A stretch of 64,000 nucleotides of DNA from Camelus ferus (lineage: Eukaryota), in contig NC_045696.1 in assembly GCF_009834535.1 (NCBI RefSeq), positions 57,910,001-57,974,000 on the forward strand, written 5' to 3'. Positions 1 to 64,000 of this stretch are shown one piece after another. The notes beneath the pieces are model-generated. The model saw only the letters and a program-made list of their open reading frames with translations, did not search any database and was not told the origin of the DNA. A program made the translations under genes and the position numbers. How positions within the stretch are numbered: the first letter of the stretch is position 1; each line of letters opens with the position of its first letter.

Positions 1-84
1 AAGCAGAAGTATCTGACAGGTACTGGAGACATGGGACTGGAACTTGACAGAGGATGGAACTAGACATAGATTTAGAACTTCAAT

Positions 85-1030
85 TATTCAGTAAATATTT
101 TTTGAGTCTCTATATATTATTGCAGGAACTATTAGATTATAGAAGCACAAAAGTGAGCAGGATTGACACAGGCACCCCTCTAGAAGCTTACAATCTAGCA
201 AACAGTTACAATACAATGTGATAAGTGCTATGATGGATGAAACAAAAGGAGGCACACCTAATATGACAGTAAGCTGCTCGGAGAAAATAATGTTAGTAGG
301 AAGACTTGAAGAATGAGAAGACATTAATGGCAGAGTATGGATTTTTGAATAGCAAATATACTGATATGGTTTTAAAGCAGAAAATAAAAAGGACTATATA
401 GTTAAAAGCCTCCTTTCCATTCCTATACCCGAGCTACCCAGTTCTCCAGAGACAACCGATGTTATTAGCTTTCTGTATATGTTTCTAGAGGAATTTTATG
501 CAAATACAATCAAACACATTATTATTTTCTTTTCCTCTCCTTCTGTTCCCCCTTTACACAAATAGTAAAATATCCTACACACTATTCTGCACCACCTCCC
601 TACTTTAAAACAACAGATACTGGAGATCCTTCCATATATGTGCTTAATAGCCTCTTCATTCTTGTTGCATAGCATTCCATTATACAGGTGCCAGATATTA
701 AAGAATCTTAAACACCATCCAAGGACAAGAAGGGGCCATAAAATATTTTAAGAGGATGACACAATCAAATGTGCATTTTACAAGCATCCTTCTGGTGATA
801 TAGGAATGGTACAAGAAAGGCCTGAACTAAGCACTGTAAGGGATGAACAGTGATGGTAATTTACCGACTGATGAAAAAGGTAAAGAGGGAAAAATGGAGC
901 TTATGTCAGATTTTTGGCTTGGGCAACTGCTGATGCCATTCACTAAGACAGGAACATAAAGTAGAGGTCCAGATATACCAGGGGAAATAATGAGTTCCCT
1001 TGTGGATAAAATACATTTAAAGTAAATATT
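85..1030 (-). mobile_element. L2 fragments, interrupted by an old L1 at about 330-690
   Basis: attcagtaaatattttttgag and gaagcttacaatctag are L2 3'-end motifs. gccattcactaagacaggaac is L2 body. Confidence 0.55.
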
Positions 1031-1773
1031 AAGAGTTGGAAGACACCTGAGAACAAATTCAGTCTCCTTAATTTCAGAGATTAAAAAAGTGAAAACATCA
1101 AATGTCCTGCTGAAATTCAGAGCTGGTTAAGAAGGAGCTAAGGCTAAAATGTAATTCTGAATTCTCAATCAGGTGCCTAAGGGTGATGGCTTAAGTTATA
1201 AATATAAGATCGACGAATAATTATCCCCTCCAGGGCATAATCCCACAAACAGAAAAGAACAAGAAAAGGAGCTTGCTAAGGAAAAATAAATAGTCACTGA
1301 GGCAGGAGACCCAAAATACTTCAACACCACAGAAGCCTAGGAAGATAATTTTAAAGATGATAACAATGCATCTGACAGGATCAAGAAGAAAAATGGCTCG
1401 AACAATCCACTGTGAGGGCTATATCTCGATACAGAAGTTGAATGGAGTAGAAGGTGACATTAAGGAATTTTTTATTCTTCAAAAGATATTAAGTAAATGA
1501 AAATGCAAACCACAGACTGAGAGAAAATACTCCAAGTACTGATGAACTACTGTATACGGAATTTCTGAAGAACACTCACAAACAGATCAGTTATTGCCTG
1601 GGGTTGGGAGTGGAGAGAGAGGGAGATTTACAGAGGGGAACAAAGAAAGCTGATTGTGGTGATGGTTTCCTGGGTGTAAACCTATGTCAAAACATATCCA
1701 ATTGTACATTCTGAATATAATGCAGTTTATTGCATGTCAGTTATACCTCAATAAAGCTCAATGAACAGCTCCA

Positions 1774-1929
1774 TGAAGAGAAGAGAAGAGGAGAGGAGAG
1801 GAGAGGAGAGGGGAGAGGAGGGGAGGGAAAGGGAGGGGAGGGAAGGGAAGGGAAGGGAAAAGAAGAGAAAAGAAGAGAAAAGAAGAGAAAAGAAGAGAAA
1901 AGAAAAGAAAAGAAAAGAAAAGAAAAGAA
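1774..1929 (+). repeat. Compound polypurine microsatellite (GAGAA/GAGAG/GGGAA/GAAAA)
   Basis: About 155 nt purine-only tract following an L1 3' end. Confidence 0.95.
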
Positions 1930-2291
1930 CTAGAAAAACTAGAAAGGAAGATCCTCCTCACACAGGAGACCTACCATGCACAAAAAGGAGGAAGTTATCA
2001 GAGAAGATGAGATGAGGATGACAGAGAAAGGATGCTACTGGAGGCTTCTGATGCTCACAAGATACTTCCAACAGATAGTGGGAAATAAACCCAACTAGCC
2101 AAAACAGTAAGTGCTATCATAGGGAACCCAAAATAGCTACAAGCAACACTTTTAACAAACATTAATGAAAAAGACTGTCAATCCTCCCCTATAACATAGA
2201 GTTAAATACTATAACAGAAATATAATCATGGGGGTGAGGGGGTGTCAATGTGCTGTTTCTGAAGGAAAAAGTAGTTACCATTTATTCATAC

Positions 2292-2370
2292 CTGTGTCTG
2301 AATATCATCCCCTGTGACAATGTTTCCCACAGCCCGCAAAGCAGGAGAAACCACTTTATAATCATTATGC
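2292..2370 (-). CDS. KPNA1: KPNA1 exon 10 ([26 protein letters not shown]); gene continues beyond window start
   Basis: 79 nt, cag|G CAT acceptor and CAG|GTATGA donor. Cumulative CDS of exons 2-10 is 996 nt, in frame. Confidence 0.97.
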
Positions 2371-3826
2371 CTGCAATCATAAAAAGAAATGTTACATCCA
2401 ACAGTTACAGCCTTAGTCTCTTTTCCTTAGAGCTGAAACCCAAAATATGTCATAGGATCTTGAAGAGAAAGGTATTTATGGTGGTTATTAAGAGAATCCT
2501 ATCATCCTTATCATGATGATGGAATGTTTTTGGTGTCCCCTGTCTTTCCCTTTATTTAGTATTTTGGATAAAAACTACAAATCTGTCCTAGTAATCTTTA
2601 CCAGGTATTTCATCACCTGGATTCCAAGTTTTCCCTCTCATTTTTTAATACAGGTTTTGTTTCCCCTTCACTTGGTCTCTATGGTTGCTGAGATAGTGGA
2701 GAGCAATAGTTAACATTTATATAGCACTTTTAAGTTTTATAAATCGTATAATTTTCACAGAAATAAAAATATGTCAATAGTTGTACTAACTTGAAAATGA
2801 AAGCCAGGCTTCGTACTCCAAATAGTAAATTCTTTTTACTACACCTCAGCTGACTTACTGGTTCGAAAAACCCCTGTACAAATCCTTTATATATTTCAAG
2901 ACAGATACTAAGTCTTGATCTCATGCTAAGTAAGTTTAATATCCTTTAGCTTTCCTTAAAAACCTTACTTTCTCTCTCCTTTAATGAGATTGATCACTCT
3001 TCTCAAAACTATGCCAGTTTCTTCATATTTATTTTAAGATCTGATGGCTGAAAAGAAATGGTTAAAATATACAGTAATCTAGTGACTAAAGAGTACAAAA
3101 GATTACCTTCCAGATTCTGAATGCTGTACTTCTGACTCCTCCAGCACCATACTGCTTTTAATTCACAACAGCATCATGCTGCTGATTTGCACCCAGTCTA
3201 TGGCCAGTCATAATCCCTGAGTTTTATGTTCTGTAAATTATACTATCTAATCCACTCCACATGTCCTCTCTGGGGCAATGTTCCCTTGCATCTCCTTTGT
3301 ACTTCCTTCAGTTAACTCTCACATGGCTTGTAACTGTACCATTTCCCCATTATGTTATCATTCTAATTTTTTTCTTCTATAGTATTTTCTAAAAACTTGA
3401 TTGATAGTCTTATTTATGCCATCAGTAAATCTTCCACTTCATAAATCAAAGGCGTCACAAAGATAAAGCAAAATAAAATTGAAAGTCTAAAACCAGTTGT
3501 GGGTTAAGTTTTAAATGAGACAAAAGATAAGGAATGACTGTTTCTAGTGGCAATATGCCTTTTGCTATCCAGTGGTTGGTCTCAGGCCATTAAACATGAG
3601 CTATAATTACATAGATCAGTTTTCCAAATGTTTCTGCCTAAGAGTGAGAGGTTCTTTATACTCCTCAAAACAAATAAACAGTTGTGACATAAATATAAAC
3701 AAGTAACTAAAGACAGTAGCCCAAAGCACAATGAGTCAGAATAACATATTAATATTTGAGTATCAACAACTAGAAAACAAATATGAGGGACAGAAGAACA
3801 GACAAACTTTCTTAAAGATATCTTAC

Positions 3827-3990
3827 ATCAGAAGCTCCACAAGTCTCCTACATACTCCTGCATCAATGACTGCTTGAATCTTATCATTGGGTCCATCTGA
3901 TAGATATGAGAGGGCCCAGCAGGCATCAGCCAGTACATCAGTGTCACTGACAAACAGCAACCAGGAAAGCACATTCAGACAGGGGGAAAC
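3827..3990 (-). CDS. KPNA1: KPNA1 exon 9 ([55 protein letters not shown])
   Basis: 164 nt, visible in ORF 3823..4077, AG/GT bounded. Confidence 0.98.
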
Positions 3991-4541
3991 CTGCAAAGGG
4001 AAGATGATATGATTATAAAACTCAGTAACATAAAAGCAAGAAGTGAGGTGGAAATTCCAGAAAGCAACCAGGCACACATCTGGTGACTTTTGGGGTTATT
4101 AGTACTTCTAGAAATGGAGTTAGTAAGTGGCCAAGTGACATTTCCATCTTTGGGAATGCCGTCAGTGATCTTGCAGTTTACCTTAACAAGGTAGTCAGAG
4201 CCCAGGGAAAAACAATTTCAAAGAGCAAAGTTGAATAAATACCAACTCTCAGAGTGAGTCCCTGTCAAAACACATTCTTTGCTTTGTGGACCAAAGAGGT
4301 AAAGGAATTTTCACAAGTGCTAAAGCTAGGAAATTCTGCATTTTTGATACTTTTTAAGAACAAAAAAATGCCACGTTTTAAGATTAATTCAGAGGTTTTT
4401 ATAGGCAATGAAAATTTATTCCAAATTAAAACAAAAACAACAAAAAGACCTATTTCTCTAGAAACAAAATTCTAACATTTTAAATTTTATTAAAAATAAT
4501 TCTTATTCTGTTCACATTAATACTGATTGCTATACTCTTTT

Positions 4542-4679
4542 GTTTGTTTGGTTTTTGTTTGGTGTTTTGGTGGGGGGAGGTAATTAGGTTTATTTATTTT
4601 TAGAGGAGATACTGGGGATTGAACTCAGGCCCTTGTGAATGCTAAGCATGCGCTCTACTACATGAGCTATACCCTCCCC
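4542..4679 (-). mobile_element. tRNA-derived SINE (camelid Vic-type) with TSD
   Basis: Minus-strand head GGGGAGGGTATAGCTCA...TTCAATCCCCAG with A/B-box-like motifs. TSD ttgctatactctttt at 4527-4541 and 4684-4698. Confidence 0.85.
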
Positions 4680-4741
4680 CTGGTTGCTATACTCTTTTAA
4701 CTATACTTTTTCTGCAAATTTCCCACAAGCATAATCCTCAC

Positions 4742-4841
4742 CTTTGCAAATTCTGGAGGTGGACTTTTTCCTCTACAGAGATTAGACAAAGCCCATACTG
4801 CATTCCGGGTCATGGTCAGGCGGTTTTGCTTTGAAAATAAC
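4742..4841 (-). CDS. KPNA1: KPNA1 exon 8 ([33 protein letters not shown])
   Basis: 100 nt, AG/GT bounded, WALSN motif. Confidence 0.97.
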
Positions 4842-5152
4842 CTGTAAGCATGATGATACAATGGTAAACTATATAATGGGCATTAGTTCTTTGGTGGCAT
4901 AAGATAAAATATTTAATATTATTTAATGCTATCGATAAACAGATGTCTTCAAATAGCTCTTCTTCAGAACAATAAAGTTTAATTCTAACACAAGGAATTC
5001 AGAATTTTGGCACTGGAATAAGACAGGATGCCTGAAGAAATGATCTGAACAAGTAAGTAAGAAAATATCCATAATGAAAAGTAGCACTAGGAAATCAAAA
5101 GTGATTTCGAAAGATGCACTGCTTTCTGAGGAACTTCTCATATTTTTATTAC

Positions 5153-5240
5153 AAGAAAGAAAAAGAGAGGAAGAGAGGAAGGAAGGGAGGGAGGGAGGAA
5201 AGGAGGAAAGGAGGGAGGAAGGAAGCAAGGAAGGAAGAAA
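5153..5240 (+). repeat. (GGAA/GGGA)n low-complexity tract beside the exon 7 donor
   Basis: Direct inspection. Confidence 0.85.
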
Positions 5241-5249
5241 CTAACTTAC

Positions 5250-5338
5250 TGCAAAAGAGGAGGAAGAATATTGCAGTCTAAGACATAGTCTCTGCACATG
5301 GTACTGTCTCCAGCAATGTTGCCAAGAGCCCAGACAGC
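5250..5338 (-). CDS. KPNA1: KPNA1 exon 7 ([29 protein letters not shown])
   Basis: 89 nt, cag|GCT acceptor and CA|GTAAGT donor, WALGN motif. Confidence 0.97.
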
Positions 5339-6373
5339 CTGTGAAAGAATTATTCATTAATGACAGATCACAGAGTTTAATTTTCTCATAATTCTCTCAA
5401 AAAAGATGCCAACATATAATAACTCTTTACAAAATTACATAATAGTTAAACAACATATTATACATGGACATTGCATATTAACAATCTAAATTCATTCATC
5501 AGGGAGTCAAGTGAAATAATTGCGGGACTGGTGGAAGACCAATCAAAAATATTATAAAGTAAACGTGAACACTCATGGCAGTAAGCTTATTAAAGGGACC
5601 TACCAGTTTTCACACATAAATATTTTATCTTAGGGGATCCCACCCCCAAGTAGCTAGCAATCCATACAGCCCTTAGAACAGAGCAGAAATTCAAATGGCT
5701 TACTCAGCTAATTAAAAATGTATTTTAAACTTGCTTACAAAAGAAAACATTGAACAAAGAATTTAAGAGCAATCAAAATGCAGAAAACTTTATTAAACTT
5801 TTGCAGTCAATGGATATATTAATTATCTTCATTATAATGACGGTCTCATGGGTATATACACACGTCAAAACTCATCAAATTGCACACATTAAATATATGC
5901 AGTTCACTGTAGCTTGATTATACCTCAATAAATCTGTAGAAGAAAATCATACACATTTAGCAGTGATTTATATTTACAAATCTGATAAAGTTTACAGTAA
6001 TTTAAAAACTCACATTTTCTATGTCCTTTTCTGCACGAAAGTGGCATAGACTTGCCACTTCAAAACTAGAGATAACTATAAGAAAAACCTCAGTAATTGC
6101 TTACATAGTCTAAAAAGTATGTATGTGTGTGTGAATATATACATACATATGGCTTAAAGAATTTCATGGTTGGAAGGGAAAATGGTTTTGTTTCTAGGAG
6201 AAATTCTGCCTACATTCACTATGAAACTTTCCATCTGGGTAAGATGAGATTTCTAGAATACTCCCTATTATGAACCATGGATATCATATCCAAATGGTAA
6301 AACTAAGACCCTGAATGCAAGACCGAAGGAAAAAGTATTTCCTTTGACATGCTTCTCTTGTTTCATTTTTTAC

Positions 6374-6505
6374 CTGCTCCTGCACATCTTCAAACTCTGA
6401 GCTGAGCAACTCTATGAAGATAGGCACAGCTCCTGCCTGAATCACAATCCGGGTCTGAAGAGAATTTCCTGAAGCAATATTTGTCAGTACCCAAGCTGAT
6501 TCAAA
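6374..6505 (-). CDS. KPNA1: KPNA1 exon 6 ([44 protein letters not shown])
   Basis: 132 nt, AG/GT bounded, WxxxN NLS-binding motif. Confidence 0.97.
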
Positions 6506-9500
6506 CTATAAAGATAAAAATAATTTCATTATCTTGTATTTAATATAGCTTATATCTTATAAGTATATCTTATAATTTAATATAGAATTTAATAGCTTGT
6601 TTACTTATTAACAAAAAGGTTTTCTGTGCATGAGGAAAAGAATCTGAGATCATTATTTGCATAATCTATCAGGTAAATACTATGTTAATTTTAAAATAAT
6701 AATTCCTGAAGAAATACCTTAGCCTAGAGAAATATTCAGGGTATCTAAAACATCAGATCAAGACAGAGTTAACATGAGACGATCAGAATAGGGGAGTGCT
6801 TCATATACTGAATGGAATGGTCTCCCAATATATGAATGGAGGGGAAAAAAAGGAGAACACTGTACATTAATATGATCCCATACTACACTTTCTAAAAGGG
6901 TTAAGAAGGAATAGATGTATTAATTTACTTATTGCACAGACTATCTCTTGAAGGAGTCACAATAAACTGTAAATACTTGTTACTTACATAGAGAGGTCAG
7001 GGTGAATGGGAAGCAAGTATGAGAAGGAAAGACATTTATCACAGTAAAGTCTTTATGGATCTTTTGGCCTTAAACCATGCATTTATCTAATAAAAATAAA
7101 ATTAAATAATTTCTACAGGATGGGAAAAGTGAAGTCGGGAAAGAATGTTAGTGTAAAATGAGTAAAATATACGCAGAGTGAAAAAGGCAAAAGACAATTT
7201 AAATAAGTAGGTCAAAAAGAGTTAACAGGCACACAGTTAATAAAAATTGCAACTTCAGAGGAGAAGAGCTTATAATAAATGAGAAGACTCTAAACCAAGG
7301 CACAGAGGTAAGACTCTTTTAAAAAGAGCATTCTTAAAGGATGATAAACTGGAAAGCAGAAGGTATGAAGGATATTGTGGCCAACAAAAAATATATCACA
7401 TTACTAATTCTACAGATTTCTGTAGTAATTTGACTCTTTAGCCTAATATGGAGAAACCCAAGAATGAACCCTTAAAGCCCAAGAATAAACTCATATTTCT
7501 ATTCAGAGTTCTTAATTAAATTTTAGTTTTGTTTCCTCCTTCTGTTCTGTCTTCAGTTCAGTGATATGCTCCTTGAATAAGAAATCAATTAAAAGTCATC
7601 AAAAGATGGAGCCAGGACTCTTTTTAAGCTTCTGGGTCAACTGAAAGCCAGCTGTCATATGGAGAAATGAAGCATCAATCACTGGGGGCAGGGGAAGATG
7701 GAAGAAATGGGGAGACAATTAGAGCACAGTCCAAAGCTACATGAATGATAGCAAATTCATAGCAGAAGACCCTTTAAAGGGGATATTCAAAGAAACCTAT
7801 AAATGTGATATACAGAAATGAGATCTGAGATACAGTGATTTGATAGCCAATTAGGGCCCTGATATTACAGCAGTAGGGAGGCCCAGACTAGGAGCACCAC
7901 AATAAAAGGGAGTATTTTCTGTCTGATAACTTAGAAGTTTGGAGATTTTTAAAACACTGAGTATCGCAGAATAAAAACTCATCACATATCTCCTCTATAA
8001 TGATTCATACCAATGTTCAAAACCTTTTCAATCTGTCTGAATTTAAACTTTCCATTTATACACTACTCTGTATTTTCAAAGCACTGCTCACACACTTTCA
8101 GTGTTCCTTACAACAACCCAGAGAAGCCTGGCTTTTCTAGTTTACGAATGAGGAAACTATCAGAAAAAGATATGAGTAATGAATGTTACATAGTCAGTCA
8201 AAGAGAACTGGATTACAGCCTCCTCATCTAGTAGGTTTATGAGCCCAGTCATAGTTTCCACTCTGAAATATACCTGTAACACTGACAAGAATCTTGACTG
8301 CTTGTAGTTTTGGTATCAAGGACAAGAAATTTCAAATAATGATATGCCAGATTATTTAATGAATGCTAAAAGGAAAACACTGTTCACCTAAAATGCAGTT
8401 TCTTTTGCTTACTAGGAAAATTAACTAGTAAAAGGGATATATGACATGAATACGAAAGCAAACTTTCCTACAAGAAGGCAGGCTCAAAGTTCGACAGTCA
8501 AAAAATGCAAACTTTGAGGAAAAGCAACCTGTAGAGAATGAGCAGACAGACATACCAATCTTATCAAAGAGAAAATAGTTTGCAGTGAGATTTTGATGCA
8601 AAAGAAATGGTAACAATAACCTGAGTAAAAAAAGGATATATTAAAGAGCTCTCAATGAAAAGAAATTAAAATAGTAATTGCTGCCAGAATTCAAACTGCT
8701 GCTTATCTGAAGAGATTCAGCACCAAAGGTCTCCCAGGAAGTGAGAGGGAATTCCAGATGATGCTGAAGTGAATAAAATGGAGAAGCAAAACAATATAGA
8801 GTGACAATGATTAAGAAAATGGAGAATAAGTAAATAAAAGCCTGAACATGAATGGAAGAAAATGGAAATTAGGCCATCTCAGCAAAAAAAGAATGTACCA
8901 GAGTTGTGTTTATTACTAAGAAGTACAAACCGACTATAACCTCTGTGAAGAAAATTCTATGTCTCTCTTGCTAAGAATAGAAATCAGAAAATAGTTTCAT
9001 CATTATTGGGGACAGAATTAGATGAATAACTAAAACCAGAGGGCCACTGAAAACTCAAATTATATTCAAGAATTAATAAGGCAGTAAAACACACACACAG
9101 GGTGCTGATTATTTTGATGTTTACCTTGTAAAAACTCATTAAGCTATATTTGTGCAATTTTCTTTACCCGTGTGTGTATATGTGATATACATGTATGTAT
9201 GAGAAAGAAGAGGGATAGAGAAGAGAAAATTCCCCATGAGTACAGGCTCCTGTTAAAGTGTTGGAATAGCAACTTTCAAATGTGTTTAATATGTAAGTAT
9301 GTTTTTTTAAAAACCAGTTGTACTTTGAACTATGTAGCTTCTCTTTCACTGGGTATTGCAGTCATTATTTTTTGAGCAGGAGGAATGTTTCAGCCTTGGG
9401 TCCCAAACTAGAATTTATCATGAAAGAGTTGGAAAATGGGAATGCATAGAGTTGGTTGATACCAAAAACAACTGCATACAGTTATAACAGAAATGGCCAA

Positions 9501-9614
9501 AAAAAAGTAATCTAAGTAAGTCAGCATGCAACTCAAGAAAAACTCAGCAGCATGATGAAATGAAAAATATCTAAAAATGGTTATCACCTGAAGTAATAGC
9601 CAAAATAACTACAA

Positions 9615-12150
9615 TGTTTACCTCCTCTTTGTTATTCCAAACTACTATATTCCAAGAATGGGATCATGCAGCTGTGATTGCTTATAAATTATAATTCCAC
9701 TATTATATTTCACTGTCCAGAACCTGCTAAAATAAGGCTACAACTGAAATCTAAAGGATACACTGAAGATTTGGTATGTTCTCTCTTTCCTTTTCTCAGT
9801 CTCTACCTTCTGGTGCTCAGTTCCTTAAGTAAGGAAAATGAGAATCCAAAGCTGAAGTACTTCTGACCTCCTATCAAGTTTCCCACTCCAGGTTGAGGTA
9901 CGCCTGGTTCCCTTTCTCCATTTGGATCAGGACTCTGTTGCTGGCCACTTTGCCGGTTCCACTCTGGTTCCTAGCAAATGCCAGGCTCACCTGGAGAGCA
10001 AGTGAAAAGAGAGGCTCACATCAGAAAAATAAACCCAGATATCGAACTCTGCAGAGAACAGTGCCTGAGTCATCTAAGCAACCTTTCAAGATAGGTAGAG
10101 GGATCAATGAGGATGGGAAAAGATGTAGAAGGATGAAGGCTTACTGCAGTTCATCACATTTAGCTTTCAGAGGGGACCAGAAAGGTAGAAATGGGAAAAC
10201 TAAATCAATTTAATTCAAATTTACAACTTTAAGAGAAGTATCTGTTTAATGACTGGAACTAGGAGTTACTGACTTACTTCTAGCTATTTTTTATAAGTTT
10301 CTATAGGAAGGTTTGGGAATGCAACATCTCAGCATTGCTAAGGACTATACACAGATGCTGGACCTGGACTCCAAAAACCAATCAAAGTGAGCCCAGGGAA
10401 TATATCATAAGGCAGATCAATCTCATGTTAAGGACTCAAGGATGTCTGTGGCCTGTATGTCACTGAAATTAAGAATGCTCTTAGTTAAACAGCATTGTTT
10501 GCTTCCAAAATCCTAGATTCCACCCATATTCATCTCATCTGAGGGCAAGTGAGTATCTAGGTAGCACTGCCCAAAGCAGGCATATTTTTATCTCCCTAGT
10601 TTGAAGTACCCCACTGATTTGGGGATAAGGAAAGCCAAAAAGGGAGTGATGAGACTTTTCATTAGGATTCACAGTTCTTTATCTATGGAATGAAGGGGTT
10701 AAGTTTGTTCAAGGACTTATCAGTGAGTAACTAATATGACCATATATCATTATTCTCTTTCTAGAAGAGAAATGGAAAATGTCCCATTTCAAAGACGTAC
10801 TATTCAGATTTCTAATAAGCAGGGAGAAGTATCAGGGACAACTTACATCCTAGAGCTCTCCAGGAAGACAGAGGAAGGAGTAACCTCCAAGCTTCCAGAG
10901 CATGTCTAATTATTTGAGCATGAAGCCTCCTGGCTCTAAGGTATCCATCAATATACTTGCTCCTCCTGCTTCTGGGGTGGTGAAGGTTACCCAATAGTCA
11001 CACTGGAGAAAGAACATCATGTTGTTCTTAAATGTACACAGAAGAAAAGCTGAGGATGATGACCTTTAGATAATAAACAGGTTGGTTATCTCTCAGGCTT
11101 TTGATAGCTAAAGTGAAAATCTTGAGGTGATCACTTCCAGAGGAATCATTTCTCAATCTTTGAGTCTAATTACAAGGGTGGAATCTGAGAATTTAGATAG
11201 AAGCAAATTAGAGATTTCTGAAGGTTTTCATCTTCAGATGTGTTAAGATACACACTTCAGAATTACAGAATCAAAAATGATGTAGACTTCACATATGTTA
11301 GCCAGGAGAGGACACTGTCTGAGAGAATATATCATGCTCTTTACAGAGACTGGAGAAAGCAGGGATGGGAAAAGACCTGTTTCTCTGACATTTTTCATTT
11401 CAGGACTAGTTATACCATCTTCCTTTAATGCATTAAGGAACTGGACCTCTGCAACCACCTACTAAAAACTGCTAGATCCAGGAGCAAATTTAGTGTCTCC
11501 AAACCACTCTTACTATCGTAGAGAGGATAGAAACATTTTCACATGAACAAAATGATAATTTTCCCTACCTCCCTTTTTCTTCCTACAAAGCTTTTCAAAA
11601 GATAAACTGCAGTAAGGCTCTTCATTTATTCCCTCTGGTTCTCTTGACAGGTTGCTTAGGGGCTCAGGCTCTGTTCTCTGCAGTGTTGGTTGTCTGGATT
11701 TCCTTTTTTCTGAGAAAAGTCCTCTTTCTTTGATCTCTAGATGAACCTGATTATTTTCCAGGTGGCTGGTGATCCTGGCCTTAGATGGGGACCAGAATTA
11801 CAATCCAGAAAGCAGCTAGCAAAACAGAATCTTAATTCAAATGAACTCGGGGATTAGTAAATGTCAAACTGGAGAAGAAAAATTGATGGGACACTGAAGT
11901 ACTCTACCTTTTCTGGATTTCTTGTTTTTCCTCTGGAAGGAACTCATCACCGCAACAAAGAGAGTAAAAGAAGGAGAAAGATGGGATGGGAGGAAAGGAG
12001 AGAAAATATCAAGACAAAGCATCAAGTCTTACGAATTATCGTTAATGCTCTGGACAGAAAGGAACCTGGGGAAAAGGACTGTCACTTACAAAAATGCCCC
12101 AGTGCTTACAGCCTTACAGCAAAGGCAAAATAAACAAGGGGGTGAAAGTT
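9615..12150. repeat. Long diverged inverted repeat (near-palindrome) in KPNA1 intron 5
   Basis: Collinear reverse-complement anchors with coordinate sums of about 21.7-21.8 kb, e.g. 10049-10091 vs 11642-11683, 10140-10151 vs 11605-11616, 10515-10525 vs 11176-11186. Confidence 0.85.
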
Positions 12151-13056
12151 TAACTTTATGATTAACTTGTTATTAGTAAATATTTACTTGGAAAAATAAC
12201 CCCATTTTGTGATCTACCGGGCATGTAGTCAATCTTTAGAGTTGCAGAATCTCTCTAAAGGGCCTGAGCCATTCAGATTAGATCCTGCAAGTGAGAATTT
12301 AGGTATCACAGGTATTTGTTAAAAAATAACACAGAAACTGATTCAGTTGGTTACTTCAAGGAAGTTGAGCTACTAAAAAATTACATTTATTCAAAATCCA
12401 ATTTTATTGAGGAAAAATATAGTATTCTAAAATTTCTAAATAACTCCCAGGATGAGAGTCAGTTAACAGTTGTTTCTTTTTACTGTAAAAATTACCTAAT
12501 CCAGAAGTTGTAGAATTTCCTCTTGGAACCCCTATATAATACAGTATTGATAGGCTAAATTAACATAACAGAAAACACACAGATTCCTTACAAGGCTATC
12601 TCCTTGTCAGCAACTTTGGGGTCAAGCAAGAGGGAGGATTAATTAGGACCAGGTTTGGGAATCAGTGAGTCTCTGATCTAGCCCACGTAACACAGACCTA
12701 AGAAGGCCAACAAGTATAATCTAAAAATCCTTCAAAACCAAATTTTGCATGGCCCACACTTACATCCTTATAATGGCTCCTCTACTACAAACAATCCCCT
12801 ATTAGGTAAGTATGATCCACAATCATTATAAAATAATCTTTCACATGACTAAAAATGACAAGAATTTTAAAGAGTAAAACCAAGGGCCTGGATGTTAACA
12901 AAGCTATCAGAGCAATCTGCAATGTAGTTGTGGGGAACATCAGTATCAAAAAATTAATCCCTCATCTAGATTAAAATAAGTTACAAATCTGTATACAAAA
13001 TGTAAATTTACAATGCAAATTTAAGATATGAGGCAAGAAATGAAAAAGGTCCGCAC

Positions 13057-13151
13057 CTGCAGCGTACAATTCTCTTTTCGTTTGAGGAACTCCACAAACC
13101 TGGCCACTACTCCTGGTGTGCTGATGACTTCATCAATAGGAGGATTAGGTT
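13057..13151 (-). CDS. KPNA1: KPNA1 exon 5 ([32 protein letters not shown])
   Basis: 95 nt ARM-repeat peptide visible in ORF 13021..13269. Donor CAG|GTGCGG. Confidence 0.97.
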
Positions 13152-13549
13152 CTGTCTCCCCATAAAATAAAAGGAAAGAAGAGAAACAATCCTTTGATTT
13201 CAAGGCAAGGACTTTATAGCTCAAACTTACTTCATAATATCCCTCCCTCCATTTTAGCATCTCTTTCATGTTGGAAATCTAAAAAAGAAAAAAAAATGTA
13301 AAATTGAGTTCCATCACTTTGAGACTAGGGTAGTTTAAAAGGTTTCACAATCAGATAAGCCTTAACGAGGAAATAATGGGCAGAATTCTTAAAAATTAAA
13401 AGTACTGCCTCTACTATTTTAGAAAACTTAGAAGGCAGAGGAAAAAACATCAAAAGACAACCACTATTATTATTTTAGTATACTTCCTTCTAATCCTTTT
13501 CCTATGTATGAGTTTTAAGTCTCTCTTTAACATAAATTGTCTTAAGAAA

Positions 13550-14500
13550 CTGGATAAGGAGATTCTGAGTGTGCTTGCAGGATCTAATTTTATAGCTGTA
13601 GTGAGAAGTAGGAGCCAGCAAGAATTCACTAAGGATGACTTGCCAAATTAATCTCATATTTTATGGCAGAGTATTTTATAAATGAAGTCATTCAGTAGAA
13701 ATTTGCTGGGTGAGGAGATAAATGTCCTAAACATTCAGCATGCTAATTTCAGCAAGAGACTTGACAAAGTTTTTGATGACACTCATGTAGCAATGCAAGC
13801 AAAATGGCAGTTGGATTACAGTACTCCTAGGGAATCCTAGCCAAGTCAGTGGTCTTACTGGAAGAGGTGACTAATGGGTAAATGTTAATTTGGAGCAAGC
13901 TCTAATAACATGTTCTTCACCTGGCTCAACTTTTTTATTAACCATTCATACAAATACAACAAATAAATTTGATGATTACAGTAAAAATAAAGTAGTTAAT
14001 ATGCTAGATTACAGAAACAACATATAGAAAGAATAACAATAAACCAAAGTTGACAATAAAACAACAGGTATAAAGCAAAATTCAGCAAATGATTTTTTTT
14101 TTAAAAGCAGTTAAAAAACCACATGACAGTAATTTCACAGTTATGAAGAGAAGTCCTAAGAAGTTTATTTAGACTGCTGCAAATACAATGAAACATTACT
14201 ACTATGCCATGACTACCATAACTGATGCTAGCTTGGAGGACTATATTAGAATGTATGGTGTCAGCACAAGGGAGACAATCTCCCACCACACTTTAGAGTA
14301 TTAAGAATGCATCTGGAGGATTGTATTCTAATTATCAGAGGGATGGCTGGCAAACTTGAATACATGCTGGAAGGCAGCAGAGTGGTGAAAGGTCTCAGAA
14401 AGCCATATTATCTTAGAAACCCATTAGGGTCAGCATGCTGAAAACAGACGACATTTTTAGAGAGGTGGGGAAAGTATACATGATAATGACCCTTGGATAT
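13550..14500 (+). mobile_element. Ancient CR1/L3 LINE fragment
   Basis: aatttcagcaagagacttgacaaagt (DFSKAFD-like), catctggaggattgtattc and ggtgaaaggtct resemble the CR1 RT 3' region. Confidence 0.6.
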
Positions 14501-14631
14501 TTTTAACAAGTTGTCAGGCAAAAGACAATTATTTTTTGTTATGGTGGTAGGTTTTTCATTCCAGTTAACCTCAATTTATCACACCTGACTCCAAAAAACC
14601 ATAAGTTACTACTGAGAATATTTACTATTGA

Positions 14632-14755
14632 TTTTTTAAACATTTTTATTGAGTTATAGTCATTTTACAATAATGTGTTAAATACCAGTATAGAGCACAA
14701 TTTTTCAGTTATACGTGAACATACATATATTCACTGTCATTTTTTTTTCGCTGTA
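14632..14755 (-). mobile_element. Short lineage-specific L1 3' end
   Basis: tttttattgagttatagtcattttacaa... is shared with 36851-36971 and, reversed, with 20042-20318. Confidence 0.75.
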
Positions 14756-15269
14756 CTACCGACATTTTAATATGGCTGAGAGTTTCAGAGTTCTTACTTG
14801 CCCAGACAAAAAGAAGTATCATATTCCATTCTATCCTAATTATACCAAAAAAAGGGTAGTTACCCTGCTCACTAATAAATCCATACTTCAATTCACTGTT
14901 AAACTGCTAACATTAAAATCAACAATCATTGCTCTTTCAAGTGGTATTTTACATTTTTCTTAAAAGAGTGGAGTTTCTCAATTTGAATTAACATAAAATA
15001 CTGCTACTGTTCTTATCACTTTAAGATCTTTCATAAGATAGTTCAGAAATGAAAATGCCGCTGCTTTCTGGTCCTGGTAAGATCGCACAAATAAATAAGG
15101 AAATTCAAAAGTTAGTCATGGTTCATAAATACACATTTGTCTGTATGCATCCTTTTATTCTGTTGAGAGACACTCCAAAGCAAGTTATCTGTAGTGTGAA
15201 AAACAGATTATAGAAAAGTAGTATTTTGTAAATAAGTGAAAAAATATACTTAACATATTCAGAGCTCAC

Positions 15270-15369
15270 CTTTTGAAAGCAGTTTTCTGAATTTCTGTGT
15301 TGCTGAAAGCTGTTGCTCTGGGCTATTGGAAAATATCATTTCAATCATGTCGGAAGTAATGACACCACC
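15270..15369 (-). CDS. KPNA1: KPNA1 exon 4 ([33 protein letters not shown])
   Basis: 100 nt, cag|GGT acceptor and AAG|GTGAGC donor, in frame. Confidence 0.97.
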
Positions 15370-15756
15370 CTGGGATCACAAACAATGAATTTTTAACTTT
15401 AATTCAAAGGAAAACAAAGACAGTATAAACTGTGGCCAAGTTATTAATTATACTTATATAGAAGAGTTACACAGAGGTTGGACAATCTTTTCATGTAGAA
15501 ATGTATGAGATGATTAATAATGTGATGAAGCCAAAAGTTTTTGTCCATCATAAATAGCTCACCACAGCAAGAAATTAAATCTTAGTAGTAAACACTAAGA
15601 CAAGGAGTTTACTCTTCTTCCTTTCCAGTTCATCACATGACAGGCTGTTCCTTGTCATTCAGATTAAGTTCTTAAAGAAGGCTTTTCAAGACCTCCAAAT
15701 CTAAAGCAGCCACTCCATCTCTATCACATCACTCTATTTTAATCCTATGCCTAGCT

Positions 15757-15820
15757 CTTTTCACTATCAGATATTCTTCTTAGTTATCCTTTTTACTATC
15801 AGATATTCTTCTTAGTTATC
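15757..15820 (+). repeat. 32-bp tandem duplication (1 mismatch)
   Basis: ctttt(c/t)actatcagatattcttcttagttatc occurs twice in tandem. Confidence 0.9.
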
Positions 15821-16689
15821 TGCTTATTGCTTGGGTTCCCCCAGTATGCTGTAAGCTCCATGAAAGCCAAAAACCCTATTTATCTTACCACTCTATCACT
15901 GATGGCTGGCAAAAAGTAGATGCTCAGCAAATACTTACTGAATGAGTATAGAGTAGTCTTGTATAAATCAGATTCTAGACACTGCCAAATTCAACAGCTG
16001 ATTCTTAAATTTATTTAAAATTTCTATTTTCTTGCTGAATTAGAAGTTTTCAATCTCCCACTATTTTCTTCCTTTATTAGAGCTTTCTTGTTTCCCACTA
16101 CAACCCATCCCCAGTATTAATAGCTAAACTTTGTTCTCTGGATCATTTGTCACAATGAAATAAAACTGTTAACTTTTCATGAAGGATTGTTAAGTCAACA
16201 AGCTAAATCGTGACGAAAGCTGTACTAAGTTGTAAATGCTGGGTGGTTTGTAAGCAGTATCTCACACTTAGGAATAATCCATGGGGAGAATGAAGCATTC
16301 TGCTCTCAAGAATCAGAAAAATAATTACTTTGAAATGTTTAAGTCTGGTTCCTGAATAAACAAAAGTACCTATATAATTTTTTATGAATGTTTCCATGTA
16401 TCTGTATCTATGTGTATCTTTGTTTTCTTCCCTCTCTTATCCTGTTATCATATAACATGATGTATTCACTTTACATTCATAGTGTTTAAGTTGTAGGATA
16501 TCACAGAGAGAAGTAAATATCACCCAAGGACTTTGCATCCTCTTCTGGAAAAAAAAGGTTATGCATCTTCAGTTGCATGCAGGATAGCTGTATCACAATA
16601 TAAGGAGGTATGACCTTGTCATTGTCTTTATCTGAGACTCAGTATGGTTTAAGGAGTTGGGTATGGATGCCATGATGACAAGGAGTACA

Positions 16690-17252
16690 CTAGGACAGAT
16701 AATTTTATGTGTCAACTTGGTTAGGTTATGGTACTCAGCTGTTTGGACAAACACCAGTCTAGATGGTACTGTGAAAGTATTTTTTTAGATATGATAAACA
16801 CTTAAATCTGTGCAGTCGAGTAGAGCACATTACCATCCAAACTGCAGGTGGTATTGACTGGAATTCCCAAGAGCAAAGACTGAGGTTTCTTGAAGAAGGA
16901 ATTTAGCCTCAAAACCACATCAGGCAGGAGGATATAGCTCAGGTGGTAGAGCGCATGCTTAGCATGCATGAGGTCCTAGGTTCAATCCCCAGTACCTCCT
17001 CTAAAAATAAGTAAGTAAACCTAATCACCTCCCTCCTAAAATTAATTTAAAAAGTGCAACACATCTGGAGGGGGGGAAGAAAAAAACACATCAATTCTTA
17101 CATTTCCAGCCTACTGTCTTGCCCTACAGATTTCAGACTTACCAGCTCTAACAACGTCATGAGCCAATTCCTTAAAATCAATCAATGGATCAATCAATCT
17201 CTCTTCCTCCCCCTCAATGGTTCTGTTTCCTCTGTAGAACCCTGACTAATAC
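16690..17252 (+). mobile_element. MLT2-type ERVL LTR, split by a SINE
   Basis: Start aattttatgtgtcaacttgg and end ggttctgtttc...gaaccctgactaatac are characteristic of MLT2. Confidence 0.7.
16923..17083 (+). mobile_element. tRNA-derived SINE inserted in an MLT2-like LTR
   Basis: GGATATAGCTCAGGTGGTAGAGCGCATGCTTAGCATGCATGAGGTCCTAGGTTCAATCCCCAG. Flanked by aaaa(c)cacatca repeats. Confidence 0.85.
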
Positions 17253-18133
17253 CATCCACAAAATACTTTATAATCATTTAATATCCACTTAAAAAAAAAG
17301 ACAGCTCAACTTCCTGAAGGGCCTAGAGGAATTAACCACAAAATGATAGTGTTGGCAACAATATCTACAGATTCCAAAGCAATTTAAATTGTTCTAATTC
17401 CAAAAAATTGGTCAGTAAAAACTGGAGATACATGACATAAAAAAAGAGAAAGATCTATAAAATACTGTGCACGATATGCTACCATTTGCCGCCTAAAAAG
17501 GAGGGGGGATTTTTCTTAAAAAGAGTAAATAAGAATCTAATAACAGTGGTTGCCAGTGTGGAAAGAACCTGGGTGACTGAGGTAGAAGAGATTTTTCTTG
17601 TTTTGAAAACCATGTACATATATATATACTAAAACATTATACAACTGATCATAATAAGCTAGAAATCTAGAGAAGTGTGATCCATATAAATAAAGCATAA
17701 TTTTTATCTGTTTATGTAACCTCAATGTTACAAAATGGGTTGCAACAGAAAATTCCAATAGTGGCAACACAGAGCAAATTTTTAAAGTCATGTGAGTATG
17801 TCCAATTTTGTAACTGAAATGAGTAACAAACTGGGACTTCCTTTAAAGCATCCCTTAGTATTCAACTCTTAAGGAATAATTTTATTTTATGATTATCTTT
17901 TTAAGTTTTAATAGCCAAATTATTCTTCCTAATTTAGTTAATTCTGTTTAACTACATGTTATTCAAAATATAATAAACATTTAATGAATCATGAGATTAG
18001 GTATATGGCTTCCTTTTAAATATGAAATGCCAAGTACTTTTTATAGCCATCTAACCATTTTTTTAAACCCCAAAAGAGATCGAAGCCTCGTCAGAAAAAG
18101 AGTAAAAAGAATTTCTTTCATTATCCTACTTAC

Positions 18134-18241
18134 TGGTGCCATCTCCATGTTATTAATCTGAGCCTCGTGGAAGCCTCCATCTGACATAACTTCTTCTTCT
18201 GTTTCTTCTTCTGCTGTAGCAACATTTCTTCGCTTGAATAA
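18134..18241 (-). CDS. KPNA1: KPNA1 exon 3 (LFKRRNVATAEEETEEEVMSDGGFHEAQINNMEMAP)
   Basis: 108 nt, AG/GT bounded, continues frame from exon 2, contains the autoinhibitory KRRNV motif. Confidence 0.97.
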
Positions 18242-18315
18242 CTGAAAAATAAAAGACTATTACTAAAGTAATTCTACCAAAATGGAGTTCAATATTCAAA
18301 CACTAGACACCCCAC

Positions 18316-19470
18316 TTTTTTTTTTGAAGTACAGTTGATTTACAATGTTCTGTTAGTGTACAGTAAAGTGATTCAGTTACACACACATATATTCTTTTTC
18401 ATATTTTTTTCATTATAACAAGCTATTGAATATAATTTCTTGTGCCATACAGTAGGGCTTTGCTGTTTATCTATTCTGTATATAGTAGTTTATTTCTGCT
18501 AATCACACATTCCCAATTTATCCATCCCCTTGCTTTCCCCCTTAGTAATGGTAAGTTTGTTTTCTCTGTGAGTCTCTTTGTTTTGCAAATAAGTTCATTT
18601 GTGTCATTTTTTTTGGATTTCACATATAAGTGATATCATGTATTTGTCTTTCTCTGTGTCTGACTTATTTCTCTTAGTATGATAATCTCTAGGTCCACCC
18701 ATGTTGCTGCAAATGGCATTATTTCATTCTCTTTTATGGCTGATTAGTATTCCAGCAGTGTGTGTGTATGTATGTGTGTGTGTTCATCCAATCATTTGTC
18801 AATGGACATTTAGGTTGCGTCCATGTCTTGGCTATTCTAAATAGTGCTGCTATGAACATGGGTGCATGTATCTTTTAAAATTATATTTTCGTGCAGATAC
18901 ATGCGCACAGATACTGCTGGATCATATGGTAACTCTATTTTTAGTTTTTTAAGGAATTTGTGAGGTCTTTTCTGATGCACTACTGGGATACACATGATTG
19001 CTCCAGTTTCTCAACCTAACTGACGCACATCACTATGTAAGTTTAAAGTGTACAGAATGAGGATTTCATTTACATATGTTGTGAAATGATCACAACAGGT
19101 TCATCTAACATCCATCTTCTCATACAGATACAATAAAAAGAAAAAAATCTCTCCTTATGGTGAGAACCCTTAGGATTTACTCTCAACATCTTTCCTGTAT
19201 ATCATACACCAGTGTTAGCTATAGTCATGTTGTACATTACATCCCCAACACTTATTTATCTTATAACTGGAAGTTTGTACCTTCTTACTACTACCTGCTT
19301 CCAATTCTCCCTCCCCTAATCATTTGCCTCTGGCAACCACAAGTCTGAGTACAAGTTTGGTTTTTTTAATTTTTTTGTTTTTAGATTCCATATGTAAGTG
19401 AAATCATAGAGTATTTGTCTGGCTTATTTCACTCCACATAATGCCTTCAATGTCCATCCATGTTGTCACA
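18316..19470 (-). mobile_element. Two adjacent L1 3'-end fragments (about 18316-18960 and 19020-19470)
   Basis: Poly-T followed by typical L1 3' UTR / ORF2-end sequence (ccatgttgctgcaaatggcattatttcattc). Confidence 0.8.
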
Positions 19471-20041
19471 AAAAATAGTAATAATAACCCCTTGCTTACT
19501 TCACAAGATATTTCTTGTAACTAAAAACATCAAGCAAGCCTCTATTCTTCATCACTATGGTTTTTATGAAGCAGCACTGTTACCTACTTATACTGCGTTA
19601 GCTTATTTCAAAATATTTTAATAGTAAATGTAAAGTGCCTGTCTTTTTATTCATGAAAAATTACAAGACTGGCTCAACTGGAATGACATCAACTAGTAAA
19701 ATTTTTTGCTAAATAAGTAAATTTTAGTTCAGTCTGCTGGTGTCAAATAAACAAAGGTCATTTATACAGTGCTGCCTAAAGAACACATATTAAGTGCTGG
19801 CTGCTAAAGGGAAAGCTCTAAAAGTGCAGTTATCTTTTGCGTTCTTGGCAGGATCAACTCCTGTACTACCCTCAAATCTAGCTGAACAGCTGGCCTAAAG
19901 CCTGTGACTTTTCCCGATAGATGACAAAGCAACTGTGGAAACATAAACAGCACCTACATGAATCTGTATTTTACTGATGGTCACTATTTTACAAATTAGG
20001 CATGAAACAAGTACTGCTGTGATGTTAAAAAGTCTGATTGG

Positions 20042-20318
20042 GGGGGTGGGAAGGGACTGGGATTTCAAAATGTAGAATAGATAAACAAGATTGCACTGTG
20101 TAGCACAGGGAAATATACACAGGATCTTGTGGTGGCTCACAGCGAAAGTGAATGTGACAATGAATGTATGTATGTTCACGTATAACTGAAAAACTGTGCT
20201 ATACGCTGGAATTTGACACAACATTGTAAAATGACTATAACTCAATAAAATAAAGTAAAATAAATAAATTAATTAATTAAATTAAAAAAGAAAAAAAGAA
20301 AGAAAAAGAAAAAAAAGG
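20042..20318 (+). mobile_element. 5'-truncated young L1 3' end with A-tail and TSD
   Basis: Ends gactataactcaataaaa plus A-rich tail. TSD aagtctgattgg at 20030-20041 and 20319-20330. Confidence 0.85.
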
Positions 20319-20744
20319 AAGTCTGATTGGTTTTACCAGTTCTCCCTACATAAGATGGCACACATGAAATGATAAAATTAAGATTTTTAAATAGAGCAAT
20401 ATTCCAGAAACTTAGCACAGAAACTTACCAAAGTCCTAGCACAATTTCAGATCTCATACAATGAAGGTGTTAGAATTTCAACTACAAACATTTCTAGTCA
20501 GATAAGAGGGGCAATACTTGCCACTTGATATATTAAGGCTGTAAAGCATTTTTCTTCAGGCAGGTGAATATGAAGACCTTATTTTGTTTATATAAATTTT
20601 CAATGAAGTCTAATAACACGAAATCCCTGTTACCAAGAAGAAACAGAGTAAAACAAACACTGTTAATGGCAGAGTGCCACTACTATATCTTCAAATGGCT
20701 TTATGCCAAGTATGATGCGTAGGCTAGTGGTTATATTCAGACCT

Positions 20745-22315
20745 GACTGAAGACGACAAAAACAGATGGCAAGATATACCGAGTTCTTGGATTGGAAGAA
20801 TCAGTATTGTTAAAATGGTCATACTACCCAAGGCAATATAGATATTCAATGCAATCCCTATCAAATTACCAATGATATTTTTCATAGCGCTGGAACAAAA
20901 AATGTTAAAATTTGTATGGAAACACAAAAGGCCCCAAATAGCCAAAACAGTCTTGAAAAGGAAGAATGGAGCTGGGGGAATCACACTCCCTGAATTCAGA
21001 CTACACTACAAAGCTACAGTAATCAAAGCAGTATGGTACTGGCACAAAAAGAGACACATAAATAAATGGAACAGGAATAGAAAGTCCAGAAATAAACCCA
21101 TGCACTTATGGTTAATTAATCTATGACAAAGGAGGCAAGAATACACAATGGAGAAAAGATAGTCTCTTCAACAAGTGGTGCTGGGACAACTGGAAAGCTA
21201 CCTGTAAAAGACTGAAATTAGAACATTCTCTAACACCATATACAAAAATAAACTCAAAATGGATTAAAGACTTCAATGTAAGATCAGATACTATCAAACT
21301 CCTAGAGGAAAACATAGGTAGAACATGCTTTGACATAAATCACAGCAATATTTTTTTTTCAAACCAGCTCCTAGAGTAATGGAAATAGAAGCAAAAATAA
21401 ACAAATGGGATCTAATTAAACCTAAAAGCTTTTGCACAGCTAAGGATACTATCAACAAAATGAAAAGATAACCTACAGAATGGGAGAAAATATTTGCAAA
21501 TATTGTGAATGACAAGGGATTAATTTCCAAAATATACAAACAGCTCATACAACTTAATATCAAAAAAAAAAGCAACCCAATCAAAAAATGCACATTAGAC
21601 ATAAATAGACATCTCTCTGAGGAAGACATCCAGATGGCCAACAAGCACATGAAAAGATGCTCAATATCACTAATTGTTAGAGAAACTACAATTTTTAGAG
21701 AAACAAATCAAAACTACAATGAGATGTCACCTCACAATCAGAATGGCCATCAATAAAAAGTCCACAAACAATAAATGCTGGAGAGAATGTGAAGAAAAAG
21801 GAACTCTCCTACACTGTTGGGAATATAAACTGGTGCAGCCACTATGGAGGACAGTATGGAGATTCCTTAAAAAACTAAAAATAAACTTATCACATGATCC
21901 AGCAATCCCACTCCTGGGCATATATCTGGAGAAAAATATAATTTGAAAAGATATATGCACCCCAATATTCACAGCAGCACTATTTACAATAGCCAAGACA
22001 TGGAAACAACCCAAATGTCCATCAACAGATAACTGGATAAAGCAGATGTGGTACATATACGCAATGGAGTATTACTCAGCCATAAAAAGGAATGTCATTT
22101 GCAGCAACATGGATGGACCTGGACATCGTCATTCTAAGTAAAGTAAGTCAGAAAAAGAAAAATACCATATGACATCACTTATATGTAGAATCTAAAAAAA
22201 GGACACAAATGAACTTACCTACAAAACAGAAACAGACTCACAAACATAGAAAACAAACTTATGTTTACCAGGGCATAAAGGAGGTGGGAAGGGATACATT
22301 GGCAATTTGAAACTT
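20745..22315 (+). mobile_element. L1 ORF2 3' part plus 3' UTR (degenerate)
   Basis: ORFs 20872..21126, 21505..21756 and 21674..21946 are L1 ORF2 peptides ([36 protein letters not shown]). Confidence 0.92.
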
Positions 22316-22995
22316 GCACCTTTAGGGGAGTGATGGAAGTGTTAGCTATCTTGATTGTGGAGGTGGTTTCATGGGGTATACACACCTAACAAAATTCTTC
22401 AAATTGTACATCTGAAATATGTGTAGTTTACTGTACAGGAACCATACCATAATAAAGGTGTTAAGAAAAATAAAATAAAATACTATACAATAAAGAATGT
22501 AAAGATAGACAAACAGACATGAAGCAAGTATAGAAAATTGCTGACAATTACTGAACCCAAAGTATGGGCTTATGAGGTTCATTAACTACTCTGTATTTTT
22601 GTACATGTTTACAAATTTTCAAATTAAAATTTAGAATGAATAGCAATGTTCTGTTGGTCACTTGAGAATTCATTAACAAACATACACATAAAATCTTAAA
22701 GAAGTTGTAACTTTAGAAAAGTAAAATAGACTAAAAAAAAAGGCCAAAATGTTAAACAGTGGTTATATTGATAACATGGGAACCTGAGAGATTTCTTCAT
22801 TCTTGCATTCTACTTTTCATTACATCCACTCCCCTATCCCTAAAAGATGCTGATTTTATAGTTGGGAGGGGGATATATGCATATACACACAATATGTATC
22901 ACACATTGTTAAAACTAAAATAAAGGAAGGTGATGTCAGTATTAAAACGGAACACTAAGTTCTTTAAGAGAAATAAATGAGAGTAAAGGACTTAC

Positions 22996-23124
22996 CTGCT
23001 CTTCTCTTTTCTGCTTACGTAACTGCAGCCCTTCTTCCTCCCTCCTTCTGCGCATCTCATCAGGATTCAGGGACTTATTTTTGTAACTTTTCAAGCGAAA
23101 GTTCTCTTTTCCTGGGGTAGTCAT
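22996..23124 (-). CDS. KPNA1: KPNA1 exon 2, start of IBB domain ([43 protein letters not shown])
   Basis: Recognised importin alpha-5 N-terminus. Acceptor tag|AAATC ATG (exon begins 23129), donor CAG|GTAAGT, 129 coding nt. Confidence 0.98.
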
Positions 23125-23244
23125 GATTTCTACAAAAATGAGGGAAGGACCTTAGCTTACCATAAAGAGCTCTGTTATTTTAATAGTTCAGACTTTTAAA
23201 CATATACATGCCCAGAACCAATGGATAAGAATGTCAAACGGTTT

Positions 23245-26200
23245 ACTTTAACAGCTTTATTAAAGTGTACAATTCAACATCTTATAGTATATTCACAGCT
23301 ATATGCAACCATCACAAGTCAATTTTTTTTTAAAACATTTTCATCACCTCAAAAAGCTACCACTCGTATTCTGGACATTTCATATGAATAGAATCATGTG
23401 TGATCTTCTGTGCCTAGCTTCTTCCACTTAGCATATTTTACAAGTTCATCCGTGTTGCAGCATATTATTAGTACTTTACCCCTTTTTTGGCTGAATAATA
23501 TCCCACTGTATGGTTATACCCCATTATATCCATCCAATCATCAAATAATGGACAGCTGGATTCTTCCTACTTTTTGCTATTATGGATAGTGCCTCCATAA
23601 ACATTTGTAGACAAGTTTTTATGTAGACACAGGTTTTCATTTCTCTTGGGTATGTAACCTGGGAGGGGAACTGCTAGGTCAAATGGTAACTCTGTTTAAT
23701 CATTTTAGGAACTGCCAAGCTTTTTCCAAAGTGACTGCATTATTTTACATTCCCACCAGCAGTGCACAAGGGTTGCCAATTTCTCCACATCCTGGCCAAC
23801 ACCTACTATCACTTTTTTTTTTTTTGGAAGTATAGCTTATTTACAATATTGTGTTAGTTCTAGGTGTACAGCAAAGTATCACAACTTTTTGATTCTGGCC
23901 ATCTTAGTGGGCTAGATGTCTTTTAACTTACTTTTTTTGCCAACTATATATCTTTCCCCCAAAATGTCTATTTAGATTCTCTGCCCATTTTTAAATTGGG
24001 TTGTCTTTTTACCATTAAGTTGTAACAGTTCCTTATTTATTCTAGATATAAGTTCCTATCATATATGACTTATTAATATTTTCTTCCATACTTCCACTAA
24101 GATGTCTTTTCACTTTCCCGATGGTGTACTTTAAAGCACAAAAAGTCTTTAATTTTGATGTAACCCAAATTAATCTATTTTTCCTTTTGCTGCTCAATGA
24201 TTTTAGTGCCATCTTAACTCTAAGTTTCCTCCTAAGAGGTTAAAGTTTTAACTAACTCTTACATTCAGGTTTATCATCCATTTTGAGTTAATTTTTGTAT
24301 ATGGTATGAGGTAAGGGTCCAACGTGATTGTTTTGCATATGGCCACCAGTCGTTTCAACACTATTTGTTGAGAAGACTATTCTTTCTCCACTGAATAGTC
24401 TTAACACTATTGTTTGAAAATCAGTCACAGATATATGGTTTTATTTCTCAACTTTCAATTCTTTTCCATTGATCTGTGTATGTGTATCCTTTTGCCAATT
24501 CCACACAATCTTGATTACCATTTCTGTAGTAAGTTTTAAAATCAGGAATGTATGAGTACTATTTTATTCTTTTTTAAGACTGTTTTGGCTTACCTGGGTA
24601 CACCACTATTCCATGTGAATTTTAGAGTCAATCCGTCAATGTCTACACAGAAGTCACCTAAAATTCTGATATGAACTGCACTGAATCTGGAGATTAATTT
24701 GGGAAGTACTGCCAATCTTAGTATTAAATCTTTCAGTCTATGAAGACAAAATTTTTTTAACTTAGATCTTTAATTTCTTTCAACAACGTTTTATATTTTT
24801 CAGAGTGTTTTACACTTCTTTTGTTAAATTTACACGTAAGTATTTTAATATTTTTGATGCTATCGTAAATGGAATTATTTTAATTTCACTTTTGGATTGT
24901 TCATGCCAAGTCTATATAAAATCAATTTTTATGTATTGATTTTGTATCCTGCAACCTTGCTGAACTGAACTTGCTTATTAATGCTAACACTTTATTAGTG
25001 GATTCTTAAGGATTTTCTACATACAAGATCATGTCATCTGCCAGAGACAGTTTTGCTCCTTTTCTTCCAATCTTTTGTTTGCTTGTTTGTTTTGGGGGAG
25101 AAGTAATTCAGTTTATTTAATCCATTTTTTTAGTGGAGGTACTTGAGATTGAATCCAAGATCTCATGCATGCCAGGCACACACTCTATCACTGAGCTATA
25201 CCCTCCTCCCTTTTCTTCTGATCTTGGTGCCTTTTCTTTTTCTTGCATAACTGCCATGGCTAGACCCTCCATACAATGTCAAATAGAAGTGGAAGAGAGC
25301 AGACAATCTTGTTTTATTCCTGATCTTAGGGGAAAGCATCCAGTCTTTCATCAACAAGTATCATGTTACCTTTGGATTTTTTTCATAGATGTCCTTTAAC
25401 ATGCTGAAGTTCCTTTCTATTCCTAGTTTTTTTCGTGTCTTTGTCAGTGAAAGGTGTATTTTGTCAAATTTTTCTGCATCTTTGCAAAGACTATGTAACT
25501 TTTTTCTTTATTTTACTGATATAGTACATAATTGGTTTATGAAATTTAAACCAACCTTACATTTCTGGGATAAATGCCACTTGGTCATGGTGTATAAATC
25601 TTTTTATATGCTGCTGAGTTTAGTTTGTTAGCATTTTGAGAATTTTTGTGTTTATATTCACAAGAGATATTGGTCTGTACTTTTCTTGTGATGTCTTTAG
25701 CATAAGGGTAAGTAGCTTTATAAAATAAGTTGAAAAGTATCCTCCCCTCTTTCAATTTTTTGAAAGAGTTTGTGAACAAATAGTACTAATTCCTCTTTAA
25801 ATGTCTGATAGACTTCAGCAGTGAAGCCATGTAGGCCTGGGCTTTTCTTTGTGGGTACTTTTATGATTAATTCAATCTCTTCACTTGTTATAGGTCTATT
25901 TAGATTGTTTCTTACGTCAGTTTCAGTAGGTTTTATCTTGCTAAAAATGTGTCCATTTTATCTAAGCTATGTATCTTACTGGTATATAGTTATTCATAGT
26001 ATTCCTTTATAATTCTTTTAAGTTTTATAAGGTAACCAATAATGTTCCCTCTTTCATTTCTGATTCTAGTAATTTGAGTCTTCTGTTCTTTTTTTGTCAA
26101 TCTAACCCAAGGTTTACCAATTTTGTTGATGTTTTCAAAGAAACAGTTTTTGGTTTCCTCAATTTTCTCTATCATTTTTTCACTCTCTAATTCATTAATC

Positions 26201-29200
26201 TCTACCCTAATCTTTATTACTTCCTTCCTTCTACTTCACTCTTCTTTTGACTTAATGTGGAAGGTTAGGTTATTGATTGGAGACACTTAATATAGGCATT
26301 TATTTCTAGAAGTTTCCCTCTAAGCACAGCTTTAGCTGTATTCCCTAAGTTTTCTTAGGTAGTAACTTCATTTTCATGTTATCTCAAAGTACTTTCTGAT
26401 TTCTCTTTTTTTTCTTCCTTTGACCCACTGGTTACTTAAGAGTATGCTCCTTAATTTCTACATATTTGTGAGTTCCCCCAAAGAAACAAATAGTTTCTTT
26501 CTGTTGTTGATTTCTGATTTCTTTTCATTGTGGTCAGAGAACATCATTTGTATTATTTCAAACCTTTTAAATATATTAAGGTTTATTCTGTGGCCTAGCA
26601 TATGGTCTAACCTGGAAAATGTCCCACATGCACTTGAGAATATATATTATGCTGCTGCTGGGTGGTGGTGTGTTCTATACATATCTGCTGGGTCTGGTTG
26701 GTTTATATTGTTGTTTCCTTGCTGACCTTATGTCAAGTTGTTCTGTCCATTATTGAAAGTGCAGTATTGAAGTCTCCCAGTCATTACTGAACTATTTCTC
26801 CCTTCATCTCTGTCAGTTTCTGCTTCATATATTTTGGTGCTATTACTAGGTTCATACATATTTATAACTTTTATATATCTAGTGGATTGAACTTTTCATC
26901 ACTATAAAGTGTCCCTCTTCCTCTCTCATAACATGTTTTGTTTTAAAGTCTATTTTTTTCTGTTATTAGTATAGCCACTCCAGCTTTCTTGTGGTTGTTG
27001 TTTGTATGGTTTATCTTTTTACATCCTTATACCTTCAATGTATTTGTATCTTTAAAGTGTGTCTCCTGTAGAGAGCATATGGTTAGATCCAGCCTGACAA
27101 TTTCTGCCTTTTTAATTAGATTATTTAATCAATTCATATTAGTATCATTATTGATATAGCTGGAAGGATGACTGCTTTTTCATTTTTCATTTTCTGCCTC
27201 ATGTCTTTTGTTCCTTTATTACTTTTGCTTTCTTCTGCATTAAGTGAATTATTTTCTAATGAAGTATTTAAATTTTTTTAGTGACTTTTTCACTGTATTT
27301 TTTGTTTTCCCCTCAGCAGTTGCTCAAGAACTTAACATATACACTTTAACTTGCAAGAATCAGCATGATTTATACTAGGTTAATTCCAGTGAGATACAGA
27401 AATGTTATGCTATATAATTCTACTCCCTTTCCTCTATAATACTTTTGTTATACATATTACATGGTATAATATACATATTAATGGTATAAATATAACAACA
27501 TAGTTATAATTATTTCTTTATCATCTACAGTCACTTCCTTAGCTTAACATAGTTTTGCTTCCACTCACCTCCTTTGAGCTGTTACTGGCAGACACATTAC
27601 AAATATATTACATTTCTATAGGCCCAAGAATATAATATATACATTATTTTACACAACTGCTTTTTTAATGTTTTGTGAAAAAAAATGTGGTTATATACTC
27701 TCTTAAAATTGCACAATTACTTTTACTGGTGCTCTTTGTTCATATAGATTCAAATTACCATTTGGGGTCACTTGCTTTCAGCCTAAAGAATTTCCCTTAG
27801 CAATCTTGAAAGGCAAGTCTGCTAGTAACAAAAGTCTCTCAGTTTTTATAATCTAGGAAACTCTTCATTTACTTTCATTTTTAAAAGATAGCTTGGCTGG
27901 ATATACAAAAATTTGGTTGACAGTATTTGTCTCTGAGTACTTCAAATATATTACTCCACAACCTTCTGTATTCCATTGTTTCTGATGAAAAGTCAGCCGT
28001 TATTATTATTTTTTTTTAATCAGGGTTCCATTACAAGTAAATAACCGGCTGTTTTTCTCTTGCTGCTCTGAAGGATTTCTTCTTGTCTCTGATTTTTAAC
28101 ATTTTTACTCTGATATGTCCATTTGTAGGTTTTCTTACATTAATCCTACTTGAAGTTCTTTGGGTTCTGTGGATGGATATGTAGGTCAGTGTTTTTCAAT
28201 AAATTTGAGAAGTTTTCTGCCATTATTTTCTTGAATACTTTTTTCTCCTTTTTTTTCTCCCCTCTTCTGGTATTCTCATTATGTGTACTACCATGCACTT
28301 TATGGTGCCCCACATTTCTCTGAGGCTCTTCTCAATTTTATTCATTTTTTTCTCTCTCTTCCTTAAATTTCTACCGATCTATTGACAAGTTCACTAGTTC
28401 TTTCCTCTACCACTTCAAATCTACCTTTGAGCCCCTCTAATTAATTTTTCATCAGTTATGTTACTTTTCAACTCCACAATTTCCATTTGGTTCCTCTTTA
28501 GAATCTGTCTCTTGATTGACAGTATCTATTTGATATGAGTTATCATCACATATTCCCTTCTTTAATCAAGGTTTCCTTTGATTCTTTGAACATATTTATA
28601 CTGGTTACTTCAAAGTTTATTTCTGTTAAATCCAACATCTGGTCTCCCTCACAGGCAGTTTCTATTGTCTCCTTTTTTTCCAGTGTAGTAGCCACACTCT
28701 TCTAGTTTTTGTTTGCACATATTTCACCTTTTTATTGGGAACTCAACATCTTATAAAGTATTGAGGCAACTCTGGGTATTGCCCAGTCCCCTAGAGGTTT
28801 TCTATTTTTGGTTGTTTATTTGCACAGTAATTTGCTAGATTATTTTAAAGAAGTCTGTTTTTCCATCCCACACCCTCCCCTTCTCGTGTTGGTCCTCAGA
28901 GGTGGCAGAGCCTGGATATGCCCACAGTCAACTTGCCGTAGCTGTAATTTGGTAGGACTCTGTCTCTCTCCCTGACCACACCGAGCTATTAACTTCCACT
29001 GTCAGTTAGATTGCTGTACTGTTTTAAACAATGGCCTCAGTAATAAATTGCTCTACAGAGGAATCCAACCAAATTCAGGCTCCTTCGAAGGAGTAGTTTC
29101 AGGTCAGTGTCTGACATTCACTCTGTCCCTAGGAATGCTCCTTCCAGCTGTCTCTTATCCCAGTTCTTACCTGGTTTGAACCTCTCCAGCTCTAATGTAA

Positions 29201-29700
29201 GCGAAGTCGTTCCTTGAGGAAGAGATTAGGGGCCATCTGCTTTATGACCTGTTTCTCTCCTCTACCCACAAGCAAATCTCTGAACCAGGGCTCTAAAGAT
29301 GGGGGTGTGGACAACAGCCACTCTTTTGAGTGACACCCATAGGAACTGAGTATCTGACAGGGGGTAGATACAAGCCTGAAGTCTTCTCAGCTTGTCTCTC
29401 CTGATGTGGAACCACCATTTTATAAGACAGGGAAAAGATGATCTGTCCCCTAGTATGCTCAGCAGCTCTGTTCCCAACAGTTTTCTGTTCTGCAAGTGGA
29501 GACCGGACAAACAGTAGTCCAGTCCCCTTTCTTTCCAACAAATTTACCTAGAACTTAGCCTAAGCAGCAGGCAGCTGGGGGCAGGATGAGAAATCCCAAT
29601 GTCCTGCTCCTCCCAGGAAGAAAACCTTCCCTCCAGCTGGAAGCTCTGCATTTATTGTATGCCTTAGGACCATTTCCAAAGCTCTAAATAGTTGTTTTTT
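23245..29700 (-). mobile_element. Long old L1M-type element (degenerate)
   Basis: T-rich antisense L1. ORF2 remnants such as 25990..26175 (IEETKNCFFENINKIGKP) and 25585..25779. Confidence 0.8.
25076..25210 (-). mobile_element. tRNA-derived SINE within an old L1
   Basis: Reverse-complement SINE head (ctctatcactgagctataccctcc). Imperfect TSD ttttcttc..atctt. Confidence 0.8.
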
Positions 29701-29934
29701 AATAGTTTTCCCCAGTTGTACAAAGGAGTGGGTCTGCAGAGCTCCTTATGCTATCAGGATGAAAGTCATGGGAACAGTTATTTTTAAAAAGATGATTTTG
29801 ATGCAAGCCTGGTTTGAGAATCACTGATCTATAATGTGCTGTGTCACATCATCTATTTTAGCAGGATCTCTTAAAAAACCTATAGGGCAAAATTATTATT
29901 CTCACCCTTTACAGGTAAGGATTCAGGAGGCTCA

Positions 29935-30695
29935 AGGATAATTAAGGTTAAATGAGGTCATAGGGTGGGCCCCTAATCCAAAAGGACTGGTGTCCTTATC
30001 AGAGGAAGAGACACCAGAGATATCTCCCCTCCCCCTCCCTCTATATATATATCTCTACACCCTCAACCCCTGCATGTGCTCAGAGAAAAAGTCATGTGAG
30101 GAAACAGAGAGAAAGTGGTCATCTGCAAGCCAGGAAGAGAGACCTTATCAGAAGCCAACCCTGTTTGTGTGAAGGAAAAGCCTGGCTGGTCTAACAAGAT
30201 AACTCACAAATCTAAGTACTGGAATACTGATCTGAGTTCTGCTAGACTAACTTGTAAATCTAGGTTAATCAGTGTTGTTTTGCTGTTCATGTTTTTTTGC
30301 TAGCCAGCTGGGTTTTCAAAGATACATATCTGGCTTTGGAATGTTGGTTTGCTGCCTCCCCACCTCCACTTTTGTGATGATAATGCTGCTAAAGCTGTTC
30401 CATGCCTATTGGCCTAATACCCCAAGCCTGTACTTTACCCTATAAAACTTCATGTGCACATCTTGGAGGTGCTCAGAGCTTCGGAGCAGAAGCCCCTCTG
30501 AGCCTGCCGGCGTAATACATCTGAGTACTCCAACCCTCCGAGTGGTGCTTGTTTCTTGACTGGACTGTCGTTTCCGTAACATTGGAACTTTGATCTTGGA
30601 CTTCTAGCCTCCAGAACTGTGAGAAAATGAATTTCTGTTGTTTTAACCATCCAATCTGTGATGCTTTTTAACGATAGCACAAGCAGACTAATAAT
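29935..30695 (+). mobile_element. MLT1-type MaLR LTR interrupted by an ERV solo LTR
   Basis: attaaggttaaatgaggtcatagggtgggcccctaatcc...ttgatcttggacttctagcctccagaactgtgagaaaat. Confidence 0.8.
30168..30581 (+). mobile_element. ERV1-like solo LTR
   Basis: TG...CA termini (tgtgaagg...gtaaca), TATAAAA at 30441-30447, AATACA at 30514-30519, 4-bp flanks tttg/ttgg. Splits the MLT1 at a contiguous consensus point. Confidence 0.75.
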
Positions 30696-33059
30696 ATATC
30701 CAGCGGTATTTTGTCACACTGGGCTTTTATTAGACTAAGAGACTGGTGCAATGCAGATGAGAATTTGCAAGTAATTCTGAAGGAATCATAATTAATGGTG
30801 CTGACAAATGACACAGAGAAGAATGGGATTCCTGAAACAGACAGCATTTTGGTTCTGAAAGATCAAATATAGCATAATAGCAATGATAACCAAATTCAAG
30901 TTTTAGGTTAAAAGAAGGAGAAAGCCTATAGTAACAGAGCCAAGACCTGGATAAAATTTAACAAGACTTTAACAAAACTAATAAGACTTAAGTAACTGGA
31001 AGCCTAGATTCAACAAGGAGCTAGAAGGGCAAGCAGTTACGGAAAGACAATGTTGGGAACACAGTACACATATACATAGAGAGAGTAAATGATAAAGCAA
31101 ATGGAGTAAAAAGTAAAATGAACAATTGTGGAATGTGGGCAGTAGGTAAACAGGAGGGCTTTGTACACTTTTAGAAACTTCTGTAAGCTTGAATTTATTT
31201 CAAAAATCTTAAAAATAAAAAAAATCTAAAGGAAAGAAATGTTCACAAAAAGATTAATTATTCACTTGCTTTTTATTAAAGTGACATAAGAAGTAAGTCC
31301 AGAGAAGAGGTTTGGCCTTAAAACCCTGTTTTCAAATTTACTTCTTAGCATAATAATATAGGGAAGGTACTAAACTTCTGTGAATCTTGGTTTCCTTATT
31401 GCACTGTGGAGATAATACCTTATACGGCAATGAAAAGTAACATATGAAAGCATACCTCCACTGACCCATATATAGCTCACACCTGATATTTGTGTAATGA
31501 AGAAATGGCTTTAAATAGCTCCAGAGATTCAAAAAAAAAAAATCTCTTCTGACTAAAATGATCAGAGAAGGCTTCATTGAGAAGATGGTGTTTCAGCTAG
31601 CTTACGAAGAATAGACAGGATTTCATCAGTTGAGGCCGAAAGAGAAAGACCCACAAAACAGGGCAGAATACAAAATAAAGGCACAGACATTAAAAAGAAC
31701 AACTGATAAGGAACAGCAGTAAGCCATGTGTGATCAGAGCAACTGTTCTTTAAAAGGAGTAGGTATACATAAGGAAATGCCAGGGCCTCTTGTCCTGTCT
31801 TACTTTTTTAGTTACATTTTGATATCCAGAAACTCACAAATGACTCCAACACTCTAAAAATTTCCACCATTCATACACTGCACTTGTGCTTTTGAATTTC
31901 AAAACATTTCACACACACACAAAATCCAAACAGTATGGGTAGGTATAAACGGAAAAAAATGAAACCGTACCTCCCCTTGTTTCTAACAGTAACCACCATC
32001 AAGTTCTCTGTATATTCTTTCAAGAATTGGTTATACATACACATATCCTTTTGATTTTTATTGTACACACACAGTTCTGCAGTTTGCTCAATTCTGGACA
32101 ACTTTCCATACCAACACCTATAGAGTTTTATCATTTTTAACAATATAGTAATTAACTTTTGTACCATAACCAGATCCTATGCATCAATGACAATTATGCT
32201 TGACTCCAATTGTCTACCACAAACAAGGCTGTAACTAAATTATCCTTCCTATATTTGCATATGTTTCACAAATAAACCTATGAAAGAATTTTAAACAGTG
32301 AAACCTCAAGGTCAAAAGTATGTTAATTTAAAATTTTAATATTGTCAAAGTTCCCTCTAAAATATTGCCCCCATGTACTAGTGAATATGAATGTTCCAGT
32401 TCCCCATCACCACCGCTGCTAACCCAGGACCAATTTAAATTTTCCCGTATTTGACAATATGATATGTGAAAAAAAAAATGCTTCTCATGAACGCTATTTT
32501 CATACTACTACTAGTTATGTGCTTTGTTCATATTCACTCTTAAGTTTTTCAGATGTGATGTGACGGCATGATCACTTTGATGCCTCATGGAATGTCTGCT
32601 GTGTATTCCTGTGTTTCAAAATTTTATTTTTACCTCTAATATGGTAAATGTTAACAGATACACAATAATAACATAAACAAAAGTTTTCTTTCTTCAGGGT
32701 ATCTGTTAAGAGTGTAATGTTCTGTGACCAAAAAATTTGAGAACCCTTGGTCCAGATAATCTTTTCTGTCTTGTTAAGAGAAAAAGAAAGTCCTTTGATA
32801 TTCAGATAGCATTCAATTTATAGATTAAGGAAACATTTTTACAATATTGGGTCTTCTTGGTCAGAAATTAAATATGTATTTACACTTATCTTTTTTGCTA
32901 CAATGATATATGTGAAGTTTCCTTTCATTATATTCTAACTGGCTACTGTCTGAATACAGGGAAATTACTTATTACTACATATTAGTTTTTTAAAGCCAGC
33001 CACTGAATTCTGTGTTTGATACTTTCAGTTGACACTCTTGATAATGAAGTTTTTTTAAA

Positions 33060-34595
33060 GGCTCAATTTTATTGAGGTATAATTTACATACAGTAAAATA
33101 TGCCATTTAAGTAAATACCACCACAATTAAGACAGAGAATCTTTTCCTCACTATAGAAAATCCTGACAGGCCCCTTTCTAATAAATCCATTTTCCCAACC
33201 CCAGGCGATCTGCCCTTCAATTTTGCATTTTCCAGAATGCCAAATAAATGGAGCCACACAACATGTAGCCTTTCAAGTGCAGCTTTTTTCACTCACTAAT
33301 AACTAGTCTGGGATTCCCCCATACTGTTGCATCTACCAGTAAATGACTCTTTTTGTTGCTGAATTGTATTCTATTATATTCCACAATTTGTTCATCTATT
33401 CATCAGTTGATAGTCATCTGGATTGTTTGCAGTTTTGAGTGATTATGAATAAGCCACTATAAACATTCACATACGGTTTTTGCGTGGATAAATGTTTTCA
33501 TTTTTCTTGGGTAAAACCTAAGAGTAAGACTGCTGAGTCATATGATAAGTGTATGTTTAACTTTACAAAAAATTGTCAAACTGTTTTCCAAAGTGGCTGT
33601 AACATCCTGCATTCCTACAAGCAGTGTATAAGAGCTCCAGTTGTGTCACAGTATTCTTTTAATATACTTAAAAAAAAAATCACATCTATGGTCCACACAT
33701 CTATACCTATTTTACTAAAGTGTTAAAATCTGAAATGTGTGTTGAATTATACCAAATGTCTTTTTGGCAGTTATTAAAATGATCATTGTTTATCTCCTCT
33801 GACATATTAAATACAGTGAGATATTAATACATTTCTTAATAATGAATGATTTTTGACTCAGAATAAACACACTTGGTCACAGTGTATCATTCTTTTTAAT
33901 TCTATCTGTTAGTATTTTCTTAAAAATGTCTAAATCAGTGGTATAGCTCAGTGGTAGTGTGTGCTTAGCATGCACGAGGTCCTGGGTCCAATCCCCAGTA
34001 CCTATCTTAAATAAATAAATAAAAATAAATAAACCTAACTCCCCTCCTAAAAAATTTCTAAATCAGTATTTATAAATGAGACTGATTACTTAATACCCTC
34101 TTCCCCTCCTCTTTTGAGGGGGGTATTATATTTGTCACATTGAGAGCTTTTTGAAAACACATGGGTATGACTCCAACTTTATGACATTCTCAAAGAGGCA
34201 AAACTGGAGAGTTAAAAGATCAGCAGTTGCCAGGGGTCTAAGGAATGGGAGGGATGAACAGCAGAGCACAGAGGATTTTGGAGACAGTGAAACTATTCTG
34301 AATGATAGTATAATGGTTGACACATGTCTCTAAACATATGTCAAAACCCACAGAATGTACAACACCAAGAATGAACCCCAATGTAAACTATGGACTTTAG
34401 TTGGTAATAACGTGCTCATGTTGGTTCACTGATTGTATCAAATATGCCACACTGATGAGGGATGTTGAGGGTAGGGGAGTATATATGTGTGGGTGGGGAG
34501 GGCTATGTGTGAACACTGTATTTTCTGCTTAATTCTTGAACTGCTTAATTTCTATGAACCTGAAACTGCTCTAAAAGAATAAAGTCTCTTAAAAA
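33060..34595. mobile_element. Old L1M 3' fragments (minus about 33060-33650; plus about 34150-34595)
   Basis: tttattgaggtataatttacatacag; gaatgtacaacaccaagaatgaaccccaatgtaaactatggacttt. Confidence 0.7.
33940..34049 (+). mobile_element. tRNA-derived SINE, slightly 5'-truncated, with TSD
   Basis: GTATAGCTCAGTGGTAG...GCTTAGCATGCACGAGGTCCTGGG. TSD aaaaat(g/t)tctaaatcagt at 33922-33939 and 34050-34067. Confidence 0.85.
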
Positions 34596-36332
34596 AATTG
34601 AACTTTTTTGTTCCACAAGCTCCCTTGGCCTTGATTCATTCAATACTCTCTCTGTCCTCCACCAATGTATACACAAAACACACTGAGTATAGATCTTTCT
34701 ATATTTCTATTATATTCAAAATGGTTTATGTTGAGTGTGTGGAGTCAATCCAAACAGTCAGTAAACCTCAAACACATGCTAACTATTCTGAATGTTTAAC
34801 ATCCACAATATTTGTGGAACACCATAAAATGCTAACATACTTAATTCCACCATATAAATTAAGCATAATTTTATTAGAAAACATGATGTACATTTAATAT
34901 TAAAAAGCCAAAACCACAAGAAAGTATGACTACAAAAGAAGCAAGTTATGGATTTATCAACTTAAACATAAAGCATAAAAAAATTTCAGTTCATATGTGA
35001 ATATTTTCTTGAAAGCTTTATTTTCTGATCAAAAAATAGGGAGGTGCAAGCTCACGCTCTATAGGTGAGCTCTATAGCTTACACTCATTAATTTGTTATC
35101 AACTTCTAAGTCAGATAGTAGTAGCAGATCCCTTTAAAAGATTTTAATAAAAATTAGGGATGAAAAATAAAACTTAAAATATCTGACACATTTTTTCCCT
35201 GTAAAATAATTAGTTATCTTTATTTTAGTGACAACATTCTAGTGTTCAATGGGGGCACAGTTTGAAAAACCCTGCAACAAGCCTCTTCTGTGAGAAGTCA
35301 ATGCTGCAGACATGATTCATAGGCACTCATCTCTGATAAATTTGATAGCTCTAACCTCAACAATCTAATAGAAATCCCTAATTTTCTTTCATGTCCCAGC
35401 TTCAGACCTTTTTCCGCTACAAAATTTACTATAAACTTTGACCCTGAATTCTGATCTCACCTTCTAGTATCTATGGGTTCCCAACTTGCAAGGTTTCCCA
35501 AAGACACTCTCAATATCCAAACATTTAAAGGAAAATATTTACCAAGGATTTGGGGAATTTACACCCTAGGATTCAGTAATTCCACTTTTGGAATGTACCA
35601 GAAGGAAATAAAATCAGCAGTATATGTAAGAATGTTCACAGCAACGTGACTGTTACAGTGAAAAATCGTAAACCTAAAAACTATAAAGCAAGGGTTTGTC
35701 TCTGGGACATAATCATAATATACCGAGAAATAAGAAAAACAGAACACTAACGCATGAAAAATCTGGGTGGTGGGAACAAAACTCCAATCTACGTTATTTT
35801 CTATACTTTTAAAAATATTTCATAACTTGAATTAGAATACAAAAACATTAAATGGGTATTAATATGATTTGTCTTTATCCCCCAAATTTTCTTCAGTAAG
35901 CAACAGACTAATTACACAATAAGAAAAACTTCCAAAAAGTAAAGCTGAAAGCATGTATTTACTACCATGAGCCTTCCCAGCCTAACTGAAACACTATATT
36001 TCTTTATTCTTGGCTGGAATTTCATCAACTCAACATGCTATTCTTTCATCAAAGTTCTGATTGAATAGTCTAAGTTTTTAATCAAAGAGAAAAACTACCT
36101 CTCTCCTTATAGTTGGATTTAAGATAAATCTTTCCCCCAAAATAGCATAAAGGTTTCCTTCATGATAAAAAAAAAGAGCAAATCTGCCTTTATCTGATTC
36201 ATATCCATTACTGAATTTAATAAGTTCTATATTTTACACATACATTTATATGAGTTTTCATATTTTAAATTAAGAATTATACAGGATGTATGAGTTTTCT
36301 TCCCAAAACATTAACATCTCAGTACTCAGCAA

Positions 36333-36426
36333 TTTTTTTTGTTTAATGGAGGTACTGTGGATTGAACCCAGGACCTCATGCATGCTAAGCATGTGCTCTA
36401 TCACTGAGCTATACCCACCCCGCCTC
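36333..36426 (-). mobile_element. Short tRNA-derived SINE
   Basis: gattgaacccaggacctcatgcatgctaagcatgtgctctatcactgagctatac. Flanking ctcag(c/a)aattt repeat. Confidence 0.85.
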
Positions 36427-36850
36427 AAAGCTCAGAAATTTAATTTTAACCTTCTATACTAAGCAAAATACTGAGCACATAGCGCACTCAAATGGCATGG
36501 AAAGAATGGACACGCCAGAAAATATAGAGTTTATGTGAAGAAATAAAATGATGGATTTGGTAGATTAATCTACACAAAATTATACTTTTTTTAAAGGGAT
36601 GAATTACAAATATGGAACAGGAAAGGAGAGAATCAAAGGTTATAGATGAGATGTCAAAAACTTTTTAGAAGCTGTGAAAATAGATTGTCAAATGGTATTT
36701 TACTAGCAAAGTAGAACACTCTGAAGCCTAAGCACCTGCAAAGAAGCTGATTCATACTGCCCACAAGCAGGAGGCTTCAAAGGCAGGAGGCCCCCACAGG
36801 CTTTTCTGAAGGGAGAGTAAGGAATGGAACTAAAAATTGGAAGGCTAGTT

Positions 36851-36971
36851 TTTTTTTTTTAACATTTTTTTTTATTGAGTTATAGTCATTTTACAATGTT
36901 GTGTCAAATTCCAGTGTAGAGCACAATTTTTCAGTTACACATGAACATATATATACTCATTGTCACATTTT
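36851..36971 (-). mobile_element. About 120-bp young L1 3' end with perfect 14-bp TSD
   Basis: TSD ttggaaggctagtt at 36837-36850 and 36972-36985, with a poly-T tail. Confidence 0.88.
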
Positions 36972-39366
36972 TTGGAAGGCTAGTTCTAAGTCTACAAAAT
37001 AGCCATCACACCCAGACTTCCTCCTCCCTTGTGCCCAGCCAGGCAACCATCCCTCCCCAAAGCCCTACAGATGTTGAGAGGATTACTCTGAAAAAACTAG
37101 AGACTCATGGGACACTAGTGAGGTATACACAGGATTACACAAGCACAATTAACAGTGAGAATGACAGCTCCTTTTCTAAGGTAAGTTCTCGGAACATAGC
37201 ATTTAGGTAAGAGATTGGAGGCACTCTCTCTCAAGGAAACCAACCAGGCCAAGATAAGAGAACTGTGAGTCCTCTCCCCCTATAAAAGGCCACCAGCAAC
37301 TCTGCCCACCCTTTAGACTGGTAGTCATGTAGGCTCAAACACATCCCAAAACTGCCCACCCTTTAACAAGCCATACCTATAGTTTCCAATTCAGTTTTTA
37401 ACACTTCACTCTTAAATATGAATGGACAACCTTAAGTTTACCAGACATCTGAGAAAAGCCTCTATAGAGAAAAGACTGCAATGAAATAAAGGAACTTAAA
37501 AGAAGTAGAGCAATGAAAGGTACCAAAAAACCCAACTAGTATTACTATCCTTAAAAGGATTATAGTGTTTATAAAACAATGCAAAGATACCATAAGAATG
37601 AGCTCTAGGAAATTAAAACTATGGATAGGAGCTTAAAATTCAACAGAAGGTTGGAAGATTAACACTGAAGAAATCTCTCAGGAAACAGAACAAAGAGACT
37701 AAGTGATGGAAAATAGGAAGGAAAAGAAAATTAAAAGAACAAACTAAGAACTCTAATACCTAGTAATCCAAATTCCAAGAGAGAAAAAGTTGATGAGGAA
37801 GATTATTAAAGAAACAGTGCACCAAATTTAGAATATTCATTCAGTGAAAGACACCATGGACAAAACTAGCACAAAGATGACAGGCATAGAGAAGATATTT
37901 TCATCCTAAAACAGACCTTCACAAGGAACTCCTGCAAACCAAAAAGACAGGAAACCCAAAGGAAAGATAGAGAAAAGGACAAAACAGACAATTATCAAAA
38001 GGGAAAACCTGAAGGGATACAAGAGATGCTCAAACTCATTAGTTATCAGAGAATGTACATTAAAACAATACTACTTTATACTTATTAGACTAATAAAAAT
38101 TAGAAAGTTAGATAAAACCAAATACTGGCAAAGATGTGGGCAAACAAGAACCCTCCTCCATTGCTAGTAAGAGCATAAACTAGTTCTCGAATTCATTGAC
38201 TCAAGAATCCCACTCCTGGATATATCTCAGACAACTTCTTACAGAGGTCCATAAGGATGCACAAGGAAGAGTATATTTACCACAGTTTATTTGTGATGCC
38301 AGAAAGTCAACTCAGGTGTCAGTGATTAGGGAATGAAAAGTAAAATGTAGTAGATGTATACTGGAATTCCACATTATACACAATTATATGTACACACAAC
38401 AAAACAGAAAGGTCTCCAAAACAATGCTGAGTGAAAAAGACTAAGAAACAGAACAAAGTCTGTAACAATATATAAACTAAATACACACACCCCACCCACT
38501 ACATATTTCACAATGATTCACATATAATCAAGGAATGTTATCAACCACAATGCAATGACTGCCTGCTAGAAAGGGTACTGGAAGTAGGGCTCAGAAATGA
38601 AAAATTTAAGGAACTTGTATAGTCTGATGATAGTTTCAAGAACTGGAAAGCTAATTAACTCTACAACTCTTTTACCTAAAGTACCCCCCAAAATAATATT
38701 AATGATAAAATAAATTTCCCAAAACTAAAGGACATGAATTCCCAGCTTGTAAGGGTCCATGGAGTGCCCTTAAATGAAAAAAGAACCACATCTAGGCACA
38801 TTAGGGGTTAAAAATAATATCCTAAAAGCTTCTAGAGATTGGAGGAAAGATGGGGAAGGTCACACACAAATCAAGAATGAGAATGGCTTTGGACATCAAC
38901 AGCAACGTTAGAATGCAGAAAACAACAGAGCTATGACTTCCAAACTTTTTAAGCCTAGAAATTTATACTCAAATTATTGATGAAATGTTAAGGTAGAATA
39001 GATTTTTTTTTAATCATGCAAGATCTCAGAAGGTTTTTCCTTCCCAGGTACCCTTCCTCTGGAAGTTAAGAAAATATGGAAAATAGGAAATCCAGTAGAG
39101 AGAAGGGCATTGAGAGTTTTAAGGGTGACATAAAGAGAAGTTCCAGGATAACAGCTGTGAAGCAGGCCTAAAAAGTAACCAGTCCAGATTGCATTAAAAG
39201 GACAGAGGTTCCAGGATAGCTGTCTCATGGATACAAAAGGGGGAAAAAAGGTATTACTCCTGGAAAAACCAAACTGGTTAAGAGAAGAAATGATACAATA
39301 CATTGCATGGTTCAGCTATAAATATTTGTTATAACTGAACGATAACTTAATAAACACCTGTGATAA

Positions 39367-39564
39367 AGGAAGACTTTGTAAGAATGTTTTAAGTTCTCCT
39401 GCAAGGTTTAATGTGTTATCATGTAAATATTCCAAGGCAGGGTGCCTTGTGGTTTCAGCCAGCCTTGTGCTATGCCGTTAAGATTGATTTACTGCTTAAA
39501 ATCACTTTACTTTATCCAATTTTTACTGAACTTTTTATGTAAAAAATAAAATAAAGAAAAAAAG
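39367..39564 (+). pseudogene. Retro-inserted mRNA 3' UTR-like fragment (source gene not identified)
   Basis: Perfect 15-bp TSD aaacacctgtgataa (39352-39366 and 39565-39579), AATAAA plus A-rich tail, body not recognisable as SINE or L1. Confidence 0.7.
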
Positions 39565-39974
39565 AAACACCTGTGATAATTATATTGAAAGGATGGGAGA
39601 GGTAATGTACATATGTGTGGACAAAAGTCAATAGATAATGTCCAAAACTGGTATATCAAGAAATAGCAAGAGAAGCAAATGATTCATAAATATGAAAGAG
39701 GAAATAGCTAAAAGAAAATGGTAGCCTCCAAAGTGCAGAGGCTGGGACAGAAGACAGTTGTTTTTTACATATTATTCTAATTTAAAATTTGTATTTTTTA
39801 ATGGCAATAAAGCAAGGAACTCATACAGCCTTTCAGCTTTCAGTAAATTAGGTCTTCACAATATCATTTCATGATGTTAAACAAACTACATTTTTAGTTT
39901 GTTCTGCTGGAGAGACTGAACTGCAAACCAAGACAAAATCAAGCTCTAATGTTTGATGTTAACATTGTACAAAT

Positions 39975-40130
39975 AGCCTTGTGTTTGAATCCTAACTCTA
40001 CCACTTACTCTGTGAAGTAGGACAAGTTACCTAACTACCCTCTACATGTACCTCACCTTCTCAAAGTGCTTTTACAATAATTAAGTGAAAGTACCTGATG
40101 TAGTGCTTGATCCATCAATAAATGTTAGTA
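39975..40130. mobile_element. MIR
   Basis: gtttgaatcctaactctaccacttactctgtg...gacaagttacctaac is the MIR core. Confidence 0.65.
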
Positions 40131-43121
40131 CCTTCTGCTTGTCTTCTTTTTCCTAGCTACAAACTCCCATTCTGTTCCCAAGCAGCCTTGTTGGTCAGAG
40201 AGTACAGAGACTCATGGACAACTCAGCACATATCCCTCCTCATGCTGGAAAATCAATCATGATGAGTAAGCAGACTTATCTTTGTATATGAAGGGCAGCA
40301 TTATTCTTGCTATGTGAAGTAGATTATCCCTATTATCCACATTCTGGATTATTGCCTGCTTTCAGGAACTGTCCCAATTAGTCTACTACACTAGATCAGA
40401 ACCATTTTATCACTTACATCTGTCTTGTAGGGTTATATCATCTTTAAAAACAAACAAAAAAACTGTATGTTCCATCAGTCTTCATTCTTGCCCTTTCACT
40501 GCAAGGCCTCAAAATTTTTTACCAGGGTCCTATCTGGCCCCTTGCTGGCCTGGGGCCACCTCCTGCTTACTACAGCAAGAATAGAGTGAAATCAGCCTTA
40601 ATCGGCTAATTTAATTGTTTACCATTTCCAATGTTTTCTTCCATTATTATGGCTAAATTCAGAATACCTTGCAAAGTACATAAATCTTAAAGAGAGTAAT
40701 GGAGAATTATCTTTATCACTGTCAGTCATCTTTACTTACATGGCCAAAAGTCTTAATTGATTTTATACAAAGTATTCATACGTACGTCTAGAAACAATCT
40801 GACAGACTCAAAAATACAAAATCATAAATCATCAAGGCTTTATCATCTAATTCAACAAATATTATCCTAAAATACTGGAAATAAAAATAATATATAATCC
40901 CTATTCTGAAATGAGGGAAAAGGTAAAAGAATCAAGAGAAAGAAAGAACAACAACAAATAGTCCAGGAAACAACTGAGAGCAATTCCAGACTATTTGACA
41001 TAACAAATAACATAGTTGAGGCTAATAAAAATTATAAAAATTACCAACACTGAACACAGCTCTGAACCTCCTCACAGCCAAAGCATAAAGAGAAATAGGA
41101 TGGCTTACAAAACACAAACGATCTAATAAAAGCAGTCATTTGTTTAAAACCCAAAGAAAGAAAAGACAAAAATGTATTACGGGGGTCTTAAAAAGAATTT
41201 TTCTCTAAGGTTTCTATTTTATAAGGATCAATAAATAAATAATGTTCCAATACTAGATAAAAATCAAAGTGCAAAATATTAATTCATAGTTCTGTGAAGA
41301 AACTTCTACAAGGACCTAAAGTAACATAATGTAAATATTCTGACTTCAGATGAGGCATTAATTTTTATCACTTAGTTTATTCTAGGTTTTTATAAATATA
41401 TGTTTTGTTTCCCCACTAGACTGTAAACTCCTGGAGGTTTCTGTTGTCTGAGTCCATCTGAACTTCCTTTGCTATTTACTATAGTTTTTGCTCAATTGTA
41501 ATGACTGATAAAATGTCATGCAGTCAATATTTAGTCATTATTTGTCAGTCTTCCCCTCTACACTATAAATTCCATGAGGACAGGAACAGTGTCTTGATCA
41601 CATTTACATCCCCAGTCTCACATACTCCATGAACACTCCAAGAATTCGCTGAATTAATGGACCAAATAAAGAAAACACAACAAAGAAATATGAAAGGAAA
41701 GAAGAAATAATTTCTAAAATGGCAGTGATTTTGGTTCTAAGGCTGGTTCCAACAAGAGCTGGATGACCTTAAGTTACTTAACTTCTCTAACCTTCAAAGC
41801 TTTAATCTGTAGAAAGGAAAAAATTACATCTTCAGAGTTAAATATTAAATGCTTTAATACACTAAAAGCATTTAGCAAAATACCTGTAAAGGAGCTCAAT
41901 AAATGTTACTTCCTTTAGGTTCTCTCATATCCTCCACCTTAAATCAGGTATTACACATTAAAGTGCCTTCCAAGAATAGATTATTTCAGCAAAAGTACAA
42001 TAGAGTTTATTCTCACTTTCCTTTGAAAAGTTAAAATTTCATCTCTTCAATCTTTACAATGGAAAGAGAAGCGATTGTGAATTACTTTCAAAATATTTCA
42101 AATGCAAGAAGAAGAAAAAAAAAGTCATGAATGAGTTTTGAAGCAACAAGAGGGGGAGGAATCACCTACAAGCCTGTAAACAAACAGGGGTTCTGAAGGA
42201 AGTGTTTATTAAAGGAAAAAAGGACTGAAAAAGTTAGAAATATTATTTAATAGGATGTTTTAGAAAAAAATACTTCCAAACTGTTTATTCTAATCTTAAA
42301 GTTTAAAAATCAATTCTTTTGAAGTCGTTCACTCAAAAGTGGAACATTAAATACTTCCATTCAAACCTAAAACATTCCTTCATGACGACTTCCGTGACTC
42401 CAGTCATCCTTGTTTTCCCCTCCCCTTTAGAGCTTAATCTAATACTTCGCCGCTTCCCTCGCATCACCACTGACACACGCTATGTGCAGACGAAGTTCTG
42501 TCATTCCTATAATTACCACACCCCTGTCAGCCTCTTCAGGCCCATGTTATGACATCTGTAAACTGCAGTCGTCCGTCTCCACCCCCGCCCCCCGCCACCT
42601 CCCCACCTCCCTCCAAACCACCGGCTCCGGCTGGAGCAGTAACTTGTGAATTCCCGAGACGGTCCCTTCTTGCCCGGGTTAGGATCTTTACACGTCGCCC
42701 CCTGCTCTCTCCAGCCTCAGTCACAGCACTCTGCGCGGCCCACCCCCGCCCCCCGCGCGCTCGCGCCTGGCCGCGGCGCTGGCTCCGCGCTCCCAGCTCT
42801 CCGCCCCGCTGCCTCGGCGCCCCGCAGTCCCCGGCGCCGCTTCCAGCCCCGCCGCCGCCCCGCCCCGCCCCGGCCGCCGTTCCCGATGGCGAGCACACCA
42901 GCGCTCCCCGCCCCCACCCTCCCTTAGGCTGGCCGCGCGGCCGTTAGGACAGCCGGGCCGGTGACGCACGGAGGCGCCGCGAGCGCCCAGGCCCAGGAAC
43001 CAGAGCTCGAGCACAGACGGCGCCCGCCCTCGCCGCGGGCCTCTCCCGGGTCCCGCTGAGGACTGCCGGATCCGCCAGCGGGAGGGGGAGGGGCTGGGGG
43101 CCGCCGGGGCCCCGCACTTAC

Positions 43122-43290
43122 CAGGCTTAAGGCAACCGATCCCGGTGCCACTGCTGGGGTAAGCCGCTGACTCGCTCGCTCGCCCGCCGTGCCTCTGCCG
43201 CACACAACCTCGAAGAGCGGACTCGCGCCTCGGCGGTGATCACCAGGCCTCGCTCTCGACCGCCGCGCACCCAGCACAGCGAGACCTAGC
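43122..43290 (-). other. KPNA1: KPNA1 exon 1 (non-coding 5' UTR); upstream boundary (TSS) approximate
   Basis: Lies in the CpG island. Consensus donor CTG|GTAAGT at 43121-43116. No ATG in the exon. Directly downstream of NRF1-like and ZNF143-like motifs. Confidence 0.75.
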
Positions 43291-43307
43291 TCAGCCGGCG
43301 TTCGCAA

Positions 43308-43346
43308 TGCGCCTGCGCGCGGGGGCTGGACCGCGCGCCTGCGCGC
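43308..43346. promoter_or_regulatory. Two NRF1-like sites
   Basis: GCGCCTGCGCGC occurs twice (43309-43320, 43335-43346), resembling the NRF1 consensus TGCGCATGCGCA. Confidence 0.6.
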
Positions 43347-43370
43347 ACCCTCCACCGCCCTGCTGCAGAG

Positions 43371-43388
43371 GCTGCTGGGAGATGTAGT
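43371..43388 (-). promoter_or_regulatory. ZNF143/THAP11 ACTACA-SBS composite motif
   Basis: Minus strand reads ACTACATCTCCCAGCAGC, matching the ACTACAnnTCCCA promoter motif. Confidence 0.75.
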
Positions 43389-44959
43389 ATTCCAACCGTC
43401 TTTCTCTGGAAACGCTAACGGTTAGCCCGGAACCAGTGGAGAGTCCGGGGTCAGGGAGAAGGTCTGATTGAGGAGGTTCACAGAGGCAGAGGTTAGAGAG
43501 TCACGCTGGAGTGACAGGGAAACGGTACTTATTAGGTTGAGATGCAAAGTTATGCCTACAAACTTGTCTTCGAAGCTCTTCCAGGGCCAATGGATCCTCG
43601 CTCACCTCTGTGTATTTCTTGCCTCTCACAGTGTTGTTACCTAATACAGGTTAACTGAATGAATAATGTAAGGAATGAAGGCTAAGGGATTATTACAAAA
43701 GTGTTAGAAGTCAGCGCCTCATGACTAAGGCATTCACATGCAGCACGTTTGAGGAAGCTTCTGAGGTATTTATTTATTTAGTTCTCTCCCATCTTGTTTA
43801 CCTGATAATGTATGGTCAGTATCAAAAACCTTTAAGAAATTAAATGAAACACAAATAGTTGCTTTACGCTCAATAAATGGTCTTAAACGAAAATTTGGGA
43901 TAAATAATTGTTACTGTTAAATTTGATGCAATTGGGTGGGTGGGTGGGGATTCTTTGTGAGCAGTGGCTTCAAAAGAAAGACTGAAGTCAGCCAAGCAGA
44001 GGTCACAGAAAAAGTCTCACATATGACATAGTTTATCAAATCAAACTAAAACACCCATGGAGAAGCAAGGTGAAAGAGATGGGGTAGCTCTATAACACAA
44101 GAGTAGAAGAGAGGACCACACTGAATCCTAGGCTATACAAAGCTCATTCGCCCTAGATCTTTTTCTGCTGTATCAGTGTTCCACACTGAAGGCGTGTTTT
44201 CTAGGATGAGTTGAATTTGTGCAAGCGGGCTGAGGAAAGAGAATGTGTTCTAAGGAAGAGACTTAGAGGCAAGTATTCCTGCCCACAGCTAAGCTGAGGG
44301 CAAATCACTTTATTCCAATCAGGATCTGATATTAACAGCTGGACTTAAGTGTTTGTGAAAACTAGTTTCCTTACAGTTCACCCTTACTTTTAGTTAGGGT
44401 ATTCCTTGAGGGTCTTGACCAAAAGTCTGGGGCATTTACTAGGGCCTCTCTTTCCTTGACCCAGCCTCCTCAGCCCCATGAGATAGCCAAAAGCTCTACT
44501 CAGTTTTTAAGCCATTGCTTTTATAATTTGCACTCACCTTAGGTGAAAAAGTAACGGCAAACACCAGGCTCACTTCTCAATCTTCTCTTTCTCTTCTTCC
44601 AAATCTTGGACCCACAAATTCTCACTGCCATGGTACTCTTCAATGCCTTAATGTGTTTTTATGTTTTGTTCAGTTGTTCTCAGTGGTGGGAGGACTTGTT
44701 CAAGACAATAACAGTAGGCCATTGCTGAAGCAGAATTCTTATATATACGTTACTTTCACAAAAATGTTATGTGATACATGATATTTCATTAGTTAATGTC
44801 TCTCTGACTATATCTTTTTGTATTTAAAAGTTTTAAAGTTTAATTTATAGAACAATAGTTTTGCTATTACAAACAATGCTATTAACATTCTTCTACATAT
44901 CTCTGTGTGTGCAAGGAAACTGTTAGATTCTAGGGCAGTGCATCTTTAACTTTAGTCGG

Positions 44960-45535
44960 TGTGGCAGAATTCTGAGAGGGTCCTCATGATACTTTCCCTC
45001 TCATGTTGCCCTGTATAATCACTACCCTTCAAGTGTGAGTAGGACCCTTGACTTATTTCTGGCCAATAGAATACAGCAAAGATGATTACATTTTATTATA
45101 TATCTCTATCTAAGTCTCTATCTTAAAGACTGGAGCTAGACACTCTTCTGCTGGCTTTTAAGAAGTGAGCTTTCACGTTATGAACTGCCTATGGAGAGCG
45201 CCACATGACAGGGAACTGTGGTTGGTTTCTAGGACCACAGTACAGCCTCCATCCGACAGCCAGTAAGAAGCCGGGGCTCTCAGCCCTACAACCACAAGAA
45301 AATGAATTCCACTAACAACCTGAGAAAGCTTAGAAGTGGATTCTTCCCCAGTCAGGCCTCCAGATAAGAAGACGACCTGACTTACATGTTGATTGCAGCT
45401 TTGTGAGACCCTGAGCAGAAGAATCAGCTAAACTGTGCCTGTACTCCTGGCCCATAGACACTGTGGGATAATAAATGTGTTTTAAGCCACTAGGTTTCTG
45501 GTAATTTGTTACACAGTGATAGAAAACTAATATAC
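44960..45535 (+). mobile_element. MLT1-type MaLR LTR inside an old L1
   Basis: tgtggcagaattc...gccagtaagaagccggggctctcagccctacaaccacaag...gtaatttgttacacagtgatagaaaactaatat. Confidence 0.8.
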
Positions 45536-45834
45536 CACATATTGCTGGATGATTTCCCAGGGTGGTTATGCCAATTTGTATTCCACAAGCAGTGTATAAG
45601 ATTCTCTCTTCCAAACATCCTCGCTAACATTTGGAAATGTCTGGCTTTTTTAATTTTTGCCAAACAGATGGGGGTGAAAATATATAATAATTATATACAT
45701 GTATTAACATAAAAACATGAAAAATAAGTTTTTACTTGCAGTTATATATTGTTGTATTTTTTCTGTTGCATAAGTGCTATTACTTAAAATAACAAGACTC
45801 ATTAAAAGTGGCAACTAGTCTTTTTAGATTTCAT

Positions 45835-48628
45835 GTTAAGATGGTGGAGTCGTCGGACCACAAGCTGGCCTCTTGCGACTACAACAAAACCACAACTAAC
45901 TGCTAAATAGCCATCGGTTAAAAAGACTGGAACCTAGCAAGAAAGATCCTCCTCAACTGGAAACATAAAGAGGGAACCACAGCGAGACAGTAGGAGGGGC
46001 GTGCTTGTGATATACCCTCTGGGGTGGGGGGATTGACCCACAAGTTGAAGAATAAGTTGCAGAGGCCCTCCTACAGGAGTGAGAGTTCTGAGCCTCATGT
46101 GAGGCTCCCCAGCCCAGGGCTCCAGCATTGGGAGGTGGAGACTCCAGAACATATAATTTTAAAGGCCAGTGGGGCTTAACTCCAGGAGCCCCATGGGACT
46201 GGGAGTAACCAAGACTTCACTCTCTGGGGAAGCACACATAATTTCGCACATGCAGGGTTCAAGGGCAGAGGCAGTGACTTCATAGGAACCTGGGCCAGAC
46301 CTGCCTGCTGGTTTTGGAAGGTCTCCTGGGGAGGTAGGGGTGGCTGTGGCTCACCCTGGGGACATGAAAGGTTATGGTGGACATTCAGGGAGTGTTCATC
46401 TACTTTCCTGGAGGCCAATATCTTGCTTAGGTCTTTAGAACCAAGACCTAGCCCCACCCAATAGCCTGTAGGCTTAAGTGCTGGAAAACCTCAGGCCAAA
46501 CAACATACTGGGTGGGAACACAGCCCCACCCATCATCAGACTTCCTGAGCCCTCAACCACCTCTAGACACACCCCAAGACCTGGCTTTACTCACCAGAGG
46601 GCCAGGACCAAGTTCCACCAAGCAGTGGACAGGCACTGACTCCTGCCAGGAAACCTGCATAAGCCTCTAGTCCAGCCTCATTCACCAGGGGGCAGATACC
46701 AGAAATAAGAAAACAATCCCAAAGCTTGTGGAAGGAATCCACAAATGCAGGCCAGACTCTACACTGGGACCAGCTGGACCCTGGCCCTTGGGTGACAAGA
46801 GAGGAGTGTACTGCTGGGACACATAGGACATCCTCCCACAGAAGGACCACTTCTCCAAACCTAAAAATACAAATAAAGTTAGACAATATGAGGCAGCAGA
46901 GAAATATCTTCCAGGCCAAGGCACAAGATAAAATCCTAGAAGAAGAAATAAGTGATGAGGAGATGGGCAATCTATCCAAGAAAGAGTTTACAATAATGAT
47001 GGTGAAGATATCCAGAGAACTCAGGAGGAGTATAGACACATGGAGGGAAGTTTTTAGCAAAAGAGTTAGAAAATATAAAGAATATCCAGAGTTGAAGAAT
47101 AAAATTACTGAAATGAATAACAGACTAGAAGGAACCAAGAATAGACTCACTGAGGCAGAACAACAGATCAGTGAGCAGATTAGTGGATATCACTACTGCA
47201 GAACAGAAAAAAGAATGAAAAGAAATTAGGATAGTTTAAGAGAACTCTGGGACAACATGAAGTGTATTAATATTCACATTATAGGGGTCCTAGAAAGAGA
47301 GAGAGAAAGGACCTGAGAAAATATTCAAATAGATAATAGCCAAAAATTTCCCCAATTTGGGAAAGGAAACAGTCACCCAAGTCCAGGAAGTGCAGAGAGT
47401 TCCACACAACCCAAAGAGGGTTAACCCAAAGAGGAACATACCAAGGCACATAGTAATCAGATTGAAAAAAATTAAGGATAAGGAGAAAATACTAAAATCA
47501 GCAAGAGAAAAACAGCAAATAAGATACAAGGGAACTTCCATAAGGTTATATCAGCTTATTTTCAGGAGAAACTCTACAGGCCAGAAGGGAATGGCACCGT
47601 ATATTTAAAGTGATGAAAGGGGAAAAACTTATAACCAAGAATACTCTATCCAGCAAGGCTCTTGTTCAGATTTGATGGAGAGATCAAAAGCTTCACAGAT
47701 AAACAAAAGCTAAAAGAATTTAGCACCACCAGAAAAGCTTTACAAAAAATGTTAAGGGAACTTCTCAAACAACAGGTTCATACTGTATAGCACAGGGAAC
47801 TATATTCAGTATCTTGAGGTAACATATGGTGAAAAAGAATATGAAAATAAATATATGTATGTTCCTATATGACTGAAGCGTTGTGCTGTACCCCAGAAAT
47901 TGACACAACATTGTAAACTGACTATACTTTAGTAAAAATATATATTAAAATAAAAGGAACTTCTCTAGGTAAAAAAAAGAAAGGCCACAACTAGAAATAA
48001 GAAAAGTAATCATAGGGGGAGGAGGGTACAAATAGAGGGTATCTAAAGTGCATTTGAAATTAAAAGATCAGCAACTTAAAACAATCATATATACATATAG
48101 ACTTCCATACCAAAACCTCATGATAATCATGAACCAATGTAACTCTACAGTCATCAAATCATAAGAAAAGAAAACAAAAAGAAGAAAGAGAAAAAAAAGA
48201 CCCACAAAACAAACCCAAAACAATTAACAAAATGGCAATAAGAACATATGTATCAATAATTACCTTAAATGTAAATGGATTAAACACTCCAACCAAAAGT
48301 AATAGACTGGCTGAATGGATACAAAAATAAGACCCATATATGTGCTGTCTAAAGAGACCCATTTTAGAGCTAGAGACACATACAGGCTGAAAGTAAGGGG
48401 ATGGAAAAAAATATTCTATGCAAATGGAAATCAAAAGAAAGCTGAAGTAGCAATACTGACAACAGACAAAATAGATTTAAAATAAAGACTGTTACAAGAG
48501 ACAAGATCACTGTGTAATGCTCAAGAGATCAATCCAAGAAGATAGAACAATTGTAAATATTTATGCACCCAAGGAGCACTTCAACATATAAGGCAATTGT
48601 TAACAGACATAAAAGGAGAAATCGACAA
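45835..48628 (+). mobile_element. L1 5' portion: 5' UTR, degenerate ORF1 (about 46888-47766) and ORF2 endonuclease start (from 48232); 3'-truncated
   Basis: aagatggtggag 5' (YY1-like) motif. ORF1 peptides in 46726..47229 and 47357..47608 (PRHIVIRLKKIKDKEKILKSAREK). ORF2 start MAIRTYVSIITLNVNGLNTPTK. Confidence 0.9.
47767..47955 (+). mobile_element. L1 3' end nested at the end of ORF1 of the larger L1
   Basis: TSD ggaacttctc at 47757-47766 and 47956-47965, L1 3' terminus with A-rich tail. Confidence 0.8.
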
Positions 48629-48999
48629 GCATCAAATAGCAGTTTTGACTTGAACATGGAAACTTGAATCAGAAATCAATTGTATTCTTTATTACATAAA
48701 ATTTGATTTTTAAACGGTACTTAGTTTCTAACTGTAAATATTTGCTGAAAATATCTTAATGTACCATAAAAATATTGACATCGTTAAAACCTGCAATGTG
48801 AAAAGATGCAGAATTTTTTTAGTATATTTATACCATTTATATATATAATATATAAACGAGAGATATATGTCTCAACTATACATATACAAGTGTATTTTTA
48901 TATGTATTCAATACATACATATTTGAGATACATATGTATATTCAAGATATAAATGTGTGTATATATATATATACATATACATATAAGATACATATATTC

Positions 49000-51495
49000 T
49001 CAAGTTTCCATATTGGCCCAGGTCTGTTTTGGAGCTTTCTATTCTACTCAGTTGGTTTGTTAGTCTATCCCTACACAAGTAACACATCTTAATTACTGTA
49101 GTTCTATAATAACTCATAATATATTGTAGGTCAAGTCACCTCCACTTCATTTTACATCTCTAAAATTGCCGTGGCTCTTCTTGGATCTTTTTGCTTAATA
49201 TAAATTTTGTAACAACTACATCTGTTTCTATGAAGAAAATTTCTTATGATTTTGATTGAAATTGTATTGAATTGATAAGATTAATTTTTGGAGAATAGAC
49301 ATCTCTATTATATAGAGTCTTCTCAATAAGGATATAGTATATCTCTCCATTTATTTAGGTCTTCTTAAATGCCTTTCAGTGATGTTTTGTAATTTTTAAT
49401 GAAGTTTTTATACATCTTTTGTTAAATTTAATTTTAGTTATCTTATTTTTTGCTGTTGCTATTGTGAAGGTAAAAAAAGCCTTTATGTTCAGTTTCTCAT
49501 GCATAGAAATGAAATTTGATTTATATATAATTTCTACTTAAAACCTTGCAAAATGCTTTTATTCTAATAATCTGTCTCCAGATTTTCTTGGATTTTTACA
49601 GACAATCCTATTTCCTGTAATTTAAAACATTTTTGTTTCTCCATTTTTAGTTTGTTTGTTCTTTACTGTGTTTGAATTCACTACTGAAGATAAGTGGTAA
49701 TAGGAAGCATCCATTGTCTCATCCCTGATTTTGTAGGGAATCGCTCTAATGTCTTACCAAGAAATATGATGCTTGCCCTAGGGTTCTGGTAGGTATTCTT
49801 TTATGAATTGTTTATCATGTGATTTTCTCTATATATTGAAATGAGCTACACTTTAATGTATTTACATGGTGAGTTATATTAATAGATATTCTGAAGTGAA
49901 ACTATTTTTACATTTCTGAGATAAACCCAACTCGACTATGATGTATTTATATAGAGCTGAATTATATCTATTAATATTTTATTAGGATTTGAGTGTCTAT
50001 TTACAAAAATAACTCAGTCTACATTTTTCCTAATTTACACTCTTTTATACTTTTGGTATCAAGGTTACCAAACTAACTCTGAAAAAATCTGTTGAGGAGT
50101 ATTCCCTCTATTTCTGTTTTCCAGAAGAGTTTACGCTTATAATTCCAGAAGACTGAAATTATCCGTTCTTTGAAGATTTGGTAGAACTCACTCGTAAAAT
50201 CATCTTAGCTTGTTGTATTTATTTGTTTACTTCGTAGGCAAATTTTTAATTACTAATTCACCTTATTGAATAGATATTAGAAAATTCAAGATTTCCTAGT
50301 TCTTCAGTCAATTTTGGTAAGTTATTTTTCCTAAGCAAATCAACATTTTTGTCTAAATTTTCAATTTATTAGCATAAAATTATTTCTACTATTATCTTAT
50401 CTTTAGATCTCTAATCTAAAAGGATCTTAAACATCCTCCTTTGATTCCTAAGATTCTTTATTTGTACCTTTTCTTTTTTCTTCAGCAGTCATATCAAAGA
50501 TTTCTCTATTTTTAAAATTTTTGCAGACAAGCAGCTATTGATTACTTCTCTCTGATGTATGTTTTATTTCTATTTAATTATTTTCTGTTTTCATTCTTAA
50601 ATTCTAATTTTCTTTTACCTTAAGTTAGATGCTTAGCTGATTAACTTCTGCCTTTATTTTTTTCTTAATACAAGCTTTAAGGTTTTATTATTAAAGAACT
50701 ATTTTAGCTTTTGGTCAAAATGTATTAGTGATATTTTCATTATACAGTTCTAAATATTTTCTAATTTCTGTTATACTTTCATGATCTATGAGGTATTATT
50801 TTGAAGTGTATATCTCATTTCCATATGTATTTATTTTTAAGCTTTTTTTTAATTGATTTCTAAGTTACTTATATGATGGATGATGGTCAGAAAACACAGT
50901 GCAATAGAGAATATCTTTAAAATTGTTGAACTTAGAATATGGTCAATAAATATAACTGTTCTATGTATACTTGAGAAGATTATGTATTCGAATATGGTCA
51001 ATAAATATAACTGTTCTATGTATACTTGAGAAGATTATGTATTATCTAAATGCTGGGTGGAGGGTTCTATACATGTACATTAGCTAAAAACTGTTATTCA
51101 AATTTTCTGCAGTCTTACTAGTTTGTGTCTTTTTTTTCTAACTGAAGGTCTACTATTTACTGAGAGAGCTGTGTTAAAACTCTTAAGAGAGTACATTTTG
51201 TCAATTTTACCTTTAATTCTGTCAGACTTTGCCTTACATAGTTTTAGATGTTATTAAATACATATAGGCTTATCATTATATCTATTCCTGGTTAATTGAA
51301 TCTTTTGTTATTATTGAGTAGTCATTTATCCCTAATAACATCCTTTAACTTAAGGTCTATTTTTGTCATTATTAATATAGCTACACCAGCTTTTTTGGGT
51401 GAGTGTTCATTAATTACATTTTTTCCATCTTTTAATTTTCAATCTCTTTGCATTTTAATGATTTTGTTATATCGTCTGTAAACAATATGTAGTTG
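49000..51495 (-). mobile_element. Old degenerate L1M ORF2 region
   Basis: T-rich antisense L1. ORF 48908..49117 begins YYRTTVIK..C..RDR, an ORF2 remnant. Confidence 0.7.
50935..51043 (+). repeat. Perfect tandem duplication (2 x 54 bp, period 55)
   Basis: 50935-50988 is identical to 50990-51043. Confidence 0.92.
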
Positions 51496-51499
51496 GATT

Positions 51500-52461
51500 T
51501 TTTTTCCAATTTTTTGTTTTAATTGAAATAATAGTTGATGTAAAATATTATGTTAGTTTCAGGAGTACTACATAGTGATTTGACATTACATACATTATGC
51601 AATGATCACCATAAGTCTAGTAACCATGTGTCCCTATACAAAGTTATTACAATATTATTGATCATATTCCTTATGCTGTTACATCCCTATGGCTTATTTA
51701 TTTTATAAGTAGAGGTTTATAACTCTTAATTCCCTTCACCTATTTTGCCCAACACCCACTCACCCCTGGCAACCACTCGATTGTTCTCTGAATCTGAGTC
51801 TATTTTTGTTTTGTTTGCTTGTTTGGTTGGTTTTTTTAGATTCCACATATAATTTCGTGTTTTTTTGTTCGTGTCTGTCTCATTTTGGTATCAGTGTGAG
51901 GCTGACCTTGTAGAATAAGTTCTGAAACATTCCTTCCTCTTAAATTTTTTGGAATAGTTTGAGAAGGATAAGTGTTAACTCTTCTTTAAATAATTGGTAG
52001 TAATGGCCAATAGGCATTTCATTCCATGATCGCAAATTATCAGAAAAAGGCAAGTCAAAACTACAGTGTGGTATCACCTCACACCAGTCAGAATGGCCAT
52101 CATTTAAAAGTCCACAAACAATAAATGCTGGTGAGGGTGTGGAGAAAAGGAAACCCTCTTACACTATTGGTGGGAATGTGGTTTGCTGCAACCATTATGG
52201 AAAACAGTATGGAAATTCATTAAAAAACTAAAAACAGACTTACCACATGATCCAGCTATCTCACTCCTGGGCATATATCCAGAGGAAACTAATTCGAAAA
52301 GATACTTGCACCTTGATGTTCATGGTAGCACTATTTACAATAGCCAACACATAGAAGCAACCTAATGTCCATTGACAGATGACTGGATAAAGAAGATGTG
52401 GTGTGTATACACAGACACACAGACACACACAGACACACACACACACACAGACAGACAGACA

Positions 52462-52511
<50 letters not shown>

Positions 52512-52997
52512 AATACTAGTCAGCCATAAAAAAGAATGAAATAATGTCATTTGTGCAACATGGGTGGACCTGGAGATTATCATACTAAGTGAAGTAAGCC
52601 AGAAAGAGAAACAAAAATACCATATGATATCACTTGTATGTGGAATTAAAAAAAGAAAAAGACAAAAATGAGCTTATTTACAAAACAGAGACAGACTCAC
52701 AGACATAGAAAACAAACTTATGGTTACTAAAGGGGAAAGGGGAGGGATAAATTAGGAGTCTAGGATTAACACATACACAATACTATATATAAAACAGATA
52801 CACAACAATGTCCTACTGTATAGCACAGGAAACTATAATCAATACTTCAATGGCCTATAATGAAAAAGAATATGAAGAGGAATATATACATACATGGCAC
52901 AAAACAAATCAATAAGTTTAAGAAGGTTGAAATCATATCAAGCACCTCGTCCAACTACAATGGTATGAGAGTAGAAATCAATTACAAGAGAAAAACT
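51500..52997. mobile_element. Mosaic of L1 fragments in both orientations
   Basis: Minus 3' UTR (about 51500-51850), minus mid-ORF2 (about 51870-52000), plus ORF2 end/3' UTR (about 52002-52890), plus endonuclease-end piece (about 52893-52997). Confidence 0.75.
52409..52506 (+). repeat. (CA)n/(CAGA)n microsatellite inside an L1 3' end
   Basis: Direct inspection. Confidence 0.95.
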
Positions 52998-54029
52998 TGT
53001 CCCTGGTCCTTGCCCATAGCTCTCTACATCTCAGAACAAGAATGAGGCATCAAATAAAACTTCTCATGCTGCCATCTCTTGTGATTAGATTGGGCACACC
53101 TGGATAATCCTGGCTAATCTTCCCATCTGAGGGGTAACTTCAATCACATCGGCAAAATATCTTTTGACATGCAAGGTAATACATTCACAGATTCAGGAGG
53201 TTAAGATGTGGACATCTTTGCAATGTGCAGGGGGAGGACATTATTCTGCTTACAGTAAGAAGTATGTTGTCAGTCTAATTGTTATTCCTTTGTAAATGAC
53301 TTGACTGTTCCTTATGGCTGTTTTTAAAATCACCTCTTTGGTGGCCTACAGTTTCACTATGTTTCATGATACGGATTTTTTTTTTCTTATCCTTGTAAAC
53401 TTAGCTTTTCCTTCATTATCTTTTGAAATCCTTTTACATCTGTCCTTTCACCCTCAGCTCTGTACCACAGTCTCATGCACAGATGTGTGAACACCTCAGC
53501 CCTCATGTCCAAACTACATCCCTGAAAACAGTCACCCCATGGCCACTCCTGATGCAGGACTGTGACACAGTCCACCCTTGGTAGAAGAGGCCCAATCAGG
53601 CCCTGGAAGTAGACCTGGAGCTGCTTAGGCAGGAAGTTGGGGGTTTCTAGGTACCTAGTGGGTGGTTTAGAGTGAGATGTGCAGGTTTATTCCTCTCCTC
53701 CTTAAATTTTTCCAAAGACTCTGTAATTCCTCTTTTGTTATATACAATCGAAGGTTAGATTGTTAATTTGTCCATAGCTGCCTTTCTGATTATTCAGGCT
53801 GAAAGCCTTATGAAGACATTTTTCTCATCCAGCATCATATCCTCAGCACCCAGGAAGTGACTGAAACACATACAGTGATCAAGGCATATTTGGTGAATTA
53901 ACAATTTGATGTCATGGTGTTTCAAATTCAAACAGGCTATTAGTAGATTATCAGCCTTCTGATGTTCTTCCACTTCAAATAATTTCATTTTACACAATTT
54001 TTCAGAGCCACTTACATAGATAAAGGTGA

Positions 54030-54035
54030 TTTATT
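54030..54035 (-). terminator. Probable PARP9 polyadenylation signal AATAAA
   Basis: AATAAA on the minus strand about 460 nt downstream of the stop. Assignment is inference. Confidence 0.5.
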
Positions 54036-54491
54036 TTGATATCTAAAGCGCTTTGTAAGATTTACTGGAAAATCTAAAATCATCCTGCTGTCCTGATATG
54101 TTACACAATTACCAGTTTACAAAATAAAAGGCTTGGATTATATACTGGAAAAATCTCTTCATTACAGGTAAAACATTTTTGTTGTTACCTGTGGTAAAGA
54201 AGATGAAAGGACAACTTGAAGGAGAGGGAATGGTCCTGAGAGTGTTTTAGTTGTCATCGATCCACTCCCACCCCAAGAGAGGAAGGTAAAGATGAAGGCA
54301 CTAAGATGCTAGTTTGTGGCTGATCTCTGCAATCACTCAGTCAGTCCACAGAGACAACCCATGTGACATATTCAAACAACTCTTTGAATCATTTATGGTC
54401 ATTCTTTGGTTAGTTCCTCCAAAGCAAGGTCATGCCTGTTGTTAAAATGATATGGATCTTAATCAACAGGGCTGCCACTTCAGAACTGCTT

Positions 54492-54832
54492 TCAGGGCTG
54501 TTGCTTGCTCATTTGTCCTGATGAGTAATCATGTGACTGTACATGATCCTGCGTGCAAGTCCACAAATATTGGGGCACAGCCTGCGTGTCACTAAAAATG
54601 ACAAAGATTTCAGGGCTGGAAACATTGTCAACCACACTGTCATGGCTATCTATGGCTCCAGGAAGCAACGGCGGAGGAACAATATTTAACTGTTGACCCT
54701 GGCAGAAGGAGCCTGTGAGTACTTCAGCCTCAAACACATAGATAAGCTTATCTGTGGCAGGTGTTTTCTTGACGTGGTATGCTATGTTTTTGAGGTTCTT
54801 GGTGAAATATATTCCAGCTCCATATTTTGGAT
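54492..54832 (-). CDS. PARP9: PARP9 last coding exon (PKYGAGIYFTKNLKN...VVDNVSSPEIFVIFS...SKQQP*)
   Basis: cag|AT CCA AAA TAT GGA GCT GGA ATA TAT TTC. YGAGIYF and DSVVDN PARP motifs. TGA at 54494-54492. Confidence 0.95.
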
Positions 54833-55927
54833 CTGATAAGAGAAAAAAAATTTAAGGATTATTATGATCTGGCAAATCATATTGCCTATTTCAGTACTCG
54901 TATGTATTTTCTCTCTAGTCCTCCAAATAATCACCATCTCCTAGTCCCAAGTCTCTGTATCTGTAGCAAAGACAGCCAAAGCTGTTCACTTGTGGCAAAT
55001 TATCACTAATATCATGAACATAATACCTTACATCTTAATATATCATGGGAGTTTACAGAGGAGTCTATGATTTACAAAGCGTTTTTACATTGATTATCTT
55101 CAATTAATCTGTGACTTGGGTAGTATCTCCATATAACAGATGAAAAATCTGAGGTTCAGAGACAGCATGACTTAAGTCAACATTACAAACTAAGCAGCTA
55201 AGAAAGAGCATAATGGAGGGAAGGTTCTATTTCTTCTTAGAACATGGCCTGACTTCTACAAGCTACAAATAAGGATATCTCTAGAACTCTTGAGAATATA
55301 GCTAGTAAAAAAAAAAGCATCTAAGAAGGCAAAATGTCTCCCAAATTTGTGGACAGCATTACAAGAAAAATATGACAAAATAAGGGGAATGCTGAGCATA
55401 TGAAGTAATGTTAGTGTATATGCTGCATTGTTTAGGAAAAGACACTCAGGATTTAGGGGCCATAAACATTCTGGTTCCTAGAAGGAGTATTCTCTACTGC
55501 GGGGCAGGGGTAGGTCACCAGTTCTCACCATAGCCTGGCAAAATACCCCACAGAGAATTTCCACATGTTTTTGATCTAGGTGTGTCCTCACCAGGCAGTT
55601 TTCCAACCATCAGGCATCCTTAATACTACGATACCAAGGAGAATGTGCTCTATTCCAACCACCGGAAATGAATATTCTCCACTATGATATAAATGCTTGT
55701 GATCTATTTTATCTTCTCTGTAATAGTAAGAACACTCAGAAGGCAGAGAGCCAAACTCTGTACCTCAAGGTAATCCCTGCTTAATGCCTTTTCTACCCCT
55801 ACTTAGCAGGAAAAAAAATAGAAAATTCCTTTAAAGCCATATTCTCTCCCCCTCCTTCCCTTCCATTTTTCCCTCCCTCATTCTTTACATTTACTTGGGA
55901 CTTAACCAAACACTTTCATATTCTAGA

Positions 55928-56205
55928 GCAGCACTGAACAACAGAAATGCAATGGGGCCACATATGTAATTTAAAATTTTCTAGTAGCCGCATTAAAAAA
56001 GGTAAAAAGAAACAAGTAAAATTAATATTTTTATTTAACCTATTATCCAAAATGTTATCATTTCAACATGTAATCAATATAAAAATTATTAAGGAGATAT
56101 TTTACATTTTCTTCTTTGGTAGTGGTCTTTAAAATCCAATGTGCATTTGATACTTAACTGCACATCTCAATTTAGATTAACCACATTTTAAGTGCTAAAT
56201 AGACA
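55928..56205. mobile_element. MER33-like hAT-Charlie DNA transposon
   Basis: gccacatatgtaatttaaaattttctagtagccgcattaaaaaa...gcacatctcaatttagattaaccacattttaagtgct. Confidence 0.7.
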
Positions 56206-59114
56206 CAGCTATGATGAACTTGAGCTTCAAAAGTGACTAAGAAATGATCTTTATTCTCAAAAGTTCACAAAGAGAACTCCCACACTTAAACAGATAAAAT
56301 ATAGTACAATTTTATGTGGTGAGGTAATATTTTGAGATAAAAATCAAAGATTTCTTTCCTGGGAGTTTCTTCTTGCTCTTTGTTCTTCCACCCATTAACT
56401 TCCTGCTACTTACTACCTCAGGGGCGAAAAGGATTAAGCTTAGCACAAAGTCAGTAGAATATACATAGAATACACACGACAGGGGTAATTTTGAGGCAAG
56501 GAAAGGGCCAGGTAATTGTCTGGGCCTAGGGGAAGATGAACTAAGGCAGTAGGAACAGAGAGGTAAGGCTAGACTGAGAATTTTACCAGGAGAAAATCAC
56601 TAAGGCTGCGTGAGTGCCTGGATATGAAAGTGAGAGAAAGGAAGGGGCGGAGGCTGGTAAAGTTTCCAGCTTAGAAGACGGGGTAGATAGATGGTGGTGT
56701 TAACCAGGTTAGGGAGTATCGGGGTAGGGGTGGGGATCCTCTTTCTTAAGGAAAAGTATGGCCAAGGAAAGAGTTCAGTTTGAAGTGGCTATGGGACATC
56801 TAGTTAGAGAAGTCCAAAAGACAGCCAGAAATATGGACCTGTGGGTCAGGAGAAAAGCAGGGGATACAAATGCGTAAGTCATCATCACAGAGGTAGGAGC
56901 TGAAGCGATGGGAAAGGTGTAAGCACCCAGGGGGACATTTTAGAAGAAAAAAGAGGCTTCCTTCAGAACTCCAGAAAACACTAACATTTAAAGAATGGAC
57001 AACAGATAGACTCACTAGATTATAAATTATAAGGGCAGAAATTCTATGTATTTTGTTTCATTGCTGTATCCCTCCCACCTAGCACAGGGCCTGACTCTTA
57101 GAATGTTCTCAATAAATACTTCTGGAATGAATGAATGAACCCAATAAAGAAACTGCAACCATGTAGGCTCATTCTTGCAGCATTCAGTGAAATCTTACAA
57201 GTAAGAGATGAATTCTGAATAGAACTAGCTAGAATGCAAGAAAGACAGGAAAAAATAAATAAAGCTTTGTTAATAGAAGCCCCCTCTACAGCACATGCCG
57301 TCTAAACTCACTGACAGTCCCATAATTTGGAACCTTGCAGGGGTGAATAAGCCAAGAACCTTTGTACTCCAACTGAAAATTAGGTTTTAAAAAAAATGAG
57401 TTGCAAACAGCTTCAGTAGTGACAAAACTGATGTCTCCTGGGTTTCTCGGGCATCTTCAGTTAAGCGTTCTCAGCACATTGGCACAAGTCACATCCTAGG
57501 TAATATCTCCTTACTGAGTCTATTGTCTGAATTGCCTCAAGGTAGTGGCTGTTAAGCTAAGGGATAGGGAGATGGGCAGAGCACAGAGCCAGTAGGTAAA
57601 AGACCAGAATCTTGAGGCTTAAAGACTAGATGCAGACAAGCTTCAGGCTGAGTTACAAAGACAAGAACTTGACCAGATGCAAACGGGTCTCTTGCCTGTT
57701 GAGTTCTTAAAGTGACTGTATGGCTGAACAAATTACATGTCTAGCATATGTGACGAGTGGTATAGATCAGTGACGTGTGTCTTTCCTTTTCCCCTTTCGA
57801 AATCGGAGTTTTTATTGTGGTTTTCCTGCTCTACTTACATCGTTATATAATGAGTGTATAAGGGCAATTGCCTTTAAGCTTTACGAGAGGACTGCCTGGA
57901 CTTGAGGCCGATGATGAGACAGGATGAGACTTTGGGACTGTCTCCTTTGGGAGGATGATGTGTGTCTTAGCTGTTTGGGGAGGAAATATGAAAGATGGTA
58001 GGTAGGCAATCAGCAGCATCTGCCACAGGACTGAAAAGAGGGGACTCACTGAGTTTGGAAAATAGGAGGATCATGATGATTTTAGTGAGAGTAGTTTAAG
58101 CAGAAGTAGAAGGGGCGATGGGGGACGGGGTAGTGCAGAGAAGCCAGTTACAATGGGTGTAGGAGCAAATGGAAGTTATGAATTTTTAATACTTTGCCAA
58201 TGAAAGGACCATACGGATCATCACTTTCCTGGTTACACTCAAAGACTACGTGGGGATTCATTTGTCAATTTTTACCTCCAGGTAAAAAAATTGCAAAAAA
58301 TTGTTTATGTTCAATTTTTACCCTAGGTATTGCTTCTGTTCTCTCTGGGCCAAAGAGAAGATGATTTCCAGACCCTTTGTTTTCTAGAAATCAAGACTAG
58401 GAGTAGGAGGCTCCACAGCGAGGATCATGCTACATATTTGGAAAGGTAAAGATCCAGAGCCACATATTTAAAGGACCAGGCAAAATCAAGCTGCTTTGCT
58501 AGGTATCCTCCATGATTAATACTAGACTTCTTAGCCTCTGTTGGAGAGATTTAAAGGGGAAAATATAACAATTGAGTATGCAATATTTTTGTACAACTGA
58601 GAAGACACATGCAAGCTATACACAGAACTCCCATAGTTGAGAAGGATCTGAAAATATTATTCGCTTCACCTGCCAGGTGGTATCTAATTCATTCACTAGC
58701 AGCTACAGGAAATGAAAAGAATGGAAAAGATCAACTTTATTAAATTCAGGAAAATGCCCTTTTAATTAAGGGATGAAGATGGTTTGGTAGTGTTGATAAT
58801 TATTTTGTTGAGATAAGGGGAGTAAAAAAGCTCCAGAGGGCTCTCTGCAGAGAGGACACAAACACAGAAAGAGAAGAACAGGGACCTGGAGCTCTTGCTG
58901 TTAACACTTTCAACAACGTAAAACCCATCAGCAACAAAATATATGAAGAAAAAATTTTAACTATGACCCTTTCCAAATGATTTTACCACTAAATTCCAGA
59001 CATAAATGATCCCCTCACTGAAGCAACAAATGCTATTAATGGTGAATCGTCTGCTGATGTCTGTTCACCAATTCCCACACAGAGTAACCCGATTTATGAG
59101 GGGCTGATACCTAC

Positions 59115-59289
59115 CGCAGGGCACTGAGTACATTCTTTGAAAGCCAACTCTGCATACCATTTTGCAGAACTGGTAGGGGACTTGCTGGAACAACTTGTGG
59201 CTCACAGGGTTCACATGGGTCCTCTCTTCCATCATTTTCTTCCTTCTTTGGAAGGCAGCCATGAGAAGCGCATTGTCTATCTTCTCCAC
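59115..59289 (-). CDS. PARP9: PARP9 exon, ART domain (VEKIDNALLMAAFQRRKKMMEE...LFQQVPYQFCKMVCRVGFQRMYSVPC)
   Basis: ORF 59065..59289. 175 nt, cag|GTG acceptor and G|GTAGGT donor. LFQQ in place of the usual LFHG is diagnostic of PARP9. Confidence 0.95.
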
Positions 59290-59903
59290 CTGTAGCCCAA
59301 AGAAGGGAAAAACTGAAAAAGAGACTGAAGAACTGCTACTTAAATTGCCTGATATTCTGCTTCAAAAATCAAAGCACTTCTGTGCGTATGACTTTGCATG
59401 TAATTTGCTTTTCATATGAAGTTGCCTAAGAGTCTCCCCTGGCCCCAACCCTCTTGTATTTTGACTTTTATCTCTTCAAAATTCCCTGTCCCTTCTTTGA
59501 TAAAAATTCACTGAGCGAACACTATGTGCCAGGCACTGGTGATGAAATGGTCAACAACTGCAGACACAGCCTCTGCCCTCTTAAAGTTCATGGTTTAGTA
59601 AGAGATAAAAATAGGTAAACAATTATGAAACAGTGTGATAAATGGTATTCCATTTCTTTAAGATAGGCAGATAGCTTTCCCTGAGTCTTGATCTATGCTT
59701 CTAAATATCCTGACATCATTTCTACCACCTGATTCCAACTATACTCCTTGTACCTGCCCATCTCTGCCCTCCTTGAAGACTAATTCCTAGGATCCCAGGT
59801 CAGTGAGCAGCTAGCTTAGAGTCATCAGCAGGTAAGTTTTACTTCTGGCTGCAGAACTAAGTGATAGCAAGATGAGTCAAATCCTTCCCTTCATTAAGTA
59901 TAC

Positions 59904-60040
59904 CTTTATAACCTGCAAGCCACAGTCTTCAAACTGTTTCTTCTGATCCTGAATTTCTCGAGTTGAAAGCTTTAAGCATTTCAGAAAAGTATTTTCCTTC
60001 ATTTCATTCTGGTTTTCTGGTTGCTGATCAGTCTGTTGCC
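59904..60040 (-). CDS. PARP9: PARP9 exon (QQTDQQPENQNEMKENTFLKCLKLSTREIQDQKKQFEDCGLQVIK)
   Basis: 137 nt, AG/GT bounded, phase-compatible with both neighbours, DQKKQFE.CGLQV motif. Confidence 0.9.
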
Positions 60041-61904
60041 CTAAAAATGAGTAACATAAAACTATGTCTCAATTCTCTGTGAGAGGGAAAGTTTGTTAAG
60101 AAATTTAATGAAACAGATTACAAAAATTTGGAGGACTAGATTAGCCAATTTAAATTGTATGCCTTATATATTTAAGACATGCAAGGATAGCTATAATACT
60201 CTGAGAAGTCATAGTATAAAACAGAGGATTAATAAATTTGTCCCCATATGGTTTGGATTATGAAGCTGAGGGGATTAAGAGAAAAAAGAGAATTAATACA
60301 TACTCCCCCCACCAATGCTGTAATGATGATATATAACTGTGTTGCTAAAAGGAAATATTTATATTTCTAGACAAGATGCCCACCAACAAAAAGAGACAAC
60401 CATAAGAAAACATTAAGGAATGATGGAAAACAGTACGGCACTTATATAACACTTCAAAGTTTTCAAAACAGTTTCATATCTCTATCTCATTTGAGCATTA
60501 CTATACCACCATCACTGAAATAATTATCACAATTTTACAAATAGGGAAATTGAAATTCAGAGAAGTTAAGTGACTTGCTCAATATCACACAGCTTAAAGT
60601 ATAGATCTAAGATTATAAACCTGGCTTTCACCAGTGCTTTCTGTAAGCGACAAGGCAGAATATTTGGTACACATGTTACTCATATGCGACCCAACTAAGA
60701 AGAGCAAAATTTGGAGATCAAGAGTCTATGGTGTTTTGTCTTTCCTCCTTTCCATTCTTTCCCCTCTTTTTCTTCCTTCTTTATTTCCTTAATGTCTTTC
60801 CTTCTTTCCTATTTTAAATTCAAGGGGAAATCTTTTATTGCCCAAAGGAGCTCCTTATTGGACTAAAAATACAGGTGGACAAATGGAAACCCCTCAAAAG
60901 TCTTCTTTTCTTTCAGTTTACTTTTAGTTTGACTTAAGATCTAGTATACTAAAATGACCTAATCCCCAGCACGTTATCTAATTAAGTGGACTCATTTTGA
61001 CCAAGAAAAGCAGATAATAAATTCAGAGAGACTCTCTAGAGGGTCAAGTTGTAAATCTGGAAAGCACGAGAGCAGGAGGGACATAACTCCATAGCAGAGG
61101 ATCTCCAAAGCCAGGAAATTTCCAAAAATAGAGACTGTAAATTAAATCTAGAGAGCAATAGCTCACATTTATAAAGTATAGTATTAGAGTTCAGTTCCCT
61201 TGAGTTCAGCAAACATTTACTGAATTCCTATTACATGCCAGGCACTGGGCTGGGTACCAGAAACTCAAAGGTCCACAAACTCCTGCTATCAGAAGTACTC
61301 ACCAGGAAGGATTAAAAGAGCACCGTAAAAGAGGAGATGTCTAATTTCTATTATTTAAAACATATTGCTCTGGTGAATGGTCGATGCTCCCTGTAGTAAT
61401 AACTTATTTCAAAATTATTCATTTTGCTAATGAAGATCTTAATCTGACTAAGAGAGGGTACGTCTACATGAACTTCTGAAATGCTGCTGTGGAGTAACAT
61501 GCTTAGTCTTCAACTGCCAAAAATGCTACCTCGCAGCAAAGCAAGGGACTTACATGACTAAACTGCCAATAGCTGGGAGAATGGGCCAACCTTATGAATG
61601 CAGTTAATTTAAAGTAATGCCACAAGCTTTATAGGAGATCAATGTTATTTTGTCTCGTTCTCTTGAGAACTATCAGTGTCAGTTTAAAAGCCCACATTCA
61701 TTACATTTCAAAAGCTAAGCAGCAATCATCATCTTGGGTCTTATTCTTAAGTATTATTTTTGTCCACGTTTTTTGGTGGAATATGGATACGTTTATTGCA
61801 AACTCCCGCTCACTTTGACCATATCTGTCTGAATTATTTTTACAAACACATGGTGAAAATAAGGTGTCCTTTGAAATTTTACAGTTGAATTTTTGTACTA
61901 AATT

Positions 61905-62365
61905 CATTCTCCAAATTATAACCAGTGATCTTTCTAAAATAGAAGTCTGAACTTATCTTTGCTTAAAATCCTTCAAGGCTCCCCATGTGTTTCTAGAAAA
62001 ATTCTGAATACTTACTTTCAGTGATTTATAAAAGTCTTGCATAATCTAGGCCCAGCTACGGTCTGATTTCTTGAAAGTTCCTTTTTTTGCCTTACTAACT
62101 CCTACCTACTCTTCACTTCTCCATTTACGACACCTCCTCTGAGAAGCTTTCCCCTTACCTCCCATGTCTGGGTTAGGTGGCTTTCCTGGTTGCTGCCAGA
62201 GAACTTTCACCTTCCTCTTCCATAACTAACCTGCTTACTTCTCAGTTTCCCCAATTCGATTTTGAGTGGGAACAATGTCCGTCTTATCACTGTATCCCCA
62301 GCAACTAGCACAATGCTTGGCACATATCATGGGTGCAATAAACATTAGCTGAATAAATTAATCAA
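61905..62365 (+). mobile_element. L2 3' region
   Basis: agtgatctttctaaaa...gcttaaaatccttcaaggctcccc...cactgtatccccagcaactagcacaatgcttggcacat...aataaacattagctgaat. Confidence 0.7.
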
Positions 62366-62992
62366 ATAAGCCTCAATCTCCCCAGGCAGTATTTTCAACG
62401 GTATAATTTCCTAGTTAGCTCTAGGGCTAAGTTAAAAGGATCTCTCCAGACCCAAATTCCTAGTCATCCTGATGGATTTTGCCTCACTGATTGATACCTG
62501 AGTGGACCACATGGTACCAGTAAATAATTTACTTTGGTGAGAGGGTTCAAAGTAAGTAACTTTAGAGACCCTAACGCTGCCAGCAATAAATGATCGCAAT
62601 AAAACCCTATTAAAGAAATGAATTAAGTGGGATGTGTCTATATTTAAACGCTTCATCTGCAGAATTAGGGATGGACATTTTTTCCTGAGAGCCTGGGCTT
62701 GGGTTACCCTGAGCTTTCCATGTAATTGCCCCTTAGGCAATCCATGTCATCATCAGCAAAGCCAACTTTGTGTGTATGTGTATGTGAGTGTGTTTTCATT
62801 TACTAGTAACTAATCCTGCTGGTAGAAAGCAAGCCAAAAAATGGCTATAGAAGTTTATGGCCCAACACAGACGGAGCTTGGTTTCCTCGCCTCTTCCATT
62901 CTATCTTATCCACTGACACACATGCGTGTTCACACTGCAAAGAAGGAACAGGTGGGAGAGCCGACTTTCCAACTTAACAAAAAGTTACTCAC

Positions 62993-63364
62993 CTGATAAG
63001 CTCCAAAGGACTCGCTCCTTTTTTCTTACCATTTCCTCTTGAACTTCGCACAGCATATGTTCAATCTTCATAACCGCCTCAATGAGGTCGGCCTGGGCTC
63101 CTTTAATCTCTAACTTTGCCTTTCCTGGACTGATAATCTCTGAGATAGAGACCTGTAACATTTTCTGAAGCTGGGATAAAATGTCATGTTCCTCTTCCCC
63201 AAGGTAGAGGATATGGTTATCCTCAATGATGTGGCAGTCCTGGAGGGTCAGGATCCTCTGGATCCATGCTTGAGCCTCATCTACCTTTTCCTGGTTGGAT
63301 CCCATCAGCTTGATGACAGGACCTTTGAGTCCATTTTCTCTCTTCTCTCTGGTCCCCTGGCAGA
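62993..63364 (-). CDS. PARP9: PARP9 internal exon (CQGTREKRENGLKGPVIKLMG...RKKERVLWSLS)
   Basis: ORF 62985..63389 recognised as PARP9 (EAQAWIQRIL, NHILYLG, LEIKGAQADLIE). tag|TC acceptor, TCAG|GTGAGT donor, 372 nt. Confidence 0.92.
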
Positions 63365-64000
63365 CTAAAAAGACTATCGTAAGTAACAACAGAAGGCAGC
63401 CAGTTTAAAATCAATGCATGAAAAAAACCACCATGGCCAGTGTTGCCCCGAGGATATTGTCACCATCCTCAGCAGTAGCAGCTTCAATTAAGTACCTACA
63501 TCTGAGCACTGAGCACTGTGCTGAGTACAAAGGAAATCTAAATGCATGGTTTATGGCCTTTTGGGGAACACAGGGTTTAGTCTGTAAGGGGGGTGCTTTA
63601 TCATGTCTTGACCCTGCTGTGTTGCATTAGTCAATTCACAGATGAGCTCACCTTGTGATCTCATCCTGGATGTTAACCAACTATCAATTCCTGCTGAATG
63701 GGATTTTTCTTAAAGTCTTGTTACCACTGGGTTTAAAATCAAACATATATGAAAGCCACAGAGCTTAAAGAGCAAAAATTCTTTTTTAAAACAACAACAA
63801 CATGTGTTTCTGATTCTAAAAAATAATACCTGTTTATTATCGAAAAATAGGAAATTATCAAAGTACTACAAAAGGAAGAAATACCCATAATTTCACTATC
63901 TGGGATTCCTTTTTATAACTTATCTGTATATGGCAGGACATTTTGTACCTCCACAACTAGCATTTGGAGCTTAGCAGCTGCTGCTGCTACTGCTGCTGAA

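Follow-up and report, generated by a model that had tools for sequence, protein, structure and literature searches.

Gene fragments copied into foreign locations and complementary sequences facing each other within introns are known from several systems, to which the locus described here can be compared. Unprocessed gene-fragment pseudogenes show DNA homology that continues past the exon, without a poly(A) tract or intron loss, they carry disabling indels, and their codon-position bias is lost. The block in an intron of KPNA1 reported here is alike in all of these features, and it differs in that it forms a head-to-head palindrome, apparently made in one step, and in that parts of it are unusually conserved. 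Pairs of inverted Alu, SINE or L1 elements in introns have the same layout and are likewise predicted to pair in the pre-mRNA, while the KPNA1 arms belong to no detectable repeat family. KPNA1 itself also holds an inverted pair of L1-type fragments at 20784-22185 and 23381-24744. Human intronic inverted repeats as presented in the main text of the dsRNAscan preprint (bioRxiv 10.1101/2025.01.24.634786) are likewise single-copy, intronic, equipped with a loop of kilobase size and predicted to pair, but the KPNA1 stem is more interrupted than their typical entries; KPNA1 is not named in that main text and may be listed in the supplementary tables. PCCRs, complementary regions conserved over long range in human introns (Kalmykova et al., 2021, PMC8052449), as far as described in the main text and five supplement files, resemble the block in that two complementary regions lie in one intron, a configuration that is enriched among them. 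However, these regions measure tens of nucleotides and are defined by conservation and complementarity, whereas the KPNA1 arms measure 450 nt and have a known duplicative origin; the same text and files contain no entry for KPNA1. Literature joining KPNA1, inverted repeat and intron yielded nothing on this locus, as judged by titles and the beginnings of abstracts, and publications joining KPNA1 and cerebellin were unrelated to it.

The block was found in a window of 64,000 nt of Camelus ferus DNA and consists of two arms separated by a spacer (Table 1). A gapped alignment of the arms has 306 identities among 409 aligned bases, and its 94 gap columns fall into 24 runs. The reverse-complement homology along a single anti-diagonal, which a preliminary description had pointed out, is borne out by blastn (9782-10113 against 11619-11981, E 9e-29), by Smith-Waterman alignment (score 81, while shuffles average 12.0; z 45; 0/200 shuffles score as high) and by nhmmer searches of arm against arm (E 2.7e-31 and 3.2e-33), and the proposed anchors 9812/11951, 9919/11843, 10049/11683 and 10140/11616 all fall within the two arms. 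The same description let the stem continue inwards to a small loop and outwards beyond the arms, and both extensions had to be given up. The score of the inner part (10218-10880 against 10881-11543) was matched by 13/200 shuffles and that of its inner half by 105/200; the anchors 10817/10971 and 9713/12057 are at chance level, with 102/1000 and 288/1000 shuffles as good; the flanks out to 9300/12480 and 8700/13080 were matched by 200/200 and 92/200 shuffles. The shuffle tests on the inner and outer regions therefore leave a spacer of 1331 nt flanked by arms of about 450 nt each rather than a stem of more than 1 kb. A small complementary island inside the spacer, proposed as the anchor 10515/11176, has a real and exact core (11/11), and its significance is suggestive (0/1000 shuffles in its own cell), the test being biased because the cell was chosen post hoc, when the match had already been seen. 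Furthermore, the block does not fill the intron, as had been thought, since it spans 2.24 kb of 6.55 kb, and tandem or direct repeats of relevance were not found at the block.

Table 1. Features of the inverted repeat and its host intron (positions in the window; arm segments from a six-sequence alignment).
Feature	Positions	Strand	Description and basis
Left arm	9771-10215	minus	cerebellin-sense strand, equal to the KPNA1 sense strand; arm-arm match, CBLN1 locus match
Right arm	11547-12012	plus	cerebellin-sense strand; antisense inside the KPNA1 pre-mRNA
Spacer (loop)	10216-11546		1331 nt; non-palindromic, single-copy in the genome
Spacer island	10498-10525		complementary to 11176-11207; almost on the anti-diagonal of the arms
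Island partner	11176-11207		complementary to 10498-10525
KPNA1 intron harbouring the block	6506-13056	minus	
KPNA1 exon upstream of the intron	13057-13152	minus	EPNPPIDEV...ENCTLQ; minus-strand translation look-up
KPNA1 exon downstream of the intron	6374-6505	minus	Arm repeat; Pfam Arm E 2e-10
Left-arm segments	10215-10017; 10016-9825; 9824-9771	minus	upstream (intron-equivalent); last-exon-equivalent; 3'UTR-equivalent
Right-arm segments	11547-11743; 11744-11938; 11939-12012	plus	upstream-equivalent; last-exon-equivalent; 3'UTR-equivalent
Best-kept stretch	11620-11713	minus	F28-L50 of P0002; protein alignment and tblastn mapping
Candidate 5' splice site GT	11567-11568	minus	GGGAG-GTAGGG (cut before GT); inner end of right arm; read from the sequence
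Candidate 3' splice site AG	9991-9992	minus	ctcttttcacttgctctccag-GTGAGC (cut after AG); pyrimidine tract; inside left arm

The host intron, which we take to be intron 5 of KPNA1 if one non-coding first exon is counted, is framed by exons that correspond to neighbouring parts of importin alpha-5 (6wx9_A): the upstream exon equals chain residues 42-73, and a bat KPNA1 gene model also maps there, and the downstream exon equals chain residues 74-118 and is matched by the bat model P0011 in tblastn. During transcription of KPNA1 the right arm, which is antisense to cerebellin, would be made before the left arm, which has the cerebellin sense. Of the words sampled from 9700-12100, fractions of 0.99 and 0.96 are contained in the RNA-seq assemblies of two runs, so that this stretch of the intron at least occurs in RNA libraries. 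One RNA run labelled as feline metagenome had a word share of 0.08 and was counted as no evidence.

The arms do not behave like interspersed repeats. Searched against the 2.09-Gb genome, each arm recovered itself and its partner only, compared with 398 candidates for an old control repeat, and the spacer matched itself alone; since this whole-genome DNA search overlooked the CBLN1 locus, blank results from it are weaker than they appear. In 261 kb of the genome the arms had 0 matches below E 0.01 and the control had 4. Repeat profiles were built from 261 kb of this genome, one with 36 copies and two with 29 and 24 copies, which from their consensus sequences we take to be MIR-type and L2 3'-end profiles, respectively, and none of the three matched 9400-12400 at E<=10. 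An origin from MIR or L2, suggested by two short stretches of the arms that resemble the MIR core and the 3' tail of L2/MIR, was dropped after these profiles gave no match. Together with the genome search they support the earlier view that the arms lie outside ordinary interspersed repeats. As side observations, one of 14 repeat seeds, a two-copy sequence at 38934-39198, matches 11920-11986 at E 0.006, and the arm profile matches 7533-7621 at E 0.0025-0.01, where 7490-7680 is single-copy.

The layout of arm, spacer and arm and the overall size resemble DNA transposons with long terminal inverted repeats, and the small internal complementary island is a further point of likeness, so that the block could be conceived as a single old element of about 2.2 kb that had captured a cerebellin fragment. 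The genome search found no further copy of such an element, however, the 79 open frames across arms and spacer (9648-12169) contain no Pfam family above cut-off and no transposase, and reading of the sequence at either candidate pair of ends revealed no target-site duplication. We regard this origin as extremely improbable.

A source for the arms, which had seemed impossible to assign, can now be named: judged by sequence comparison, each arm reproduces the 3' end of CBLN1 as a dead copy, apparently one made at the DNA level, and the two copies stand head to head. In each of them the last coding exon is preceded by about 200 nt and followed by the initial 55-75 nt of the 3'UTR. In nhmmer the arm profile finds the CBLN1 locus of the same genome at E 1.2e-33 and the other three cerebellin paralogues more weakly (E 4.4e-20, 6.2e-17 and 2.4e-9), and the single arms match the CBLN1 locus at E 8.5e-21 (left) and 8.6e-19 (right). 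Over the exon, 126/190 positions of the left and 128/191 of the right arm are identical to CBLN1 (0.66-0.67), compared with 0.54-0.61 for the other paralogues. At the protein level, tblastn with a cerebellin-like protein found 19/32 identical residues in the left arm at 9981-9886 and, in a different frame, 8/12 at 9883-9848. The translation of the right arm (11861-11940, plus) matches residues 119-137 of the cerebellin-1 chain 5kwr_A at E 0.0013, including an unbroken stretch of 13 identical residues at the C-terminus of the protein, and a near-identical relative of the left-arm translation matches solved cerebellin-1 at E 1.3e-5 over chain segment 83-116. The two segments, 83-116 and 119-137, adjoin in cerebellin-1, and the translation of the parent exon holds both exactly. 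A weak Pfam C1q match of one of the 79 frames (9877-10020, minus, E 0.027) was taken for chance at first, a reading that the later cerebellin searches overturned. Beyond the exon, the homology between CBLN1 and the arms continues for 21 nt on the upstream side and for 53 nt of the 3'UTR. For the inner 200 nt or so of the arms no counterpart could be detected next to the exon in today's CBLN1, so that only their position suggests that they stem from the cerebellin intron.

The parent gene also allows to order the changes that the arms have accumulated. Relative to CBLN1, the left arm carries frame-breaking indels of 1, 4 and 2 nt and the right arm carries six. Among 187 exon columns, 95 are identical in all three sequences, 30 are private to the left arm, 29 are private to the right arm, 22 are shared by the arms against CBLN1, and 11 differ in all. 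The private changes are spread over the codon positions as 10/10/10 in the left and 10/11/8 in the right arm, and 15/22 of the shared differences lie at third positions (p 0.0009). Both arms have thus been without coding constraint since they separated, while the differences that they share still carry the signature of such constraint. The combination of evenly spread private changes with third-position shared changes suggests that one event made both copies and ended coding constraint. Polarised with the paralogues, 13 of the shared differences fall on the stem of the arms and 9 on CBLN1, a noisy result that is also compatible with descent of the arms from a cerebellin paralogue that has since been lost. 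The open frames that remain in the arms (123 and 94 aa) were rejected as coding, as they belong to no Pfam family and shift their frame between species.

We consider it probable that the block consists of two defunct CBLN1 3'-end copies, placed head to head 1.33 kb apart in KPNA1 intron 5, that both go back to one event, and that their pairing is a by-product. In that single event a cerebellin gene that still functioned would have served as the template for a fragment inserted two times, once in each orientation, for which break repair using an ectopic template combined with a strand switch would be a likely route. The event may date back about 100 million years and would at least precede the split of camel, pig and vespertilionid bat. 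The distance per arm (Jukes-Cantor, JC) is 0.17-0.18, compared with 0.36-0.44 for MIR and L2 copies to their consensus in the same genome. A first estimate at about half the age of MIR and L2 assumed neutral decay and was set aside, such dating being unsafe because of the conservation across species reported below. What stands of the preliminary description in this respect is its core, an old inverted duplication of single-copy sequence within the KPNA1 intron.

The arms are predicted to pair in RNA. In the minimum free energy (MFE) fold of the 2242-nt RNA the two arms pair with each other, through 326 base pairs for the sense strand and 318 for the antisense strand. Co-folded, the arms reach -362 kcal/mol, a gain of -126 relative to folding them separately, whereas 12 shuffles lie at -225 +/- 5.5. 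The predicted duplex comprises about 325 bp, is interrupted, and reaches 15 bp in its longest helix with 71% of the arm bases paired; among the gap runs between the arms, which create bulges, 21/24 are not multiples of three. The idea of an imperfect double-stranded RNA of more than 1 kb in the pre-mRNA thus holds in so far as the arms should pair, but the interrupted stem of 325 bp closing a 1.33-kb loop falls short of the proposed length. According to the dsRNAscan preprint, predicted double-stranded RNAs that are unedited have medians of 17 bp for helix length and 77% for the paired fraction, and edited ones have 31 bp and 85% (bioRxiv 10.1101/2025.01.24.634786). With 15 bp and 71% the KPNA1 stem does not show the long and highly paired duplex typical of ADAR-edited RNA and stays below even the unedited medians, which are benchmarks and no strict thresholds.

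The palindrome might nevertheless have been kept for the duplex that it forms in the KPNA1 pre-mRNA, be it as ADAR substrate, as source of small RNA or as splicing switch looping out 1.33 kb. Pairing of the arms in the MFE fold, a co-folding energy well below that of shuffles and the presence of the intron stretch in RNA libraries speak for this possibility. On the other side, the stem is broken by its 24 indel runs, and transitions giving G-U pairs, used as a within-genome proxy for compensatory change, are not in excess on the transcribed strand over those giving A-C (23 in sense, 25 in antisense, p 0.89). KPNA1 is also missing from the main text of the preprint and from the main text and five supplement files of the PCCR paper, to which this observation is confined. 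The comparison across species given in the following bears on this question as well.

Parts of the arms are recognisable in other mammals. The pig UniRef entry P0003 matches the right arm in 70/75 and the left arm in 37/39 residues (tblastn), and the bat KPNA1 model P0011 matches the right arm in 46/64 residues; all foreign records of the right arm are far closer to the right than to the left arm. The right-arm frame has five relatives in the protein collection, in contrast to a 71-aa frame of the spacer, used as control, which has no relative there except itself. Within the best-kept stretch a 21-residue run in one minus-strand frame is shared without change by camel, pig and four more records except at two positions, where one of these four departs. 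For neutral intron DNA the amino-acid identity is expected at about 55% in pig and 40% in bat by our own estimate, and parts of both arms in pig and, moderately, the right arm in bat are better kept than we would expect of such DNA. The pig-camel amino-acid identity of about 94% in non-coding frames also exceeds what the JC divergence of the arms predicts, so that the rate has not been uniform. Retention of the block, as surmised initially, hence receives indirect support from pig and bat, but this conservation does not implicate the pairing. A metagenome scan for orthologous DNA gave 59 pattern matches and 1 confirmed locus, which with 28% identity was judged unrelated.

If the cerebellin fragments were simply decaying, with the conservation and the gene models being artefacts, the block would be a wholly neutral relic. 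The private changes that are even over the codon positions, the frequent indels and the lack of an Rfam match above chance (two sub-threshold matches only, E 0.31 and 0.33) agree with this, and a per-arm divergence of less than half that of MIR and L2 could fit an event of about 100 million years ago followed by ordinary decay. The identities in pig (70/75 and 37/39) and bat (46/64), however, exceed the neutral expectation, and the difference between a spacer frame without relative and a right-arm frame with five also speaks against this reading. We judge complete neutrality to be unlikely.

Conservation also has two sides for a selected duplex. Conservation covers parts of both arms in pig and extends to the right arm in bat, and the most conserved core pairs with 10021-10100, the site of the longest predicted helices. 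That the inner parts of the arms are both best conserved and best paired is also expected of a selected duplex and counts against pairing as a by-product. But while the core of the right arm is near-invariant in six sequences, the left arm differs from it at about one position in six, so that the complementarity of the core amounts to 82-83%, and the mismatches are uncompensated, in camel at least. Maintenance for a functional duplex therefore appears distinctly unlikely to us.

Under the origin from mirrored CBLN1 copies that we prefer, the pairing of the arms, which would close the 1.33-kb loop, would be a by-product of the duplication rather than a selected function, and the well-kept parts would more likely have been co-opted as cryptic or alternative exons or as splicing or regulatory signals, which is the weakest step of the explanation. 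Candidate splice sites on the KPNA1 strand are present in both arms (Table 1). The matches of the pig and bat models to the right arm both end at 11573, beyond which the pig model goes on in the left arm and the bat model in KPNA1 exon 6, and both models appear to splice from the inner donor of the right arm. The acceptor inside the left arm is used in the pig model, residues 75-113 of which match 9993-9877 (37/39). Exon use of the arms rests on these two automatic gene models, one from pig and one from bat; other KPNA1 models, of 309-986 residues, do not have the insert, and in camel a difference of 1 nt keeps the reading frame of the pig model from continuing across the junction. It is conceivable, and in our estimate very unlikely, that the two arms form a pair of pseudo-exons gated by structure, the pairing of which joins or hides donor and acceptor and thereby sets the level of an unproductive KPNA1 isoform. 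If true, this would explain the conservation of both arms in pig and bat as well as that of the best-paired core.

With a parent assigned, a hairpin of unassigned origin becomes a datable event, in which a fragment of one gene was mirrored into the intron of another, apparently by one repair event and apparently around the early placental radiation. Palindromic insertions of gene fragments in one step are rarely caught with a recognisable parent, and CBLN1 as parent serves here as the outgroup that splits the changes before the event from those after it. If the conservation turned out to be general to the whole intron, the block would be an ordinary pseudogene curiosity. With parts of both copies kept better than expected, the locus offers a reasonable test case for the takeover of dead gene fragments by their host and for the use of the RNA pairing that a palindrome brings along for free.

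The two arms of the inverted repeat in the KPNA1 intron can be assigned to a source: an origin as mirror-image relics of the last exon of cerebellin-1 (CBLN1) is well supported. The preliminary description had found the arms unassignable. A 94-residue open frame on the minus strand of the right arm has five relatives in the protein collection, including a pig UniRef entry, which as query in a library-wide HMMER search returned a sturgeon cerebellin-like protein and an automatic KPNA1 gene model from a vespertilionid bat. When relatives were mapped back to the window, the left arm (-) was found to read the cerebellin segment AFA...VLIQMEKG...YL.LE with 19 of 32 residues identical and, after a frame shift, the next cerebellin segment GNL.GG.KY..F; the right arm (+) reads the cerebellin C-terminal KYSTFSGFLVFPL and a worn version of the upstream segment. 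Among solved structures, the left-arm peptide, searched via a record 95% identical to its translation, matches cerebellin-1 residues 83-116 (E 1.3e-5), and the right-arm peptide matches residues 119-137 (E 0.0013). The genome contains four cerebellin loci, of which the one on contig C9 is matched by the arm profile at E 1.2e-33 (single arms about 1e-19 to 1e-20) and the other three more weakly; this locus is CBLN1, because its last-exon translation holds both solved cerebellin-1 segments exactly. Both arms and the four cerebellin exons align from exon start to stop codon, with an extension into the 3'UTR in the case of CBLN1, and the cerebellin copies are oriented head-to-head. At another paralogue locus (L027, G000:C30:5398004-5398555), one stretch matches query residues 2-173 with four in-frame stops; this long match may span a short intron or be inflated by the artificial internal repeat of the query.

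Features of the inverted repeat and its host gene (window positions)
Feature	Position	Strand	Basis
Left arm, upstream-equivalent	10215-10017	-	arm/exon alignment
Left arm, last-exon-equivalent	10016-9825	-	arm/exon alignment
Left arm, 3'UTR-equivalent	9824-9771	-	arm/exon alignment
Right arm, upstream-equivalent	11547-11743	+	arm/exon alignment
Right arm, last-exon-equivalent	11744-11938	+	arm/exon alignment
Right arm, 3'UTR-equivalent	11939-12012	+	arm/exon alignment
Importin alpha exon region	6287-6505	-	solved importin alpha-5 chain, residues 74-118
KPNA1 intron with inverted repeat	6506-13056	-	
KPNA1 exon	13057-13152	-	supplies 32 residues absent between the two importin alpha-5 matches
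Importin alpha exon	15262-15375	-	solved importin alpha-5 chain, residues 8-41
KPNA1 exon	18095-18244	-	exon-by-exon mapping of bat KPNA1 model

The earlier observation of an ancient hairpin on one diagonal is half right. Self-comparison of 8000-14000 gives a single strong reverse-strand match (9782-10113 versus 11619-11981; E 9e-29), its 367 columns being 65% identical with gaps included, the identical anti-diagonal is recovered by a seed-based repeat finder, and the arm-arm Smith-Waterman score of 81 compares with 12.0 +/- 1.5 in dinucleotide shuffles, 0 of 200 of which reach it. Gapped alignment and nhmmer place the arm limits at 9771-10215 and 11547-12012, with 306 of 409 aligned bases identical (K2P distance 0.31) and 24 gap runs totalling 94 columns. 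The proposed stem of more than 1 kb, running to a small loop, is not recovered: the score of the inner region is equalled by 13/200 shuffles, that of its inner half by 105/200, and that of the central cell holding the small-loop anchor by 102/1000. The anchors taken to extend the repeat outwards are at chance, with scores attained in 288/1000, 916/1000, 200/200 and 92/200 shuffles. The feature thus consists of two arms of about 450 nt and a 1331-nt spacer. The only inner stretch standing out, an island at 10498-10525 / 11176-11207 (0/1000 shuffles), is no more than suggestive, its cell having been chosen post hoc.

The host gene, on the minus strand, encodes an importin alpha whose IBB and Arm exons are found by Pfam. 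Its repeat-bearing intron, presumably intron 5 given one non-coding first exon as in human KPNA1, had been described as filled by the block, which occupies 34% of it. G+C is 0.39-0.42 in 9500-12250 versus 0.33-0.35 in the flanking intron, which would fit an origin in a G+C-richer cerebellin gene. Open frames at 54495-63404 (-) match a PARP14-like KH domain (E 1.2e-10) and, below threshold, the catalytic domain of PARP; a PARP-family gene thus adjoins KPNA1, as it does at the human locus. Remnants of L1 are also present farther along the window. An L1-type inverted pair (20784-22185 / 23381-24744; 1.4 kb, 61% over 1445 columns) flanks the KPNA1 exon 22945-23151, which begins the IBB domain. Inverted repeats bracketing an exon are a geometry usually tied to exon circularisation. 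A further inverted pair (18497-18957 / 21862-22318) shows 75% identity.

A transposable element as arm source was rejected. In the 2.09-Gb assembly, in a search that also failed to pick up CBLN1, each arm returns itself and its partner only, and the spacer itself only; a control old repeat from the window gave 398 candidates, 40 of which were scored, at 77-87% identity. Across a 261-kb background (200 kb fetched plus the remaining window), from which the repeat profiles were grown, the arm profile has 0 matches below E 0.01 and the control repeat 4. A MIR-type profile (36 copies) matches six other places in the window (E<=0.01); neither it nor two L2 3'-end profiles (29 and 24 copies) match anything in 9400-12400 at E<=10, and the block's 79 open frames contain no Pfam family above cut-off. 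Two weak matches were seen, of a two-copy repeat seed to 11920-11986 (E 0.006) and of the arm profile to 7533-7621 (E 0.0025-0.01).

Of the suggestion that KPNA1 pre-mRNA folds into dsRNA of more than 1 kb, the arm-arm pairing holds, as arm pairs with arm on both strands in the predicted fold of 2242 nt; the length does not, the KPNA1-sense RNA having 326 predicted pairs and a longest helix of 15 bp. Co-folding pairs 71% of the arm bases and yields -362 kcal/mol, compared with -225 +/- 5.5 in 12 shuffles; such pairing would be expected of any 75%-identical inverted repeat. Medians stated in a 2025 preprint on the dsRNAscan human catalogue are 17 contiguous bp and 77% paired for unedited predicted dsRNAs and 31 bp and 85% for edited ones (bioRxiv 10.1101/2025.01.24.634786), and by these figures the KPNA1 stem is weaker than both. 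The weak stem, its interruption by 24 indel runs and the absence of G-U bias (G-U-leaving transitions: 23 in sense versus 25 in antisense RNA, p 0.89) argue against selection for pairing. The block's sampled words occur in two RNA-seq assemblies at 0.99 and 0.96, which denotes presence in RNA libraries only. A double-stranded-RNA role of the arms finds no support here, but no refutation either.

By a rough estimate of neutral divergence, arm conservation exceeds expectation by a wide margin. Pig and camel share 70/75 residues on the right arm and 37/39 on the left, two further records match the left arm at 38/40 and 36/38, bat matches the right arm at 46/64, and a 21-residue run is near-invariant across six sequences; a 71-residue control frame in the spacer has no relative in the protein collection. 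Because frames shift between species, this conservation is at the nucleotide rather than the protein level; the best-kept core coincides with the best-paired part, so that conservation and pairing are confounded there. The pig entry splices right arm to left arm (candidate GT at 11568, AG at 9991-9992), and the bat model joins the GT donor at 11568 to KPNA1 exon 6; all other KPNA1 models of 309-986 residues lack the arm-derived insert. In camel, an A-run within 11573-11600, just upstream of the candidate donor, differs in length by 1 nt; this puts camel out of frame with pig, bat and one further record and closes the open frame that pig has across the junction.

The 187 exon columns comprise 95 identical throughout, 30 private to the left arm, 29 private to the right, 22 in which the arms share a difference from CBLN1, and 11 all different. 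Third positions account for 15 of the 22 shared differences (p 0.0009), so the lineage ancestral to both arms was still coding-constrained or the changes are all CBLN1's own. Paralogues polarise the shared sites 13 versus 9, a noisy split that leaves room for a lost cerebellin paralogue as donor in place of CBLN1. Private changes are even over codon positions (left 10/10/10, right 10/11/8), which indicates that coding constraint was lost when the arms separated; both arms carry frame-breaking indels. These codon-position patterns fit a single event, in which a cerebellin fragment would have been copied and then placed twice. The arms have JC distances of 0.17-0.18 each; MIR and L2 copies in the same genome lie 0.36-0.44 from their consensus. 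Arm copies also occur in pig and a vespertilionid bat, and because all foreign right-arm records are far closer to the right arm than to the left, the duplication is older than the camel, pig and bat splits, with an estimated age on the order of 100 million years.

Follow-up and report, generated by a model that had tools for sequence, protein, structure and literature searches.

A conserved NMD poison exon of KPNA1 that probably descends from a captured and duplicated cerebellin-1 fragment

KPNA1 intron 5 and its cassette exon

KPNA1 lies on the minus strand of the window, that is, the whole 64,000-nucleotide stretch of camel DNA analysed here, in which its coding exons 2–10 map between 23.1 kb and 2.3 kb. 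Between exon 5 (13151–13057) and exon 6 (6505–6374) is intron 5, of 6.5 kb, and within it the locus of a poison exon. Its features, in the order in which KPNA1 is transcribed except where they overlap, are these (the two copies mentioned, A and B, are described in the next section):

13057–13151, minus strand: KPNA1 exon 5, 95 nt, phase 0, ending CTGCAG and giving the CAG of the regenerated donor
9991–10014, minus strand: pyrimidine tract and 3' splice site, predicted to be paired with 11721–11740
9868–9990, minus strand: poison cassette exon, 123 nt, beginning GTGAGC; CAG|GTGAGC is regenerated once it is joined to exon 5
9871–9876, minus strand: TGA TAG, the TGA being the TTG ATG of CBLN1 out of frame after a 1-nt deletion common to both copies
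9860–9870, minus strand: exon donor GAG|GTCAGA, from point changes within what appears to be old CBLN1 coding sequence; copy B is without it, and its U1 pairing is weak
6374–6505, minus strand: KPNA1 exon 6, 132 nt, after which exons 7–10 follow inside the window

The first-pass annotation of this DNA had described an acceptor, CCTCTCTTTTCACTTGCTCTCCAG|GTGAGC at 9991/9990 on the minus strand, a donor GAG|GTCAGA at 9868/9867 on the same strand closing a 123-nt exon, and, in frame with the phase-0 exon 5, 38 residues followed by TGA (first base 9876) and TAG. Both sites are present in the sequence and the reading was reproduced. The site at 9990 which joins exon 5 is the sole YAG|GTRAG preceded by at least 15 pyrimidines in 18 on both strands of the 64 kb, and in block shuffles of intron 5 such a site arose in 13 of 2000. 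The 123-nt exon has the canonical splice sites and the in-frame stop of an NMD poison exon. This stop is 6 nt from the exon end with exons 6–10 downstream, and since exons 7–10 come after exon 6 in the window the exon junctions are far downstream of it, past the distance of more than 50 nt expected for NMD.

Two gene products differ at the upstream border of the exon. The sequence GTGAGCCT is present twice, 30 nt apart, at 10020–9991, and product P0021 splices the first copy directly to the exon start; the gap is too short for an intron and this junction is probably a gene-calling artefact. In the mouse-type product P0020 the poison exon is preceded by 18 residues which have no clear match in KPNA1 intron 5 and which may mark another upstream exon.

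With the open frame of the exon as query four proteins were retrieved among seven candidates, the first of which is a 182-residue KPNA1 product composed of exons 2–5 and then the exon peptide. Its cluster numbers 18, and the members listed come from human, apes, colobus, lemur, mouse, ground squirrel, horse, deer, two bats, cats and panda, plus one contig; 14 of the 15 members listed are 182 residues long. Overall, a 182-residue KPNA1 isoform with this peptide as its C-terminal end is recorded for about 15 placental mammals in addition to human and mouse, and in short assembled contigs, the annotated accessions being F2Z3G4 and G3UZK5 (the latter from mouse). An orthologous short isoform in human or mouse annotation, which the first-pass annotation had named as a check, is therefore found in both. 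Three of the records for the isoform have longest contigs of 953, 1275 and 1337 nt, which leave no room for the 13 kb that it spans in the genome, and so these records presumably derive from spliced RNA. Many of the species records may be projections of human or mouse annotation, so that they show conservation rather than independent splicing.

Published work is cited here by PMC number. In a supplement of PMC11188260 a 123-nt Kpna1 cassette is classed as NMD-stimulating in mouse neural cells. With cycloheximide its inclusion rose from 4.7 to 25.6% on day 3, from 4.4 to 24.4% on day 6 and from 2.6 to 15.3% on day 12, and the Kpna1 gene level went up by 0.21–0.41 log2 units (PMC11188260). The window exon appears to be a row of this table, which in the file has only three rows for Kpna1, the match being by gene, length, type and the mouse isoform G3UZK5 and not by sequence. 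A poison exon coupled to NMD is in this way borne out by independent isoform records and by the mouse NMD-block table, both from other species, and we regard the 123-nt exon as almost certainly a real NMD exon of KPNA1. It is already known to annotators; the new parts are its origin and its duplex. In 20 of the 21 sequencing runs listed for camel, half or more of the words sampled from 9780–10120 are present, which is uninformative on splicing; the repeated share of those words is 0.61, which fixed differences fit equally well.

Two inverted copies related to cerebellin-1

That 9982–10014 is complementary to 11721–11749, as had been observed in the first pass, is correct, but these stretches belong to a much larger inverted repeat. 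Its arms measure about 460–480 nt each, and the entire exon with its donor falls inside it:

9757–10220, minus strand: arm A, a putatively CBLN1-derived piece in KPNA1 sense, containing acceptor, exon and donor
9828–9990, minus strand: part of copy A that is homologous to the last coding exon of CBLN1, extending about 40 nt beyond the new donor
10221–11540, no strand: spacer of about 1.3 kb with marginal inverted similarity (score 322 against 254 ± 28, top of 100 shuffles 347)
11541–12023, no strand: arm B, the inverted second copy, also putatively CBLN1-derived, transcribed first in the KPNA1 pre-mRNA, where it is the antisense of arm A; its sequence is under constraint in pig, bat, Apodemus and further contigs
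11561–11571, minus strand: conserved donor GAG|GTAGGG (11569/11568) where arm B ends towards the spacer; gene models of pig, bat and Apodemus splice from it
11741–11938, plus strand: copy B of the CBLN1 last exon, decayed, with several frameshifts; the AG is kept at 11739–11740

Over aligned bases the arms are about 72–80% identical. A short and marginal inverted match, between 10495–10525 and 11176–11206, lies almost on their axis and suggests that the duplication once extended further inwards.

The exon peptide matches Cerebellin-1 (E 4e-6), and a genome search with it gave as its sole other match the last exon of CBLN1, on contig C9 (the window is on C1). Both arms match this exon as DNA (E 2e-19 and 1e-16). 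Their scores against CBLN1 were 351 and 325, versus 298/229/190 and 262/225/146, respectively, against its three paralogues. In translation copy A retains CBLN1-specific residues around IQMEKG. When alignments were anchored at the acceptor, just 2 of 433 acceptor-like sites outscored the 100–180 nt upstream of copy A in similarity to the CBLN1 intron, and the match of the copy B flank was beaten by 7–12 of the 433. The cerebellin paralogues gave no such signal in anchored comparison of introns, and the last 45 nt of the anchored upstream flank alone were not significant against the CBLN1 intron. Unanchored alignments of the flanks to CBLN1 were weak, the upstream scores being reached in 8 and 31 of 300 shuffles, and the downstream flanks had no unanchored match to CBLN1. 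As judged by these comparisons, descent of the copies from the CBLN1 family is virtually certain, and CBLN1 itself is very probably the source.

Copies A and B have flanks in common (z 14.7 and 4.5) and share the 1-nt deletion which exposes the TGA latent in TTG ATG, hence one already broken copy was duplicated. In a tree built from six short sequences, A and B form a group at 77%, and neither is placed with CBLN1 (56% for another grouping). The changes common to A and B comprise 13 synonymous and 6 replacement, versus 13 synonymous and 34 replacement among those private to A or B, which are even over the codon positions (P 0.005 against the shared set). Since the shared changes are mostly synonymous and the private ones are not, they indicate that the parent was under selection, that each copy afterwards decayed neutrally and that a freeze followed. 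The head-to-head geometry suggests fold-back duplication.

Matches to CBLN1 exons 1 and 2 in the window and the intron were at background level only, and the spacer (10221–11540) holds no remnant of either. Given this absence and an upstream sequence resembling the last intron of CBLN1, the captured piece was presumably unspliced; a processed pseudogene of CBLN1 is ruled out, as there are no joined exons and the upstream sequence is intron-like. The ends of the piece, where a poly(A) tail and a target-site duplication would lie, are heavily decayed. One might also regard the copies as relics of a once-functional pair of CBLN1-like genes nested in the intron, and the mostly synonymous shared changes, the common flanks which unanchored barely match CBLN1, and a tree that leaves the parent of A and B unplaced would all agree with this. 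We think it improbable, however: neither exon 1 nor exon 2 has left any remnant in the window or the intron, the anchored intron similarity is specific to CBLN1, the frameshift common to both copies means that the sequence was broken before it was duplicated, and selection on CBLN1 itself also predicts the synonymous excess.

Origin of the exon from a transposon was also rejected, the genome searches having found this locus only and no dispersed family, although their sensitivity is limited and old copies could escape. The same searches failed to recover CBLN1 at the DNA level or copy B at the protein level, which bounds their sensitivity for further copies; within that limit none was found in the genome. 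GC-rich matches of the CBLN1 locus to 42.5–43.4 kb were read as CpG-island composition.

All four of the cerebellin last exons begin AG|GT, that of CBLN1 being CAG|GTAAGC. At the true CBLN1 last exon (L007 4666/4667, minus strand) this constitutes a near-perfect donor-like sequence at an acceptor. Copy A is without 27–28 nt near the exon start and the alignments disagree on where this gap belongs: some of them, and the register of the fold, make the present AG|GT coincide with the old acceptor, and others locate it within old coding sequence with the GTGAGCCT repeat at 10020 as the old start. It is likely that the present AG|GT is the inherited CBLN1 acceptor; the exon's donor is new under either placement.

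Once the exon is joined to exon 5, the regenerated CAG|GTGAGC has a U1 pairing of −11.1 kcal/mol versus −5.5 for the exon's own donor and is thus the stronger of the two, as in recursive-splicing exons, where the exon start likewise regenerates a strong donor after upstream joining (PMC6224609). In that study the downstream donor loses out when the regenerated donor is strong, and the exon junction complex represses the regenerated one. From the motif, recursive splicing at 9990 is plausible. Whether the site has been kept mainly as a recursive-splicing exon, inclusion and decay following when the junction complex blocks the regenerated donor, is more doubtful. The difference in U1 pairing and the precedent of PMC6224609 argue for such a role, which would be compatible with the CBLN1-derived poison exon that we prefer; against it, the intron is just 6.5 kb, the AG|GT motif may be simple inheritance from CBLN1, and arm B is left unexplained. 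The published recursive exon of the same gene is the constitutive exon 11 (PMC4268817); the reporter sequence there is another exon, whereas the window exon is a low-inclusion, stop-bearing cassette.

Constraint on the arms and their predicted pairing

The 38-residue peptide of the window differs at 0–3 positions from 17 of 18 proteins compared; a narwhal model has 5 differences, 4 of them where the model leaves the exon. The human peptide is identical to that of the window and the mouse peptide has 1 difference. Neutral simulation, with substitution only and assumed distances of 0.15–0.6, matched the observed conservation of the exon peptide in 0 of 5000 runs. Gene models translating arm B have 70 of 73 codons identical in pig, and in the core of the arm, which was picked after viewing, 29 of 36 in Apodemus; conservation as high as that of arm B in pig or Apodemus came up in no more than 2 of 5000 neutral runs, and the arm is less conserved than the exon. 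Both complementary regions are then conserved, as in structure-controlled poison exons, the evidence here being translated proxies. All named species with records for the exon or arm B are boreoeutherian. Of the three hits among 1.84 billion representatives, one was a cerebellin model from sturgeon and the other two were short products of mammal type. The exon had no counterpart from marsupials, birds or reptiles in this search, which is weak evidence of its absence there. These comparisons show that both of the putatively CBLN1-derived copies came under constraint in placental mammals.

It might be suggested that what is selected is the 182-residue protein, which would combine the importin-beta-binding domain, part of the first armadillo repeat and a cerebellin-like tail, and act as a competitor for importin beta. 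Its peptide is highly conserved and the frame is open up to the stop, but 9 of the 38 columns of the tail are variable, whereas the genuine KPNA1 portion has 10 variable columns in 144 (P 0.006), and as the tail varies more, with non-conservative changes, the constraint would be on nucleotides. Furthermore its mRNA is decayed, and the tail is less than half a C1q domain and frameshifted. We therefore hold this to be very unlikely, and the truncated protein, which the first-pass annotation had offered as one outcome of inclusion, is not a likely point of the exon. The predicted fold of the isoform (mean pLDDT 47) is uninformative.

In the minimum-energy fold one continuous duplex of about 460 bp spans acceptor, exon and donor and pairs 78% of the exon bases, at −360 kcal/mol versus −163 ± 9 in 30 shuffles and −238 with the arms folded apart. 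The duplex of the opposite strands is equally stable (−377). There is no excess of G.U on the transcribed strand (20 G.U versus 24 A.C, similar under 4 of 4 scorings), and as most mismatches predate the freeze this null result is weak. The presence of arm B lowers the predicted unpairing of the tract from 0.43 to 0.29 and of the AG from 0.17 to 0.13, and raises that of the donor, which becomes more open. Seven of the 9 inferred exon changes fit the pairing, which at a realistic transition bias is not significant (P 0.11–0.22). A search of 6300–13300 with Rfam gave 0 matches at E 0.1. The first-pass proposal that a hairpin masks the site gains from the constraint on both arms but not from the predicted accessibility, which barely shifts, nor from G.U pairs, which are not in excess; going by the modelled fold, we lean slightly towards a role for the pairing in setting exon inclusion.

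The arms might instead be constrained separately, arm A for the poison exon and arm B for an exon or start of its own or a DNA element, with the pairing a leftover of the duplication. The null G.U test and the equal stability of both strands are in keeping with this, as are the small change in predicted accessibility, the lower conservation of arm B than of the exon, and the presence in arm B of its own conserved donor (pig, bat and Apodemus models) and of an acceptor for a 300-nt, early-stop exon. On the other hand the part of arm B facing the tract and the upstream intron is conserved, the inverted similarity is clear over the outer arms only and fades in the spacer, the mismatches come mostly from the neutral phase so that a null G.U result is expected either way, and a duplex of 460 bp would be hard to avoid with both arms transcribed. 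Separate constraint consequently seems to us rather unlikely, and a duplex that damps inclusion is the reading we retain. On the minus strand, the acceptor of arm B and its conserved donor would yield the 300-nt exon at 11868–11569, with a stop after four codons; pig and Apodemus models splice this donor to the poison exon and a bat model also uses it. The 300-nt exon is possibly a second unproductive exon or belongs to an internal transcript.

Converted by an approximate assembly offset, a mouse Kpna1 editing site would presumably fall about 1.7 kb upstream of the exon, at arm B. Among the rows listed in the supplement of PMC6724681 is one non-repeat mouse Kpna1 editing site, with 0–2 edited reads per sample and unmodulated in Adar knockout marrow. 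Control by editing, another first-pass idea, can point to this single low-count site, but not to any modulation in the knockout. Two supplement files of PMC4053846 contain no KPNA1 editing entry, and among the rows listed in 11 of the 14 files of PMC7462079 there is no Kpna1 splicing row. ADAR2 binds KPNA1 for its nuclear import (PMC2761270), which makes a feedback loop worth a test and does not show one. In its fullest form, such a loop would have begun with one fold-back capture of CBLN1 giving acceptor, recursive donor, latent stop and antisense cover; ADAR2 would read the duplex, set inclusion and hence the level of its own importer, and the loop would have been frozen in the placental ancestor. 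We consider this quite unlikely.

Proposed history and related systems

It is well supported that the exon, its AG|GT motif and the hairpin all descend from a duplicated CBLN1 fragment, an origin which the first-pass annotation missed. The conserved NMD poison exon of KPNA1 probably arose, we suggest, from a captured and duplicated piece of CBLN1, with a duplex damping its inclusion. An unspliced piece, comprising the end of the last intron, the last coding exon and a little 3' sequence, would have entered KPNA1 intron 5 and been duplicated head to head; the homology is shown by the sequences, and the order of these events is what we infer from them. Both copies would then have decayed neutrally, as shown by their codon pattern. 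The sense copy would have kept the AG|GT acceptor typical of cerebellin last exons and gained a donor and an out-of-frame stop, becoming a 123-nt cassette whose inclusion, according to the published table, would send about 15–25% of mouse neural Kpna1 transcripts to decay. Later both copies would have been held under constraint in placental mammals. The antisense arm B, transcribed 1.7 kb earlier, may pair with the emerging acceptor, exon and donor and so damp inclusion, and an exon already joined could be removed again via the strong regenerated donor unless the junction complex blocks it.

A literature search pairing KPNA1 with poison exon found nothing, and neither the CBLN1 origin nor the duplex of the KPNA1 exon was found, though subscription journals, genome-browser tracks and further supplements could hold them; term look-ups in PMC10573301, PMC11632617 and PMC2718932 gave no mention of either. 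Descent from a duplicated cerebellin fragment thus seems unreported.

The exon shares with the poison exons of alternative splicing coupled to NMD (PMC11188260, PMC11632617) the stop-bearing cassette, the rise of inclusion under NMD block and the strong conservation. Unlike them its host gene encodes a transport factor and not an RNA-binding protein, and its origin is traceable to the coding exon of another gene. The structure-controlled poison exons of BRD2 and BRD3 (PMC10789245) and conserved complementary regions (PMC10573301) likewise place long-range intronic pairing beside a conserved poison exon. In BRD2 and BRD3 the introns on either side of the exon hold the pairs, which loop it out and have been tested (PMC10789245), whereas in KPNA1 the pairing is predicted from sequence and the exon is not looped out, a 460-nt antisense copy that arose by inverted duplication pairing with the exon itself and both splice sites.

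Pseudogenic exons (PMC2718932) are also disabled copies with frameshift and stop and a neutral codon pattern, sometimes inverted or alternatively spliced, and the KPNA1 copy too is disabled by frameshift and stop and has a neutral codon pattern. Their parent is in the same gene, however, and NMD is mostly avoided, whereas the KPNA1 copy has its parent on another chromosome (C9 versus C1), elicits NMD and is strongly conserved. A further parallel, in which foreign sequence was likewise fixed as a conserved alternative exon, is the LF-SINE exon of PCBP2, a transposon-derived ultraconserved exon; the source of the KPNA1 exon, unlike it, is a fragment of a single-copy host gene belonging to no repeat family.

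The sources of conserved poison exons and of long intronic RNA pairings are mostly unknown because they have decayed. In KPNA1 the sequence still tells from which gene the exon came, that the copies passed through neutral decay and that they were frozen afterwards, and one duplication would explain both exon and structure. With about one fifth of Kpna1 transcripts decaying in mouse neural cells, blocking the exon or arm B should shift KPNA1 up or down. The level of KPNA1 reportedly affects anxiety in mice.

Two other unproductive exons have been listed for this gene. One is a 64-nt human cryptic poison exon, '2b' (PMC11632617). The other, from mouse Kpna1, is an NMD cassette of 42 nt that precedes the 123-nt cassette by about 2 kb (PMC11188260) and would fall near the outer end of arm B.
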